A stretch of DNA of 64,000 bases, taken from NCBI GenBank assembly GCA_030640025.1, contig DAOWKC010000002.1, positions 360,119 to 424,118 on the forward strand. The letters are read 5' to 3'. The stretch's first letter is position 1; every line of letters starts with the position of its first letter. Origin of the DNA: Candidatus Woesearchaeota archaeon (lineage in GTDB: Archaea > Nanobdellota > Nanobdellia > Woesearchaeales > JAGLXL01). Below the pieces are notes generated by a model. That model was given only the letters and a program-made list of their open reading frames with translations, was not told where the DNA came from and did no database searches. The translations under genes and the position numbers were made by a program. This document shows positions 1 through 64,000 of this stretch, piece after piece.

Positions 1-11
1 ACAGTGGTTTA

Positions 12-230
12 GTGGAGAAGAAAGAACGGGCCTTGTATAAGAATTTAGAGACTTTAGAGAAAAAGAAGTTGATTTATTACGAAAATAGGAATTTAAGATT
101 TACTAAGAGAGGTTTTATGCATTATAATCGGATCAAGAAAGGTGTTGAGCCTTTTTTAGCAGTGGGGAAGTTTTTGAAGGGTGCTAAGACTGACAGGAAA
201 TTGCAGACAACATTAGCAAACCTACAGTAA
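12..230 (+). CDS. C-terminal fragment of a possible winged-helix regulator. The ORF is open to the window start and the GTG at 12 is probably internal.
   Basis: No in-frame stop between position 3 and 12. Basic helix-rich C-terminus (LEKKKLIYYENRNLRFTKRG) resembles wHTH wing regions. Confidence 0.25.
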   Translation: MEKKERALYKNLETLEKKKLIYYENRNLRFTKRGFMHYNRIKKGVEPFLAVGKFLKGAKTDRKLQTTLANLQ

Positions 231-366
231 AACTTATAAATGGGCTGTTATTTGAGCGTATAAGATAGCTAGATTGGTTTATGACGCCATAAATTTGCTT
301 TGCAAATTTAAAGGTGGGCTAATCTAGACTGGAGCTGAACTATTCTGCTCTAATTAAGGTGAAATC

Positions 367-822
367 ATGGCAAGAATCCATTCAAGAGCAAGAGGAAAGA
401 GCGGTTCAAAAAAACCGATTGTAAAGAGAGTTCCTTCGTGGATGAGTTATAAACCAAAGGAAATCGAGAAATTAGTAATTAAGTTAGCTAAAGCTGAAAA
501 ATCAACCAGTCAGATTGGCATGCATCTTAGAGATGCTTACGGCATTCCAGATGTTAAGGTAGCAACTAAGAAGAGGGTTACTCAAATCTTGAGAGAGAGC
601 AAGCTGGAGAAGAAAATTCCTGAAGATCTGATGAATGTGATCAAGAAAAGCATTGCCATCAGAAAGCATATGGAGCGGAATAAAAAGGACCAAGCTGCCA
701 AACGCGGGTTGTTGTTGACAGATTCTAAAATCAGAAGGTTAGCCAAATATTATATCAGAACTGGCAGACTTCCAGAAGATTGGAAATTCCATCCAGAAAG
801 AATTAAGCTCTATGTAGAGTAA
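367..822 (+). CDS. rps15: 30S ribosomal protein S15P/S13e (archaeal type, 151 aa)
   Basis: N-terminal MARIHSRARGKSGS, the archaeal/eukaryotic long S15 form. Confidence 0.9.
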   Translation: MARIHSRARGKSGSKKPIVKRVPSWMSYKPKEIEKLVIKLAKAEKSTSQIGMHLRDAYGIPDVKVATKKRVTQILRESKLEKKIPEDLMNVIKKSIAIRKHMERNKKDQAAKRGLLLTDSKIRRLAKYYIRTGRLPEDWKFHPERIKLYVE

Positions 823-873
823 ATAAGTTTTTTGGTAAGCTTTATTTTTTTCTTATTTTTTGCTTAAATCTTA

Positions 874-1401
874 ATGATTTGTTTAACAAGATATTTAAAC
901 AAGCCAAAGGCAAATGTTTCTATGGTGGTTTTTGAAATTATTGAAAAGATATTTTTGTGGTTAGGTTCTTTAGTAGCTTTTGTCATCGCAGGAATTAAGA
1001 TAGCTCAATTTATCAAAAATAGACCAAAACTTAAAGTTGATATTGAAAAAATCAGGTTCATTAGTTTTAAAGATTTTTCTCCTTATGAACCACATCCAGA
1101 TGAAATTGAAGTTTTTGGAACTATATCTAATGATGGTGAAAAACCAATTACTATTAAAAAAGTCGCACTAATTAATGATGAGTTTAAAGGATACTATAAA
1201 AAAGAAGTTCGAACAGAAAAATATCAACAAATATCAAATACCCTGATTAAGCCTAAAACTTCATTTAACTTTTTATTGAGTTTTTTCAAAAAAGGATTAG
1301 TTAAAGAGAATAAAATAAAGGGAGAGATCCAGTTTATTGATACTGCTGATAAAGTAAGATTTAGGCATCAATTTGAATTAGAGAAAGAACCATACACATA
1401 A
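874..1401 (+). CDS. hypothetical membrane-anchored protein
   Basis: N-terminal TM helix (IFLWLGSLVAFVIAGIKIA) followed by a soluble domain. Confidence 0.4.
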   Translation: MICLTRYLNKPKANVSMVVFEIIEKIFLWLGSLVAFVIAGIKIAQFIKNRPKLKVDIEKIRFISFKDFSPYEPHPDEIEVFGTISNDGEKPITIKKVALINDEFKGYYKKEVRTEKYQQISNTLIKPKTSFNFLLSFFKKGLVKENKIKGEIQFIDTADKVRFRHQFELEKEPYT

Positions 1402-1434
1402 AAATTTAAATATCGTCAAGATTTACTAATCGAT

Positions 1435-1902
1435 ATGGTCAAAAAAACAGTTAAACCCAAGATTTATGATAAAATAAGTGGGATAGTTTTCTTAGTATTC
1501 CTTATACTAAATACCTTAGTTTTAATTTGGGCTAATTTATCTCAGGATTATCCCTTAAACATTACTATCTTTATTATTGGTGTGATTGCTTCAGCAATTT
1601 GGGTTTTATTTGTTTACATAGTTAGAATTATTGCATATTATTTAATGACACGCGAAAAAACAAAAAAGAAAGGAATAAGAAAGAAGGCAGATAAAAAAGA
1701 GAAACCTCTGAAAAAAGGGCAGGCAAAGAAAAATCTTTATAAAAATGTTAGTATGGTTATGATTATTCCTTTTTTGATTTTTGGCTTTCTTCTATTGCTG
1801 AATTTAGGAAAACCTATCGGTTGGTTATGGGGAATACTTTTTGTAATATCAGCAGGGACTTTTAGGTATTTTCAAGATAAATCAAAAGAAAAGAAAAAAT
1901 GA
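1435..1902 (+). CDS. hypothetical polytopic membrane protein
   Basis: Three to four hydrophobic helices and a K-rich cytoplasmic loop. Confidence 0.45.
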   Translation: MVKKTVKPKIYDKISGIVFLVFLILNTLVLIWANLSQDYPLNITIFIIGVIASAIWVLFVYIVRIIAYYLMTREKTKKKGIRKKADKKEKPLKKGQAKKNLYKNVSMVMIIPFLIFGFLLLLNLGKPIGWLWGILFVISAGTFRYFQDKSKEKKK

Positions 1903-1981
1903 AAGAAGAGTTGTATTAAGCTATAAAATAAACGACGCTTTTCAGTAAAATATTTAAAGAATTACACTAAATTTTGTATTA

Positions 1982-2332
1982 ATGGAGGAAAGAATTAAAA
2001 AAGGGGATGTTAAAGAGATTAAGGATATTTTAAGGCAATACAAAAAGGAAGATTTAGAGTATAACGAACCACATTTTGATTTAAAATTACAAAGGCAGAA
2101 AATTGATAGAAAAGAAGTGATTAAAAACTTACTTAAACCAGATAAGTTAACTTTTGTTGGGATTTCGAAAGCTAAAAATCGAAAATATAAATATGTTTAT
2201 GACCTTTTTTTTGAATTAGGAAAAAGAAGAATTTTCAAAATTCCGGTTAGTATAAAACCAAAATCTTTATATGTGATTACTATATATAAAATAAGAGGCA
2301 ATATCCAAAATGAAGCCATTAAATATTATTAG
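1982..2332 (+). CDS. DUF4258-like putative toxin
   Basis: EPHFDLKLQRQKIDRKEVIKNL and a C-terminal LYVITIYK pattern recall DUF4258. Overlaps the next ORF by 23 nt. Confidence 0.4.
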   Translation: MEERIKKGDVKEIKDILRQYKKEDLEYNEPHFDLKLQRQKIDRKEVIKNLLKPDKLTFVGISKAKNRKYKYVYDLFFELGKRRIFKIPVSIKPKSLYVITIYKIRGNIQNEAIKYY

Positions 2333-2702
2333 AAGCAAAAAACAATATTTTATCAGAAAATTGAAATATAAGTATGACGAATCAAATGATTTGTTTTACG
2401 TATATAAAAAAGATACTCAAGTTTATTCTAATGTTATGATTGGTGATTTCCATCTTGAATTTAGTAAAGAAAGAGAATTAATTGGAATAGAAATAGCAAA
2501 CGCATCTGAATTATTAAAAGAATTTGGAATTAAAAAAGAAACTCTTGAGGACATTGATAAAGTAGAATTAAGAGTTGTAGTTAGTAATAATTCATTTTTA
2601 GTTTTTGTTGGAATTAAAGGGAAAAATCAAGAAAAAAAATCTGCGACAATCACAATGAATAATTTAGATTCCCCCTTGATGGGAAAAATGGCAGAAATTT
2701 AA
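2310..2702 (+). CDS. DUF2283-like protein, usual partner of DUF4258
   Basis: YKYDESNDLFYVY ... LIGIEIANASELL matches the DUF2283 signature. Overlapping gene pair. Confidence 0.4.
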   Translation: MKPLNIIRSKKQYFIRKLKYKYDESNDLFYVYKKDTQVYSNVMIGDFHLEFSKERELIGIEIANASELLKEFGIKKETLEDIDKVELRVVVSNNSFLVFVGIKGKNQEKKSATITMNNLDSPLMGKMAEI

Positions 2703-2841
2703 TCTTCTTTCTTCAAAACAATATCTCCTCTGCTGTCAATTTTAAAGGATTTCTATAAAAACCTGTTTTTAACATAGCTTTCAGCGAATAGAACCGTTTG
2801 TAGAGTAAAGTTTAAATATCCTTTTTCTTTCTTTTGTATTT

Positions 2842-3141
2842 ATGGAAGAAAGAGTTGATTATAAAATAAAGTCAGCTATTACCATAGCAGTTATTGTGGT
2901 GATTATGGTGACTGTAGGAGTTCTAGTAAATAAATTTCAAGGCGGTATTACAGGAGCAGTTGTTTCTGGAGTGGCTTGTGAAACTGATGCTGATTGTAAT
3001 GATGGGATTGTTTGCACTATTGATTTATGCAAAAACCCTGGAACAGAACGTTCATTTTGCTCAAATCCACTAATAGTTTCTTGTATAGACAATGATGGCT
3101 GCTGCCCAGATAACTGCGAAGCAAGCGACAACGATTGCTAA
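2842..3141 (+). CDS. small membrane-anchored Cys-rich extracellular protein
   Basis: TM helix followed by 12 Cys in about 60 aa (TDADCNDGIVCTIDLC...). Similar Cys motifs occur in the 27283 and 57067 proteins. Confidence 0.4.
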   Translation: MEERVDYKIKSAITIAVIVVIMVTVGVLVNKFQGGITGAVVSGVACETDADCNDGIVCTIDLCKNPGTERSFCSNPLIVSCIDNDGCCPDNCEASDNDC

Positions 3142-3414
3142 TTAAAGAAGATTTTTGACGCCTTCGATATTTCGAGCAATTTCTCTGCCTTTTTTAGTTA
3201 ACTCAAGAAGCTTTAGTCGGCCTTGTTTTTTGAAAGAAACAAGATCTGATTTTTCCATTTCTTGAAGAATTTTAACGACATGAGAATAAGTGCAGTCGAT
3301 TTGTTTAGCCAGGACTGAGGCGTAAATTTCAGTGTTATGGTTTTTTAAAGTTATCAACATAAGAGCTGGTTTCTCTCGGAAAATAACATCAAATATATCT
3401 TTATTCTTTGACAT
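3142..3414 (-). CDS. winged-helix transcriptional regulator (ArsR/MarR-like)
   Basis: 90 aa. HTH YSHVVKILQEMEKSDLV. Divergent from xpd, with palindromes in the shared promoter. Confidence 0.6.
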   Translation of the reverse strand: MSKNKDIFDVIFREKPALMLITLKNHNTEIYASVLAKQIDCTYSHVVKILQEMEKSDLVSFKKQGRLKLLELTKKGREIARNIEGVKNLL

Positions 3415-3518
3415 AATATACCCCCTAAAAAGACTATTTTAAAAAAATTATTCTCCTTTATATACTTTTCTGTCGCTATGTTGGTTTTTCCTCATATAGT
3501 AGTTACGAATCGACAAGA

Positions 3519-3573
3519 GAGGAAAAATAAAAAGATTTTTCCTCTAAGTTTGTATGTAACAAGGTTACATACA
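3519..3573. promoter_or_regulatory. two adjacent palindromes in the divergent wHTH-regulator/xpd promoter region
   Basis: GAGGAAAAAT-N6-ATTTTTCCTC (3519-3544) and TGTATGTAAC-N3-GTTACATACA (3551-3573). Confidence 0.5.
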
Positions 3574-3613
3574 AAAAAGGATATTTTTTTATAGTAATCA
3601 TGAGTTTGATTTT

Positions 3614-5452
3614 ATGATGAAAAATCTGTTTCCTTATGATTCTGTTCGTCCAGTGCAAGGGGAGTTGATCAAGGATGTTGAAGAGGCGATTGTGGCTGGC
3701 AAGAACATTCTAGTTAATGCGCCAACTGGTCTGGGCAAGACGGCTTCGACTTTGCCGGCGGCTATTTCTTATGCCTTGGAAAATGACAAAGTGGTATTTT
3801 TTTTGACTAATCGTCATACACAGCATCAGATTGCAATCGAAACCTTACAGGAGATTAAATCAAAGCATAAAGTTGAATTTACTTCTGTTGATTTGGTGGG
3901 CAAGCAATGGATGTGTTCTCAAGATGTGGCTTTTATGTTTTCTGGAGATTTTAATGAATTTTGCCGGTCGTTTCGGGAAGAAGGTAAGTGTGAGTTTTAT
4001 GAAAAGATGAAGGGCAAGAAAGGATTGAGCCTTGAGGCAAAGAGATTGATGGAGGACTTGAGGTTTGCGGCCTGGGATACAGAAGAGATGAAAAAAAGAT
4101 GTGGTGATGAGAAGTTGTGTTCTTATTTCATGGCTTTGGAAATGGCCAAGCAAGCGCAAGTAGTAATAGCTGATTATTATTATATGTTTAATCCCGCGGT
4201 GCGGGATAATTTTTTGGCTAGGATTGGACGTGAATTGGAGGATTGCATCTTGATTGTGGATGAAGGTCATAATCTGCCAGGCCGTGTTCGGGATTTAATG
4301 ACTTCAAAACTGAGTAATTTTATGCTGAAGAATGCTGTTCGGGAGGCCAAGAAATTTGGTTATAATGAAGTGGTTGGTTATTTGAGTAAGATACAAGATG
4401 TTTTGCTGAAATTAAATTTAGATGATGTTGAAGAAATTGTAGTGGATAAGGAGAAGTTTTTTGACGGGGTTAATCAAATTAAGAAGTATGATGAATTGGT
4501 TGTTGAGTTGGAAGCAGTGGCTGAAGAGATTAGGGCTCAGCAAAATAAAAGTTATGTTGGAGGAGTGATTGGTTTTTTAGAGAGGTGGGTTGGTGATGAT
4601 GAAGGTTTTGTCCGTTATATTATTGAAAGAGAGACGCGGCAAGGACCGATGGTTTCTTTGAATTATTCTTGTTTAGACCCTTCTTTGATTACTAAAGAAG
4701 TTTTTGATAAAGTTCATTCTGCTATGGTAATGAGTGGGACTTTGGTGCCAACTGAAATGTTTAAAGATGTTTTAGGTGTTGATGGTGTGGAGAAAACTTA
4801 TCCGAGTCCTTTTCCTCCTGAGAACAGATTAAGTTTTGTAGTTCCTCATGTGAGCACCAAATTTAAATTAAGAAGTCCGGAGATGTACAGGAAAATTGCA
4901 GAAGCTTGTGTTGAAATTATTAATTCTGTGCCTGGAAACTGCGCTTTGTTTTTTCCAAGCTATGAATTAAGGGATTTAATCTTTAGATTTTTTGGTGAAG
5001 TTGACAAGAAAATAATTTTAGAAAGGTCTGATTTGACCAAAGAAGAAAAGGTAGAGATGATTGAGAAATTTAAAGAGAGTAAAGATGAAGGCGCTGCTTT
5101 GCTCGGGGTGGCAGCTGCTAATTTTTCAGAAGGCATTGATTTGCCTGGTGATTTGTTGAAATGTGTGGTGGTGGTGGGGTTGCCATTGGCCCGGCCTGAT
5201 TTATTGACGAAGAAGTTGATTGCGTATTATGAAGAGAAGTTTTCTCGAGGGTGGGATTATGGTTATACTTTTCCGGCAATCAATAAGGTTTTGCAGGCAG
5301 CTGGCAGATGTATTAGAAGTAATGAGGATAGGGGAGCAATTGTGTTTTTAGATGTTCGTTTTACCTGGCCAAATTATGCCAAATGCATTGAAGGATGGGA
5401 TATTGGTGTTGAGGAGAATTATGGTGAAAAATTAAGGGATTTCTTTGTTTGA
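3614..5452 (+). CDS. xpd: XPD/Rad3-family 5'-3' DNA helicase (Fe-S, DEAH-like)
   Basis: Walker A APTGLGKT, DEGH box, four-Cys Fe-S domain (CSQD...C...C...C) and C-terminal helicase motifs. Confidence 0.85.
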   Translation: MMKNLFPYDSVRPVQGELIKDVEEAIVAGKNILVNAPTGLGKTASTLPAAISYALENDKVVFFLTNRHTQHQIAIETLQEIKSKHKVEFTSVDLVGKQWMCSQDVAFMFSGDFNEFCRSFREEGKCEFYEKMKGKKGLSLEAKRLMEDLRFAAWDTEEMKKRCGDEKLCSYFMALEMAKQAQVVIADYYYMFNPAVRDNFLARIGRELEDCILIVDEGHNLPGRVRDLMTSKLSNFMLKNAVREAKKFGYNEVVGYLSKIQDVLLKLNLDDVEEIVVDKEKFFDGVNQIKKYDELVVELEAVAEEIRAQQNKSYVGGVIGFLERWVGDDEGFVRYIIERETRQGPMVSLNYSCLDPSLITKEVFDKVHSAMVMSGTLVPTEMFKDVLGVDGVEKTYPSPFPPENRLSFVVPHVSTKFKLRSPEMYRKIAEACVEIINSVPGNCALFFPSYELRDLIFRFFGEVDKKIILERSDLTKEEKVEMIEKFKESKDEGAALLGVAAANFSEGIDLPGDLLKCVVVVGLPLARPDLLTKKLIAYYEEKFSRGWDYGYTFPAINKVLQAAGRCIRSNEDRGAIVFLDVRFTWPNYAKCIEGWDIGVEENYGEKLRDFFV

Positions 5453-5689
5453 ACTGTTTTGTTACTAATTAATAGAAAATTCTATTTTATCGACGACAAA
5501 TCTCTGTTTTGGTTGGAATAATTAATATACAAATAAGTATACTGGTATCATGAAATAGTAACATTTATATATTGGTATGCATATACTCTATACTATGAGA
5601 TCAATGCCAAAGTGCGTGTATCTTCAACAAGATTTTATCAAGGAAAATTATGAAATCAGGAAAAGATGGATTGAAGATACTATTAAAAT

Positions 5690-6040
5690 CACTCGGGGTC
5701 AGCTGAAGACTCTAGCTTCATAATCAAAGATGGGCTCCCATCTTTATTCTAGCAAACCACCCCTCACAATCTTGGGAGCCCTTTGATATTCATCAAATCA
5801 TAAAACGGCCGGATGACTGTTTCGGTTGTTTTCCAAAGGAGGTGAGGTACTAATCCTTCACCGGTCTTAGAGGTAGCGGATTTGGCCTCAAAAAAGGCGG
5901 TAACAAGGTAAATCAATCCTCACTTCTTTTATGTTTTTTGGCGGAAAAAGAGGTTTTCAATATGACTGTATCATGGGCTATGATGCAGTTGAATAATCAA
6001 GAGGGCAGCTCAGGCTGGGTTGCCCTACTTTTCTTCTTTG
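5690..6040. ncRNA. candidate structured ncRNA (unassigned). GC-rich, hairpin-dense stretch in a 785-bp non-coding gap.
   Basis: Stems GGGCUCCCA/UGGGAGCCC (5732-5781), GGUGAGG/CCUUCACC (about 5843-5866) and GGGCAGC/GUUGCCC (6003-6025). Local GC is well above the window background. Confidence 0.2.
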
Positions 6041-6237
6041 AACAAAAAGTTTAAATAGAAATTAAGATTCATTTATGTATATGAAAGGGGTTTTAGGTGT
6101 TGTTTTTTCTGTTGAAAAATATGTTTGATCTAGCTTAATTTCTGTTTATTTTGAAAAACCTTACAATGTAGGTATTCTTGTAGAAAATAGAAAGATTTTT
6201 AAATAAAAGTTTCATTCTCACTATGTAAGTATTTTAA

Positions 6238-6453
6238 ATGGGCAAAAAGAGGAAAAAAGAGGGTGGAGAAGCACTTATTTCTATTCCTACCTCTATATTT
6301 CAAGACCGTGAATTGAGTGTTCTTGAGGCAATTACTGAATATTTGAAAGAAAAGAAAGGAATGCGGTATAGTGAGATTGCTAAACTTCTGAATAGAGACG
6401 ATCGAACCATTTGGACATCGTATAATCGGGCTAAGGCTAAAAGGAAAAAATGA
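6238..6453 (+). CDS. small HTH protein (sigma70 region 4 / HTH_10-like), leader of the giant-protein operon
   Basis: LSVLEAITEYLKE...YSEIAKLLNRDDRTIWTSYNRAKAKRKK. About 45% identity to both HTH repeats of the 60471..61106 protein. Stop overlaps the start of the giant ORF (ATGA). Confidence 0.55.
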   Translation: MGKKRKKEGGEALISIPTSIFQDRELSVLEAITEYLKEKKGMRYSEIAKLLNRDDRTIWTSYNRAKAKRKK

Positions 6454-9400
6454 TAGATAGTGTGCTGAGCGGACAGAGAAAGGAAATCCATAGCTTGAAA
6501 AATAAAATCAAGAGGGCTGTGGGTGACAAAGAAATTTTAGCTAGACAAGAAGCCTGTATAGAACAGAGTTTTGAAAATGAAAAGATTAGTTTTTTGGAAC
6601 ATAGACAATTGCTCAATCGATGCAGGCAGCTGGATAATTCTTATAATAATCTGATTGCAGGTTGGGAAAAGAAGATTGCGAGAATTGAGAGGGGGCCAGC
6701 CCAAAAAACTTCAATCAAAAATATTTTGCCTGTTTTGATTTTAGGATTGGTGGCCTTTGTTTTGGTTCTGTCATTGCTTGGAGGCCGGGGAGTTTTGACA
6801 GGATTGTTTGTAAGTGAAAATACATTTGTGATTGAGGGTGAATTTAGACTGGATTTGAATGAATTCTTTGAAGTGGGAGAGGGTTGGAGTTATTATACTT
6901 CTGATGCTGAAAACATGGATGTAATTATTTTGAATCAAGAGTTAGTGGTGACTCCTGAAGATGGTTTTGTTGGCGAAAATAAGGTGACGGTTTATGCTTC
7001 TAATGGTTCTGATATGATTGAAGAGGAAATTATTTTGGAAGTGGCAGGAGGATTTGGTGTGGGTCCTGCTCCTGAAGAGGTTGTCGAAGAACCAATCGTC
7101 AATGAAACTGTTGAAGTGGTTGAGAATGTGACAATTGAACCAGTTGAGAATGTTACTGAGCCAATAAATGAAACAACTGAACTAGTTGTTAATGAAACCA
7201 TAGCACCAGAGCCAGAGCCTGAGCCAGTGGTTGAAGAACCTGTTAATGAAACAGTTCCAGAGATTATTCCAGAAGCAGTACCAGAAACAGGTATGACTGT
7301 GGATTCAGAAAACAAACTAAAACTTGACAATAAATTCATTGGCAAGAGAACAGATGACGGAGAAATCGAATTGTACTTTGATTTGATTGAAAAAACTGCT
7401 GACAAATTAATTTTAGAGTTCCATCATAATTCTGACAAAGCAGAGAATGTTTATGTTAGCCGGGGAGTTCTTGATAAACCAGTGCTTCAACCAGGAGAAA
7501 AAGCCAGGTTTGAAATTGATTTAGTTGAGGGTATTGTATCTAAGTTTGTGTTGAAAGCAGGAGTCAAAAAGGGCTTTGCTGTCGAAGCCCAATATTCAGA
7601 AGTATTTGAAATTGGTAAGACGATTCCAGTTGTTTCCAGTAATGGTAATTATACTTTGATTGACAGAGATGATGAAAAATTAAATGTGGAAATTGTGAAG
7701 GACAAAGGCAGGATAGCAATTGTTGGAGTTGTGGATGAGCCAAGGATTAATTCCAAGATTGAATCAGTTGCTAATGCTGATTTAACAACTGAGGTAGCTG
7801 CTGTTGAACCAATGACTATGGAAAGAGCTACCATCACTATTCCAAAAACAGGCAAAGTTGATGTGATTATGGAATGCAGTGAGATGGATGTTGAGAATAT
7901 GGTTTGCTTGGGCGAATGGCAGAAAACAGATATTATATTTACTGATAATGGAGATACAATTACCTTTACTGTTGACCATTTCAGTGGTTATGGCGGAGCT
8001 GAGTTAGAAGTACTTAATCTCCAGAGCTATCCAACTTTAGAAGGGAACTGGACAGTTGAATTTACAACAACTGGCACTGCTGATTTAAGGATAACAGCAG
8101 TGGATGGTACGACTTGGAGCAATATCAATGAAGATAGTGTCCTGAGAGGCGGAGCCTCTGGGACACAAGAGGGTTCCCCTCTTCGTGATTTGAAATTCTT
8201 AGAAGTCAGATGTGGAGATAGTGTTTTGGATTATACTTGGGTAGATAATTCGGTCTTGATTGAAAATTATTATTGCAATGAGACAGGTTATGAAACCAGT
8301 AAGGTTTTGACAACTGGTAAACATACTTTGAAATTTGAATTTGGAGATGATGTTGATTATGCTTATAATTATGTGTACAGTGGTGGTTATGATATGACCA
8401 GTCAAGATAATATAAGTTGGATGGGAGGACAACATGCAGCAACTGGCGGTTATCTTGGGGTGACGCTTGACTGGGCAGATGTCAATGGTGATGGTCATGC
8501 AGATGCGATTGTTGGCAGTTATTACAATAATAGCGGCCTGGGAGCAGTATATCTCCTTTATGGGCCTCTTGAAAGGGTAACAGATGTAGATATTTCATCA
8601 AAAGCCGATGCAGCTTGGTATGGTCCTTCAGTAGATTATGTTGGCACTTGTATTGGAACAGGAGACCTGGACAATGACGGCTATGATGATATTTTAATTG
8701 GGGCTCATGCTTATGATAATGATGCTTTAGATGGAAGAGTTAATGTGATTTACGGGCAAGCAGCAGCCTTTTCAGGAACTACAGACATGGACATAGCAGC
8801 AGATGCAACCTTTACAGGAAATGTAGAAGCTTTGGGCATGGCTTGCGACTGCGCAGACATTAACGGAGATGATTATGAGGATATTTTAATGACCAGTTAT
8901 GGTACAGGCCTTAGCAGCGACGGGATTACTTATTTGGTTTATGGACAAAGCACTAAGTTTTCTGGAGACACAGCTGTCAGTAATGCAAATGCATCATGGA
9001 CCAATGCTGGTTCGTTTGGAGAGGCTTATATTGTAAGAAGAGCCGGTGATATCAATAGTGACGGTTATGATGATTTTCTCATTGGTGAGCCAGCAATCAA
9101 TAATACTTATTTGTATTATGGGCAGGGTGCGAAATTCTCAGGAGCACACACACTCAGCACAAGCGCAAACGCAACCTTTGCAACAGCAACAACCTCAGAT
9201 TCATGCGGTTGGTCTGTTTCTTCAGCTGGTGATTTTAATGCTGATGGTTATGATGATTTCCTGATAGCGGCTCCATCAACTGATGGTCAAGAATTAACAG
9301 ACAATGGTATGGTTTACTTTTTTTATGGAGGCCAGGGATATCCATGGAGCGGAACTATAGCAATGAGTACGACTTACAATGCTTCTTTTCATGGTTATTC

Positions 9401-12400
9401 CAATACATACATGGCAGGAGCGCCGCACGAAACTGGTGCTAATGTTTATATTGGCGGTGCCTTGTCTTACGGAGATTTTAATATTGATGGTTATTCAGAC
9501 TTTTTAATTGGGTCTTATGGAGCTGATGTAGGAGGACATACTGATAATGGAGAAGTGGTTCTTGTTTATGGAAGACCTGCATTTTCCTCTGTAAATGGAT
9601 ATGAATATTCAATGGATATTAGTGCTGGAGAAGTAAATGCGAGCTTTTATGGTGAGGTAAACACAGACAGACTAAGATTTGTGCCAACTGGTATGGCAGA
9701 AGATGTATTTTATGAACACATAATGATGGGGGCTGATGGTTTTGATAATGGCGGAGGGGGTTCTTGTCCGTTCTTGTATGTTTGGGACGGAACAGAATTT
9801 GGTTTCCATGTTGACATATATCCTTCTGGAAGGCTTGGTTCAAAAATAGCAAGCGGAACACTTCCTCCACAGCCAAAAGATTATTACTTAATATCTAAAG
9901 AAAGTTTGACTGCTGCGGATGGAAAATATCAACTCCGCCTTGTTGAAGAAAGGGATGAAGTTGATTACCTTGATCAAACAGAACTCTATGTTGTTGAACA
10001 TACACCAAATACTGAAGTGGTTCCTGAATTAACAGGATTCAATCCAAAATATAAAATGAAGCTTTATTTATTAAATGAGACTATGGTACCTATCTCTTGT
10101 ATAACTGATACTGGCGAGAACTGCACAGATAAGTTGGCTGCTCAGGATTATGATTTTATTGGATTGGGAGACCGGGAATATCTTGACTGGCATTATGTTG
10201 AACTTGACTTTGGAAATATTCCTGGAGATGCTGCTCTTGTCTTTAGGGGCTATAGTGTCTGGCCTCTAACTCCAGAAGGGGTTGCTAGAAGATCATTGTT
10301 TGATAAATATGCATATATTCAGATTTATAATGGCACTGATTGGGTTAATTCTTCCTTGTATCTGCCTAACCCCAAGGAAATAACCCGGGATGCTCCCCTA
10401 AATTTCACAGGTTTGTCTCCAAATGGAAATTATAAAGTCAGGTTGCATTGGGTGCACAACACTTTCTTGGACCAGATCTATATGGGTACAATAAGTGATG
10501 AAGAAATAAGTATCACCAAACTTAATATCACTTTTGCTAACTTGACTCATCATGGAACATCTCACTTCTCAAGCTATCCTCCTCCGCTTAACTCAGATTA
10601 CGAGACTGCTAATGCAATACCCAGCAATTACAAGTATTATGATGGAAATTACACAAGATACGGCGATGTCCTGGAATTATTAAATAAAACAGATGACAAG
10701 TTTGCCATCTTCCATGCAGGCGATGAAATACAGCTGGAATGGGATGCTTATAATCCAACCCAAGATTATGACTTTATGCTGTATTCATATGGGTACTATA
10801 AGGACCGAAAAGCAGCAATTAATACACCCAACATGACTGAAGATGTTGAGCCCTTGCCTTTCCATGATATGAGCAACTTCCCTTACCCTGACAACGAGAG
10901 CTATCCTGATGATGAAGAACATAATAATTATCGCTTAACTTATAACACCAGAGAAAGAATTCATGGAGAAGATGTCACAACTTCATTGCCTCACAGCGAT
11001 GAAGGAAAAGTTTATGTGATGGAAGGAGCGCTGAATCATCCACCAGCTCATGACACGCCAATCTTAAATGCAACAAGTGTTGATAACTTAACCTTAGATG
11101 ATTTGATAGTCTATGTGCAGAATGTCAGTGATGTTGAAAACGATTCTGTGACAAACATTACTGACTGGAGAAAAGACGGAACTTCTATAGCTGTGCTGAA
11201 CATGCCTTTTGATACAAATGATTCTTTAGCTGTAGATGATTATTCTGACTATGTGAATGATGGAACAGTTAATGGAACAACATGGACAAGTTCTGGAATA
11301 TTAGGGGGAGCTTATGAATTTAAACGTACTAATACTGATTACATAGAGATTACTGATGATGCTTCATTAAATCTGACAGGTGATATTACTCTAGAAGCAT
11401 GGATTAAGTCAGATAGTATTGGTGTAGCACAATATATTATATCAAAGCCACTGAATGATGGTATGGGTAATATGCGTTCTTATCCTTATACCCTTTATTT
11501 ATCTCAAGGTAAGATTTGTATGAGAGTTTATATTGATGGTTGGAGCATTTATGCGGCTGGAAGCAATAATACAGTCTGCTCAGACAATAATGTTTCAGAA
11601 GGCACGTGGTCCCATGTTGTGGGAACTTATGATAACAGCACTGGTTTAACATCTATTTACATAAACGGGACAGTGAATAAATCAGCTGTAAGAACTACTC
11701 AGGACGCAGGTTTAACAAAAGCAACACCTGTATTTATTGGTTCTGAAATAAGTACTTTGGGAGTTAAAGGGTGGTCTGCCTTTAACGGTACGATAGATGA
11801 AGTCAGAATTTACAATAGAACTTTGAGTGCAGAACAAGTTGCAGCTAATTATAATAATAGTGATCCTAAGTATGACAAAATTGTTTCAGAGGAAACTGTT
11901 GTTGATGATATATGGCAGGCCTGTATAACACCAAATGACAGAACAGATGATGGGATAACCAAGTGTTCAAATAATTTGACAATTTTAAATACAGCGCCAA
12001 CCCAAGGCAGACCAATTTTAAATTCAACTGACCCCAGTAAAAATAACACTAATCAAAACTTAACTGTTTATAATCAGTCAACTAGTGACGATGATGATCA
12101 TGCAGTCAAGAATATTATTAATTGGTATAAAGATGGGGGTTCGATTACTGAAGTGCATATGCCGTTTGAAGGCGGAGGAAATGCAACTCATGATGAAGAC
12201 GGTTTCACTAAAGATTATTCTGGACATGGAAATAATGGCTCAACAGCAGGTGGCATTACCTGGAGTAAAACAGGGGGATATGACGGCAAAGGAGCTTATG
12301 AGTTTGATGGGATTAATGGTCAGATTACTATTGCTGATGATGCTACCTTAAATGTAGGAGATAAGATAACAGTAATGACCTGGGTTAAAGCTGACACCAT

Positions 12401-15400
12401 GCCTGATGACGGAGGTGCTACTTTTAGGACAATTGCCTCTAGAACAAGAGTATATGATGATGCTAATACAGTTTGGTATTTGGTTTATGCTGAAAACGAC
12501 GGGAAACTTTATTTTGCTGTTGGGAACGGCGCTTCAAGAATACAGTCTTTGAACAGCTTTACAGCTCCGGATTCAAACTGGCAGCATATAGCTGGTGTTT
12601 ACAATGGTTCGCATACGCTGCTTTATATAAACGGCTCTTTGATAAATGTGTCGAGTTCAACAGTCAGCAGCATAAAGAGTACAAATAATAATATTTTAAT
12701 TGGAGAAGATAGTGGCAGGCCTTGGAACGGTACGATTGATGAATTGATAATTTTCAATCGTTCTTTGTCAGCAGAACAAATCAAAGTGTTGTATGAAAAT
12801 AGGACAGATTTAATTGTTTCACAAGAAACTGCTGTTGATGATGTATGGCAGGCATGTATAACACCAAATGACGGAACAGATGACGGGACTGAGAATTGCA
12901 GTAATGATTTGACAGTTATTAATAATATTCCAACCCAAGGCAGACCGATTTTGAATTCGACTGACCCCCACACAAATAGCACTGATCAAAATTTGACTGT
13001 TTATAATCAATCAACTGATGATGCTGATGAGGATGCAGTCAAGAATATCATTAATTGGTATAAAGATAATACTTCATTTACTATGTTGAATATGCCTTTT
13101 GAAGGCGGTTTGCTGGCTGAAGGAGAGACAAAAGTTAAAGATTATTCTCAGTTTGGTAATAATGGAACAGTAACAGAAGCAATTTATCAAGGGTCAGGTG
13201 GTTATGATGGAAAGGGAGCTTATTGGTTTGATGGAAGCAATGATTACATTGACTGCGGAGCTGATAATAGTGTCAATCAGACTGAGGAGATGACGCTGAG
13301 TGCCTGGATAAAATATGATGCAGTGACTGACAATTATGGTGCACTGATGGCTAAGTCAGACGGAGCAGGAATCACTGCTGGATGGAGGCTCCATTGGAAT
13401 AATGCCAATCCTGAATTGAGATTCTTACTAGCTTTGGCCAGTGGAAATAAAGCAATAACCAGTCCAAGTTTAACAGCAAGTACATGGTATCATGTGGCAA
13501 CTACCTTTAATGGTACTGGGATGGCAATTTATGTTAATGGGACATTGGTAAGCAGCACAAGTTTTGCTGCGACAACAATTAAGCCAGCAACCAATGCCTT
13601 AAGGATTGGGGCTGATAATCAGGATTTGAATTTCAAAGGAACGATTGATGAGGCGATGATTTTTAATCATTCGTTAAGTGCTGAACAAATCCAGGTTTTG
13701 TACCAGAACAGGACAGATTTAATTGTTTCCCAAGAAACTTCTATTGAAGATGTTTGGAAAGCCTGTCTGACACCAAATGACGGAACTGTTGACGGAGTTG
13801 AGAATTGCAGTAATGATTTGACTGTTTTGAGAGATTATGCACTTTGTGGAGATACTTTGCAGGCAAACAACCGGTATGTATTGAAGAATGATACTTCAAG
13901 TACAGGAACCTGTTTTACAATCCCTGGCGACAATATTGAAATTGACTGCCGGGGATACAAAATCACTGGACCAGGGGGTACAGGCGTTTCCTATGCAATC
14001 TATTCAGCAGCTGCCAGGACTAATTTAACTCTCAAGAACTGCTGGATTGAGGATTTTAACCGTGGAGTTTATCGTGATTTTGTAAATTCAAAGTTCATTA
14101 ACAACACTTTCAACTACACTCGTACTTGTGGCATTCATCTTAGGTCAGCTAGTAGCTATCTTAATATCAGTGGAAACACTTTTATTGATACAGGAAAAAC
14201 CTCGCCAGCCAACAGCAATGCTGGTTCTTACTCAATCTTTCTTGACAGTGCTGATAACGTTGATATCTATCACAATACTTTCACCCGCGGCCTTGGCTCT
14301 GAAATTTACTTCAATGGCGCCAGCACCAACAGGAATATCAAACATAATTATGTTGACAAAGATAATATCAACAATGAGATCTTTTATTTTTTAACAGTTA
14401 CTGGTTCAGCTACTGTTGAAAACAATACTTTTGTCAATGTTGGAGCTGGTTGGGCTTATTATCTCACAAGTGTTAACACACTCATTACCTTTGTTGGCAC
14501 TAATCTGGTTGATGGGGAAAACGCCAGCAATTATTTTGTTTATAACAGAAATAACACCATCATTGAAAATCTAAATCATAACGGCTCAGAAAGAGTTCTT
14601 AACTGGGGTAATTTTGTTGCTTATAATTGTGATAATCTGACTGTCAGGAACAATAATTTCACCAATCATCATAGCTATTCCAACATGTACCTGCGTAGTG
14701 TAGATAATTCTGACATTTACAATAACAACATCATCAATAGAACCACCGGGGGTACTTACAACTTTCATATCTATCACTGTGATAATTTAAATATTTTCAG
14801 CAATGAAATAAAAGATACCCAAGCTGATGGATTGAAATTAGACACCTGTAGTGGAGCTCAGATATATGATAATAATATTTCAGCTAGTACATCCAGTGGT
14901 AGTTATGCCTTTGATATGTACAGCACCGCTGCTGGTCATGGCCATGCGGTTATTAAAAATAATAATATCTCAGGCGGATCTTACTCAGCATATTTTGCCG
15001 GGACTAGCTCAACTGCCTTGACCAATGTCTCTTTTTTTAATAATTCAATCTCTGGTATGGGGTCCACCGGAATCCATCTTAATGCAGGTATGATTGATGT
15101 TTCTAACAACACCATCACTTGTCCAAATAATCATCAAGGCATCCACCTCGTTAGTGCCACTGGCAACCACACTGTCTTTGGAAATCAAATCAATAATTGT
15201 CGATATGGCCTTGCTCTGCAAAGAGGAGAATCAAGAATCCAGAATAATACTATCACAACCAGAACAGCCACACCAACACAAACTTGGGGAGTTCATGTTC
15301 AAAATGTTGATAACCATCTCTTGAATGTCAATCTTACCAGGGACAACACTGTTGATGGCAAGGCTGTGCCTTATTATTTCAAAGAATCTGCTGCCAGCAT

Positions 15401-18400
15401 CTCTGATCAGAACATTAATTTAACCAAATTAATCAGCACTGGGATAACTTTAATTGGTTCTAATGATATGGTTATTGATAACAATAACATCACTGGCAAT
15501 GATGCAACTATTGGTGGTGCAGGCATAACCTTGTTATATTCTAATTATACCAACATCACCCATAATAATTTCCATGATTTTAACTATGCAATTAACCTAC
15601 CTTACTACCTTGATCAATCAGAAAGAGCTTATATTGCCCATAATTATTTCAATAGCTCGAAGTATGGAATATATTTCTCCGTTAATGTCCAATATAAAGT
15701 TAATTATACCATTTTCAATAATACTTTTTATCAAATAGGTACCAATCCAATTTATAGGTACTGTTCCGCAACTGCACCACACAGAAACAGCCGGATGAAC
15801 ATAACTGGTAACCTGTTTAATTATTCAGCATCACGAGATATGCATTTAGGTAATTGTGTTAATAATACCATAGAAGGCAATAGGTTTGATTATACAGGCA
15901 CTCAAAGTATATACTTTTATAATGCTGACCAGAACACCATCAAAAACAATAATTTCACTAATATTAGAACTGATGGAACAAGCGCTTATTATATATACAT
16001 ACAAAGTGGAAGTAGTAACAATAATATAACTGGCAATCGCTTTACTGGTTCTCCTGGTTATCCTTATTATGGTTTAGGAGTAGATTCGTCTAATAACAAC
16101 CATGTCTCTGGAAATTATTTCAATAACTCTAGATATGCTATTTACTATTTTAACACTGCCAGCGGCAACCCCACTTATAACAATGAGATATATAGTTCTA
16201 CCACAGCCGGTTTCAGAGTTGCCAATGCCAATAACCAGAATATTTACAACAACACAGTTTGTTATAACAAACAAGCTGTTTCATTCACCAATGCAGCTTA
16301 TAATCTCAGCACAGTTGGCTGGCATAACAACTTGATGTGCGTCAATTCCATTATCCCAGAAAACGGCACTACCATCCAGGACACCACCCCGGAAATCTTC
16401 TTCCACATTTCCAACTTGATGGATCAATCTTCAACCAATTGTTCTGCTGTTATCAATGGTGTTGAAAATGGTTATAATGATACTATGGGAGCAGACGGTC
16501 AAAACCAAACTATCCAAGTTTCAAATGCTTTGGCAAGCGGAGAAAACTTCCTCCAAATCAACTGCACTGATGATTATAATGATACTTTGGTATTCCATAA
16601 TATTTCATTCAATGTCCCAATAACATGTAGTGATATTGCTGATGATATTATCATGTTTGCAAATATATCTGCTGATTTGAGAGTTTGCTTTAATATAACA
16701 ACAAATAATATCACAATTGACTGTGATGGTTACACTTTAATCGGCAATGGTTCAGTTGGAATACAAGCAAATGGTTATGACGGATTGACAATTAAGAATT
16801 GTGTGTTTGAGAATTTTACACAAGACATTATTTTTGACAATTCAGATAATGGAACAGTTGAAAATACAGATGTTATTATTAATATTACAAATTCAGAGAA
16901 TGCAGTGGTCAATCTTTCTGATGTTGACTGGCTGTACATCACTAATTCAACAAATGTTCGGGTTGTTGATTCAATTGTGAGAAATTATACTTTTGCTAAT
17001 GCAACTTTCTTTATGATGGAAAACAGCACTTATGGACAGCTTAAGTTCTTAAAGAATGTTTCTGGTATTGGAACCAATCTGTTTGTAAATTCCAGTTCAG
17101 ATATTGTTTGGGAGAGCTTGAGTGTAGGAGTGAATTCAGTTAATCAGCCAGCCTTTAATATTTCAGCAAATGTTTCCTTGTATAATGTACTGCAAATCCT
17201 GCCGCAGCTATATGTTAATATCAGCGGCAACTGGACTTTGTGTAATGAAACAACCAGTCCGTCATGTTATAATTTGAGTTATGCGAACCAAGTTTACATC
17301 TTTAATGTTTCACACTTTACATCATTTATATCAAAGGAATTTGCTGGTTTGATACAGAATTTTAGCTGGCCAGCACATCTGCCAAGAGCAGGCTATGAAG
17401 GAACAATAATATTGATTGACATAGATAAGAATGGAACCAGGGATTTACATATAACCGGCAGTCTTGATACAGTAACTTATTATAATGAAGTTCACCTTAA
17501 TACTGGTGATAATTTTTCTAAGGACACTTCCTTGAGCGGTGATTTGAAAGGAGTGTCTTACAGCGGAGCTGCCTGGGGTGATTATAACAGAGATGGTTAT
17601 TCTGATTTGGTCTATTGCGGTAAGAATGCAACTCATGTTATGACTGAAGCCTTGACAAGTGCAGATGGGAAAGTTTTGAACCGGGATATTCCAAGCATAG
17701 GCAATCTGACTGATGTGGCTTATTGTTCTGTGGTCTTTGGGGATGTGGATGTTGACGGTGATTTGGATTTGGCCCTGCAAGGACAGATTGATCCAACAGC
17801 AGCAGTTTGTGAAGTTTACACTAATAATGATGGAGTCTTTAATTTGAATGTAACTTTATCAAGCAATTGCACTGGAAAATATGATGGTGAATTGAAGTTT
17901 GTTGATGTGAACAATGACAGCTTTGTTGATTTGTTGAGCATAGGTGTTACTTTAGCTGGAACTCCTTTGATTGAGGTTATGATTAATGGCAATGGCAACA
18001 AGTTAGAGCTCAATACATCATATTATAATCTGCTTAATTTAAGCAAAGCAACTTTGAATTATGGAGATATGGACAATGATGGTCTAAGAGATATAATTTA
18101 TCATGGAACAGAGGCAGGAGGGGGAAGTTCACGAACAGTTTGGTATAAGAATACTGGTTCGGGTTTTACTGAGGTAGGTAATCATGACATGAAGAATTTA
18201 ACCCAAGGAGCAATTTGTATTGTTGATTTTAATAATGACGGCTGGAGAGATGTTTATATGTCTGGAAATGAATTGGCATCAGGGAATTATCATGCAGATG
18301 TTTATTTGAATAATGGAGATGGAAGCGGGTTGTTTAAAAGTTATCAATACAGTATTAATTTATCGGCAGGGTTTAGAAGTGCTTGTGCTACGGCTGATGT

Positions 18401-19319
18401 TGAGAATGCGTCACATGCTGATTTAGTAGCAACTTGGGGCAGTGGAGGACCTGATAATTTTGTGGGTGGATGGAATGGTAATCCTGATACTTGGGTTGTG
18501 CCGGATAATGCCAGGCCGACTGCAGTAGGACCGCCAAATGTTGAGGCTAATGATATGGGTGGAGGAATGATGGAGATAACGATGGATTCAGGAGATGGTG
18601 ATGATGACGTGCCGCCGAGGGATGAGGACAATGGAGATGTGGTTGGTTATGATGCAAAAGACATTGTATCTGGAGATATATTAATTTCAAATGAACCAGG
18701 ACAAGTAGCATCGCCTGGTTCTTATGACATGACCTACCCAGCTAAAGCAAGCACTGCTATACTAAGAACAAGTATCACCAATGTGGTTGATGTTAGTTGG
18801 TGGGATTTGGACGAAGGTTATGAACTAAGTGATATATCAGATACTACAACAGTTTGGATAGCTGATGTGTTTGAGGTAGTGGGCAGTCTGGCTGCAATAA
18901 TTGTTGGAGATGATTGTTATCTTTCAACAGATAATACCACACTAGGATCTCATACTATCCCTTGTTCTAATCTTGGTAACTGGTCGACATTAAATCTGTC
19001 AATCACGCCAAGGACACCTTATAATTTAACTGTTCATTGTACAAAGAATATAACTGCAGAGTTTGGTGATGGAACTGAGAATAATAATTATATTGGGAAA
19101 GTCCAGAATACATCTTACACAGGTAACAGAACAATTATTGCTGATGCCTGGGTTTTAGCAAATTATAATGCTTCTTCCTTGTATCCGATTATGTTAGTCC
19201 AGAATGGCACTTTTACTGGCACTAACCATAATTATACTATTGAAGTTGGCAAGGAATTAGATGTTTTAACACCCGTTGGAAATTATAATAATACCATTGT
19301 CTTTACAGTTTGGGTATAA
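6450..19319 (+). CDS. giant surface protein (4289 aa). Contents: signal anchor, NET/PEP-rich stalk, two FG-GAP beta-propeller blocks, 3x LamG/ConA-like, long right-handed beta-helix.
   Basis: TM at aa 93-115. FG-GAP repeats (DVNGDGHADAIVGS, DLDNDGYDDILIGA, etc.) at about nt 8400-9560 and 17400-18300. LamG_3-like modules (LTLEAWIK...GTIDEVRIYNRTLSAEQV) repeated three times between nt 11090 and 13850. PbH1-like NNxI repeats at about nt 13860-16900. Hundreds of N-x-S/T sequons. Confidence 0.9.
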   Translation: MIDSVLSGQRKEIHSLKNKIKRAVGDKEILARQEACIEQSFENEKISFLEHRQLLNRCRQLDNSYNNLIAGWEKKIARIERGPAQKTSIKNILPVLILGLVAFVLVLSLLGGRGVLTGLFVSENTFVIEGEFRLDLNEFFEVGEGWSYYTSDAENMDVIILNQELVVTPEDGFVGENKVTVYASNGSDMIEEEIILEVAGGFGVGPAPEEVVEEPIVNETVEVVENVTIEPVENVTEPINETTELVVNETIAPEPEPEPVVEEPVNETVPEIIPEAVPETGMTVDSENKLKLDNKFIGKRTDDGEIELYFDLIEKTADKLILEFHHNSDKAENVYVSRGVLDKPVLQPGEKARFEIDLVEGIVSKFVLKAGVKKGFAVEAQYSEVFEIGKTIPVVSSNGNYTLIDRDDEKLNVEIVKDKGRIAIVGVVDEPRINSKIESVANADLTTEVAAVEPMTMERATITIPKTGKVDVIMECSEMDVENMVCLGEWQKTDIIFTDNGDTITFTVDHFSGYGGAELEVLNLQSYPTLEGNWTVEFTTTGTADLRITAVDGTTWSNINEDSVLRGGASGTQEGSPLRDLKFLEVRCGDSVLDYTWVDNSVLIENYYCNETGYETSKVLTTGKHTLKFEFGDDVDYAYNYVYSGGYDMTSQDNISWMGGQHAATGGYLGVTLDWADVNGDGHADAIVGSYYNNSGLGAVYLLYGPLERVTDVDISSKADAAWYGPSVDYVGTCIGTGDLDNDGYDDILIGAHAYDNDALDGRVNVIYGQAAAFSGTTDMDIAADATFTGNVEALGMACDCADINGDDYEDILMTSYGTGLSSDGITYLVYGQSTKFSGDTAVSNANASWTNAGSFGEAYIVRRAGDINSDGYDDFLIGEPAINNTYLYYGQGAKFSGAHTLSTSANATFATATTSDSCGWSVSSAGDFNADGYDDFLIAAPSTDGQELTDNGMVYFFYGGQGYPWSGTIAMSTTYNASFHGYSNTYMAGAPHETGANVYIGGALSYGDFNIDGYSDFLIGSYGADVGGHTDNGEVVLVYGRPAFSSVNGYEYSMDISAGEVNASFYGEVNTDRLRFVPTGMAEDVFYEHIMMGADGFDNGGGGSCPFLYVWDGTEFGFHVDIYPSGRLGSKIASGTLPPQPKDYYLISKESLTAADGKYQLRLVEERDEVDYLDQTELYVVEHTPNTEVVPELTGFNPKYKMKLYLLNETMVPISCITDTGENCTDKLAAQDYDFIGLGDREYLDWHYVELDFGNIPGDAALVFRGYSVWPLTPEGVARRSLFDKYAYIQIYNGTDWVNSSLYLPNPKEITRDAPLNFTGLSPNGNYKVRLHWVHNTFLDQIYMGTISDEEISITKLNITFANLTHHGTSHFSSYPPPLNSDYETANAIPSNYKYYDGNYTRYGDVLELLNKTDDKFAIFHAGDEIQLEWDAYNPTQDYDFMLYSYGYYKDRKAAINTPNMTEDVEPLPFHDMSNFPYPDNESYPDDEEHNNYRLTYNTRERIHGEDVTTSLPHSDEGKVYVMEGALNHPPAHDTPILNATSVDNLTLDDLIVYVQNVSDVENDSVTNITDWRKDGTSIAVLNMPFDTNDSLAVDDYSDYVNDGTVNGTTWTSSGILGGAYEFKRTNTDYIEITDDASLNLTGDITLEAWIKSDSIGVAQYIISKPLNDGMGNMRSYPYTLYLSQGKICMRVYIDGWSIYAAGSNNTVCSDNNVSEGTWSHVVGTYDNSTGLTSIYINGTVNKSAVRTTQDAGLTKATPVFIGSEISTLGVKGWSAFNGTIDEVRIYNRTLSAEQVAANYNNSDPKYDKIVSEETVVDDIWQACITPNDRTDDGITKCSNNLTILNTAPTQGRPILNSTDPSKNNTNQNLTVYNQSTSDDDDHAVKNIINWYKDGGSITEVHMPFEGGGNATHDEDGFTKDYSGHGNNGSTAGGITWSKTGGYDGKGAYEFDGINGQITIADDATLNVGDKITVMTWVKADTMPDDGGATFRTIASRTRVYDDANTVWYLVYAENDGKLYFAVGNGASRIQSLNSFTAPDSNWQHIAGVYNGSHTLLYINGSLINVSSSTVSSIKSTNNNILIGEDSGRPWNGTIDELIIFNRSLSAEQIKVLYENRTDLIVSQETAVDDVWQACITPNDGTDDGTENCSNDLTVINNIPTQGRPILNSTDPHTNSTDQNLTVYNQSTDDADEDAVKNIINWYKDNTSFTMLNMPFEGGLLAEGETKVKDYSQFGNNGTVTEAIYQGSGGYDGKGAYWFDGSNDYIDCGADNSVNQTEEMTLSAWIKYDAVTDNYGALMAKSDGAGITAGWRLHWNNANPELRFLLALASGNKAITSPSLTASTWYHVATTFNGTGMAIYVNGTLVSSTSFAATTIKPATNALRIGADNQDLNFKGTIDEAMIFNHSLSAEQIQVLYQNRTDLIVSQETSIEDVWKACLTPNDGTVDGVENCSNDLTVLRDYALCGDTLQANNRYVLKNDTSSTGTCFTIPGDNIEIDCRGYKITGPGGTGVSYAIYSAAARTNLTLKNCWIEDFNRGVYRDFVNSKFINNTFNYTRTCGIHLRSASSYLNISGNTFIDTGKTSPANSNAGSYSIFLDSADNVDIYHNTFTRGLGSEIYFNGASTNRNIKHNYVDKDNINNEIFYFLTVTGSATVENNTFVNVGAGWAYYLTSVNTLITFVGTNLVDGENASNYFVYNRNNTIIENLNHNGSERVLNWGNFVAYNCDNLTVRNNNFTNHHSYSNMYLRSVDNSDIYNNNIINRTTGGTYNFHIYHCDNLNIFSNEIKDTQADGLKLDTCSGAQIYDNNISASTSSGSYAFDMYSTAAGHGHAVIKNNNISGGSYSAYFAGTSSTALTNVSFFNNSISGMGSTGIHLNAGMIDVSNNTITCPNNHQGIHLVSATGNHTVFGNQINNCRYGLALQRGESRIQNNTITTRTATPTQTWGVHVQNVDNHLLNVNLTRDNTVDGKAVPYYFKESAASISDQNINLTKLISTGITLIGSNDMVIDNNNITGNDATIGGAGITLLYSNYTNITHNNFHDFNYAINLPYYLDQSERAYIAHNYFNSSKYGIYFSVNVQYKVNYTIFNNTFYQIGTNPIYRYCSATAPHRNSRMNITGNLFNYSASRDMHLGNCVNNTIEGNRFDYTGTQSIYFYNADQNTIKNNNFTNIRTDGTSAYYIYIQSGSSNNNITGNRFTGSPGYPYYGLGVDSSNNNHVSGNYFNNSRYAIYYFNTASGNPTYNNEIYSSTTAGFRVANANNQNIYNNTVCYNKQAVSFTNAAYNLSTVGWHNNLMCVNSIIPENGTTIQDTTPEIFFHISNLMDQSSTNCSAVINGVENGYNDTMGADGQNQTIQVSNALASGENFLQINCTDDYNDTLVFHNISFNVPITCSDIADDIIMFANISADLRVCFNITTNNITIDCDGYTLIGNGSVGIQANGYDGLTIKNCVFENFTQDIIFDNSDNGTVENTDVIINITNSENAVVNLSDVDWLYITNSTNVRVVDSIVRNYTFANATFFMMENSTYGQLKFLKNVSGIGTNLFVNSSSDIVWESLSVGVNSVNQPAFNISANVSLYNVLQILPQLYVNISGNWTLCNETTSPSCYNLSYANQVYIFNVSHFTSFISKEFAGLIQNFSWPAHLPRAGYEGTIILIDIDKNGTRDLHITGSLDTVTYYNEVHLNTGDNFSKDTSLSGDLKGVSYSGAAWGDYNRDGYSDLVYCGKNATHVMTEALTSADGKVLNRDIPSIGNLTDVAYCSVVFGDVDVDGDLDLALQGQIDPTAAVCEVYTNNDGVFNLNVTLSSNCTGKYDGELKFVDVNNDSFVDLLSIGVTLAGTPLIEVMINGNGNKLELNTSYYNLLNLSKATLNYGDMDNDGLRDIIYHGTEAGGGSSRTVWYKNTGSGFTEVGNHDMKNLTQGAICIVDFNNDGWRDVYMSGNELASGNYHADVYLNNGDGSGLFKSYQYSINLSAGFRSACATADVENASHADLVATWGSGGPDNFVGGWNGNPDTWVVPDNARPTAVGPPNVEANDMGGGMMEITMDSGDGDDDVPPRDEDNGDVVGYDAKDIVSGDILISNEPGQVASPGSYDMTYPAKASTAILRTSITNVVDVSWWDLDEGYELSDISDTTTVWIADVFEVVGSLAAIIVGDDCYLSTDNTTLGSHTIPCSNLGNWSTLNLSITPRTPYNLTVHCTKNITAEFGDGTENNNYIGKVQNTSYTGNRTIIADAWVLANYNASSLYPIMLVQNGTFTGTNHNYTIEVGKELDVLTPVGNYNNTIVFTVWV
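11090..13850 (+). repeat. intragenic tandem repeats (about 930-bp period, 3 copies, roughly 85% nt identity in cores) encoding LamG/ConA-like modules of the giant protein
   Basis: Near-identical stretches around 11860-12130, 12790-13080 and 13690-13850. Antisense shadow ORFs 11849..12049 and 12623..12982 are mutually similar. Confidence 0.8.
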
Positions 19320-19375
19320 ATTAGTCACTGGAGAATAGTAAACTTTATAAAGGTTTAAGGTTATTTGTTCTTAAA

Positions 19376-22021
19376 ATGGGAACTAATTCAGATAGGATTG
19401 ACTTAGAGCAATATATCAAGAAGAAGCATGGTTTAGAGAATTTTGATAAGATTGTGAAGGCCTCTAAGGATAGAGATTTATTTGATTTTTATTGTTCTAA
19501 AGTTGCTAAGGAAGATCCAGAAATAGTTAGGCAAGAGATTGATGTGATGATGAGTGGTGAGGGAACACGAGTTGGTGTTGAGGCAAAAGTTGCTGATGAT
19601 GCGGCTACTGCAATCTCAGAAAAAAGAAGAGAGAGAGCTAAGAAAGTAACACCTGGAGAAACTTGTTTTGAATTTGCTGGCAGGGCAAAGGCAGTGACTA
19701 GAATCATTCAAAAAGGCATGGAAGGCGGTGCAACTGTTTTAGAGATTATGGCTGAAGATGGTTCAAAAGAAAAAGTGAGAGAAGATGAGGTGGTTGGTTT
19801 TTCAGTGAGAGATAATGAAACAGTAACAATTAATGATGCTGGCAGAATTTTAACTCAAAAAGGAAAAAAAGTTCCAAAAGGAACCAAGATTTATTCTTTG
19901 ACAAAGGTTTTGGATGCAAAACAATACCATTTTTCTGATATTTATGAAATTGTTGACCCTGAAGTGGCCAGAGGCGGCATGGGCAAGATTATGAAAGTTT
20001 TTGACAAAGCAGTGGGCAGAGAAGTAGCAATGAAGGTTGCTTTGATGAATAGAGAAGCAATGCTGCAAAGATTTCGATTTGAAGCGCGAATTACTGGCCA
20101 ATTAGAACATCCTAATATCATCAGGGTTTATGATGTAGGTAAGGATGATAATGGCAATCCATATTACACAATGGAGTTTATTAGAGGCGGCTCATTAGAC
20201 AATATTTTACAAAAACAGAAAAAAGCAATATTAGCAAGACCAGGAAAGAAAAGAAAAAAGAAGGAAGATTTAGAAAATGAAAAAGCATTAAAAGAATATT
20301 CTTTGCCAAAATTATTAGATATTTTTCTTAGAGTTTGTGATGGTGTTTCTTATGCGCATTCAAAGGGTGTGATTAATCGTGATTTAAAGCCAGAGAATGT
20401 GATGGTAGGTAGTTTTGGTGATGTTCTAGTTGCCGACTTGGGTTTGGCAAAACAACTTGGCACTGAAGACGTGATGGGTTCTGCTTTAGAGGCCAGAGTA
20501 TCAAAATTAAAAAAATCAAAAAATGAAAAAGTTCAGTATCAAGCAGCAGAAGAAGTTGACGTTGGTTTGACACAAGACGGCACAACCATGGGAACTCCTG
20601 CTTACATGCCGCCTGAGCAGGTTGAAGGAGAGCTTGATCAAATAGACCAGCAGTCTGATGTTTATTCTTTAGGCGGGATTTTATATGAAATATTGACAAA
20701 AGAAAGGCCAGTAGAAGGCGCTTCAAATGCCGAGATTTTTAATAAGATTTTGCTTGGTAGAATAGTTCCGCCAAGTGAGCGTGTTGATGAAATAAAAGTT
20801 CCGGGTGAATTATCAGCCATAGCAATGAAAGCAATGGCAGTGGAAAAAGCAGACAGATACCAAAATGTTGAAGAATTGGCTGAAGATATTAGAGCTTATT
20901 CAGAACATCGAGAAGTTAAGGCATATAATTATACTCGGTGGGAAAAAATTGTTAAAGCTGTGAAAAGACATCCAGTAGCAGCTTGGGCAGCTGGAATTGG
21001 ATTATTTGTAGCCTTGACAGCAATAGCAATAACTGGTCCTGTGATTTACAGTGAAAAAGCTGCTAAAGAAGCCAAGGCCAGAGAAGCTGTTGAAGCAAAG
21101 GCAGGAGAAGCAGAAGCTTTGGAAGAGAAATTAGAAGCTGAAAAAGAGTCAAGCAAAAATAAAGAATTAGCATTACAAAAATCAGAAGAAGCAAGAGTGA
21201 GTGCTGAGTTAGCAGAAGACAAAGCTTTGGAAGCGCAAAAATCAGCAGAAGGAGAAGCAGTTGCTTTAAAGGCAAAAGCTGATAGGGCTGAGGCTGTTAG
21301 TCTGAAAGACCAAGGAAATATTTTTATGGAAAAAAGTAAAAAAAATCATCAAAGAGCACTAGAATATTATTTAAAATCTTGTAAGGCAGACCCTTCTTTT
21401 CCTGAGGCTTGGAATTGGATTGGTCATATCAAGTTTAGTTTAGCACGGCGTGTGGCTGATGAAGAAAAAAGAAATAAATTATTTTTAGAAGCAAAAAGTG
21501 ATTTGGAAAAAGCAATAGAATTAGATAATAATCCTGAAGAAATGGATAAATTAAGAGGACGGGCTCAAGTTAATCTGGCAGATGTTTATGTTGTTGGTTT
21601 GCGTGATAAAACCATGGGAGAAAAACTATACAGAGAAGCAATTGCTAAATCTCCTGATTACATCACTGCATATAATAAACTGGCGCGTTTGTTATCTTCT
21701 CGAAAAAGATATGAAGAAGCAATGCAGAATTACAAAAAAATAACTGAGATATCAGAAGATTACTGGGTTGGCTGGGAAGGATTGGGTTATATTCATTTGA
21801 AACACGGCCGGTTGGTAGAAGCAGAAAAATGTTACCGAAAGGCTAAGAAAGGTCATCCAGAATCTTATTATTCTCTAGCAGAAATAAAATACCGGCAGGC
21901 TGATTGGCAAGCAGCTAATAGTTTCTTGACAGTATTAGAAGATGTGCTGCCAGACTATAAGACAGAAAAAAGAATTAAAATGCAAAGAGAAGTTGAGGAA
22001 AGGCTGGTTCAAGGTAAGTGA
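19376..22021 (+). CDS. Hanks-type Ser/Thr protein kinase with TM helix and C-terminal TPR repeats
   Basis: ARGGMGKI, VAMKV, HRDLKPEN-like VINRDLKPENVM, DLGLAK and GTPAYMPPEQ motifs. TM helix AAWAAGIGLFVALTAIAITG. Coiled-coil then TPR-like repeats to the C-terminus. Confidence 0.85.
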   Translation: MGTNSDRIDLEQYIKKKHGLENFDKIVKASKDRDLFDFYCSKVAKEDPEIVRQEIDVMMSGEGTRVGVEAKVADDAATAISEKRRERAKKVTPGETCFEFAGRAKAVTRIIQKGMEGGATVLEIMAEDGSKEKVREDEVVGFSVRDNETVTINDAGRILTQKGKKVPKGTKIYSLTKVLDAKQYHFSDIYEIVDPEVARGGMGKIMKVFDKAVGREVAMKVALMNREAMLQRFRFEARITGQLEHPNIIRVYDVGKDDNGNPYYTMEFIRGGSLDNILQKQKKAILARPGKKRKKKEDLENEKALKEYSLPKLLDIFLRVCDGVSYAHSKGVINRDLKPENVMVGSFGDVLVADLGLAKQLGTEDVMGSALEARVSKLKKSKNEKVQYQAAEEVDVGLTQDGTTMGTPAYMPPEQVEGELDQIDQQSDVYSLGGILYEILTKERPVEGASNAEIFNKILLGRIVPPSERVDEIKVPGELSAIAMKAMAVEKADRYQNVEELAEDIRAYSEHREVKAYNYTRWEKIVKAVKRHPVAAWAAGIGLFVALTAIAITGPVIYSEKAAKEAKAREAVEAKAGEAEALEEKLEAEKESSKNKELALQKSEEARVSAELAEDKALEAQKSAEGEAVALKAKADRAEAVSLKDQGNIFMEKSKKNHQRALEYYLKSCKADPSFPEAWNWIGHIKFSLARRVADEEKRNKLFLEAKSDLEKAIELDNNPEEMDKLRGRAQVNLADVYVVGLRDKTMGEKLYREAIAKSPDYITAYNKLARLLSSRKRYEEAMQNYKKITEISEDYWVGWEGLGYIHLKHGRLVEAEKCYRKAKKGHPESYYSLAEIKYRQADWQAANSFLTVLEDVLPDYKTEKRIKMQREVEERLVQGK

Positions 22022-22053
22022 TTTTCTTGGTTGTTTTTAATTAAATCTTTCAG

Positions 22054-22079
22054 GGTACAATTATTAAGATTATTGTACC
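22054..22079 (+). terminator. hairpin GGTACAAT-N10-ATTGTACC downstream of the kinase gene
   Basis: 8-bp perfect stem 33 nt after the stop, followed by T-rich sequence. Confidence 0.4.
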
Positions 22080-22244
22080 ATATAAATTTTTCTTTTTAAG
22101 CGGCATTGGACAGTAAAACTCTTGTCAGGTGAATTTTTTTATCCTGCATTATTTTTCGTATTTTTAATTTATACTGAAAAGGATTAATTTTCGAACAAAA
22201 TTAACTTTCTCACTTTTTTCTTATAGACTAATTCTAAAGAATAA

Positions 22245-22658
22245 TCATTTCCTTGAATGATTCTCCAATTCTTTTACTAATTTAGGAATTTCAGAAATAG
22301 CTTCTTTAACAGTCTCAACTTCGATATCGTTGCCATAATAGTTTATCCCATTTCTTAATTTTCTATATCTATCAAATTTTTTGAAAAGAGATTGTTCTTT
22401 TAGGATATCTCTCAGAAAAAATCCTATTGATTCATGGTCTAGAAATTTATACCCATTTAGATAACCTATGGCTTCACAATATTCTCTTAATCCTTCATAA
22501 AGTTCTCTAAGAATTGTTTTTGAAGTATTTGTGTTTAATGGTATAACTTTTGCCGTTTCAATAGCTTGAATAGAAGATTTGAACAAACTTGAAGCCCTTA
22601 TTTTATTAGGCATGACCTTTTTTGATTTTCCACTATTCAAACTAAATTCAAAATTCAT
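22245..22658 (-). CDS. HEPN domain protein (PF05168-like), partner of the upstream nucleotidyltransferase
   Basis: GYK..HE helix and C-terminal RKLRNGINYYG, with Tyr at the canonical Rx4-6H position. Start overlaps the NTase stop by 1 nt. Confidence 0.65.
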   Translation of the reverse strand: MNFEFSLNSGKSKKVMPNKIRASSLFKSSIQAIETAKVIPLNTNTSKTILRELYEGLREYCEAIGYLNGYKFLDHESIGFFLRDILKEQSLFKKFDRYRKLRNGINYYGNDIEVETVKEAISEIPKLVKELENHSRK

Positions 22659-23188
22659 TATAAAACCTCTAATTCTCCAGATAAAACAATCCCATTACAG
22701 ATGTTATTTATTAGATTAGGATTTGATTTTTTTGCCTTTTCCCAAGATGTTTTGTTAAACTTATGAATGCTTACTTTTCTATTTAATTTTTTCTCATATT
22801 TTTCAGTTGAAAATTCTTTTTCAATATTTGACATTAAGCATAAATCTATATCGCTGGTTGTATCATCCATTGCAGAAGCATAACCTCCAAATAAAACAAT
22901 AACCGGCAAATCATAATTTTTTTCCAAATCTTCGATAATCTTAGATTCCCTAACCTTTTCTAAATTATAATATAATTTAAGATTTAAAGTTTTTTTATTT
23001 AAAATTAATCGGTAAAAAGAATATACTCCCTCTTTTTTTAAAGATAAAAATCCATCTTTAACTAATTTATTTAAGTATTGCCTAACTGTGGTATGATTAA
23101 TCTTTAAAGTCCTAGAAAGTTCTCTAATGCTGAACTTTCTGTTGGGATCTTCAAAAAATGATTTCAATATGGTTAATTTTTTTTCCAT
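22658..23188 (-). CDS. winged-HTH fused minimal nucleotidyltransferase (MNT, Pol-beta superfamily)
   Basis: LFGGYASAMDDTTSDIDLCL (GS...DxD) and an N-terminal wHTH. Confidence 0.75.
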   Translation of the reverse strand: MEKKLTILKSFFEDPNRKFSIRELSRTLKINHTTVRQYLNKLVKDGFLSLKKEGVYSFYRLILNKKTLNLKLYYNLEKVRESKIIEDLEKNYDLPVIVLFGGYASAMDDTTSDIDLCLMSNIEKEFSTEKYEKKLNRKVSIHKFNKTSWEKAKKSNPNLINNICNGIVLSGELEVL

Positions 23189-23352
23189 GTGGAAGCATAT
23201 ATTTCCACTTGTTTATAAATCTTTCCATTCTGGGACGAGAAAGAACGCCCTTTATTCTTGTTCTCAATAGATAATCCTTTAGAGTTTACACAACAGAATG
23301 CCACTAATTTTGATTAAGGTCAGTCTAAACAATTCATTGAAATCACCTATTC

Positions 23353-23892
23353 TTAGGATTCATCTTGCAAAATAAATCCAATCTTAGCTACAAAATCAGT
23401 TGCGTTGTTGAATATCTCATCTAATCTTCTTTTGGTGTATGTTTTGATTGCTGAATATCTCGCAATATGGCTCTCTTTCTTAGCGTCTTCAAAATAATGT
23501 ACATATTCATCTTCGAATATCTTATATGCTTGATTTAATATTTCCAAATCTTCTTTTTCAATCTCATCTGGAATTAATAAATGTCCTAATGCTATTTGAG
23601 TAGCATCATGATCTGAAACTTCATATCCTTGAGATAGAATTGCTGCTTTTGCTGCATAAAGAATAGAATAATAAGAAATTGTAATAGCCCAATAATCCCA
23701 AAAAAGCTTTTTTGGCTGATCTTTTGTTGGTTGAAGTTCTTTTGTGTGCTTAGCAATTAACAGACTATTTTCCGCCTTTTCAAGAAATAGTTTTATTTTG
23801 AAAGATTGAGAAGATTTTTTTATTCTCTTATCTTTAATAAATTCTTCAAATTTATTTTGATACTCTTCTTTATCAAATTCCATTGAAAACAC
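23353..23892 (-). CDS. HEPN-like protein (longer variant)
   Basis: YWAITISYYSILYAAKAAILSQGYEVSDH resembles HEPN helix 2. Overlaps the upstream NTase by 20 nt. Confidence 0.5.
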   Translation of the reverse strand: MFSMEFDKEEYQNKFEEFIKDKRIKKSSQSFKIKLFLEKAENSLLIAKHTKELQPTKDQPKKLFWDYWAITISYYSILYAAKAAILSQGYEVSDHDATQIALGHLLIPDEIEKEDLEILNQAYKIFEDEYVHYFEDAKKESHIARYSAIKTYTKRRLDEIFNNATDFVAKIGFILQDES

Positions 23893-24445
23893 TCTCCCAA
23901 AACCTTTCTGGATTATTTAAGATTATGTGATTATATAAAGCTTGCTTTCCTACATTCTCTTCTTTGTCTTTGAGCATTAATTTAAATTCCTTTTTTGTTA
24001 TAAAGATTGGATTTATTTTTATCTTAAATAAAAGCTCATATTTTGAAAAAGAAATGTTTTTTTTACCATCTTTATTTATTATCAATAAATCAATATCGCT
24101 TTTCTTTGTTTGTGTTTTTTTTGCATAACTTCCAAATAAAATTATAACATCATCAGTATTTAGCTCTTGATATATTTTCCTGATAATTGGATATTTTTTC
24201 AAGTAATCTTTCCTTTCTTCATCAGAAGATACAGTCAAATGTGCTTTTACTACTGGATTCTTGTTATTGAGTGTGATTATCTTAGATTTTCCTATTTTCT
24301 CTATGTTTAACAAATCTTTTATAGATTCTACAGTTCGATAAAAACTAGCATAAGGTATATTCAACTCCCTACTTAATCCGTGCATGGTACACTTCTTGTA
24401 GGGGTGTTTTCCAAGATGATTAATTATTTTATATTTGTTATCCAT
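23873..24445 (-). CDS. winged-HTH fused minimal nucleotidyltransferase
   Basis: ILFGSYAKKTQTKKSDIDLLII with an N-terminal HTH. Confidence 0.7.
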   Translation of the reverse strand: MDNKYKIINHLGKHPYKKCTMHGLSRELNIPYASFYRTVESIKDLLNIEKIGKSKIITLNNKNPVVKAHLTVSSDEERKDYLKKYPIIRKIYQELNTDDVIILFGSYAKKTQTKKSDIDLLIINKDGKKNISFSKYELLFKIKINPIFITKKEFKLMLKDKEENVGKQALYNHIILNNPERFWESVFNGI

Positions 24446-24827
24446 ATTTGGATAATATTATCCATAAATGATATATAAATGTTTTGGTTTTAAAGCCCTT
24501 GATTCTTAATGTTATGTTAAGTGTGTCCTTTAATTCTCATTCTTAATGAAACGGTTTGCTTACTGGATAAAACGAAAATCCCCTTCTTAGTCCTGCGGAC
24601 ATTTAGTCTGCTTCGCAGAATTTATAATAATTCAAAAACTTTGCGGAACGCAATCTGTCAGAACTCTACAATTTGATTAAGGTCATTCTGAGTGTCAAAA
24701 ACTATTTGAAGTTTAACCGCGTTTAAGTATGCTATTTGTTTACGGTAACTAGTTTTTTACAAAATCGAAAAGTATTTAAAGGATGAGAAATTAACTAAGT
24801 TAAATTATATTAAAGGAGGTATAAAAA

Positions 24828-25052
24828 ATGGAGGCTGATAAATTAACGGTGTTTTTATTTCTGATGTTAGTAGTGGTTATGGCGTTCAGTGGTTTTGTTC
24901 TTTATGATGCATTGAGTGGAATGCCAACATATGGGAAGATGAAATCAGGGGTTAATATTGTGACATGGTTCAACAATCCAGGTGTAGATTCTGCAGGGAT
25001 AGGAACAACTGTAAACTATGTTAATCAATTTGATGGAGGAGGTGTAAGATGA
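24828..25052 (+). CDS. small membrane protein, first gene of the surface-protein operon
   Basis: TM helix. Stop overlaps the next start (ATGA). Confidence 0.35.
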   Translation: MEADKLTVFLFLMLVVVMAFSGFVLYDALSGMPTYGKMKSGVNIVTWFNNPGVDSAGIGTTVNYVNQFDGGGVR

Positions 25053-25714
25053 AAAACGAAAATCTTAATTTAATAAACATTCTTTTGGTGGTGGCGATTG
25101 TCCTGGCAGTAGGAGGAACATGGCTGAATTTAAATAAGTTAGGTGAGGTAAAAGCAGTCACTCTACATGGGTATGCGGTAGCAGGTGGTATAGTCGATGT
25201 TGTAGAATATGAAATTATACCTCCATGGAATGAGGTTGATGAAATAGCAGCTGAGGATGGTAGTGTTGTAGTAGATCCTGATGAGGACTGTTATGTTGCT
25301 TCATGGAATGAGACTACTGGTCTTGCTGATACAACACCATGTAGCTTATCTTCTTCAAGCAATATAACAAATATCACCTTGCAAGTTGGATCCAATGCAC
25401 ATTATAATATCTCTTCTTACTGGACAAAGACAATAGCAACTAATTTTGGAGCAGGTTCATTGAACCATCAATATGTTGGTTATTGTTGGAATGAAACAGG
25501 AAGTTTAGGTGAATCAGGAACCAATCTTGCGTTGGATACATATATAACAGCAGATTCTAATACTTCAGTTGCTATGGTGCCATTGTTTGTTAATGTGACT
25601 AATATTCCATCTAGACAGAATTATACATTTAACTGGGCAAAGACCTTTGACTTACTGACTGCAACAGGAAGCTATTCCAACACTTTGAACATAGTTATCC
25701 ATACTGATGGATGA
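25049..25714 (+). CDS. membrane-anchored extracellular protein
   Basis: N-terminal TM (LINILLVVAIVLAVGG), beta-rich domain, several N-x-S/T sequons. Confidence 0.5.
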   Translation: MKNENLNLINILLVVAIVLAVGGTWLNLNKLGEVKAVTLHGYAVAGGIVDVVEYEIIPPWNEVDEIAAEDGSVVVDPDEDCYVASWNETTGLADTTPCSLSSSSNITNITLQVGSNAHYNISSYWTKTIATNFGAGSLNHQYVGYCWNETGSLGESGTNLALDTYITADSNTSVAMVPLFVNVTNIPSRQNYTFNWAKTFDLLTATGSYSNTLNIVIHTDG

Positions 25715-25730
25715 GATTGTAAAGTGAAGC

Positions 25731-26876
25731 ATGAAATTTTTTCTTTTTTTATTCCTTCTTTTTTTAGTTTTATGCACTAGTTTTTCTTCTGCAATTTTGT
25801 TTAGTAAACTTGAGGAGAAGGGCAGTTATGTTTTTGAACCTAATCTCCAAATAATCCATAGGTATTATATTGGTGGAGGCGAAGGAGACTCTAATTTTGG
25901 CATGGTTGTGGATGTTTATGGACCACAAAATTTAGATCAATATATCCTGATAGAGCCAGAAGTTTTAACTGAGAGTGGCGTAATAAAAGTAAATATAAGT
26001 TTACCAGAAAAAATCGAAGGGGGCAATTACTTCTTTGTTTCTTGTGCAAAGATGTTTTCGAAAGAAGAAGCATCATCTATTGGTGTTTCTGGACAGATTT
26101 GCTCAAAATTTAGTTTGTTGGCGACTTTTCCTGGCAAGAATTTAAAGTTTGATAGTTTTTCTGTTGAGAATGTTGATATAAATGCTCAACAGACCCCTAT
26201 AAGATTTTCTGTTTCTAATTGGGGAAAAGAAAAAATAGAGTCTTTATATGGTGAATTTGATGTTTTTGATATTGGTGAGAAAAAAATTTCTTCTGTGACG
26301 ACATTTACTATTGATTTGGACAGCACAAAGACAAAAGAAGTCTCAGCAAATTTAAGTGTTAGGGGATTCTCTCCTGGTCAGTACAAAGTAAAAGGTACAA
26401 TATCTTGGGATGAAGGTACTGAAGACCTTGGAGAAAAAGAATTTAGTTTAGGTTCAGCAGCTTTTAAAATTTTGAATATTACTAAAGAGTTTTATGTCGG
26501 GGAAGTTAATGATCTGTTTATTATGGTAAAAAATGATTTTGGGGCGACCAAGAATAATATCTATTTGAATATTGAGGTTGCTGGTCAATCAATGGACCTA
26601 CCACCTTTTAACATGGAACCTTTTTCAATGAAGACATTGAAAACTTTTTTAGATGCCAGAACTATGGAAATAGGAGTTTATGAAGCTAAGGTTATTATTT
26701 TTGTGGACGGTTCTGTAACTGAGGACACCTTTCTTTTTGAAGTAAAGAAGAAGCCAATTTCAATGACGCCATTTTATGTAGGGGGAGGTTTAATTCTAAT
26801 AGTATTGTTTATATTATCAGTGTTTGTAATGTTGAAGAAACGGGGGAAGAGAAATGAAAAAGCGCAAATTTTATGA
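25731..26876 (+). CDS. secreted surface protein with signal peptide and C-terminal TM anchor plus basic tail
   Basis: MKFFLFLFLLFLVLCTSFSSA signal. C-terminal GGGLILIVLFILSVFVMLKKRGKR. Confidence 0.6.
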   Translation: MKFFLFLFLLFLVLCTSFSSAILFSKLEEKGSYVFEPNLQIIHRYYIGGGEGDSNFGMVVDVYGPQNLDQYILIEPEVLTESGVIKVNISLPEKIEGGNYFFVSCAKMFSKEEASSIGVSGQICSKFSLLATFPGKNLKFDSFSVENVDINAQQTPIRFSVSNWGKEKIESLYGEFDVFDIGEKKISSVTTFTIDLDSTKTKEVSANLSVRGFSPGQYKVKGTISWDEGTEDLGEKEFSLGSAAFKILNITKEFYVGEVNDLFIMVKNDFGATKNNIYLNIEVAGQSMDLPPFNMEPFSMKTLKTFLDARTMEIGVYEAKVIIFVDGSVTEDTFLFEVKKKPISMTPFYVGGGLILIVLFILSVFVMLKKRGKRNEKAQIL

Positions 26877-27282
26877 ATGGTTGATTGTGTTGGTTGTAGG
26901 AATTTTTTTATTTTATTTTATTATGTCATATATTGTGGTGGATTTAAGTTTAGAGGAAATGGCTGGAACATATTCTGGTGATAAAGGTTTTTTATCGTTT
27001 GAAGCTTATACTGATAATATTACGTTTGGTCAAGTATTTCCTGGTTATGCCATGAACAGAATGACTCATATAAATACCAAATATGATTTCCCTGTTAAAA
27101 TTTACTTTTATCCTTGGGGAGATATCGGTGAGATGGTTTATGTCTATCCAAATTCGTTATATCTAGAGCCTGGTAAAGAAGGTGAAGTTCACCTATATTT
27201 TGCACCTTCGTCTAAGACTGATTTTGGCTCTTATGAAGGAAAATTGTATATTTTAACCAGGCGGACAATTTTTGGAGTTTAG
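26854..27282 (+). CDS. membrane-anchored protein
   Basis: N-terminal TM. Overlaps the previous gene by 23 nt. Confidence 0.45.
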   Translation: MKKRKFYEWLIVLVVGIFLFYFIMSYIVVDLSLEEMAGTYSGDKGFLSFEAYTDNITFGQVFPGYAMNRMTHINTKYDFPVKIYFYPWGDIGEMVYVYPNSLYLEPGKEGEVHLYFAPSSKTDFGSYEGKLYILTRRTIFGV

Positions 27283-28374
27283 ATGAATAAAAATGAAATA
27301 ACTACTTACTTAATATTTGCAATAGTTTTTTTTATGTTGATATCAGCACCTTATTGGTTTGAGTTTTCTGGTGCAGTTTCTTCTGCAATTTCAATAACTG
27401 GTAGCTGGTGTTATCATGAGCCTAGTTTTATTAATCCAAAACCAACTTGGGTTAATGTGCCGCAAGGAGGAACAACACAAGTAATTGCTTATGTTAAATC
27501 TAGACAAATTGTAGCACCAACTGCTCTGACTTCTGCGAATGTTTATACTGCATCGCCTTATTTTTCTGTGTCAGTAGTTGAATTAGCAGGGGTTTTGACA
27601 ACTTCAGCAGCAGTAATTCCAAATATAACTAAAATAACTATGAATGTAACAGCAAGCAGTTCAGCGCCAACTGGGCATCAAGCTCAGATTAATTTGACAG
27701 TGGCTGGTAATGCTACTGAGGTTTGTGGAAACCAAACAATTAGTTTTACTGGAAATGTAACACCTAATGTAACTGCATTACCCACACCACCAGCTCCTGT
27801 TCCTCCAGCTGCACCAGGAGGAAGTACATGCACTTCAGAAGTAATTATCTGCGGTCCTTGTCAGGAAGGGTATATGACGTGTATAATTGATAGATGCGGT
27901 GTGACAACCAGTAGAGTGCAATCATGTCCTATGCCACGGGAGATACCCTGTACTAGTGATGAGGATTGTTCAGCAGGGCAAATCTGCGTGAATAATCAAT
28001 GTGTTGACGCGCCGCAGGAAATAGAAGAACTGCCAGTAGAGATACCCTTTATTATTTACCCGCCGACCTGGCTGGAGTTTTTTAATCCGGATGTAGTTGA
28101 TTATCCAACTCCAGGTATTATTGAAGCAGTGAGGCAAAATCTATTGGTTTTGCCGAGCAAAATTGATTTATCTCTTTTTAATCTGTATTATGCGCCTCAA
28201 GAAACTTCATTGGTGTTTTTGTTAAAGGATAAGCCAGTGTGGAAAAAGCTCACTTATGCTTTTTTAATAACATTATTGCTGCTTTCTGTTGTATTGGTGG
28301 TTTTGAAAGCAGTGAAAACAAGAAAAGAAGAGCCAGTAGAGTATGGCTTAAAATACAATCCACCAAATCAATAA
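27283..28374 (+). CDS. surface protein with signal/TM, Cys-rich module and C-terminal TM anchor
   Basis: PAPVPPAAP linker. SDEDCSAGQICVNNQC Cys module. C-terminal TM LITLLLLSVVLVVL. Confidence 0.6.
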   Translation: MNKNEITTYLIFAIVFFMLISAPYWFEFSGAVSSAISITGSWCYHEPSFINPKPTWVNVPQGGTTQVIAYVKSRQIVAPTALTSANVYTASPYFSVSVVELAGVLTTSAAVIPNITKITMNVTASSSAPTGHQAQINLTVAGNATEVCGNQTISFTGNVTPNVTALPTPPAPVPPAAPGGSTCTSEVIICGPCQEGYMTCIIDRCGVTTSRVQSCPMPREIPCTSDEDCSAGQICVNNQCVDAPQEIEELPVEIPFIIYPPTWLEFFNPDVVDYPTPGIIEAVRQNLLVLPSKIDLSLFNLYYAPQETSLVFLLKDKPVWKKLTYAFLITLLLLSVVLVVLKAVKTRKEEPVEYGLKYNPPNQ

Positions 28375-28546
28375 AAAAATAAAGAAAAAAGAGAATTATT
28401 CTTCCCAATCATCCAGCCATTCTTCATCCCCGATCATGGTGTTTCACCTCCGGGTTAATAGTTTCTAAGGCAAAATACTATATAAATCTTGTGGAAGGGA
28501 ATAGGGAAAAGAAAATTATATATAGCACCCAGTCAAATAATGTTTT

Positions 28547-29311
28547 ATGGAAAAGATTGGTTTGATTGGGGGTTCGATGTTTTTTGGAAACGGTTTCTTG
28601 ACTGATTTAGAAGGCAAAGAAGTAGAAACAGAGCACGGCAAAGTTGATGTGCTGGTTGGCGAGAATATTGTTTATCTGCCAAGGCACGGCAAAAGTAATT
28701 CTACACCTTCCCATAAAATCAATCACCGGGCCAATATTGCTGCTCTAAAGGAATTAGGTGTGAAAAAAGTGATTGGAATCAATTCTGTAGTCAGCTTGAG
28801 GAGCAAAACAAGACCAAGTTCAATTATCATACCCAAAGATTTTATTGATTTTAATCCAGTTACTTTTTTTGACAGGGAAATTAAGCAGACGAGGCCTTGT
28901 TTAGACAAGGATTTGAAGGAAAAGATAATCAAAATAGCTAAAAATGAAAAAATTACAATCACTAACTGGGAAGTTTATTACCAAGCCAAAGGACCGAGGT
29001 TTGAGACCCAGGCAGAAGTTAATATGATTAAAGGATTTGCCCAAATAATGGGTTTAACAATGGCTAGTGAAGCAACTTTGGCCAGGGAAATGGATTTATC
29101 TTATGCAGCACTTTGTTCTGTTGATAATTATGCCTGGGGAATCATGAAGAAAGAATTGACAGATGAGCAAATCAAAGAGAACAAGAAAAAAAATACTGGA
29201 CTGTTGAAGAAATTAATTGAAAAACTTTTAGAAGATTTAACAAAAAAAGAGGAGAAGGTAGAGAGTTCTGGAAAAATCCATGATTTTATTAAAAGTATTC
29301 GGGGCGGCTGA
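28547..29311 (+). CDS. purine nucleoside / MTA phosphorylase family protein (PNP_UDP_1), divergent paralog
   Basis: LIGGS...LPRHG...H..N..AL motifs of the MTAP/PNP family. Confidence 0.7.
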   Translation: MEKIGLIGGSMFFGNGFLTDLEGKEVETEHGKVDVLVGENIVYLPRHGKSNSTPSHKINHRANIAALKELGVKKVIGINSVVSLRSKTRPSSIIIPKDFIDFNPVTFFDREIKQTRPCLDKDLKEKIIKIAKNEKITITNWEVYYQAKGPRFETQAEVNMIKGFAQIMGLTMASEATLAREMDLSYAALCSVDNYAWGIMKKELTDEQIKENKKKNTGLLKKLIEKLLEDLTKKEEKVESSGKIHDFIKSIRGG

Positions 29312-30064
29312 ATGGTTAAACTCGGAATAATTGGCGGCAGTGGTTTGGATGATCCTAGCATTATTGAGGGGGGTCAGGATGTTGAAACTGAAACCCCTTA
29401 TGGAAAGAGTTCTGTCTTGAAAGTGGGCAAGATTAAAGGTGTTGATGTTGTTTTAATTGCAAGGCATGGAAGAGAACATACTATTCCTCCAACTCAAGTT
29501 AATTTCAGAGCGAATATTCATGCTTTGAAGGAAATTGGTTGTACCCATATTTTAGCAACAACTGCCTGTGGTTCATTGTGTGAAGAAATTGGAAGAGGGG
29601 ATTTTGTTATTTTAGACCAATTTATTGATTTTACCCGGCACAGGAAAGTAAGTTTTTATGAGAAATTTCCGCCTGGCGGAGAAAATGCAAAACATACAGC
29701 CATGGAAGATCCTTTTTCAGAAGAATTGCGGAAGATTTTGATTGATTCAGCTAAGGAGTTAGGGATTAAAGCTCATGAAAAGGGGACAGTAATAACTATT
29801 GAAGGTCCAAGGTTTTCTACTCGGGCTGAGTCGCATATGTTTAGGGCATGGGGAGCTGATGTGATTAATATGTCAGTGGCGCCTGAATGTGCTTTAGCTA
29901 ATGAAGCAGGAATTCCTTATGCTGCTGTGGCGATGAGTACTGATTACGACTGCTGGAAAAGTGACGAAGAACCGGTTTCATGGGAAGAAATTTTAAAAGT
30001 TTTTGGAGAAAATGTTGAAAAAGTTAAAAAATTGTTGCTGCATTCTATTAAGAAGGTGAGCTAA
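29312..30064 (+). CDS. mtnP: 5'-methylthioadenosine phosphorylase
   Basis: GIIGGSGL...IARHGREHTIPP...NFRANIHALKEIG, the classic MTAP signature. Confidence 0.85.
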   Translation: MVKLGIIGGSGLDDPSIIEGGQDVETETPYGKSSVLKVGKIKGVDVVLIARHGREHTIPPTQVNFRANIHALKEIGCTHILATTACGSLCEEIGRGDFVILDQFIDFTRHRKVSFYEKFPPGGENAKHTAMEDPFSEELRKILIDSAKELGIKAHEKGTVITIEGPRFSTRAESHMFRAWGADVINMSVAPECALANEAGIPYAAVAMSTDYDCWKSDEEPVSWEEILKVFGENVEKVKKLLLHSIKKVS

Positions 30065-30595
30065 ATGGAACATATAAAATCAAAGATTAGGACAATTCCA
30101 CATTTTCCAAAAAAAGGAATTATGTTTAGGGATATTACTACTTTGTTAAAAGATTCTGAAGGATATAATCAGATGATTGAACTACTGGTTGACAGGTATA
30201 AAAACTTGGATATTGATTTTGTTGCTGGGATTGAATCACGTGGCTTTATAACTGGAAGTGTATTGGCACATAGATTAGGAGTTGGTTTTATTCCAATCAG
30301 AAAGCCAGGAAAATTACCTGCTGAAACAGTCTCAGAAGAGTACGAATTGGAATACGGAAAAGATAAGATTGAAGTTCATAAAGATGCAATTAAGCAAGGG
30401 AATAAAATTTTATTGGCTGATGATTTAATCGCAACTGCGGGTACCGGGGTTGCTGCTGCCAACCTCATTCAAAAACTTGGGGGAGAAATTGTTGAATGTT
30501 CATTTATAGTAGAACTTCCTGATTTAAAGGGAAGAGAGAAATTAGAAAAGAAAGGATTGAAAGTATTTTCTTTATTTCAATTTGAAGGAGATTAA
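30065..30595 (+). CDS. apt: adenine phosphoribosyltransferase
   Basis: PRTase motif [14 protein letters not shown]. Confidence 0.85.
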
Positions 30596-31480
30596 ATTTT
30601 TTATTTTATTTATTTTAGATTCTATGTTTCTTAATCTATCAATCACAATTAAAGGATATTTTTTATATCCATTTCTATCTAACACTTTTCTTTTTTCTTC
30701 ATAATAACTTTTTACAGTTTCACCTTTTCTTGTTCCATATGTCATTGGTGGGTGAAATTCAACAAAGACCTTGTTTTTTATGAAGAAGTCAACGTGATGT
30801 CTATTAATTCTAAAATGTATGTTTTTTCCTTCTTCGGGTTTTTTTATTAATCTTTCTTTTACAAATATTTGACATAATCTTCTTTCGCTATCTGAATCAA
30901 ATAAACAGTCCATGAATTTGTAAGGATAATTTTTCCTTCTACTTTCTAAAGCCAACAATGCTAAAGGGTACATCTCATGAGCTTTTTTTGCCATTTCTTT
31001 TAATTGGTTTGGATTCTTGACCATACATCTCAATGCAGCTTCTTTTTGGTGTTTTTTGAAGGTTCCTTTTTTCTTCATGGTTTCGTGGGCTTTTTTCATA
31101 TTTCTTCTTGAGTGTTCGGGATCTATTTCTTGTAGTCGTTTAGCCATTTTTGAAAAATATTCTGAATTACCCTTCAATCTTTTTACATTTATTTTGCCTT
31201 GAATAGGTCCATATTTTTTACCTAATTCCTTTCCAAGCCAAGGATGTTTTTGCTGAGCAATTTTACCAGCTTTGCTGTATAAATTTGGATGTTTTTCTAT
31301 TGCTTTCTTTTGATTTTTTTTAGCAATTATGCAATATTTATACCACTTAGCTGATTTTTTGACAAATCTTGAACCAATTGGTAGTTTTAACTTTTTTGCA
31401 ATTTCTTCGATGGACAAGTCTGAATCTAGAAAGGATTCTACCTGATTTCTTATTTTGATATGTTTCTTATCTTTTTTCAT
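30572..31480 (-). CDS. K-rich protein with C-terminal DUF559 / Vsr-like endonuclease fold
   Basis: VDFF...VFVEFHPP...[21 protein letters not shown] matches the DUF559 pattern. N-terminal repeats of KKAHE. Confidence 0.5.
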
Positions 31481-31482
31481 TT

Positions 31483-31509
31483 AAAATCACCTCATTTATA
31501 GGTGATTTT
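31483..31509. promoter_or_regulatory. 10-bp perfect palindrome AAAATCACCT-N7-AGGTGATTTT immediately upstream of the DUF559 gene start, followed by an imperfect 18-bp IR (31514-31578)
   Basis: Sequence inspection. Confidence 0.4.
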
Positions 31510-31661
31510 GAGAGGACGTTAAGCGAACCTGCGTAAAAGATTTGACCTCTTTTTTGAGGAAAAATCTTAATTTAGCAGGTTTGCGTGTCCTCGTGTTATT
31601 AGAATAAAAAAATTTAAAAATTGTTTGTGGACTTGTCTAGTGTGTCCAGTGGTAGCCAAAA

Positions 31662-31949
31662 TTGAAAAAATTAATAAATATTAATCAAATAACAAGATTT
31701 ATGGCTGATATGGAAAAAGATCTGGAAAAGGATGAAGATTTTGTTTTGAAGTCAATTGCTTCGACAAAGGAGATTGGTTTGCTGGCTGATAATCTAACTC
31801 AGTATTTTAGCAAATATTCTGAGTTGGGTGAAGTGAAAATCTCTTTTGATGAGCTGGCTAAGAACTGGAAAATAAAGACAGACAAAGGAGAGAAAACAGT
31901 TGAGTATCCAGAAGGAATTGCACAGGCAGTTATGGAATTACGCGAATAA
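31662..31949 (+). CDS. hypothetical protein
   Basis: ORF only. Confidence 0.3.
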   Translation: MKKLININQITRFMADMEKDLEKDEDFVLKSIASTKEIGLLADNLTQYFSKYSELGEVKISFDELAKNWKIKTDKGEKTVEYPEGIAQAVMELRE

Positions 31950-32234
31950 TTGTTTTCTTAATTCAAAATCAAATCGAGCAGCAAATTCTTTAGCTAGATC
32001 TTGGTTGTTTTGCTCTAAGAATTCATAGATGTCGCGGCTGGAACAGTGAGCACAGATGCTCATTTTTTTGCCGCAGAAAAGACATGAATCGCCAGTTTCT
32101 GTTTCTAGGTTAAGGGTTTTTATTTTATGGGCTAGGACTGGATTTATTTCATTGAGCCAAGAAAAAACCCTTTGACTGAGGCAGTCTGGGCAAATAGGGT
32201 TAGTGATGGTTTCTGCACATAGAGTACACTTCAT
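31938..32234 (-). CDS. zinc-ribbon protein (two CxxC pairs twice)
   Basis: CTLCAE...CPDC and CLFCGKK...CAHC. Confidence 0.45.
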   Translation of the reverse strand: MKCTLCAETITNPICPDCLSQRVFSWLNEINPVLAHKIKTLNLETETGDSCLFCGKKMSICAHCSSRDIYEFLEQNNQDLAKEFAARFDFELRKQLFA

Positions 32235-32350
32235 ATAGTTTGTTTTTGAATTATATTTAATAAAATGGTTTCATATGAGGTATATACTGTATATTTATCA
32301 GGATTGGTTTGACATAAAATTTAAATAAAATTAACTTAATTCTTTTTTAA

Positions 32351-32818
32351 ATGGCAGAAGAAATCTTTAGAAAAATAATTGATTTATTAGAACAGAATAA
32401 GGTCAAGTATAAACTTATTGAGCATGAACCGGTTTTTACAAGTGAGGGGGCAGCTAAGGTTAGAGGAACTAAATTAGAGCAAGGTGCAAAAGCACTTGTT
32501 TTACAGTCTAAAAAGAAACTTTTTTTAGCAGTAGTTCCTGGCAATAAGAAAATTAACTTGGAAAAACTAAAAGTTATTCTTAAGGTTAAAAAATTAGGTT
32601 TGGCTAGTCCTGAAAGAGTAAAAGAAAAAACAAGTTGTGAAATTGGTTCAGTCCCTCCACTTGGTAATGTGGTTGGTTTAGACACTTATGTTGATAAAAA
32701 TCTGCTGGAAAATGAGTATATTGCTTTTAATGCTGGGAGTCATTCCAAGTCGATTATGATGCGTTCTGTTGATTATGTAAAAATTGTTAATCCTGAGATA
32801 GACCTATTTGCTGAGTAG
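32351..32818 (+). CDS. YbaK/ProX-family aminoacyl-tRNA deacylase
   Basis: Conserved K and GSVPPLG motif of the YbaK domain. Confidence 0.75.
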   Translation: MAEEIFRKIIDLLEQNKVKYKLIEHEPVFTSEGAAKVRGTKLEQGAKALVLQSKKKLFLAVVPGNKKINLEKLKVILKVKKLGLASPERVKEKTSCEIGSVPPLGNVVGLDTYVDKNLLENEYIAFNAGSHSKSIMMRSVDYVKIVNPEIDLFAE

Positions 32819-32909
32819 ACAAATTTTAGTTAAATAATTAAGAATAAATATCAGAGATGATAAATTCTTCCGATATATTTATATATCAGTTGATATTATT
32901 TTATTTCAC

Positions 32910-33434
32910 ATGTTACAAAAATATAACACTTATAAAATCCTTGAATTGTTTTTTGATTTTCCTACAAAAAATTTTCAATTGAGAGAGATTTCAAGAAGAG
33001 TTAAATTGGGGTTGCCTTCTGTAATTAATCATGTTAAATTGCTAGAAAAAGAGGAATTTATTAAAAAAGAAAAAGGAAATATTTATGATAATTATAAAGC
33101 AAATAAGACCAGTAAGTTCAAACTTTATAAGAAAACAAATCTTCTTTTAAGATTGGATGAATGTGGTTTATTGTATTTTTTAAAAGAAAAATTAACTCCT
33201 GATGTTATTGTTTTGTTTGGTTCTGCAGTTCAAGGGAATGATGTTGAAGAAAGTGATATTGACTTATTTATTTTGGCTAAGAAGAAAGATTTGAATTTGA
33301 AACCATTTGAAGAAAAATTAAATCGTGAAATTAACCTTTTTTTCGAAGAAAAACTAGGTAAGTTGCCTAAGGAATTGATGAATAATATTATAAATGGAAT
33401 AGTCTTGTCTGGTTATTTAAGGGTGCTTAAATGA
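32910..33434 (+). CDS. winged-HTH fused minimal nucleotidyltransferase
   Basis: VLFGSAVQGNDVEESDIDLFIL. Confidence 0.7.
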   Translation: MLQKYNTYKILELFFDFPTKNFQLREISRRVKLGLPSVINHVKLLEKEEFIKKEKGNIYDNYKANKTSKFKLYKKTNLLLRLDECGLLYFLKEKLTPDVIVLFGSAVQGNDVEESDIDLFILAKKKDLNLKPFEEKLNREINLFFEEKLGKLPKELMNNIINGIVLSGYLRVLK

Positions 33435-33853
33435 AAGAATGGGAAGACGTCAAAGATTTGATAAGGGAAGTTGGTAAGAATGATGAGATGGCTAGGTCTT
33501 TATTACAATTTATTGAGCTTAGATTAAATTCGATAAAAAGATTTGATTCTGAAAAAGAAACTTCACTGATTGTTGAAAGTTATTATGAAGTGATTAAGGA
33601 ATTAATCACAGGATTAATGGTTATTGATGGTTACAAAACAACCTCTCATGAAGCTTTAATAATTTATCTAAAAAAATTTTATAATGAATTTGATGAATAT
33701 GAGATAAATTTAACTGATGAATTAAGAAAATTGAGGAATAAAGTTAGTTATGAAGGTTATTTAATTGATGAATCTTATTTAAAAAGGAATCAATTGGAAA
33801 TAAAGGGTATTATTAAAAAGTTGAAAGACACTATTAATAAAAAATTAAAATGA
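33431..33853 (+). CDS. HEPN domain protein. Stop overlaps the alaS start.
   Basis: GYKTTSHE helix and LRKLRNKVSYEG motif, Tyr in place of the canonical His. Confidence 0.65.
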   Translation: MKEWEDVKDLIREVGKNDEMARSLLQFIELRLNSIKRFDSEKETSLIVESYYEVIKELITGLMVIDGYKTTSHEALIIYLKKFYNEFDEYEINLTDELRKLRNKVSYEGYLIDESYLKRNQLEIKGIIKKLKDTINKKLK

Positions 33854-36630
33854 AAAGTGATAAGGAGATTAAAAAAGAGTTTAAAGTGATTGCTTCTCAA
33901 AAGCCTGAGAAATATTACCCTGTCAAGTCACTTAAGGAATTGGGTTTTCAGCGGGGCAGATGCTCTAAATGTCATACTTATTTCTGGTCGTTGGAAAAGA
34001 GAGATGTTTGCGGAGATGCTGCTTGCGTTGGAGGATTTACTTTTATTGGTAACAGTCCAGCTAAGAGGAAATTAACCTATACTCAAACTTGGGAAGATTT
34101 TGCTAAAATTCATAAAAAATTAGGTTATACTCCCATCTCTAGATATCCTGTTGTTGCTCGATGGAGAGATGATGTTTATTGGGTCAATGCAGGGATTTAT
34201 AATTTTCAACCTTATGTTGTTTCTGGGGAAGTAAAGCCACCTGCTAATCCTGTAGTGGAACCTCAGTTTTGTTTACGATTTAATGATATTGATAATGTGG
34301 GAATAACTGGAGCGCATTATGTTGGTTTTGTAATGCTGGGAGAGCATGCTTTTATGCCGCCTGAGAAATTTAATTTTAACCAATATCTAAAAGATCATCT
34401 GGAATGGATTAACAAAGGCATGGGTTTAGCTAACCGGCATTTAGTTTTGCATGAAGATGTTTGGGCTGGCGGCGGTAATTTTGGTTCGTCAATGGAATTT
34501 TTTTCTGGTGGTCTTGAATTAGGTAATCAAGTTTACATAACACATGAAGTTACTTCTTCTGGTTCTCAGGAATTGAAATTGAAAGTTTTAGATATGGGTG
34601 GAGGTATGGAAAGAGTGCCTTGGTTTACTTTTGGAAAAGCAACTTCTTATGAAACAACTTTTCCTTCTGTGATTCGTAAATTACGAGAGGAAACAGGAGT
34701 AAAGTTTGATTCAGATTTGGTTAAGAAATTTATGCCTTATGCTGCCTGGTTGAATGTAGATGAAGTTGATGATATTAATAAGGCCTGGAGTAGAGTGGGG
34801 AAAAAAGTTGGGATGGGAGTTAAGGAATTGCGAGAGAAGATTTTACCTCAGATGGCTTTGTATTCTATAGCTGAACATTCCCGTGCTTTGTTAGTGGCAT
34901 TAAATGATGGCGCTTTGCCTTCTAATGTTGGTGGCGGCTATAATTTACGGGTTATCTTGCGTCGGGCATTGTCCTTTATTGACAAGTATAAATGGAATTT
35001 GTACTTGCCTGATATTTGTAAATGGCATGCTTTGGAATTGAAAAAGTTATTTCCTGAATTGCGAGAGAATCTTTCTGATGTACGGAAGATTTTAGATGTT
35101 GAGAAAAACAAGTATGAGGCGACTCGTCAGAAAAGTAGAGAAATGGTTTCTCGAATAATTAAGATGAGGTTGGATGAAAAAAAATTATTAGAATTATATG
35201 ATTCAAAAGGCATTACTCCTGAAATTTTGAGGGAGGAAGGGGAGAAAGTTGGAGTTAAAATTAAAGTTCCTGATAATTTTTATGCTAAAGTAGCTGCTTT
35301 GCATGAGAAAAGGGAAAAGGTTGTTGTTAAAAGGGAGAAGAAATATAATATTGAAGTAGCTGAAACAAAACCTTTGTATTTTGATGACTGGTCTAAGGAT
35401 AATTTTTCTGGAAAAGTTCTTTGGATGAAAGGCCAATATGTTGTTTTAGATAAAACTGTTTTTTATCCTCGGTCTGGCGGACAAGAAAATGATACAGGTA
35501 TTTTAGCTGGTGGTGAGGTAGTTGATGTGTTTAAGCAAGGCGGATGGATTGTTCATAAGCTGAAGACAAAGGCTGATTTTAAAGTTGGTTTTGTTGTGAA
35601 GGGAAAAATTGATTTGATTCGTCGCAAGCAATTAACACAACATCATACTGCTGCGCACATTATTAATGCTGCGGCACGAAAGGTTTTGGGGAATCATATT
35701 AATCAAGCAGGTGCTAAAAAGTCAGTTGAGAAAGGTCATTTGGATATTACTCATTATGAAAGCTTGACTGATGATGAAGTTATTAAGATTCAAGACGAAG
35801 CAAATAAAATTGTGGCAATGAAACTGCCAGTAATTTCTATTTTTATGGGCAGAGACGAGGCTGAGAAGAAGTTTGGTATGAGGATTTATCAAGGAGGAGC
35901 TGTGCCTGGCAAGACTTTGAGAATTGTGGAGATTGCTGATACTGAAGCAGAAGCTTGCGGGGGAACGCACCTTAAGAATACATCTGAGGCAGAAGAGATC
36001 AAGGTAGTAGGAGCTTTTAAGATTGCAGATGATACTGTTCGGATTGAATACAAAGCTGGGGAGGCAGCTAAGAAAGAGGAGGAGAAATTAAGTGGTTTAG
36101 GTGGAGATATTGCGAAGCTGGCTAAAAAGATGAGTGTTGAAGTTGAGGTGAATGAAGATTATCTGAAAATGGCTGCTGATGAGTTTTCTGTGCCAATGAA
36201 TCAGCTTTTAGGTGCTTTTGAAAAGTTTATTGGGATGGTTGATGAGAATGCACGTAAGTTAGAGAAAGTTAAATTTCCTTTAAAAATGACTTTGTTTGAG
36301 TTTGCTCGTGAATTGTTTAAGGTTTGGAAAAAGCAAAAGAAGGGATTAGAGAAGAAATCAAAAGAAAATTTAGGCAAGAAATTAGGTGAGATTAAGGAGA
36401 AAAGTGTGATGGAAGTTGATTTAGATGCAAATGAAATGAGGAAAATGGCTGAAGGTTTTGGCAAGATTTTATTGTTGAATAGTTCAGGTAATTTTGTTTT
36501 TAAAGGGCCGGATAAGTTATTTGAGAAGTTTTTGATTGATTTTTTAGCTAAGGGTGGTGGTAAGGTTATTAAGCAGGGAATGGTTGATAAGAAGAAGATT
36601 AAGGTTATATTAGGGAAGTTTAAGTTTTAA
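33850..36630 (+). CDS. alaS: alanyl-tRNA synthetase (archaeal type)
   Basis: Archaeal AlaRS N-terminus. Editing-domain HTAAHIINAA...GHLDITH. 926 aa. Confidence 0.9.
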   Translation: MKSDKEIKKEFKVIASQKPEKYYPVKSLKELGFQRGRCSKCHTYFWSLEKRDVCGDAACVGGFTFIGNSPAKRKLTYTQTWEDFAKIHKKLGYTPISRYPVVARWRDDVYWVNAGIYNFQPYVVSGEVKPPANPVVEPQFCLRFNDIDNVGITGAHYVGFVMLGEHAFMPPEKFNFNQYLKDHLEWINKGMGLANRHLVLHEDVWAGGGNFGSSMEFFSGGLELGNQVYITHEVTSSGSQELKLKVLDMGGGMERVPWFTFGKATSYETTFPSVIRKLREETGVKFDSDLVKKFMPYAAWLNVDEVDDINKAWSRVGKKVGMGVKELREKILPQMALYSIAEHSRALLVALNDGALPSNVGGGYNLRVILRRALSFIDKYKWNLYLPDICKWHALELKKLFPELRENLSDVRKILDVEKNKYEATRQKSREMVSRIIKMRLDEKKLLELYDSKGITPEILREEGEKVGVKIKVPDNFYAKVAALHEKREKVVVKREKKYNIEVAETKPLYFDDWSKDNFSGKVLWMKGQYVVLDKTVFYPRSGGQENDTGILAGGEVVDVFKQGGWIVHKLKTKADFKVGFVVKGKIDLIRRKQLTQHHTAAHIINAAARKVLGNHINQAGAKKSVEKGHLDITHYESLTDDEVIKIQDEANKIVAMKLPVISIFMGRDEAEKKFGMRIYQGGAVPGKTLRIVEIADTEAEACGGTHLKNTSEAEEIKVVGAFKIADDTVRIEYKAGEAAKKEEEKLSGLGGDIAKLAKKMSVEVEVNEDYLKMAADEFSVPMNQLLGAFEKFIGMVDENARKLEKVKFPLKMTLFEFARELFKVWKKQKKGLEKKSKENLGKKLGEIKEKSVMEVDLDANEMRKMAEGFGKILLLNSSGNFVFKGPDKLFEKFLIDFLAKGGGKVIKQGMVDKKKIKVILGKFKF

Positions 36631-36777
36631 TATATTTTATATTAATCTTACGTTAATATGATGTTATTTTGATAACAATTATTGGTTTAAGAAACATTTA
36701 TATATCTCAAATTAATGTTATGTTAATGAGGTGCTAAGAGGCAAAACCTCTGGCGCCATCAAAATCAAGATTTTGAG

Positions 36778-36975
36778 GTGTTAAAGATGGTGAAAGCACT
36801 TATAGATGTTCATGAGCATACCAACAAAATTCTGAATATTGTTAAAGCTAAACATGGATTGAAAGATAAATCCAGGGCTATAGACCAAATGGCTAAGGAA
36901 TATGAAGAAAAGGTTTTAGAACTGGAATTAAGGCCGAAAGTGCTTGAATCTTTTAAGGAAAAGGAGAAAGAATGA
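36778..36975 (+). CDS. small ribbon-helix-helix-like protein, coupled to the S2P protease
   Basis: beta-alpha-alpha pattern (ALIDVHEHTNKILNIVKAKHGL-KDKS-RAIDQMAKEY). Overlaps the next gene by 4 nt. Confidence 0.35.
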   Translation: MLKMVKALIDVHEHTNKILNIVKAKHGLKDKSRAIDQMAKEYEEKVLELELRPKVLESFKEKEKE

Positions 36976-38078
36976 GAGGCAGCCAGAAGATTTTTAGGGT
37001 TTTTGGGATTGATGTTAAACTGCATTATTCATGGTGGTTTGTGTTTATATTACTGGCTTATGCTTTAGCAACTGGTTTTTTCCCTCATTATTATGAAGGT
37101 TTGAGTAGCACGGCCTATTGGGTGATGGGTATTACAGCTTCTTTGTTATTGTTTGTATCTGTTTTATTACATGAGTTGACACATTCATTAGTGGCTAAAC
37201 TTTGGAAAATAGAAGTGGAAAGTATTACTTTGTTTTTCTTTGGCGGGGTGGCTTCTCTGCCATCTGAAGACATGAAGCCATGGACAGAATTTTGGATGGC
37301 TTTGTCCGGGCCTCTTTTTAGCATGGCTTTAGGTATGGTGTTTTATTTTATTTATCTCTTAAATGGGAATGTTTATGTGACAGCAATTACATTTTATCTG
37401 TTTCAACTGAATATTATTTTGGCGGTTTTTAATATGCTGCCAGGTTATCCTTTGGATGGCGGCAGGGTTTTTAGAGCTTTGCTGCAGATGTATTTTAAAG
37501 ACATTAGAAAAGCAACCTGGGTTGCCACTAAAGGCGGAAAGTTTATAGGCGGCGCTTTGGCCATACTGGGTTTGATTGCAATTTTTTCCGGCCTTTGGAA
37601 TGGATTGTGGTTTGTGTTTTTAGGAGGGTTTTTGTATTTCATAGCTGGATTAAGTTATGAGCAGGTTATAGTTAAGGAAGTTTTGATGAAAGTTCCTTTG
37701 ACAAAAATGGTGAAGGGGAGTTATTCTCATTTTGCTCCTAATGTTGGTTTTGACAAGGTAATCAAGAAGTTTCAAGCGAATGGAGAGGAAAATTTTATTG
37801 TCAAGAAAGACGGCAAGTTTTTGGGAATAGTTGATTTACGCCGAATTGGAAAGTTGGATAAAAAAACCTGGAGCAAGGTAATGGTCAGGAGTGTGATGAT
37901 TCCTGCTGGTAAGATTAAGGTCTTGAATGAAAAGGACAATTCTTACAGTGCTTTGAGGAAACTAGTGGAGCAGAATCTGCAAATGCTGCCTTTTTTGAAA
38001 AGAGGGAAATTTGTGGGAGTTGTTTACCAAAAGAGTTTGAATCATCATATAGTCATGAAGTTAAAGTATGGCTTATAA
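36972..38078 (+). CDS. site-2 protease (M50) with tandem CBS domains
   Basis: HELTHSLVA HExxH motif, LDGGRV motif, C-terminal CBS pair. Confidence 0.85.
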   Translation: MRGSQKIFRVFGIDVKLHYSWWFVFILLAYALATGFFPHYYEGLSSTAYWVMGITASLLLFVSVLLHELTHSLVAKLWKIEVESITLFFFGGVASLPSEDMKPWTEFWMALSGPLFSMALGMVFYFIYLLNGNVYVTAITFYLFQLNIILAVFNMLPGYPLDGGRVFRALLQMYFKDIRKATWVATKGGKFIGGALAILGLIAIFSGLWNGLWFVFLGGFLYFIAGLSYEQVIVKEVLMKVPLTKMVKGSYSHFAPNVGFDKVIKKFQANGEENFIVKKDGKFLGIVDLRRIGKLDKKTWSKVMVRSVMIPAGKIKVLNEKDNSYSALRKLVEQNLQMLPFLKRGKFVGVVYQKSLNHHIVMKLKYGL

Positions 38079-38123
38079 ATGAAGAAAGAAAAGTTTTAAA
38101 AATTAACTGAAATAACAAGAACT

Positions 38124-39158
38124 ATGTTACCAGAAAAAGAAATCAAGAAGCTGCGAGAGGAATTAGAGACAGCGACACGGCCGTTGATTTTTTTTGATGA
38201 TGATCCAGACGGGTTATGTTCATTTTTGTTGTTTTACAGGTTTTTGCGTGAAGGCAAGGGTGTGGTTAAGAAAAGTTCCCCTAAAATTACAACTGCTTTT
38301 TTGCGAAAAGTTGAGGAATATAATCCAGACAAGGTTTTTATTTTAGATGTGCCGATGGTGGATCAGGATTTCTTGGATGCTGTTAAAGTGCCAGTGGTTT
38401 GGGTAGACCATCATGATCCTTTAGAAAGGCACAAGGTTCGTTATTTTAATCCGCGGATTTTTGATAATAAGATTTATTATCCAGTAACTAAGATTTGTTA
38501 TGATGTAGTCAAGCAAGATATGTGGCTAGCCATGGTGGGTTGTATTGGTGACTGGCATATTCCTGATTTTAAGGATGAGTTTGTTAAAAAATATCCTGAT
38601 TTGTGGGACGGCAAGGGTGATCCTGGAGACGTGACTTATGGCACTCGTTTGGGCAGGTTAGTTAGAATATTTTCTTTTTGTTTGAAGGGGAAAACTTCCC
38701 AAGTCATGAAGGTAGTCAAGATTTTGACCAGAGTTGAAACTCCTTATGAGATTATTGACGGGAAAAGCCCACAAGGAAGATTTGTTTTAAAGCATATCAA
38801 AAGGGTGGAAGGGCATTATAACGATTTATTGAAAAAAGCTAAGAAGAAAGTTGGCAAAGGCAAATTAGTGTTGTTTAGGTATGAAGAGAATCAATGGGCT
38901 TTGTCAAGTGATTTGGCTGGTGAATTGATTTTTTTACATCCAGAAAAAGTTGTGATTGCGGGTCGTGAGAAGAGCGGTGAATTAAAATGCAGTATCCGGA
39001 GCCGGAAGATTAAGATTAAATCGATTTTAGCCAAAGCTCTGCAAGGGATTGAAGGATATGGCGGGGGCCATGATTATGCCTGCGGTGCGGTGGTGAAGGT
39101 TGAGGATTTTGAACAATTTATTAAAAATTTTAAGAGGGAGTTGAATGGAGCCAATTAA
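38124..39158 (+). CDS. DHH-DHHA1 phosphoesterase (NrnA/RecJ-like)
   Basis: DDDPDG, VDHHDP and GGGHDYACGA motifs. Confidence 0.8.
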   Translation: MLPEKEIKKLREELETATRPLIFFDDDPDGLCSFLLFYRFLREGKGVVKKSSPKITTAFLRKVEEYNPDKVFILDVPMVDQDFLDAVKVPVVWVDHHDPLERHKVRYFNPRIFDNKIYYPVTKICYDVVKQDMWLAMVGCIGDWHIPDFKDEFVKKYPDLWDGKGDPGDVTYGTRLGRLVRIFSFCLKGKTSQVMKVVKILTRVETPYEIIDGKSPQGRFVLKHIKRVEGHYNDLLKKAKKKVGKGKLVLFRYEENQWALSSDLAGELIFLHPEKVVIAGREKSGELKCSIRSRKIKIKSILAKALQGIEGYGGGHDYACGAVVKVEDFEQFIKNFKRELNGAN

Positions 39159-39564
39159 TAGTTTGTTGGTGTTTTTAGTGGCTCTGACAGGATATCTTCT
39201 TGGTGTTGGTTTAAGTTATATTGCTCCTGAGGAATTAAAGCCAGGTTTTCGTTATTTTTTATGGCTGGAAAGAGGATTGTTTGTTTTGACTTTTTTGCCA
39301 ATAATCTATGTTTTTGGGTTAAGTACATGGGTGATGATACCAGTAGCAATTGCCTTGGTGTCTTTGTTTCTAAATGTTAAGTATAGGATTTATGGTTCTT
39401 TTGGATTATTTTTAGTTTGGTTTTTTTTAGTTTGGGAAGAGAATTTGATTGTGGTGTTATTGGCGAGCGCTATATTTGTTTATGGTTTAGTGGCTGGAAC
39501 TTTGGCTTTAGAAGATTTATCGCCATCTCGAATGGCCAAATTGAATAAGAAGGTCAAGGTTTGA
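39145..39564 (+). CDS. hypothetical membrane protein. Its 3' end is formed by one copy of a 41-bp direct repeat.
   Basis: Four TM helices. The C-terminal codons ...MAKLNKKVKV* lie in repeat copy 1. Confidence 0.45.
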   Translation: MEPINSLLVFLVALTGYLLGVGLSYIAPEELKPGFRYFLWLERGLFVLTFLPIIYVFGLSTWVMIPVAIALVSLFLNVKYRIYGSFGLFLVWFFLVWEENLIVVLLASAIFVYGLVAGTLALEDLSPSRMAKLNKKVKV

Positions 39565-39573
39565 TAATCCGAT
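39533..39573. repeat. direct repeat copy 1 (about 41 bp, 22-bp perfect core CCAAATTGAATAAGAAGGTCAA)
   Basis: Matches 40225..40266 with about 5 mismatches. The two copies bracket the DUF4258/Zn-ribbon-AbrB cassette. Confidence 0.8.
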
Positions 39574-39582
39574 GTTATTTCT

Positions 39583-39924
39583 TTACCCAATATCCACAAT
39601 CAATCGATTTTTTGACTCAGGATAAATAGTTACTTCTTCCCCTTTTTTTAATTCTAAAAATTTGGCAACTTTGTGAGCAATTTTGATATCTAATGAATTG
39701 CCTACTTTACCAACTTTAGTGTGAGATTCTAAACCCCACAGACCTTTTTTCTTGGCTAGAGCATCTATTTTATCTGAAACCTTTTCATCAAATACTGTGT
39801 CTTTACATTTATTGCAGACTTTAGCTTTAAATTTACCTAAGGAAATACCATGAACAGAAAAGTCTACATTCTTATAAGAATATTTACCTGTTTTACACTC
39901 CCAACATTTCATATCTTTTCTCAT
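39583..39924 (-). CDS. YgiT/MqsA-type zinc-ribbon plus AbrB/SpoVT-like domain protein (putative antitoxin)
   Basis: CWECKTG...CNKCKD zinc ribbon. C-terminal GNSLDIKIAHKVAKFLELKKGEEVTI is a swapped-hairpin-like domain. Paralog of 45874..46215. Confidence 0.55.
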   Translation of the reverse strand: MRKDMKCWECKTGKYSYKNVDFSVHGISLGKFKAKVCNKCKDTVFDEKVSDKIDALAKKKGLWGLESHTKVGKVGNSLDIKIAHKVAKFLELKKGEEVTIYPESKNRLIVDIG

Positions 39925-39943
39925 CTTGGCTCACCTACCTCTT

Positions 39944-40141
39944 TTATTCAATATAAACTGTTTTTATTCTATAAAGATCGCCTCTTTTTTTGTAAGCGAC
40001 TCTAATGTAGGAATACTTTACTAAAAAGCCATCAGTCTGTTCAAATTTTGAACCTTGATTAATGGCTTTTTTAATTTGTTCTGTAGTGATTCCATGTATC
40101 ACCATCTTTTCTTTGGCATGTTTAGTAATATCCAATCTCAT
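39944..40141 (-). CDS. DUF4258-like putative toxin
   Basis: ITKHAKEKMVIHGIT...GDLYRIKTVYIE. Confidence 0.5.
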   Translation of the reverse strand: MRLDITKHAKEKMVIHGITTEQIKKAINQGSKFEQTDGFLVKYSYIRVAYKKRGDLYRIKTVYIE

Positions 40142-40218
40142 TTATATAACCTGTTATTACTAATTATAACATATAATAACTTAGAACTATATAAATTTTT
40201 CTATTATGAAGAATATAT

Positions 40219-40518
40219 CTATCTCCATCTAGAGTGTCCAAATTGAATAAGAAGGTCAAAAGTTTGCGGTAGTTTTGGAGTGTCACAAGCACCATAGCAA
40301 GTTCCAAGCCAGATAAAAACTTCTGCTGACGTTGATTTTTCTAAAGTTGTCTTGATTTCTTCTGCTCTGGGTTTTAAGCCGTCTGGCAATTGGATGCAGA
40401 CTAACTTAGCTTTTTTCTCTTTGATTTTGCTGATGGCTTTTTTTAGTTCTAAATCTAGTTGCATTGGAAAATTCTCCAAATTTTCTAATGTCTTAAAAAT
40501 CTCTGATTTTAAAGACAT
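40219..40518 (-). pseudogene. dph2: N-terminal fragment (about 95 aa) of diphthamide synthase Dph2, truncated at the repeat junction
   Basis: KLVCIQLPDGLKPRAEEI...VFIWLGTCYGACD...DLLIQFGHS matches the Dph2 N-terminus and then stops (RWR*). The downstream two-thirds of the gene is absent. Confidence 0.55.
40225..40266. repeat. direct repeat copy 2, inside the dph2 N-terminal fragment (encodes DLLIQFGHS on the minus strand)
   Basis: See copy 1. Confidence 0.8.
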
Positions 40519-40553
40519 TTTGATAAGAAAAGAAGGATAGTTTTTAAATTTTT

Positions 40554-40931
40554 TTAGTTGAGAGAAGGATAATTAACTTGATTTGGAATGTTTCCAATGG
40601 CTTCTTCAGCGGTAGCTTCAACTTTAATTTCTAAATCGTCTCCAAGATTATACCATTCGGCTTGTCCATCTCCTTTGTCATATTGGGAGAGGCCAGTTGC
40701 CTCGTATGTTCCTTTACTATCTGTCGTCAGTAAGATTATGTTTAATTCACTTGGAGCTGGTTTTTTATCTGACCTAAGAAATTGAAGCACCATTGCAGTA
40801 GGCGGAAAGCCTGAAAGTTGAGCAAATTCAAATTCTTTATCTTGATATGTTGCTGTTAAGATAACTCCCAAATTTGTGTTGGAGTTTAAAATAGGAGTTT
40901 TTCTACCTTCAATTCTTAAAACATTACTCAT
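40554..40931 (-). CDS. hypothetical protein
   Basis: ORF only. Confidence 0.35.
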   Translation of the reverse strand: MSNVLRIEGRKTPILNSNTNLGVILTATYQDKEFEFAQLSGFPPTAMVLQFLRSDKKPAPSELNIILLTTDSKGTYEATGLSQYDKGDGQAEWYNLGDDLEIKVEATAEEAIGNIPNQVNYPSLN

Positions 40932-40932
40932 C

Positions 40933-41148
40933 TTAGTAGGTTTCGGCTTTGTAGCTGGCTTTGAATTCTGAAGGATATTTCTTAGTTTCTAATTCTTCGA
41001 CTCTTTGTTCTAATTCTTGAATTCGCATGTTCATCTTAGCAAATTCATTGCTTAATGAGAAAATAGCGTTGCTTAAAGCTCTTCGTGTTTTGGTCAGATC
41101 CTTTTTAGCAGCTTTGAAAGCTCTTTTGACTTTTGATTTGAATGACAT
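40933..41148 (-). CDS. small coiled-coil protein
   Basis: Heptad-rich 71 aa. Confidence 0.3.
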   Translation of the reverse strand: MSFKSKVKRAFKAAKKDLTKTRRALSNAIFSLSNEFAKMNMRIQELEQRVEELETKKYPSEFKASYKAETY

Positions 41149-41255
41149 TGTATTTAATTTATGTTGGAGCTAGTATATAAATGTTTTGGTTATTTGTTAT
41201 TGTTGAGTGGTGAAAGGGTAAGATTTAAATAGGGATCTAATAATTCTCAGTTAAA

Positions 41256-41657
41256 ATGTTTGAGCACGAGATGGCTGGTTTATTAGGGAAAATTATTTCT
41301 GGAGAGAGGGTAATGGAGAAGGCTGGTGACTGGCAATTCCAATCTAGAAAGGATGACTTTTTATTTCATTTAATTCATCCAAAGGCAGAGTATGCTTTTG
41401 AAATTTGCGAATCAGAAGGCGGGGCGATTAAATTTTCAAATTATCACCGCCGGGCTGAGAAAGGGAACGGTACTGCAACTTTAAAACATGTAGAAGCGGC
41501 AATTCAGATCTTGTCTAATGAGCAAAGGAAGCCGGTGAGAGTTATATTTGAAGAGTTGGGTGGACAGACAGATACAGTGCAATGGCTTGAGAAAAATGGT
41601 TATGTTTCAATGACTGGGGAGAAGTATATTAAATATTTTAATCCTGACTTACCTTAA
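41256..41657 (+). CDS. hypothetical protein (possible minimal GNAT-like)
   Basis: HRRAEKGNGTATL resembles a GNAT motif A, weakly. Confidence 0.3.
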   Translation: MFEHEMAGLLGKIISGERVMEKAGDWQFQSRKDDFLFHLIHPKAEYAFEICESEGGAIKFSNYHRRAEKGNGTATLKHVEAAIQILSNEQRKPVRVIFEELGGQTDTVQWLEKNGYVSMTGEKYIKYFNPDLP

Positions 41658-41969
41658 AGGAATCCGAGCGAATTTCTTACATTCTAAACAATAAATAACT
41701 AATTTACCTTGTCTGGTTCTAATTCGAGCGTTTTGGCCGGATCTGAGGTAAGTGTAGCAGTGTTTGCAGAATCTTCTTTTGTAGATTTTGGGCATTCTGA
41801 TACGAGCTTTGCCAGCTATTTTTCTGGCTAATTGAACATATCTATTGGCTAGTTTTTGAGATTTTGTTTTTTGAGCCTCTTGAAAAAGTTCTTTGATTCT
41901 CTGTTTGGCGGTTTCTTTGATTTGTTTTTTTGGGCGTGGTTTCATGAATTTCACTCCGTTCAAATTCAC
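41649..41969 (-). CDS. rnp4: RNase P protein subunit Rpp21/Rpr2 (RNP4)
   Basis: Basic N-terminus and zinc ribbon RFCKHCYTYL...CLECKKF. Confidence 0.8.
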   Translation of the reverse strand: MNLNGVKFMKPRPKKQIKETAKQRIKELFQEAQKTKSQKLANRYVQLARKIAGKARIRMPKIYKRRFCKHCYTYLRSGQNARIRTRQGKLVIYCLECKKFARIPLR

Positions 41970-42092
41970 TTACTTGCGCTCACTTTGTTCGGCAAGTTTC
42001 ATGGTAGTAATGATTATATTGGAGTTTAAAAATCTTTATAAACTAATGATTTATTTTGAATTAAAAAAGGTGAGTTCTAGGAGGAACAAAAA

Positions 42093-42512
42093 ATGAAAAA
42101 AGCAATTTATACAGATAAGGCACCTGAGCCAGGTCATTACAATCAGGCAGTTGTTGTTAATGGTGTTTTGTATACTAGTGGGATTTGTGGGGAGTATTTG
42201 CCTAAACATGGGGCATCAGGATCAATAGGCCCTTTTCTAGAAGCCCAAACAACATTATGTTTAAATTATATTAAATCCATTGTAGAAGAGGCAGGAGGCA
42301 CTTTGGTAGATCTTGTTAGGGTAGATGCAGATATTGTTGACATGACAGAAGATAGGTTTAAAATTTTTGATGAGACATATGCTAAATTTTTCGAAAAAGC
42401 AGGAGTACCAAAAGAAGATTTACCAGCAAGATTTCCTAGAAATGCAAGCCTGCCTTGGAAAGGTTATGAAATAATGATGGCTGTAGTGGCAGATGTTTCA
42501 GGAAAAGAATAA
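42093..42512 (+). CDS. ridA: RidA/YjgF family enamine/imine deaminase
   Basis: YjgF signature (PEPGHYNQAVVVNGVLYTSG). Confidence 0.85.
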   Translation: MKKAIYTDKAPEPGHYNQAVVVNGVLYTSGICGEYLPKHGASGSIGPFLEAQTTLCLNYIKSIVEEAGGTLVDLVRVDADIVDMTEDRFKIFDETYAKFFEKAGVPKEDLPARFPRNASLPWKGYEIMMAVVADVSGKE

Positions 42513-42545
42513 TTTTTTGTTTGAAAGAGGTGAACGGGGTAGAGA

Positions 42546-43340
42546 ATGAAAGTTATGGATATAGAAATGATAGTGAAGGATATTGAGATACGTTCTATTT
42601 CAAATATGTGGGCTTCGGTTAGAGCCAAAAGAGATTTTTCTAAAGGTGAAATAATTGAGGTATGCCCAATTGCTGTACTAAATCAAGATGAATCGCGGTT
42701 GGCTGAAAAAACTTATTTAAAAAATATTAGTTGTAGATATAAACGTCGGTTAGTGGTACCAGGTGGTTATGGTTCTGTTTATTTGCCGTCAGGAGATCCT
42801 AATACAGATACTGAAGTTTATCCTGCAGAAAGAAGAATGATAATCAGAGCAAATAGGAAGATTAGAGAGGGTAAACATATTTTTGTTGATCGCGGAGTAT
42901 TTTCTCCTTCGGAGCCAAAATGGGAGTATGATGAAGCTTCACCGTGGTGTTCAGAAGGACTAATTGTCAAACCAAGTCCAAGCAGGGGGTTAGGAACTTT
43001 TACAACTAGAGAATTTAAAAAAGGAGAATATGCCGAAATTTGCCATTTATTTTCTTTGACTCGAAAACAAAGTGACCTTTTGAAGAATACGAGTGTGAAT
43101 GGATTTATGTATGCTTTAGGAAGCAGAAATCGGATAAGTGGGTGGGCAATTGGATATCCTTGTTTTTATAATCATTCTGATGAGCCCAATATAGATCCTT
43201 GGAATGAAATTGAAAGTATAGAAGAAGATCATTTGGCAGTAAAAGTTTTGAAAGATTTAGGACCAAATACAGAATTGGTTTTTGATTATTTGCCCGGTTA
43301 TAAAAAAGAAAAAAAGGATTTGGGTTTTAAAATAAAATAG
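42546..43340 (+). CDS. SET-domain protein (putative lysine methyltransferase)
   Basis: GLGTFTTREFKKGEYAEI, NHSDEPN and a C-terminal post-SET-like region. The N-terminal half looks like a degenerate second SET-N. Confidence 0.55.
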   Translation: MKVMDIEMIVKDIEIRSISNMWASVRAKRDFSKGEIIEVCPIAVLNQDESRLAEKTYLKNISCRYKRRLVVPGGYGSVYLPSGDPNTDTEVYPAERRMIIRANRKIREGKHIFVDRGVFSPSEPKWEYDEASPWCSEGLIVKPSPSRGLGTFTTREFKKGEYAEICHLFSLTRKQSDLLKNTSVNGFMYALGSRNRISGWAIGYPCFYNHSDEPNIDPWNEIESIEEDHLAVKVLKDLGPNTELVFDYLPGYKKEKKDLGFKIK

Positions 43341-43431
43341 TTAATCGTTTTCTACTTTTGGTGCAAAAATAAAAGAAAACTACCAGTTTAAATAAATAAA
43401 CTTTATAAATAGGTTAATTCTTGAGCTTAAT

Positions 43432-44685
43432 ATGTTCAAGTTTTTGAAGCGATTGTTTGAAGAGAAGGAAGTTGAAGAAACAGTAGAGCAGGACAAACTA
43501 TTGTTCTGGTTTGATAATAAGGTAAAGGAAAAACTGGAAAAGGTTGATAATGACATTATAATTCTTTTTGATGGTGTGGAAAGCAGAAAAAGAGTTATTT
43601 TAGAAAGATTAGAAGCTTTGGAAACAGTTGAGATTAAAGATGCAGAGAAAATTGAAGACAGGATTAAGAATGTAGTTCAAGGTCATCGGACTAATTATGT
43701 CAGGGCAATGAGTATTTTTCTGAGTGAAGTTCAGGTTCCTAAGCAAAGGACTTTGAGCGAGGCAATGAAGTTTAACTCTTTATTGAGAGAGAAGCTAGAT
43801 GAGTTAGGAAAATCCACTGCCAAAAGTTATGCTGCTTCCCAGCATTTGTTTTTTGATGCGGTCCAGCAGGTAGTTAAGGGTTTGAAGGGTTTAAATGATT
43901 TAGTTGTTAATTTTGACAAGGTCGTGGAGAAGAATAAATTAAAAGATTTGGAAATGATTCGGATGACAGTTGATTTGTTGTATAGAAATATGAGTGAGAA
44001 GGAGAGGTTGAGCGGGGAATTAAAGGAAAAAAAAGAGAAACTAATGGAATTGCAGCTGAATAAGCAAAACAAAACAAATGAAGTTGAAAGTCTGGAGCAA
44101 AGCGATGATTACAGGAAATATTTGGAATTAAAAGATGAGAAAGAAAATTTAGAATCACAAGTTCGGGAAAATCAAAGCAAGTTTTTACAGATATTTGCTC
44201 AGTTGGAAAGATCATTGCGGAAATATGAGCACGTGGCTTTGGAAAATAGAAATTTGATTAGGGATTATTTAGAAAATCCTATTGATGCTTTTTTTAAGGA
44301 TGAAAGTTTGGTGTTTTTGAAGATTGTGGCGGGTGTTCGGAAGAATCTTGAGAGTGGAATTGATTTGAAAGAAAGCAAATTAGAGAAAACAATGGAAGTG
44401 ATTGATTCAGTTAATGAGAGCAAGTTGAAAGAAATAAAAGAAAAACATAATCAGTTGATGGAAGAAAAATCAATTGTGGCCAAGAAGATTGACAATAATT
44501 ATATTTACGGCAAATTAAGCGACTTGAAATATCGGCTGGAGCATGTTGATGTGCAGATTGCTGATTCAGAGCAGGAAGTCAAGGAGTTGGAAGAGTTCTT
44601 GGAGAAGATTGATTTGGATAAGATTAAATCCGGGATTAAAGAGAAGGTTTTTGAAGTTTTTAGAGTTAAGCTGCTAATTTCTTGA
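43432..44685 (+). CDS. coiled-coil protein
   Basis: Long heptad-rich sequence. Confidence 0.45.
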   Translation: MFKFLKRLFEEKEVEETVEQDKLLFWFDNKVKEKLEKVDNDIIILFDGVESRKRVILERLEALETVEIKDAEKIEDRIKNVVQGHRTNYVRAMSIFLSEVQVPKQRTLSEAMKFNSLLREKLDELGKSTAKSYAASQHLFFDAVQQVVKGLKGLNDLVVNFDKVVEKNKLKDLEMIRMTVDLLYRNMSEKERLSGELKEKKEKLMELQLNKQNKTNEVESLEQSDDYRKYLELKDEKENLESQVRENQSKFLQIFAQLERSLRKYEHVALENRNLIRDYLENPIDAFFKDESLVFLKIVAGVRKNLESGIDLKESKLEKTMEVIDSVNESKLKEIKEKHNQLMEEKSIVAKKIDNNYIYGKLSDLKYRLEHVDVQIADSEQEVKELEEFLEKIDLDKIKSGIKEKVFEVFRVKLLIS

Positions 44686-45443
44686 AAATGGTAGAAATTG
44701 AAAATCTTGAGGATTTGGCTTTTTTATTACCAAAAATCATTAAGGAAGGTGAAGAAAAATTAAAGGAAGCAAAAAAGAGCCCGGAAATATTGGTAAAATT
44801 GTTAGAGGAAGATCCTGTTTTTGATATTCCTTCAAGTAGTCATTATGGTCACTTGGAAAGTGAATTGGTTGTACGATTTGGAGTAATGGTGGGGGAAGAT
44901 CCCAAAAATCTGAGGAATCATTTTAATATACTTTTGGCTTGTAATCTGAATAAAGAAGGATACCTCTTACCAGATTTATCAAAAAATTATAAGGTATTCA
45001 AATGGGCAGGTAAAAGAGGACTTTATGATACTCTAATATCGTCTTTTAGAAAAAGTTTGCCAATGGGGATGCATGGTGGTGGCTGGAAACCAAGTACTTG
45101 TCATTCCCAGTTTGGAAGAGTGATTGGTCGAGTGGCTCATTTTGGAGGATATGAAAGAGGTAGTGTTGAATTCAAATCAAAAAAATTTCAGGAAGTTGAG
45201 AGAGAGGTAGCTAAGTTTCAACCAAAAAATTATAGAGAAGTTGAGGAAAATGAAGGTAAGCTTCCTTTAAAATTTATGATAGAACCAGCAATTGACTCAC
45301 CAACTAAATCTCTTGAATACTTTTTTTTGAAATTCAGAGCTGCTGACATGAATTGGGGAGATGGCGAATTTGTGGCTTTAGTTAGACATTTAGGTTTGGG
45401 CAGAGAAAAACCAGAATATACTTTTGAGTCTTTAAAGAAATGA
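44682..45443 (+). CDS. hypothetical protein, translationally coupled to the previous gene
   Basis: ATGA overlap. Confidence 0.45.
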   Translation: MKMVEIENLEDLAFLLPKIIKEGEEKLKEAKKSPEILVKLLEEDPVFDIPSSSHYGHLESELVVRFGVMVGEDPKNLRNHFNILLACNLNKEGYLLPDLSKNYKVFKWAGKRGLYDTLISSFRKSLPMGMHGGGWKPSTCHSQFGRVIGRVAHFGGYERGSVEFKSKKFQEVEREVAKFQPKNYREVEENEGKLPLKFMIEPAIDSPTKSLEYFFLKFRAADMNWGDGEFVALVRHLGLGREKPEYTFESLKK

Positions 45444-45543
45444 TTATTTCTTGATTATTGAATAAGGAATTAATTTATATTCTACATAATAGAAACATTT
45501 AAATATCAGTAAAGATATTATACAAGATATCAAAAGAGATATT

Positions 45544-45831
45544 GTGATAGATATGTTTAATATTGAATATCAAGGATTAAGAATAGAACCAACCTTACAT
45601 GCAACACGAGAATTGATTAAGGAAGGAAAAGATCTTTATGATGTTCTTAAAATATTATTAGAAGGTTATGATTGCGGTGCTTCAAAAAGAAAAGAAAATA
45701 TTATTGAAAGATGCCTGAGAAAAGGCGATAAAGAATTTAAAGCTGTCATTGCCAAAACAGAGTTGAGTTATCCGGATGGTTTTCAAGAGAGTGTTTGGCG
45801 ATTAATTCATTTTGGTAAAACTACTATATAA
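45544..45831 (+). CDS. possible DUF4258-like toxin
   Basis: IEPTLHATRELIKEG motif. Precedes a Zn-ribbon/AbrB gene in the same order as the 40141/39924 pair. Confidence 0.35.
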   Translation: MIDMFNIEYQGLRIEPTLHATRELIKEGKDLYDVLKILLEGYDCGASKRKENIIERCLRKGDKEFKAVIAKTELSYPDGFQESVWRLIHFGKTTI

Positions 45832-45873
45832 AAAACTAGTAAAGTTATATTATTCAAAAGAGGTGTAAAAAAA

Positions 45874-46215
45874 ATGGCAAAAGAAAAGATTAGAAAAGAT
45901 ACTTGGCAAGCTAGACATACTTGTACCCATTGTGAAATTCCGATGGAGAAAAAGAAAATAATAATTGAAGGAATAGAAATAAGGGGTTGGGAATGTTCGA
46001 AATGTAAAGAAACTGTTTTACATTCAGAAGATGCACAAAAAATGTTGTTTTTAAATAAATTGAAAAGGGGTATTAAAGTTAAAATTGGAGAATTAGGCCA
46101 ATCGTTGATTATTAGATTCCCAAAGGAAGTAGTGGATTTTTACAAAATTAAAAAAGGAGAAGACCTTACTTTAAGAGCAGAAGATATGAAAAGAATAGAA
46201 TTAGTTCCGGCATAA
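45874..46215 (+). CDS. YgiT-type zinc-ribbon plus AbrB-like domain protein (paralog of 39583..39924)
   Basis: CTHCEI...CSKCKE. C-terminal GQSLIIRFPKEVVDFYKIKKGEDLTL. Confidence 0.55.
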   Translation: MAKEKIRKDTWQARHTCTHCEIPMEKKKIIIEGIEIRGWECSKCKETVLHSEDAQKMLFLNKLKRGIKVKIGELGQSLIIRFPKEVVDFYKIKKGEDLTLRAEDMKRIELVPA

Positions 46216-46218
46216 ATT

Positions 46219-47313
46219 TTATTTCGTAATTATTTCTTTTTTAATTTTAATTCCGCGTTTGTCTATTTGATATAAGTAAGCTTCGCGAGGAACGTACTTT
46301 TCCTGTTCAAGAACACCCCTTTGAGTGATAGCACCAGAAGCAATCATTTGGGCAATGATGGAGACAGACCAGGCAGTGGTTTCAGCTGTGGCAGTGGTAT
46401 TAGTTTTGTCATTGTATTCATGGGCTATGGTGTAAGTAATTTCTGTTTTTTGACCGTCTTTTATTCCGCCGACAACAACTTTGACCAGGACAACATCTTT
46501 TTGGTTCTTAGGCAAAGTTTCTTTGAGATAATCTTCTAATTCGCTTTTGTCTGGAAAACGCTGGATTAATTTTTTTATTTCCTGGTAATGGCCAGGATAT
46601 CTCAAGGTTTTTTCAAACCATTCTTGGACTTGGCCTTCAAAAGTTCTGGTTAAGGTTGAACTCATGCCGGCAACATAATCAGCTTCCATTTCTCCAAATC
46701 CTGGAAAATTTATTTTTTCAAGACCAGAAAGGGCTTTGACGTGCTGGACTTTGCCGTCTTTGATGAGAGTAGAATATTTAGTGTATTCAGAAACTAAAAC
46801 TGCAAGAGAGAAAAGTTGAGTGTAATTTAAAGGTGGATTGGTGGGGTTTAAGGGAATAGCACCGACATAGTTGTGGATGTAATGTGTTATGTCTAACTGG
46901 CTGTCTCCATGACCATCTAAGATGTTGACTGTGCCAGGACAGATTCCGTTATCAGGCATGGCGATAATGCCAGCGTCTTTGGCTTTTTGATGAAGGGCAA
47001 GTTGTTTTTTTAAAGTATCTGGGTCAGCGCCTAAATCTGTATAGTTGCATTTGGCATCAATAGCTGCTTCAAGTCCAAGAAGATGATATTCAGGACGTGC
47101 AACAGCAGAAATTATGCCATCATAACCTCGCATTAATTTGACCAGATTGGCATGATCTCTGACATCAATTGGTTCAAATCCAATTCCTAATTTTTGGGCT
47201 GTAAGACGTTTTGCCGGGTCATAATCAGCAGCAGTAACTGCGCCATATTTCTTTAAATCTCTGGCAATCTCTTCGCCCATGAGACCAAGCCCTAAAAGTA
47301 AAAAACTATGCAT
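46219..47313 (-). CDS. saccharopine dehydrogenase family NAD(P)-dependent oxidoreductase
   Basis: N-terminal Rossmann LLGLGLMGEEIA and Sacchrp_dh-like core. Confidence 0.65.
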   Translation of the reverse strand: MHSFLLLGLGLMGEEIARDLKKYGAVTAADYDPAKRLTAQKLGIGFEPIDVRDHANLVKLMRGYDGIISAVARPEYHLLGLEAAIDAKCNYTDLGADPDTLKKQLALHQKAKDAGIIAMPDNGICPGTVNILDGHGDSQLDITHYIHNYVGAIPLNPTNPPLNYTQLFSLAVLVSEYTKYSTLIKDGKVQHVKALSGLEKINFPGFGEMEADYVAGMSSTLTRTFEGQVQEWFEKTLRYPGHYQEIKKLIQRFPDKSELEDYLKETLPKNQKDVVLVKVVVGGIKDGQKTEITYTIAHEYNDKTNTTATAETTAWSVSIIAQMIASGAITQRGVLEQEKYVPREAYLYQIDKRGIKIKKEIITK

Positions 47314-47473
47314 TTTCTAGAATTTTTTAACAGAACTGGTATTTAACTTTTGTGTATATAGACTATCTATTTTGAATTTTGAAGTAAGGTTGAGTATTAG
47401 TTGAGTTTAATTTGTGTTAAATTCTTTGCCGGTTACGAGCGAAGTGGAGTTCTGGCAAACTTAGTCCTAAGAG

Positions 47474-47490
47474 TTCAAAAATAGGCACTT
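47474..47490. repeat. left arm of a perfect 17-bp inverted repeat (TTCAAAAATAGGCACTT)
   Basis: Reverse complement found at 47841..47857. The arms bracket ORF 47519..47833. Confidence 0.75.
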
Positions 47491-47518
47491 TTAAATAATT
47501 TCTAATATTAATTATTAT

Positions 47519-47833
47519 ATGAAAATAAAAATTAGATATAATCATTGGCTACCTAGATTATTAAAAATAAATGGAATAACCCTTTACCCTTATATTTGCA
47601 TAAAATATTCTGAATCAATATCTTTTAAAAAAAGAATTATTCATCATGAATGGATACATATTATTCAAGTAAGGAAAGATGGTTTCTTTAGATTTTATTT
47701 TAAATGGCTAATTGAGCTACTGATAAATTTTCTTAAGTATAAAAATTATAATAAAGCATATAAAAACATTTCATATGAAGCTGAAGCTTACAAAAAGATG
47801 TTTAAAATAAAAATACCGAAAAAATTAGAGTAA
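47519..47833 (+). CDS. small HExxH protein (DUF4157-like HEWIHIIQ motif), flanked by a 17-bp inverted repeat
   Basis: IIHHEWIHIIQ fits the HE[LW]xH[VI]xQ signature of DUF4157 metallopeptidase-like domains. Confidence 0.45.
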   Translation: MKIKIRYNHWLPRLLKINGITLYPYICIKYSESISFKKRIIHHEWIHIIQVRKDGFFRFYFKWLIELLINFLKYKNYNKAYKNISYEAEAYKKMFKIKIPKKLE

Positions 47834-47840
47834 TTTAACT

Positions 47841-47857
47841 AAGTGCCTATTTTTGAA
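47841..47857. repeat. right arm of the 17-bp inverted repeat, directly abutting a TTGAGTTTAAT direct repeat
   Basis: AAGTGCCTATTTTTGAA. Confidence 0.75.
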
Positions 47858-48047
47858 TTGAGTTTAATTGCTGTTATATTCGTTTTTGCGAACAGAGCTG
47901 GAGCGACCGTATGGGAGCGACCTCGTGAGCAAAAACCAAAACAATTTAAATTCGAAGATGTGAGCGAAGCGAACACCTGAGAATATTAAATTTTTTGAGT
48001 CGCGGAGGGACACACAGTCCAATTAAGCTCGAAGAGCACTAAAGGAC

Positions 48048-49762
48048 AAGAAGTTAAGGGGACACACTCAACACAATATTAAGAATCGGGGGCTTTATAG
48101 AATTATTTATATATTGGTTAAATTATTTATTATCTAATGGACCTAAATAGATTGATTAAGAGGATTGAAAAATATATCGGTAGAAATTTGAAGCTTTCTA
48201 TGAAAGAATTTAAACAATTACAAAAATTAAAAGAAAATGTTATACTAATAGAAGAACTTTTATCCCATCATAACTTAGGTAATTTACGTTATAAAGAACA
48301 TACAAAAAAATTGATAATATGTGTCGGAAGAATTGAAAGAAGGCTCAATGTTTGGATTATAAGATTAGAAAAACTACTTACTAAAGAAGAATATGAATTA
48401 TCCCCTAGAGACAGACAATATTTTGAATTATTTAAAAATAAATTAGATATTTGTAAAAACAACCTGATTAGAATTCTAGCTTGGAACGGAGAGTTACATC
48501 AAATCCTAAAAAAAAAAGGATTTCCGGAGTGGGACAAAATTATGGAGAAAGTTGATGAGGCATTTGGTAATAACAAGAATCCTGGGATAAATACATTAAT
48601 CATTTTATTTGAACAATTAGGGAAAGTAGAGGAACAATTACTCAAAAGAGTTAGTAAAGAAGACTGGTTGAAGATTATCAATGAAAAAATCGAAACAAAT
48701 GGAAATATTCTAGATAGAACAGATCTAAGTTTGAGAGTAGATTCATCAAGTTATTTGTCTGCCTTCTTTAGAATGCTAAGATTTCAAAAACATCGGGAAT
48801 GCCTAGTAAAATTTAATGTTAAGGAAAGAATAACATCTAAAGGAGTAAAAGCAAAGAATTGGCAAAGAGAATTATCAATAGCTATAGATGCAGGAGGATT
48901 TCAGGCACAATTTAGTGGTAGAGTTAATAATTTATATAAATCTTTTTTAAAAAGAAATAAAGGTAATAGGACCACAGCCTTAATTGGAATAGGCAGATTG
49001 ATAGGTGTAGCCTATGTAGCACTGAATGAATCCACATTTGAATACGTTAGAAGAGATTTAGCAAAATTAGAAGAAGGTCTTCAAAGTAGTGAATCTTCTC
49101 GTATCTCTTTTTCTGTTCAATATCTATCCTCACGATATGGTGGTCTTGTAGAATTCAAAAAATTCGCTAATAAAAAGGATTTTTCAGAAGAAGAAAAACA
49201 AGAACTTTCAAATATGGCAAAATCTTATAAATATATAATCGAAAATTTCGGATTTGATGTTGGAGGATATAGAAGAATAGTGCAAAATGAACAAGGATTA
49301 GTTTTTTCTGGGAGGGAATATAGGACAATAAAGAGGATTGTTGATGACCCAAAATCAATTTTAAGAAATCCAAAAGAAGTTTTATTAGTTTTATCCCAAG
49401 GTTTAGCTAGATATGATGCTTTCCACAGATTTAATTATGATATAGCAGTAATTATTAACAATAAGTATATATTCGGAGTGACCTATCAAGGTCCTTCAAA
49501 AGGGCACTGGGGTGATATTGATGATACAAATACACCAGATAAATTCAAAGAGGCGTATTTAGGAATTATTTGTTTAATTCATAATAATGCTTTTTATAGA
49601 AAAGTCATTAAGGAAATGCTAGCAGCAACAGTGGATAAACCAGAGTTAAGATTACCAATTTATAATGTCTTTGGAAAGGTTATATGGCCTTCGTAAAAGT
49701 GTAATTTTAGTCTAGCCCCCGATTCTATTAATTAAAACATAAAGTGCGAAGCACATTCTTGA
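48048..49762. mobile_element. candidate cassette bounded by composite inverted repeats, carrying only ORF 48137..49696
   Basis: Outer IR is GGGGACACACTCA (48048-48060) / TGAGTGTGTCCCC (49750-49762). Inner IR is AGAATCGGGGGC (48072-48083) / GCCCCCGATTCT (49705-49716). Extra GGGACACAC copies at 48007-48015 and, inverted, at 49794-49802. Confidence 0.45.
48137..49696 (+). CDS. hypothetical 519-aa protein carried inside an inverted-repeat-bounded cassette
   Basis: No recognisable catalytic motif. N-terminal GRIERR motif is shared with the 50989 protein. Confidence 0.5.
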   Translation: MDLNRLIKRIEKYIGRNLKLSMKEFKQLQKLKENVILIEELLSHHNLGNLRYKEHTKKLIICVGRIERRLNVWIIRLEKLLTKEEYELSPRDRQYFELFKNKLDICKNNLIRILAWNGELHQILKKKGFPEWDKIMEKVDEAFGNNKNPGINTLIILFEQLGKVEEQLLKRVSKEDWLKIINEKIETNGNILDRTDLSLRVDSSSYLSAFFRMLRFQKHRECLVKFNVKERITSKGVKAKNWQRELSIAIDAGGFQAQFSGRVNNLYKSFLKRNKGNRTTALIGIGRLIGVAYVALNESTFEYVRRDLAKLEEGLQSSESSRISFSVQYLSSRYGGLVEFKKFANKKDFSEEEKQELSNMAKSYKYIIENFGFDVGGYRRIVQNEQGLVFSGREYRTIKRIVDDPKSILRNPKEVLLVLSQGLARYDAFHRFNYDIAVIINNKYIFGVTYQGPSKGHWGDIDDTNTPDKFKEAYLGIICLIHNNAFYRKVIKEMLAATVDKPELRLPIYNVFGKVIWPS

Positions 49763-49829
49763 GTGTGTCCCCCTCTTATTTTTTTCTCTAAAAGTGTGTC
49801 CCGGAGCGATTGAGTTTAATGTCCTATAA

Positions 49830-49868
49830 CTCAAGTTCGCAGAATTTGAGGGTTATAGGTCTTTAAAC
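49830..49868 (-). terminator. hairpin CCTATAACTCAA...TTGAGGGTTATAGG just 3' of pgk
   Basis: Near-perfect 12-bp stem. Confidence 0.35.
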
Positions 49869-49900
49869 TCAGGAATTTTGATTACCATAAATGGATATTT

Positions 49901-50950
49901 TTATTTGAATTTCTTCTGGTTTTTTTCCAAGGCTTCAATGCCTGGGAGTTTTTTTCCTAATAAGAATTCTAGAGAGGCGCCGCCGCCAGTTGAAACCCAA
50001 GTCATTTTTTTGGTGAGTTTGTATTTATGGATAGCTTCGGCGCTTTCTCCGCCGCCAATGATTTTGACGGCCTTTCTTTTGGCAATGAAATTAGCGATTT
50101 GTTTTGTGCCCTTGGCGAATTTTGGTTTTTCAAACATGCCTAAGGGGCCGTTCCAGATAATGGTTTTGGCTTTTTTTAAGTATGATTTAAAGAGTTTGAT
50201 GGTTTTAGGTCCGATATCAAGGTGTCTGTTTTTTTTGTCTTTGGTGAAATCAACTGGGAGAATGATTTTTTTGTTTTTGATTTTGACGAGGTCGACAAGG
50301 CCAGAACCGACTAAAGCAAAGTTTGCTTTTTTGGCAATGGTTTTGAGGGCTTTGTACTTGTCTTCTTTGATACCACCAATCAGCCAGATTAGAGGTTTTT
50401 TTGGTTTGAGTGCTTTTTTGAGTTCTTTGATTTCTTTTTCAACCAAAAAGCCGGGTGCTGATGGAAGTAAGCTAGCTAAGGTATCAACCGAAGCATGCTT
50501 TCTGTGTAGGGTGGCAAAAGCATCATTGACATAATAATCTGCGTTTTTAGATAGTTCTAAAGCAAAATTTTTGTTGTTGTTTTCTTCTTCAGAATAAAAT
50601 CTAAGATTTTCTAATAAAACAACTTCTCCAGGAACCATTTTGTCGATAAAGCGATCAACTTCAGGGCCGATGCAGTCATTTAGTTTGTAAACATTTTTCT
50701 TGAGGAATTTTTTGAGTTCTTTGTAAACAGGATCAAGTTTTAATTCAGGAACAATTTTGCCTTTTGGTTTGCCTAGATGTGTTATTAAAATAACCATGGC
50801 TTTTTTTTTGATTAAGTATTCAATAGTAGGCAATGCTGTTTTGATTCTGGAATTGTCTTTGACCTTGCCTTTTTTGTCCAAAGGAACATTAAAGTCAACC
50901 CTAACCAAAACGTATTTGTTTTTGAATTTGAATTTTTTTAAGGAGTTCAT
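49901..50950 (-). CDS. pgk: phosphoglycerate kinase (bacterial type)
   Basis: RVDFNVP, YVNDAFATLHR and STGGGASLEFL motifs. Confidence 0.85.
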   Translation of the reverse strand: MNSLKKFKFKNKYVLVRVDFNVPLDKKGKVKDNSRIKTALPTIEYLIKKKAMVILITHLGKPKGKIVPELKLDPVYKELKKFLKKNVYKLNDCIGPEVDRFIDKMVPGEVVLLENLRFYSEEENNNKNFALELSKNADYYVNDAFATLHRKHASVDTLASLLPSAPGFLVEKEIKELKKALKPKKPLIWLIGGIKEDKYKALKTIAKKANFALVGSGLVDLVKIKNKKIILPVDFTKDKKNRHLDIGPKTIKLFKSYLKKAKTIIWNGPLGMFEKPKFAKGTKQIANFIAKRKAVKIIGGGESAEAIHKYKLTKKMTWVSTGGGASLEFLLGKKLPGIEALEKNQKKFK

Positions 50951-50988
50951 ATGGAGAAGGAGTTTTTTTCAATTTATAAAAGTTTGGT

Positions 50989-52152
50989 ATGGAGATAAGA
51001 TTTATATATCTCCTTAGTTTTATTTTATTTATGGCCAAGAAGCTAACTAATGAGATTAAACACGCTCTTAACTGGTTGGCTGCTGAGTTTAAATTCTTGA
51101 AGAAGTTGGATGAGGATCTTGGCAATATTGGAAAAGAAAAATTAGAACAGCAAGAAAAGGATTTAAAAAAAGACCGCAGAGTTGTTCGTTATATTGGAAG
51201 GGCTGAAAGAAGAGTAGAAGGAGATATTAAAGAGATTACCCAAGAATTAGAAACAGCAAAAAAAGAAACACTTACACAAGAAAAATTTGACGATTTACTT
51301 AAAGAAATTGAAGTTCCTGCCCACCAATTACTTAAAGAAGGTTCTTTATATGTTGGTAATTTGAGAAAGCAATTAAATACAATTCTAATAGATGTTCAAT
51401 TAGGGATAAAATATCCTAAAAAAGAATTGAGAGCAATAGTTCAGAAGAAAATTGATGATTTGGAGTCAGAAGCTCAAGATATTGAAAAGTGGATTGCTGC
51501 CTTAGATGCAGCACTAAAGAAAGCAGCCTCAATTTTTGATGGGGAAAACATAGCGAAAGCATTATTTACCTTGGCTAGGGATTCATTTGACAGAAAAGAG
51601 ATTGAAAAGAAACTAAAACAAATCTCAACAACTTTTGAGAATTTAGAAGAATCAACAGGATGGAATGAAATAAAATCTATAAATGGTTATAAAAAGCAAA
51701 AACAAAAAGTCAGTGAAGTATATCCTATTTTAAGAGATACTATTTATTCACTAATTCCAATTTATGATGAAGTTATTAATGAATTCAAAAATTGCAAGGA
51801 TAAAATTGATAATGCTTGTGAAATTATTAATCAAAAAGATTTTAAAGTAGATGATATTTTGAAATTAAGAGAACAAGCAGGCATTCTTCAACATACATTT
51901 TACTTGGAATTAGAACTTCTTCTTACTTCAAAATTATGGTGTAAGTCAATTACTTGGGATGTAAAAATGAGCCCCCAGTGGGAGTTTCAGAGAGAGATAA
52001 TTCTTAGAGAGAAGGGCGACAGATATATCGAGAGCGCCAGAGATTTCGCAGAAACCACTCGTAATTTTTATACTAAAACAGCAAAAAGAGGTATTTCTAT
52101 TCTTGATCATATTAATTTTTTGTTTGAAAAAGTTTTTGCTTTATTGAAATAA
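50989..52152 (+). CDS. hypothetical helical protein
   Basis: YIGRAERRVEGDI motif resembles CVGRIERRLNVWI of the 48137 ORF. Confidence 0.45.
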   Translation: MEIRFIYLLSFILFMAKKLTNEIKHALNWLAAEFKFLKKLDEDLGNIGKEKLEQQEKDLKKDRRVVRYIGRAERRVEGDIKEITQELETAKKETLTQEKFDDLLKEIEVPAHQLLKEGSLYVGNLRKQLNTILIDVQLGIKYPKKELRAIVQKKIDDLESEAQDIEKWIAALDAALKKAASIFDGENIAKALFTLARDSFDRKEIEKKLKQISTTFENLEESTGWNEIKSINGYKKQKQKVSEVYPILRDTIYSLIPIYDEVINEFKNCKDKIDNACEIINQKDFKVDDILKLREQAGILQHTFYLELELLLTSKLWCKSITWDVKMSPQWEFQREIILREKGDRYIESARDFAETTRNFYTKTAKRGISILDHINFLFEKVFALLK

Positions 52153-52163
52153 CTTTGTTTGAA

Positions 52164-53162
52164 TCATTTCTTAGCCATGACCTTAAACATGTCCACCATT
52201 CGGCAGCTAAAGCCCCATTCATTGTCATACCAGGCAATGATTCTGACTAGATTGTCATGGACGTCGGTTAATTTGCTGTCAAAAATAGCTGAATGAGGAT
52301 TGGTCAAAATGTCAGTGGAAACTAATTCTTCTGTTGAGTATTCAATAACTCCTTTTAATTCTTTCTGGGCAGCTTGTTTGATGATTTTGTTGATTTCTTT
52401 GACAGAAGTTTTTTTCTTGGCAATAAAAGTGAAATCAATGACTGAGCCGTCAACAACAGGTACGCGCATGGCCAGACCATCCATCTTGCCTTTTAATTCA
52501 GGGACAACTTTAGTGACAGCAACAGCTGCGCCAGTTGAAGTGGGAACAATGTTCTGGGCAGCAGCGCGGCAGCGTCTCATTTTTTTATTGGGGCCGTCAA
52601 CTAAATTTTGAGTAGCGGTATAGGCATGGATAGTGTTTAAGAAGCCGCTAGCGATACCAACTTTATTACTGAGCAATTTAGCTAAAGGTGCGAGGCAGTT
52701 AGTGGTGCAAGAACCATTTGAAATTACTTTTTCCCCTTTGTATTCTTTATGATTGACACCATAAACATAAGTTGGGCAGCCATCTTTGCCTGGGGCTGAG
52801 ATCAAAACTTTTTTTGCTCCGGCTTTGAGGTGTAATTTCGCGTCTTTGAGTTTAGTGAAACGGCCAGTGCATTCAGCAATAATGTCAACTTTATGTTTTT
52901 TCCATGGGAGCTTGGCTGGATCTTTTTCTGCATAAACTGGGATTGTTTTTCCACTGATGACTAGGTTTTTTCCTTTGAAACTGACTTTTTTATTATAGCG
53001 GCCATGAACAGAATCATGTTTGAGGAGATAAGCTAAAGTTTCGATTGGAGTTAAATCGTTGATAGCGACTACTTTGATGTTTTTGCTCTCTAAGCCTGCT
53101 TTGAGAATCATGCGGCCGATTCTTCCGAAACCGTTAATTGCGACATTAATCATTTGAAACAC
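52164..53162 (-). CDS. gap: glyceraldehyde-3-phosphate dehydrogenase, class I (bacterial/eukaryotic type)
   Basis: INGFGRIGR, SCTTNCLAP and WYDNEWG motifs. Confidence 0.9.
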   Translation of the reverse strand: MFQMINVAINGFGRIGRMILKAGLESKNIKVVAINDLTPIETLAYLLKHDSVHGRYNKKVSFKGKNLVISGKTIPVYAEKDPAKLPWKKHKVDIIAECTGRFTKLKDAKLHLKAGAKKVLISAPGKDGCPTYVYGVNHKEYKGEKVISNGSCTTNCLAPLAKLLSNKVGIASGFLNTIHAYTATQNLVDGPNKKMRRCRAAAQNIVPTSTGAAVAVTKVVPELKGKMDGLAMRVPVVDGSVIDFTFIAKKKTSVKEINKIIKQAAQKELKGVIEYSTEELVSTDILTNPHSAIFDSKLTDVHDNLVRIIAWYDNEWGFSCRMVDMFKVMAKK

Positions 53163-53256
53163 CTCTTTAGGTTAATTAAATTATTTAGGCTTATAAATTT
53201 TTCTTCGGGGAAATAACAAAAAGATTAAAAAACTTTAAAACCATTCCAAAGAAATA

Positions 53257-53472
53257 ATGAAGAAAAAAGAGAAACTCTGGCCAAAATTGATTTTTCCGAT
53301 ATTTTTGATTGTTACTTTTTCTGTTGTTTATGTTTTTGGACCAAAATATACTGGTTTTCATGTCTATGAAGGTTCTGGGGTTTCCAACAATCTTCTTTTA
53401 ATCTTTGTTTTGATGTTTGTTTTTGTTTTGATGTTTATAGTTTTGAAAGAAGCAGTGTTTAAATTAAAGTAG
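53257..53472 (+). CDS. small membrane protein
   Basis: Two hydrophobic helices. Confidence 0.3.
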   Translation: MKKKEKLWPKLIFPIFLIVTFSVVYVFGPKYTGFHVYEGSGVSNNLLLIFVLMFVFVLMFIVLKEAVFKLK

Positions 53473-53543
53473 TTTTTTTATTCTGGTAACGAAAAATCTC
53501 TGTCACTTCGCTACGCTCGTTCCTTGAGATTTGTTTGTCAGAT

Positions 53544-54542
53544 TTATATTTTCCTTATTCTAGTGACAAAAAATCCTTCAGTATCATTATCCTGAGGCCA
53601 GATTCTTAAACATTTCTTGATTTCTAGTGAGAATCTTTTGTTGTTGAATTCTAAAACAGCTGGCGAGCGTTTTAATCCTGGCAGTTCTTCTTTTTTGATT
53701 TCATCTATTTTGGCGTTGGGGTATTTTTTTATTAGGAAATCAATGACTCCTTCATCTTCTTCTGGTTCTAAGGTGCAGGTGCTGTAAACTAAAGTGCCGC
53801 CTGGTTTGAGCATTTTGAAACCGGTTTCTAGGAGTTGTTTTTGCTGTCCGCATAAACGTTTGACCATATTGGGATTCCAGATAGTCAATGTTTTGAGAGA
53901 TTTTCTAATGGTGCCAGTGCCTGAGCAAGGTGCATCAACTAAAATTCTGTCAAATTGCAAGTCTTTGTAATACTGGCCAGGGATTAAGGTTGTAATAGTA
54001 TTGGTTATTCCTAATCTTTGGATGTTCATGTTCAAAGGAACCATTCTGAGGCCTTTGTAGTCATTGGCGATGAGAAGACCTTGATTTTTCATGTATTGGG
54101 CAATCTGGGTTGTTTTGGAGCCAGGTGAAGCGCAGAGGTCGAGAATAGTTTCGCCGGCGCTTTGAGAACCCTTTGGTTTCTCTAACCCCTTCTCACTTTC
54201 GTTCGAAGATTTTGGTTGGAGAACTATGGGTGGAATCATAGAAGCTGCTTCCTGAACAAAAAAATACCCTAAATGGTGTTCAATTAGATTGCCTACATCT
54301 CTTCTATCCTCTCTTTCAACCCAAAATCCTTGTTGGCACCATGGGATGGGTTTAAGTTTCCAGTCTTTTAATCGCTTTTTGATTTCTGGAATGGTTGTTT
54401 TGAGAGTGTTGACGCGAATTGAACGTCTGAGGAATGATAGAGAGTATTTTTTAAATTCTTTGAAATCAGTTAATTGAGAGTATCTTTTGATGAATTCTGG
54501 TTTAAATTCCAGTTGTTCTGACTTAGGGATTGGTTTGAGCAT
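53544..54542 (-). CDS. NOL1/NOP2/Sun-family RNA (cytosine-C5) methyltransferase
   Basis: DLCASPGSKT, DAPCSGTG and TCT motifs. Confidence 0.85.
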   Translation of the reverse strand: MLKPIPKSEQLEFKPEFIKRYSQLTDFKEFKKYSLSFLRRSIRVNTLKTTIPEIKKRLKDWKLKPIPWCQQGFWVEREDRRDVGNLIEHHLGYFFVQEAASMIPPIVLQPKSSNESEKGLEKPKGSQSAGETILDLCASPGSKTTQIAQYMKNQGLLIANDYKGLRMVPLNMNIQRLGITNTITTLIPGQYYKDLQFDRILVDAPCSGTGTIRKSLKTLTIWNPNMVKRLCGQQKQLLETGFKMLKPGGTLVYSTCTLEPEEDEGVIDFLIKKYPNAKIDEIKKEELPGLKRSPAVLEFNNKRFSLEIKKCLRIWPQDNDTEGFFVTRIRKI

Positions 54543-54586
54543 TTTAAATATTTGGGAACAAAAACGCGGGGATTTTCAATCCCCTG

Positions 54587-54613
54587 GGTTTTGGAATATA
54601 AAATTCCAAAACC
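54587..54613. promoter_or_regulatory. 11-bp perfect inverted repeat GGTTTTGGAAT-N5-ATTCCAAAACC between divergent genes
   Basis: Lies between the NOL1-family gene (minus) and the wHTH-like ORF 54629 (plus). A GC hairpin GGGGA-N7-TCCCC sits at 54568-54584. Confidence 0.45.
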
Positions 54614-54628
54614 TTTATAAATAATTCC

Positions 54629-55354
54629 TTGAAAAGTGAGTTTGCAGTGGTAAGAGTAACTTTAGATGGAAGAGTCGAACATTGTTTTAGACTTTTAAAT
54701 AGTCGTAGAAAATGCGAATTCTTAGGTTTTTTCCCTGAGGAAGGTGCAACACAGTCTGACCTGACTGAAGCAGAAATTTTCAATTCTAATAAAAGTGTTG
54801 TTCATTATTATTTAGAACCTTATCGGTCATTTTTTAATTTTGAAAGAAAAGAAGACGACTTCCATTTCAAATTAATGACACTAAATGAAAGTGGACAAGA
54901 CTTACAAAAAATAACAAGATATATGATTTTGATTGATTATGAGTTAAATGAAAAGAAGAGGAATAAAATTGATTATCTCACTATTTTTTTGGAAAGGGGA
55001 AATCCAAAGAGAATGCTTCAAGTAATAAGTAAAATTTATTTTAATGGGGCTAGAACTGTTAATACTTTAAGTCGTTTTAGAGGTGATCGTAATACCAAGA
55101 AATTAGTTGAGAGATTGGAAGATTTCGGTCTGGTTAAGACTAGAGTTGTTCAAGAGAGAAGAAAACAAACATACATTAACCACACAGCGCTAGGCCAGAA
55201 ATATTTTTATAGGCTTTTTCTTCCAGTTATTGAGTACATTACAGCATCATGCGAACCAGTAAATTGTGAATTATATCAGTACGTAGTTAAACATTGGGAT
55301 ACTTTTGTCAATAAAAAAGGTAATGGCTGGGCTGATAAACTCAAAGCTGTTTAA
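54629..55354 (+). CDS. hypothetical protein with C-terminal winged-helix-like region
   Basis: KKLVERLEDFGLVKTRVVQERRKQTYINHTALGQKYF. Confidence 0.4.
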   Translation: MKSEFAVVRVTLDGRVEHCFRLLNSRRKCEFLGFFPEEGATQSDLTEAEIFNSNKSVVHYYLEPYRSFFNFERKEDDFHFKLMTLNESGQDLQKITRYMILIDYELNEKKRNKIDYLTIFLERGNPKRMLQVISKIYFNGARTVNTLSRFRGDRNTKKLVERLEDFGLVKTRVVQERRKQTYINHTALGQKYFYRLFLPVIEYITASCEPVNCELYQYVVKHWDTFVNKKGNGWADKLKAV

Positions 55355-56969
55355 CCATATAGAATTCTTGTTTCTTGTATCCTAATTTTTTGTAATATTC
55401 TCTGACGCCGATACCTGAGATTATTTTGAGTGTTTTGTTTTGGGCGATTTGTTCTGCTATTTTGATGAGTTGTTTGCCTAGACCTTGGTGTTGGATACTG
55501 CCTTTTTGTCCTAGTTTAGTGGCCTGGCCGTAAACATGGAGTTCTCTGATGCCAGCTTCTTTGTTGATTCTTAGTCTACAGAAACCGAGAAGAAGATTGT
55601 TTTTAGTGTCTTCTACTGAGATGAAATATTCGGTTCCTTGTGAAGCTTGATATTTTATTTTTAAGATTTTGACATGGTGCCAGTCAATGGTTTTGTTTTT
55701 TGGTTCTCTACATCTGATACACTGACAGTTAGGTTTGTATTTTTGATGGATTAATTGTCTGAGATTAGTCAAGCCAACACCAGCGACTGTTTGATAAGTG
55801 GGAATATCTCTTTGGACTCTCATGATTCTGCAGTATTTAGGGATAAACTGTTTTATTTCTGAGATAAGTTTGGCTGCTTTTTTGGTGGTTAAGGGTTTGT
55901 ATTTTTTCTTTTTGTAAAGCTCATAAAGCTCAGTTCCTTTGGTGACCATGCAAGGATAAATTTTGAGGGCGTCTGGTTTAAAATCCGGGTTTTTGAAAAG
56001 TTCTTTGAACATTTGTTTGTCTTTTTTGATTGAAGAACCTGGCAGTCCGGGCATGATGTGATAGCCGACTTTGAGGAAGGTTTGTTTGAGAAGTTTGGTG
56101 GCTTGGATGGTGTCTTCAATTGTATGACCTCTTTTAATTTTTTTAAGGACTTGGTTGTCAATATGCTGGACACCTAATTCGACACGGGTGGTTCCTAATC
56201 TTAACATTTGTTTGATATGTTTTTGTTGGCAGTAATCTGGGCGGGTTTCAATGCAGATGGCGATGCAACGAACGTTTGAGGTTTGGTTGATTTTTTGTTC
56301 TTTTTCGAGATTACTTTTTTTCCTGAGTTTTTCTAATTTTTTGTGGATTTTTTTGGTTCTTTCTGGATCGCCGACTGGGCCAGGGAGGTAGAAGAATTTT
56401 TTGAACTTAGTTATGTTGAATTTATTTTTGGTGAAAAAGAGTTTGGAGAAGTCATTCATGGCTTTGAAAGCATAAATGATGAAATCATCCTGGTATTTTT
56501 TTGGGAATGACGGGAAAGTTCCGCCCATGACAATGAGTTCGATTTTGTTGATGTCATGGCCGAGGACAATGTATTGTTCCAGACGGTTGAAGACTTGCAA
56601 GTAAGAGTCGTATTTGTTTCTAATGCCCCTCATGGTGGCTGGTTCTTTGCCGGTGTAAGACTGAGGAACATCTCCAAAATGGGAGTTAGGACCGCCTGGG
56701 CACATCAAGCATTTGCCATGGGGACATTTAAAAGGTCTGGTCATGACGGCAATTGGTGAAACTCCTGAGATGGTTCGGGTTGGTTTGGTGAGGAGTTTGT
56801 TTTTGATTTTTTTGAGGTCGCTTTCTTTGGCGTGGAGAAGGATTTCAAAATTAGTCGGCGGTTTATGGACTTTGTATTTTTTGCAGAGTTCTCTTTTTAG
56901 TTGAGAGAATTGTTTAGATGAAAGTGATTGTTTTCTCAGGTTTTGGATTAGTTCTTGGTAAATGTTCAT
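55341..56969 (-). CDS. elp3: Elp3 (radical SAM + GNAT) tRNA wobble uridine modification enzyme
   Basis: CPHGKCLMCPGG radical-SAM cluster motif and C-terminal GNAT (HQGLGKQL). Confidence 0.9.
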   Translation of the reverse strand: MNIYQELIQNLRKQSLSSKQFSQLKRELCKKYKVHKPPTNFEILLHAKESDLKKIKNKLLTKPTRTISGVSPIAVMTRPFKCPHGKCLMCPGGPNSHFGDVPQSYTGKEPATMRGIRNKYDSYLQVFNRLEQYIVLGHDINKIELIVMGGTFPSFPKKYQDDFIIYAFKAMNDFSKLFFTKNKFNITKFKKFFYLPGPVGDPERTKKIHKKLEKLRKKSNLEKEQKINQTSNVRCIAICIETRPDYCQQKHIKQMLRLGTTRVELGVQHIDNQVLKKIKRGHTIEDTIQATKLLKQTFLKVGYHIMPGLPGSSIKKDKQMFKELFKNPDFKPDALKIYPCMVTKGTELYELYKKKKYKPLTTKKAAKLISEIKQFIPKYCRIMRVQRDIPTYQTVAGVGLTNLRQLIHQKYKPNCQCIRCREPKNKTIDWHHVKILKIKYQASQGTEYFISVEDTKNNLLLGFCRLRINKEAGIRELHVYGQATKLGQKGSIQHQGLGKQLIKIAEQIAQNKTLKIISGIGVREYYKKLGYKKQEFYMVKQL

Positions 56970-57004
56970 AGAGAATAAATTTTAAGGCTAGCTTTATAAA
57001 TCTT

Positions 57005-57066
57005 TTTCAAACATAAGCTCTAACTACTTCTTTTAAAAATAAAAAAAATAAAAAATTAAAAAAAAT
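57005..57066 (-). terminator. oligo-T tract (on the minus-strand transcript) after the surface-protein operon
   Basis: More than 50 nt of A-rich plus-strand sequence (U-rich transcript), archaeal terminator-like. Confidence 0.4.
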
Positions 57067-58452
57067 TTATTTGATTCTCTTTTTTTTCTTTTTCCTCCTT
57101 TTTTTAGGTAATAAACAGAACAAAACATAGACTAACATGCCCAAGGTAATCAAGATTAAAATAATCTTTGAATACAAGACTGTTTCGTCTGTTTCATCCA
57201 CTTTTATTGCAGCGCTGAAATAGCCTGCGATGGTGTCCAACATTGTTGGGATGCTTTCAATCTCACTTAAGATCTCTTTTTCTACTTGTTCTTCAAGCTC
57301 TTCAACTGGTATTGCTTCTAATGGTTTGATTGTTTCCTCGGCTGGTGCAGGGATTTCAATGATTTCGTCATTTTCGCACATATAAGCAGAGTCAATTTCT
57401 TTCCTCTGCCACCTATCACAACCATCTATCCTGACACATTCCTGATACATGCGTGATCCGAGGCAGATTATTCCGCCGAAGCTGCACTCATCAACACATT
57501 CTGCTCTTCTGTAACCACCAGTTGATACAACATCTTCAGTTTCTTGCTTAATTGCATAAGCACTTAAGGTTGTTGTCTCAATAGTAAAGGTCTTGTCGAC
57601 CTTACTTTGAGTCGCACTCACTTCAACAAATGAACCTAAACAAGTTCTGGAAGTAAAGTTCCAGTCTGCACATTTGTAGAGTCCAAGATTGTTTTCATCG
57701 GTAGAGCTTGTTCCATTGTAATCTAAAGTCAGGGTAATGTTACTGAAGCTGCTGAAATTACTGTTTTCTACGGCATAAACAATTAGATAGCCGGTCAGGT
57801 CTGTTTTGTCTAATCCTAATGATTGACCATTGTCAGCTGAGATGTTGATATTGCTCAGCAATACTTGCAATGAATCATTATAGGCCTTAAACAAGACATC
57901 ATAAGTCCAGCTGGCTATTTCATTGGAATAACTGCCGTCTGTCTGTGTATCTGTTAAGATAACTGAACTATCATAGCTGGCTTGTATTTCTGAACTCAAA
58001 CCGCTCAAGTTAGTATCATAGACACTTACATTCCACAACAGTCCTTCTCCGGCAATAAAGTAGTCACTTATTTCTACTGAATCACCACTGTTGGCATAGA
58101 AGGTGATGTTATATCTTCCAGCCAAGGAGGTAGTATAGTTGAAAGCTACATTATCAGTCAGAGTAATATTCTCTACTGAACTGTTTGGTAAAGTAATTGC
58201 AACCCAACTTTTTTGTGCGTTGTAAGTATCTAATAACAGTTCTACATCAGTACTGTTAATCACAACTTTTGGACTTACAGAATATGACAAGATGTATGGA
58301 GTTTGTACTGGAATAGTAAAAGTTACTGGAGTTTGTGTTGATACTGTGGTCGCTGCATTAGCTAAAGCTGTAGCTAATAAAAAGAAAATAAGGAAGCTAA
58401 CTAAAAACTTCCCTAGTTTTTTGCTCTTTCCGTTATTTCTTATTTCCAGCAC
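57067..58452 (-). CDS. surface protein with signal peptide, Cys-rich module, C-terminal TM and poly-basic tail
   Basis: N-terminal LVSFLIFFLLATALANA. LYKCADWNF domain motif. C-terminal TM plus KKRRKKKKKR. Confidence 0.6.
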   Translation of the reverse strand: MLEIRNNGKSKKLGKFLVSFLIFFLLATALANAATTVSTQTPVTFTIPVQTPYILSYSVSPKVVINSTDVELLLDTYNAQKSWVAITLPNSSVENITLTDNVAFNYTTSLAGRYNITFYANSGDSVEISDYFIAGEGLLWNVSVYDTNLSGLSSEIQASYDSSVILTDTQTDGSYSNEIASWTYDVLFKAYNDSLQVLLSNINISADNGQSLGLDKTDLTGYLIVYAVENSNFSSFSNITLTLDYNGTSSTDENNLGLYKCADWNFTSRTCLGSFVEVSATQSKVDKTFTIETTTLSAYAIKQETEDVVSTGGYRRAECVDECSFGGIICLGSRMYQECVRIDGCDRWQRKEIDSAYMCENDEIIEIPAPAEETIKPLEAIPVEELEEQVEKEILSEIESIPTMLDTIAGYFSAAIKVDETDETVLYSKIILILITLGMLVYVLFCLLPKKRRKKKKKRIK

Positions 58453-58473
58453 TTTACCTCGTCATACATCTTT

Positions 58474-59025
58474 TTAGCCATTCACTCCCCAACTTGTCAA
58501 GCTCTTTGTTGATGTGTCGCCTGTTGTACAGCTACTAAAGTCTGCTTTCAGATACCAATCCTGGGCAGCTGCAGCTGGCGTCATGTCTGTAGCTATTGTT
58601 GCGTTTCCTGTACTGTTAATTGGTGCTCCATTATCTGCTCCGGCAAAGGTTGTTGCGCCGGTTAAGTTCATGCAAGATGGTATGTCGGTGTCCAAACTCA
58701 TTGACAAATTCAGGTCCACTGTTCCAGTATTGTCATAACTGAAGATTGGTGTTCCGTCAGACTGGGCAGTTCCACCGCCGGCAACCTGCGGATTGGCATT
58801 GCTATTAGTTCCTGTTGTACTGTTGAACTCAATTCCTGTTGTGGCTGCTCCGCCACCAACACCAGTTACTCCAGCTTGGCCAGGTAGAGTCAAGGTAAAG
58901 GCTACGACTGACCCGACATTGAACTGTACCTGTGTTGTGGTGTAGACTACAGTAGCAATAGCAGCTGGCAAAAGCAATAACAAAGCAGCTGCTAAGACCA
59001 CTAACAATTTCTTGTTTCTTTTCAT
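58474..59025 (-). CDS. secreted G/T/A-rich protein
   Basis: Signal peptide LLVVLAAALLLLLPAAIA. Confidence 0.5.
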   Translation of the reverse strand: MKRNKKLLVVLAAALLLLLPAAIATVVYTTTQVQFNVGSVVAFTLTLPGQAGVTGVGGGAATTGIEFNSTTGTNSNANPQVAGGGTAQSDGTPIFSYDNTGTVDLNLSMSLDTDIPSCMNLTGATTFAGADNGAPINSTGNATIATDMTPAAAAQDWYLKADFSSCTTGDTSTKSLTSWGVNG

Positions 59026-59084
59026 TTAATTTCACCCCCATGTGTTTTTTTGAATTTCATTTCTTGTTTCATTTTTTCCACCTC

Positions 59085-59633
59085 CTAAATGTCACCAATA
59101 TCGGTGATCGTGATTTGGCCAACGGTCGGTTGGCTGGAAACTTTTGTTGCGTCAAAAACCAAGTAGTACAGACCTTCTTCTCCTTGGTTAACATCGACTG
59201 TGAAGGTTCTGCTGCTAGTGCAACAAGAAGTTCCTTGCTGTGTTGTGGCTTTGCTGATGGTATGAGCTCCGGTTTCTTTCCATTGTTCATATCGTTCCTG
59301 GCTGTAAACAACAAACTGGATATTGCTGTCAGTTTCAAAATGTATTTCATATCTTCCCACGGCCAGCTCTGTTGTTTTGACAGTTGGAAATTCTGTAAAA
59401 CTAAACTGGCCGCTTTCATAGGCAGTTTGTCTTACAGGACTCACTACTGGTTGGGTTTGTTGTTGTGTTGCTGGCACTGGCTGTTGTGTCTGCTCTGGGG
59501 TTTGCTCTGGTGCCTGTTGTTTTGTTAATTTTTCTAATTCAGCACAGCCGCTGATTATTCCTCCAATTAGGATAATCAAGCAGAGTGCTAACATTTTCTT
59601 TTTCATTTTATCACCTCTTTTTTCATGTTTCAA
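59085..59633 (-). CDS. putative lipoprotein
   Basis: LALCLIILIGGIISGC lipobox-like sequence. Q/T/P-rich linker. Confidence 0.5.
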   Translation of the reverse strand: MKHEKRGDKMKKKMLALCLIILIGGIISGCAELEKLTKQQAPEQTPEQTQQPVPATQQQTQPVVSPVRQTAYESGQFSFTEFPTVKTTELAVGRYEIHFETDSNIQFVVYSQERYEQWKETGAHTISKATTQQGTSCCTSSRTFTVDVNQGEEGLYYLVFDATKVSSQPTVGQITITDIGDI

Positions 59634-60474
59634 CCACCGTGATAAAGGCCTGGTGGTATGGCCTGCTGATTTTGGTCATACTTCCTTCAACATACAAGTT
59701 CAGATACTGATTGAGCCATTGCCGTGAATACTCTTCTGGAACTTGGCCAGTATCCAAGGCGATGATATAGTTCCCTGGAGGAGTATCTTCCAAGGCTGTC
59801 ACTAACACTTTGACCTTGCTGATTCCTTCCCTCCTGAAAATTGGGAAATTAGGTTCCAGAACGAATGGATTTGGTGCAACTTCTACTGTGAAATACTGAG
59901 CTGCCTCGGTTCCATTCTGTGTTACTGACTTTGAACCATCAAGCAAAGAAGCTCCGGTTGTGATGGTAGCTTCACTTGGGAACAAGGTTTCAAGCCAGAT
60001 TCCCTGATAAGTTTCAACCAAATAACTACTTCTCATAAAAAAGTAAAATTCCAAGGTTTCTCCTGGCACTAAAGTTGAAACTGTATCAGCAGGATAAGTT
60101 GCATAGCCATAGGCTCCCCACCTGTTGACAGGCGGATTTTGCAGCAAAGGCAATCCAATCTCTTCAAAATTCGGGAAAAACTCTGGCTGCATCCAGTATT
60201 TTTCCTCTATTTCTCCTAAGTTAACGATTCTGCCAGATCTGACCACAGATCTCATCTGGTAAAAATCCTCAGGAAATTCAGGCAAGAGGGCGAACATTTC
60301 CCTGGGCAGATAATCTGGCCTGATCGAAACGCCGGAAATTGAATCATTACTCAAGGCGGTTCCTATTCTTTCCTCTAATTCTGGACTGTAGGGTTTTGGT
60401 TCTTCTTCAATACAACCGGTTGCTGCTAACAAAACCGCTACCAAAACAAAAGCTGCTATTATTTGTCGCTTCAT
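59623..60474 (-). CDS. putative lipoprotein
   Basis: VLVAVLLAATGC lipobox-like sequence. Confidence 0.55.
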   Translation of the reverse strand: MKRQIIAAFVLVAVLLAATGCIEEEPKPYSPELEERIGTALSNDSISGVSIRPDYLPREMFALLPEFPEDFYQMRSVVRSGRIVNLGEIEEKYWMQPEFFPNFEEIGLPLLQNPPVNRWGAYGYATYPADTVSTLVPGETLEFYFFMRSSYLVETYQGIWLETLFPSEATITTGASLLDGSKSVTQNGTEAAQYFTVEVAPNPFVLEPNFPIFRREGISKVKVLVTALEDTPPGNYIIALDTGQVPEEYSRQWLNQYLNLYVEGSMTKISRPYHQAFITVVET

Positions 60475-61106
60475 TTTTTTACCTCCAATTTTTTCTTAGC
60501 TCTGGTAAGAGCTGTGTAGATTGTACTCGGGGATTTGCTCAAGAGTCGAGAAATTTCTTTAATCTCGATTCTTTCTGTTTCTTTTAGGTAGAAAACAACT
60601 GCCTCTAACATCGATACTTGTCTGTTTTTCAGAATTTTTACAGGGATTTGCACAACAGACTTAACAATTCTAAAAGAAGCTGGTTGTTTTTTTCTGGCTC
60701 TGGCATAACTGCCCCAAATACCGCGCTCATCACGTCCGAGAGACAAGGCAATTTGCCTCAATCTCATTTCGGCGTTTTCTTTTAAGTATTTAACCACAGC
60801 TTCAGCCGGGCTTAATTTTTCTGAGAAGATTTCTACTGGAACATTATCTCCAGGGATCTTCAGCAGTTCTTCTCGAGAAACATCATGTTCTTGTAGTTTG
60901 TCAACAATCTTTTCATGAAGTTTTAACAGGGATTCTTTATTTAAGGAAGACAAAATGAGATCGTCTGTAGAAATATTCGTGCTAGTGTCTTCTCTTGTAG
61001 ACTTTTTTGTTTTGTGCACAATAAACCCCTGATAAGTACTTGGAATGTAGTGTGGGTATATAAATATTACTCTCTTTGTAAACTTTTGATACTTTTTATG
61101 TAGCAA
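60471..61106 (-). CDS. protein with two tandem copies of the sigma70-r4/HTH_10-like module seen in the 6238 ORF
   Basis: LSPAEAVVKYLKE...RQIALSLGRDERGIWGSYARARKKQ and MLEAVVFYLKE...EISRLLSKSPSTIYTALTRAKKKL. Overlaps the downstream lipoprotein gene by 4 nt. Confidence 0.55.
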   Translation of the reverse strand: MLHKKYQKFTKRVIFIYPHYIPSTYQGFIVHKTKKSTREDTSTNISTDDLILSSLNKESLLKLHEKIVDKLQEHDVSREELLKIPGDNVPVEIFSEKLSPAEAVVKYLKENAEMRLRQIALSLGRDERGIWGSYARARKKQPASFRIVKSVVQIPVKILKNRQVSMLEAVVFYLKETERIEIKEISRLLSKSPSTIYTALTRAKKKLEVKK

Positions 61107-61184
61107 TAATACTTTGTATGTAGAATTAAGTTAAAAAGAGAGGTTTTTGAGAAATTTTAAGAAAAATAGAAAAAATTCAAGAAG

Positions 61185-64000
61185 TTAAGTGCTTTCGTTG
61201 CCTTTGGTGGTCAATGTTCTAATGGTATTGTCATCAGGGTATGCATTGATGAAATCTCCCCAGAAGAAAACATCTTGTGTTGATGTTGGAGTTAGATCTG
61301 AAACTGCGGCAGTGGGAGTAGTTGTTACCTTTGTTGAAGTGCCGGCATTGTAGACTGTGTTGTAAGTTAAATTAAACATTGACGGCAGGGATTCGTTGAG
61401 ATATATTTCAATATCTAAATTGACATCGCCAGTGTTTTGATAGACAAAGAATGGCAAGGTTGAATTTTGACAATTACTGGTGGCACCGACACAAGGATTG
61501 ACGTCTGCCAAAGTGTTTGAAACTGGCGAATCAAAATACATGACACCAGTAAGGTTTCCAGTTGAATTAGCAATGACTGGGGCCTGGCCTGGGAGAGTAA
61601 CGGTGAAACCAATTGTTCCGCAGGCATCTGTGCTTGTTATGTTAATCACATTAGTATCATTAACATTTCCACTGTGATCTTTAGTGTGCACAGTAATATT
61701 ATGAATTGTTCCACAAGATAATCCAGTTGCATTGAAAGAGCTGTTTGTGGTATTGGCTGTGTTGGTTCCATCAATGTAGATGATGGAGGCATTGAAATCA
61801 TTATCTGTTGGATTGGTCCAGTTCCAATAGACCCAGTTTCTTCCTTGTGATAAGTTTTCCAGATTGGTGACTGAAGATGGTGGGGTTATGTCTATAATTG
61901 TCAAGCTTGAGGAATTAACCCAACTGCTGTAGTTTTCACCATCATACAATCTCATCCCGCATTTCCAGTTATCCCCTACTGAAGTATTTCCTGAATTAAG
62001 AATAGCTGAAAACAAACTTCCACTTGTATAGCTGTTATTATAATCAAAAGTTAAATTTAAAATACCCCCTTGATACCATTCCACTGTTACATTTAAGCTG
62101 TCTCCATCAGTGTCTGTGATAACAGATGAACAATTCAAGTCTGAGGTTGTTAAATTAGTGCCGTCTAATGATTCTAATAAAGGTGAAGGATTATCAGGAG
62201 GGTTGTTTGCCTCTTGATAATCCACATAAAGATAAACATAATCTAAATTAATATTTTCTGGACCTTTGTCGTCGTTATTTTTGATATATAGCCAGATACC
62301 ATTACTTAATTGAGTTGGAGTAATGCTATTACATGAAATGGAATTTCTGGTTTCTGAACCATCTTCTGGAGCTGGATTAATTGAACAGATAGTATTACCA
62401 TCTCTAGCGTCTTTGACATGGATTTCCCAGGTTCCAGAAAGAGTGCCCCAGGAATCATAATACAAGGTGGCTGAAGTAACACTTTCTACACTGCTTAAGG
62501 TCTGGAAAGGAGCGTCTATGTGTGCGTTCTTGGTAAGAGTATCACTAGTGCCTCCGTCTGAAGATATGGCATTGAAGCAAGTAGCATCATTGACATCATT
62601 CACATCACAAGATGTGACTGTAAGATTTGAGACTGGATCGACAATATGGTCAAATTCAAGATAGGCATTGGGGTTGCTGCTGACAACTTTTAAATCAAAA
62701 GTGTCATGGTTGCCACTCATGCCAGTTAAAAAAACCTTGTAATAACCTTCATCTGTTATTATTGGGAAGTCTGTGATTTTTTCTGAGCTGTTATAAGTAT
62801 AAACTTCGATATAGGTGTTCAAACTTTGGTTGTTTCTAACATAAAGAGTGATGTCGTTTTGAGAGATCAAACTTTGGCTGAAAGTCACCCTAACATATTC
62901 ATCATCGTCAATCGGCCCTGACCAGACACTATCCAAAGCCTTTACTTCGTCATAAATATCAGCAATAAAATCTTTATTTGTATCTAAATGCTGTGCTGCC
63001 GTGATATTAATTTCACCAAATCCTGGGTCTTCTGCTGTCAAAACAAAAGTATAGTCCTGGCCCGGTGTTAAATCTGATTTGAATAAAGTCCAGCTGCCAA
63101 AACAAGTTTGGGTTGTAAAATTCCAATCTTTACATTTATACAAGGCTGTTCCTTTAGCTGTTACTGTGACTGTGGCGTTGGTGAAATTAAACCTAGTTGG
63201 GTCAATGGCATAAACTTCAATATAATTGCCAAATTCAGGAACGTCATCAATATCAATGAATTCTGTTAAATCAGAATCAATTTCAACATCATGGACTTCA
63301 ATAGATTTAATGGGATGGTCTTGTGGACTCATCTTAACTTTGTATTTTCCTTCCTTAACATTAGTTTTCAATGATTTCTCCTCATCTTTAGCTTTTCCTT
63401 TGCCGCCTTTATTTAAATTGGCTCTTTTGCTGTGCTCGACTTCTTCTGTATCAACATCTTCAAATTCAACCAAAACATCAACTGGGTTGCCTTCATGATC
63501 CAAAACATCGGCATTGAAATCAAATTCCCTTTGCACACCAAAAGCAATGATTTCTGTTTGGGAGCCGACTTTGATTCTAAAATATTCATTATTCCAGCCT
63601 GGCACATTCAAAGTTACATTTTCCCCAGCAAGGCTTGTTTCCTGGCTTAAGGTGTAATTAATCTCTCCAGTGATAAAAATCGGCAGCTCTCTATCAGCAT
63701 CATGATGGAATACTACAACTAAACTATTTTCAATAATTTCTGTTGAGTCAATGACAACTTCATAAGTCGGGTCGTCTTTGATTTTGGTATAAGTAATATT
63801 AGTAATATTTTCCAAGCTTTCAATCCAAGCAATACTGCTGGAATTAATTTCTATTGAGTAAGATTCGTTAATAATTAGGTTTTGAATCAATTCAAATTCA
63901 TTGTTACATCTTTGCCTTTTAAAGTTCCAATCAGTACATTGGTACAAATTATTTCCTTTAGCTAGTATTCTGATTTCACCTGATTCATAATCAATTAAAG
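61185..64000 (-). CDS. large secreted beta-rich surface protein, 5' end beyond the window. The listed start at 63947 is a TTG inside a domain.
   Basis: The reading frame stays open to the window edge. The LY[KQ]C.DWNF...C motif occurs twice. Many N-x-S/T sequons. Confidence 0.65.
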   Translation of the reverse strand, partial: LIDYESGEIRILAKGNNLYQCTDWNFKRQRCNNEFELIQNLIINESYSIEINSSSIAWIESLENITNITYTKIKDDPTYEVVIDSTEIIENSLVVVFHHDADRELPIFITGEINYTLSQETSLAGENVTLNVPGWNNEYFRIKVGSQTEIIAFGVQREFDFNADVLDHEGNPVDVLVEFEDVDTEEVEHSKRANLNKGGKGKAKDEEKSLKTNVKEGKYKVKMSPQDHPIKSIEVHDVEIDSDLTEFIDIDDVPEFGNYIEVYAIDPTRFNFTNATVTVTAKGTALYKCKDWNFTTQTCFGSWTLFKSDLTPGQDYTFVLTAEDPGFGEINITAAQHLDTNKDFIADIYDEVKALDSVWSGPIDDDEYVRVTFSQSLISQNDITLYVRNNQSLNTYIEVYTYNSSEKITDFPIITDEGYYKVFLTGMSGNHDTFDLKVVSSNPNAYLEFDHIVDPVSNLTVTSCDVNDVNDATCFNAISSDGGTSDTLTKNAHIDAPFQTLSSVESVTSATLYYDSWGTLSGTWEIHVKDARDGNTICSINPAPEDGSETRNSISCNSITPTQLSNGIWLYIKNNDDKGPENINLDYVYLYVDYQEANNPPDNPSPLLESLDGTNLTTSDLNCSSVITDTDGDSLNVTVEWYQGGILNLTFDYNNSYTSGSLFSAILNSGNTSVGDNWKCGMRLYDGENYSSWVNSSSLTIIDITPPSSVTNLENLSQGRNWVYWNWTNPTDNDFNASIIYIDGTNTANTTNSSFNATGLSCGTIHNITVHTKDHSGNVNDTNVINITSTDACGTIGFTVTLPGQAPVIANSTGNLTGVMYFDSPVSNTLADVNPCVGATSNCQNSTLPFFVYQNTGDVNLDIEIYLNESLPSMFNLTYNTVYNAGTSTKVTTTPTAAVSDLTPTSTQDVFFWGDFINAYPDDNTIRTLTTKGNEST

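Follow-up and report, generated by a model that had tools for sequence, protein, structure and literature searches.

Two genes in the analysed stretch of 64,000 nucleotides (hereafter the window), from a tiny archaeon of the symbiotic type in the DPANN group, encode predicted sequence-specific DNA-binding proteins with a helix-turn-helix (HTH) of the sigma-70 region 4 type and no other sigma region. Most likely these proteins are autoregulatory, operator-binding factors, likely repressing, that are dedicated to surface-protein operons and are membrane-tethered in some cases.

Region 4-type modules in two operon-leading genes

The first-pass annotation of this DNA had proposed that a module of about 50 aa is shared by a 71-aa ORF and both repeats of a second ORF. 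The module is real and lies where it had been placed: pairwise identities among the three copies are 48%, 41% and 36% (blastp E-values of 5e-16, 4e-16 and 7e-10 in a one-sequence search space), and an HMM made from them, run against the window translated in all six frames, recovered exactly those three modules, with the next match at an E-value of 0.57. The second ORF, given as 60471-61106, is also present; its extent, however, was set mechanically from the first TTG. The start is most likely the GTG at 61019, because a TATA-like box and a Shine-Dalgarno-like AGGGG run precede it and because the NCBI protein P0244 is 100% identical to the two-module protein over exactly 182 aa (Table 1).

The 182-aa protein matches Pfam Sigma70_r4_2 (PF08281) in two stretches with a score of 38.3 bits (cut-off 25.7), while the 71-aa protein scores 22.7 bits, under the same cut-off. 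AF2 models give four helices for the 71-aa protein (pLDDT 85.6) and a pLDDT of 85.9 overall for the 182-aa protein, both modules of which reach 96-98. The best Foldseek matches are region 4 of the ECF sigma factors SigR, SigH and SigE, including the -35 DNA complex 2h27, with an rmsd of about 1 Å over 45 residues. The Pfam and Foldseek matches bear out the proposed resemblance to sigma-70 region 4. Pfam identified no region 2 (Sigma70_r2) in either protein, the content of which is region-4-like modules plus linker, and the NCBIfam sigma70-ECF model TIGR02937 scored 22.8, short of its cut-off of 42.9. Because region 2 is absent, these proteins are not sigma factors. The suggested likeness to the haloarchaeal Bat HTH_10 was not recovered, PF04967 being absent from the Pfam matches of both proteins at E ≤ 1. 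A LuxR/GerE-type HTH (PF00196) was rejected for want of a Pfam match at E ≤ 1, RcsB-type domains appearing only as lower-ranked Foldseek neighbours. No sequence relative with a solved structure was found below an E-value of 0.049, nor any whole-chain structural analogue of the two-module protein (TM < 0.3).

The 71-aa protein has at least 200 homologues, many of them likewise 71 aa long. The family as a whole comprises 2243 cluster representatives that have a near-invariant helix in common, with the conserved signature IPxSIF...LSxLEA..YLKE...LLNRDDRTIWT. Its organism-named genome loci belong to Woesearchaeota, Pacearchaeota or other Nanoarchaeota, and most members are free, soluble proteins of 70-180 aa without a membrane segment; in NCBI and JGI they bear names such as 'sigma-70 region 4 domain-containing protein' and 'sigma24 family protein'. 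The window itself carries archaeal host markers (archaeal AlaRS, Elp3). A viral or mobile-element origin was rejected, no relative being found within the viral contig collection, and readings as RNA gave zero tRNAs and zero Rfam families across the whole window.

Such a module had been called unexpected in a sigma-less archaeon, which was an overstatement: region-4/LuxR-type HTHs are known from archaea (PMC5413776), and 'sigma-70' genes are reported as prevalent in Woesearchaeota, their role being left unexplained in the relevant passages of PMC8204110.

Table 1. Coordinates of the two HTH loci in the window
Feature	Position	Strand	Remarks
TATA-like box TTTAAATA of the 71-aa gene	6198-6205	+	read from sequence; TATA-then-operator layout as in related loci
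Distal operator-like palindrome ACCTTACAATGTAGGTA	6158-6174	.	13-mer, 1 mismatch
Proximal operator-like site TTCTCACTATGTAAGTA	6215-6231	.	right half of palindrome TACTTACAWTGTAAGTA matched
Single-module sigma-4-like HTH gene, 71 aa	6238-6453	+	ORF; recognition helix LLNRDDRTIWTSYNRAKAKRKK
Giant surface protein, 4289 aa	6450-19319	+	ATGA-coupled to 71-aa gene; adhesin-like ectodomain
Remaining locus-2 operon: 173-aa, 183-aa and 461-aa proteins	57067-59606	-	order conserved in L101
Secreted lipoprotein-like protein, 283 aa	59623-60474	-	ATGA-coupled to two-module gene; starts MKRQIIAAFVLVAVLLAATGC
Two-module HTH gene, 182 aa plus stop	60471-61019	-	GTG start 61019; identical NCBI protein P0244
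Parts of two-module gene	module 1, 60666-60845; module 2, 60474-60656	-	helical N-terminal linker, residues ~18-52
TATA-like box TTTATATA of two-module gene	61057-61064	-	
Four variant sites YTACAW-N4-AGTA	61110-61123, 61090-61103, 61068-61081, 61037-61050	-	two-module promoter
1456-aa surface protein, C-terminal 938 codons inside window	61185-64000	-	gene extends past window edge
Candidate target sites for the 71-aa and 182-aa proteins			TACTTACAATGTAAGTA or CTACATTCCAAGTA

Operator-like sites and recognition helices

A 17-bp palindrome, TACTTACAWTGTAAGTA, lies just 3' of a TATA-like box ahead of the HTH genes; its occurrence at these promoters is a feature new to this work. Of 82 non-redundant upstream regions, 42-53 contain its 8-mers, where shuffles lead one to expect fewer than one, and 165 of the 172 copies in 803 kb (up to 3 mismatches) fall within 400 nt upstream of a module, a space that makes up 7% of the sequence. 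One of the other seven copies belongs to the promoter of L016, a 2203-aa giant with four C-terminal modules of its own. Among the 51 sites with an exact TATA 8-mer, 42 are separated from the TATA box by -2 to +7 nt, and promoters carry arrays of 2-5 sites. No site was found under the search pattern at 28 of 93 loci (23 canonical, 5 variant).

The proximal site of the 71-aa gene lies 9 nt past its TATA-like box and 6 nt ahead of the ATG. Both sites of this locus are off consensus, the distal 17-mer having 3 mismatches and the proximal site being good in its right half only; the TGTAGG variant of the distal site is conserved in the closest relative, L020. Counted window-wide, the 13-mer palindrome does not exceed chance (4 seen, 2.35 expected), and the significance of the palindrome comes from its position and its conservation across loci rather than from this count. 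The variant site has six matches in the window where 0.66 are expected, four of them at the two-module promoter, the one nearest the gene being 6 nt past the TATA-like box. On our reading of these pattern searches, operator-like sites in the window are confined to the two HTH promoters.

The type of site varies with the recognition helix. The two-module protein carries two unlike helices (RGIWGSY and STIYTAL), and the variant-helix clades to which it belongs carry the asymmetric site CTACAW-N4-AGTA. Loci with a canonical helix have the palindrome in 47 cases and the asymmetric site in 5, those with a variant helix the asymmetric site in 12 and the palindrome in 1 (Fisher 2e-8; these counts ignore phylogeny and represent about 3-4 independent clades). 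The variant site of the window recurs at the orthologous promoters L101, L102/103 and L104/105, where protein identity is 40-51%. Co-variation of an operator-like palindrome with the helix, as read from the sequences, strengthens the idea put forward in the first-pass annotation that these are regulators. The motif could be bound by some other factor.

In the mechanism proposed here, each HTH protein would head a surface or secreted-protein operon to which it is translationally coupled, and would bind, at its own promoter, an operator placed after the TATA box and before the transcription start. With the canonical helix NRDDRTIWTxYxRAKKK, the operator is predicted to be the 17-bp palindrome TACTTACA-W-TGTAAGTA, which would be bound either by one-module proteins as a dimer or by a single chain that has two like modules; the 71-aa protein would prefer the site TTACAATGTA(A/G)G. 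The two-module protein of the window, with its unlike helices, would instead read the asymmetric operator. Occupancy would block recruitment of RNA polymerase, and the resulting negative autoregulation would fix the dosage of the co-translated surface proteins. Repression is favoured over activation by the position of the site and nothing further.

Surface-protein partners and fused relatives

At both loci the HTH gene overlaps the next gene by 4 nt, as had been noted, through ATGA stop/start junctions (AAAAAATGATAG at 6450-6453 for the 71-aa gene and AAAAAAATGAAG at 60471-60474 for the two-module gene). Both next genes encode surface or secreted proteins, in agreement with the proposal that the HTH genes head such operons. 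The ectodomain of the 4289-aa protein contains three Laminin_G_3 domains together with FG-GAP, Beta_helix and NosD; it is preceded by a helical N-terminal domain of about 90 aa without a hydrophobic stretch and by a membrane helix (residues 92-110). The 283-aa protein has an orthologue in L101 at the same position (58% identity), and the 173-aa and 183-aa proteins of its operon have signal-peptide-like N-termini.

Of the genes that follow the module at 94 loci, 79 code for a protein with an N-terminal signal or anchor, compared with a background of 27% (Fisher 1e-20), and the overlaps are mostly 4-17 nt. The earlier suggestion of a small HTH family dedicated to surface-protein genes is thereby supported. 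Homologues beside unrelated genes, named in advance as the observation that would speak against this linkage, do occur, but in about 15% of loci; examples of such neighbours are a 387-389-aa soluble protein with no family assigned and a small wHTH-looking protein.

At least 20 relatives are surface proteins, reaching 5919 aa, in which a C-terminal tail of 2-4 modules follows a membrane helix. Such fusion has occurred repeatedly; examples are L009, L016, L017 and L018 as well as, among the top 150 cluster representatives, 16 proteins of 655-5919 aa. Their layout is a hydrophobic helix, an RRKKK-type basic run and then the modules (also in P0122-P0267), and by the positive-inside rule the basic run would place the tail on the cytoplasmic side. 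The fused relatives would be membrane-tethered regulators that are made only once the giant protein is complete. The 'DNA-tethering' that had been offered as an alternative thus has a counterpart in these relatives; the HTH genes of the window, however, encode free proteins that are neither fused nor membrane-anchored, and the layout of a membrane-tethered transcription factor, with HTH and membrane helix in one polypeptide, is found in the fused relatives and not in the window genes. ToxR, CadC and TcpP are bacterial membrane-bound one-component regulators; in the ToxR type, the winged helix is N-terminal and of the OmpR type, and the periplasmic sensor is small. Like them, the fused relatives have their DNA-binding domain, a single membrane helix and a part outside the cytoplasm in one polypeptide, but here 2-4 sigma-4-type modules stand at the C-terminus of giant adhesin-like proteins, and the window copies are free.

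The 1456-aa surface protein, whose gene ends 165 nt upstream of the start codon of the two-module gene, has domains in common with giants whose C-terminus is an HTH tail (L016, 63% over 128 aa; L009, 43% over 167 aa). The idea that locus 2 is a split fused giant found partial support and was set aside, as the 1456-aa protein lacks the segment that precedes the membrane helix in L016 and L009.

At 31 of the 94 loci, including the 71-aa/4289-aa pair, the regulator gene is followed by a gene for a single-pass membrane protein with about 90 N-terminal residues ahead of the helix. The N-terminal domain of the 4289-aa protein belongs to a family common to 12 of these 31 partners (phmmer); the 12 proteins with this homologous domain of about 80-90 aa and a membrane helix are diverse and include proteins of about 190 aa that have no large ectodomain. 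The domain is probably cytoplasmic, and it is a candidate docking partner for the free one-module proteins in a layout like that of ECF sigma and anti-sigma factors. None of the nine N-terminal domains checked matched any Pfam family above the cut-off, anti-sigma families included, and a profile of the 12 partner domains found nothing significant among PDB sequences. A SHOCT identity, considered for the pattern GxI(T/S)xxEYDxLL, was rejected, there being no Pfam SHOCT match and an empty PDB profile search.

The fusions and the shared partner domain raise the possibility, which we regard as tentative, of membrane-tethered signalling: a module that is part of a giant adhesin's tail, or that docks onto the N-terminal domain of a partner such as the 4289-aa protein, would be released to its operator upon host contact or envelope stress, for instance by a site-2 protease. 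This would resemble ECF sigma/anti-sigma control or regulated proteolysis of the Notch/SREBP type, and it extends autoregulation rather than excluding it. A gene for an M50 site-2 protease lies in the window (36972-38078) and another beside L102/L103, but M50 proteases are common across archaea generally; moreover, the partner domain has no similarity to anti-sigma domains, and in cells this small a tethered HTH could reach the DNA unreleased.

The same giant tails, the arrays of sites and the finding of sites only in cis to the genes could also reflect a structural role, in which the modules anchor operon DNA at the membrane for transcription, translation and export in place, or link the nucleoid to attachment structures, regulation being secondary. 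This is unlikely: most family members are free and soluble, the site lies precisely between TATA box and start as is typical of a regulator, and the fused modules are translated last, too late for the export of the same molecule. Autoregulation by operator binding is preferred.

Relation to known systems and implications

The modules have the four-helix HTH fold of ECF sigma region 4 (PF08281; E. coli SigE on -35 DNA, PDB 2h27) and resemble it in sequence pattern. Co-translation of the gene with a downstream gene for a single-pass membrane protein that has an N-terminal domain of about 90 aa recalls ECF sigma/anti-sigma pairs. In contrast to ECF sigma factors, the family has no sigma-2 region, occurs in 1-4 tandem copies and belongs to archaeal hosts with TBP/TFB-type promoters. 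Its target is a palindrome downstream of TATA and not a -35 element, and its partner domain has no relative among the known anti-sigma domains.

The archaeal repressors MDR1, Phr and LrpA, with their DtxR, wHTH and Lrp folds, occupy the stretch from the TATA box to the start. The predicted operator here is similarly placed, just past the TATA box, and the target is likewise the regulator's own promoter; the folds of those repressors, however, are unlike that of the sigma-4-type family. Tfx, Bat HTH_10 and the LuxR solos are actual or predicted ordinary archaeal transcription regulators with an HTH of the region-4/LuxR class (PMC5413776), from which the present family differs in lacking Pfam HTH_10 or GerE matches at E ≤ 1 and in having its own signature, taxonomic range and gene context.

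The proteins of this family are possibly the same as the fam00359 'Sigma-70' family of Woesearchaeota (Castelle et al. 2021, PMC8204110). In the passages around 'sigma' in that paper, fam00359 is treated as sigma factors, no anti-sigma factor is reported as found, the mechanism is described as unclear, and there is no operator, surface-operon linkage or giant fusion; these three features were derived here. A promoter-specificity subunit, whether activator or true initiation factor, that recruits the archaeal machinery to palindrome-marked promoters would suit the sigma-4 fold, the tight coupling of the motif to the TATA box and the sigma factors raised for Woesearchaeota in those passages (PMC8204110). 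It is nevertheless very improbable, given that region 2 or any other core-binding domain is missing, the sigma70-ECF score falls short, canonical TATA-like boxes are present, a palindrome suits a dimeric regulator, and a site downstream of TATA is an unusual place for archaeal activators. A mere coincidence of a generic HTH with AT-rich words common to promoters, as the composition of the genome (31-42% GC) and the window-wide 13-mer count might suggest, is refuted by the 8-mer enrichment, the placement of 165 of 172 copies upstream of modules and the co-variation of helix and site, and it sits badly with a helix nearly invariant across the whole family.

DPANN archaea have small genomes with few recognisable regulators and are thought to depend on surface contact with their hosts. 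It is conceivable, as a more speculative extension of autoregulation, that the giant adhesin-like proteins of Woesearchaeota and Pacearchaeota carry or pair with sigma-4-type modules whose target is a dedicated operator in the promoter of their own gene, and thus form a direct, one-protein line from the surface to transcription, possibly starting from host contact and acting by tethered binding or by release of the tail. If this is true, archaea would have their own version of the ECF sigma/anti-sigma gene layout, one that involves no sigma factor. The Woesearchaeota 'sigma-70-like' genes, unexplained in the passages cited above (PMC8204110), now have a concrete, testable model. If binding is confirmed, the family would provide a first candidate regulon logic for the surface proteins of these uncultured archaea, a protein and DNA pair ready for biochemistry, and possibly a membrane-tethered transcription factor on an adhesin.

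A sigma-70 region 4-like module and its family

Three copies of one module of ~55-60 aa are encoded in the window, one in the ORF of locus 1 and two in that of locus 2, as the first-pass annotation had proposed, and their similarity survives alignment: in pairwise blastp they are 48%, 41% and 36% identical, at E-values of 5e-16 to 7e-10 in a one-sequence search space. No further copy was found in six-frame translations of the window with an HMM built from the three modules. At both loci the end of the HTH gene shares ATGA with the next gene, which bears out the reported 4-nt overlap. The longer extent first assigned to the two-module gene does contain the modules, but its 5' boundary is that of a mechanical ORF; the true start is most likely the GTG at 61019, giving 182 aa. 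A TATA-like box and an AGGGG run lie upstream of this GTG, and an NCBI protein from the same contig, P0244, is identical across exactly these 182 aa. The window also contains archaeal AlaRS and Elp3, with zero tRNA genes and zero Rfam families along its length.

The resemblance to sigma-70 region 4 is confirmed by Pfam Sigma70_r4_2, which matches the two-module protein with 38.3 bits (cut-off 25.7); the 71-aa protein scores 22.7 bits, under that cut-off. The AlphaFold2 models are confident, with pLDDT 85.6 (71-aa protein) and 85.9 overall, rising to 96-98 within both modules (182-aa protein); in each module a short strand or helix leads into three helices. The top Foldseek matches in the PDB are ECF sigma region 4 structures (SigR, SigH, and SigE region 4 on -35 DNA, the last with an rmsd of ~1 Å across 45 residues); AlgU with MucA is also among the matches, and RcsB/LuxR-type domains and KorA rank after. 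Neither a close sequence relative with a solved structure nor a whole-chain structural analogue of the two-module protein was found. The suggested likeness to Bat HTH_10 fell away, since Pfam gives no match to it at E<=1, nor to GerE. Identity as a sigma factor was dropped because region 2 is absent from both HTH proteins; NCBIfam sigma70-ECF reaches 22.8 against a cut-off of 42.9.

A word-indexed search returned at least 200 homologues of the 71-aa protein, the majority of 60-80 aa and some with two modules, and an exhaustive profile search of 1.84 billion representatives gave 2243 cluster representatives at E<=1e-3 and 881 at E<=1e-30, each with 1, 2, 3 or 4 modules. Aligning 41 sequences showed conservation of at least 90% for the helix LLNRDDRTIWTxYxRAKxK. 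The 19 genome loci carry the labels Woesearchaeota, Pacearchaeota or Nanoarchaeota; the 'Methanosarcinales' label on some third-party records is regarded as probable mislabelling, and viral contigs yielded no relatives of the module proteins. Some members bear source names such as 'sigma-70 region 4 domain-containing protein [Nanoarchaeota]' and 'sigma24 family protein'. According to Castelle et al. 2021 (PMC8204110), 'sigma-70' genes are prevalent in Woesearchaeota, anti-sigma factors were not found and the mechanism is unclear; region-4/LuxR-type HTHs are known from other archaea (PMC5413776). Because of these earlier reports, to call the module 'unexpected in a sigma-less archaeon' was an overstatement.

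Linkage and fusion to surface proteins

Ninety-nine loci were examined (19 genomic and 80 metagenomic), 94 of them usable for a next-ORF test, and this neighbour census upholds the link to secreted and surface genes. The next ORF has a hydrophobic segment within its first 160 residues in 79/94 cases, 48 being signal-peptide-like and 31 having a membrane helix after a stretch of 36-130 residues, against 27% of other ORFs by the same criterion (13/49 in the window, 55/201 among upstream ORFs in the loci; Fisher 1e-20). The overlap between HTH gene and next ORF is mainly 4, 8, 11, 14 or 17 nt, and the downstream proteins are often very long, some running past 3300 aa before their contig ends. Exceptions are a 387-389-aa soluble protein (L036, L080/81), a small wHTH-looking protein (L085/86) and a second HTH gene (L002, L035, L072). 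Both window loci fit the pattern: the 4289-aa protein carries Laminin_G_3, FG-GAP, Beta_helix and NosD domains, and the two-module gene leads an operon encoding proteins of 283, 173, 183 and 461 aa, whose order and sequences are kept at another locus, L101, with 42-59% identity. Twelve of the 31 N-terminal domains, that of the 4289-aa protein included, form one phmmer-connected family with no Pfam or PDB match, carried by partners of ~190 aa to 4289 aa.

The 881-aa protein encoded after the 4289-aa protein combines a Ser/Thr protein kinase domain with a membrane helix (~residue 534) and TPR repeats at its C-terminus; being a transmembrane kinase of this gene string, it may be part of the same surface-sensing unit. 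Other small putative DNA binders head giant surface genes in the same overlapping layout. A 90-aa putative DNA binder with weak, below-cut-off ribbon-helix-helix-like matches (RepB-RCR_reg, DUF6364) precedes a 1180-aa membrane protein and has a separate palindrome, GTATACTTCTATAGAAGTATA, upstream, and a 62-aa AbrB/MazE-like protein (below cut-off) precedes a protein of >2045 aa. These genomes may generally pair a small DNA binder with a giant surface gene. At L010, a different HTH precedes a second copy of the N-terminal-domain-plus-membrane-helix protein and an AANDPGHDSLYV secreted protein; the partner cassette may pair with more than one HTH type.

In relatives the modules also occur as tails of giant proteins. 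At L009, L016, L017 and L018, proteins of 473+ to 2788+ aa end in 2 or 4 modules, and 16 of the best 150 cluster representatives are 655-5919 aa long with 2-4 modules at the C-terminus. The modules of all fusions follow a conserved ...GQEELYFC...YST..G.W.I.I segment, a 12-19-residue hydrophobic stretch and an R/K run, which by the positive-inside rule would place them on the cytoplasmic side. Several fused giants have an additional N-terminal membrane helix around residue ~90, which would make their topology N-in/C-in. The segment, in the form GQEELY(F/Y)C...(Q)xYST..G(S/A/P)W.I.I, is common to the HTH-tailed giants of these four loci and to the related proteins P0122-P0267; it sits just outside the C-terminal membrane helix, and its position is like that of a sorting or processing signal, but no named element matches it. 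Both HTH proteins of the window, by comparison, are free. Upstream of the two-module gene, a 1456-aa protein has internal domains in common with the L016 and L009 giants; it lacks the pre-helix segment, and locus 2 is therefore not described as a split fusion.

An operator-like motif and the recognition helix

K-mer counting covered 82 non-redundant upstream regions of 160 nt each; 8-mers of TACTTACAATGTAAGTA occur in 42-53 of them, where shuffles give <1. The motif is a perfect 8+1+8 palindrome, TACTTACA-W-TGTAAGTA. There are 172 copies with <=3 mismatches in 803 kb of loci. The 400-nt zones upstream of modules account for 7% of this sequence and contain 165 of the copies; the 7 others include one that precedes the start of the four-module L016 giant (2203 aa) by 16 nt and two ~450 nt upstream of the L031 module. 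A TATA-like box usually precedes the site (an exact TATA 8-mer is present for 51 sites, and in 42 of these the gap is -2 to +7 nt), and the start codon lies ~12-30 nt past the beginning of the site. Several promoters contain 2-5 tandem TATA-plus-site units. Upstream of the HTH genes of L037, L058, L062 and L045 there are 3-5 such units of ~42-58 bp, a TATA-like box and then the 17-bp palindrome, which may be multiple promoters or cooperative binding arrays. The asymmetric form YTACAW-N4-AGTA has 6 matches in the whole window against 0.66 expected, a number reached in 0/100 shuffles.

Features of the two window loci and of related loci (L-handles)
Feature	Position (strand)	Remarks
Intergenic region, Rad3-type helicase gene to 71-aa HTH gene	5453-6237	785 nt, long for so compact a genome; both locus-1 operator-like sites and TATA-like box near 3' end
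Distal operator-like site, locus 1	6158-6174	ACCTTACAATGTAGGTA
Proximal operator-like site, locus 1	6215-6231	TTCTCACTATGTAAGTA, 9 nt after TATA-like TTTAAATA, 6 nt before ATG
71-aa HTH gene, locus 1	6238-6453 (+)	one module
4289-aa surface-protein gene, locus 1	6450-19319 (+)	
881-aa protein gene	19376-22021 (+)	directly after 4289-aa gene
M50 (site-2 protease) gene	36972-38078 (+)	weak below-cut-off CBS match
Two-module ORF as first annotated, locus 2	60471-61106 (-)	
182-aa two-module HTH gene, locus 2	60471-61019 (-)	most likely extent
Four YTACAW-N4-AGTA copies, locus 2	within 61037-61123	
TATA-like box, locus 2	61064-61057	TTTATATA
Other small putative DNA binders	L100:1014-1286; L101:8536-8724; L072	L100 on same contig, past window end
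78-aa LuxR/sigma-4-like HTH	L010:13411-13647	LTEKELQVLMLRQEG...
Second M50 gene	L102:4017-4871; L103:4034-4888	~3 kb from HTH gene

Helix and site vary together. Where all modules have the canonical helix (RTIWT), 47 loci have the palindrome (core TGTA or CGTA) and 5 have another core, these 5 being one GC-richer clade with degenerate sites; where one module has a variant helix, the site is asymmetric in 12 loci and palindromic in 1 (Fisher 2e-8, without phylogenetic correction and over ~3-4 independent clades). One variant clade (L063, L084, L087, L096, L097) pairs RTIWG/D...S.A.EK with TTACAT-AGCG-AGTA. The other (the window, L101, L102/103, L104/105), with protein identities of 40-51%, pairs RGIWG/S plus STIY/WT with CTACAW-N4-AGTA, one site copy lying 6-8 nt after the TATA box. 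The two paralogues of the window's genome differ in both helix and site, as expected for insulated regulators.

Proposed regulation and its novelty

The modules most likely bind the operator-like sites directly, as dimers or tandem pairs. Binding would take place at their own promoters, between TATA box and start site, where the archaeal repressors MDR1, Phr and LrpA bind and block polymerase recruitment. The operon would then be under negative autoregulation, and the surface proteins that it also encodes would be kept in fixed proportion by translational coupling. Where relatives have modules fused to giants, the regulator would be tethered to the membrane, and its synthesis would end only with that of the whole giant; free one-module proteins may dock on the conserved N-terminal domain of the membrane protein encoded downstream. 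The layout of an HTH protein with a downstream partner domain is similar to that of ECF sigma/anti-sigma pairs, but there is no homology to anti-sigma domains. The small-protein family first proposed and its surface linkage stand, and a specific motif has been added to them; direct DNA binding, repression rather than activation, and any tethering or release are what we infer.

A rival reading is a signalling device with regulated release of the modules, for which the M50 protease encoded in the window would be suitable; however, M50 proteases are common, their proximity may be coincidence, and these genes are relevant only if membrane-tethered forms are freed by proteolysis. The modules could instead form a structural DNA-membrane tether, an idea close to the DNA-tethering factors of the first-pass annotation; the module tails on giants of relatives speak for it, and the free, soluble form of most family members speaks against it. 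Two points make a true sigma-like initiation factor unlikely: the proteins lack region 2, and the site is found downstream of TATA.

The finding is classified as a candidate HTH autoregulator or membrane-tethered transcription factor. The module fold and sigma-like genes in Woesearchaeota are already known; the searched literature contains nothing on the region-4-only, operator-binding nature of these proteins, the 17-bp palindrome or its clade-specific variants, the strong linkage of module genes to surface-protein operons, or the recurrent presence of modules fused at the inner end of surface giants. The finding matters because a question left open in PMC8204110 now has an answer that can be tested directly.
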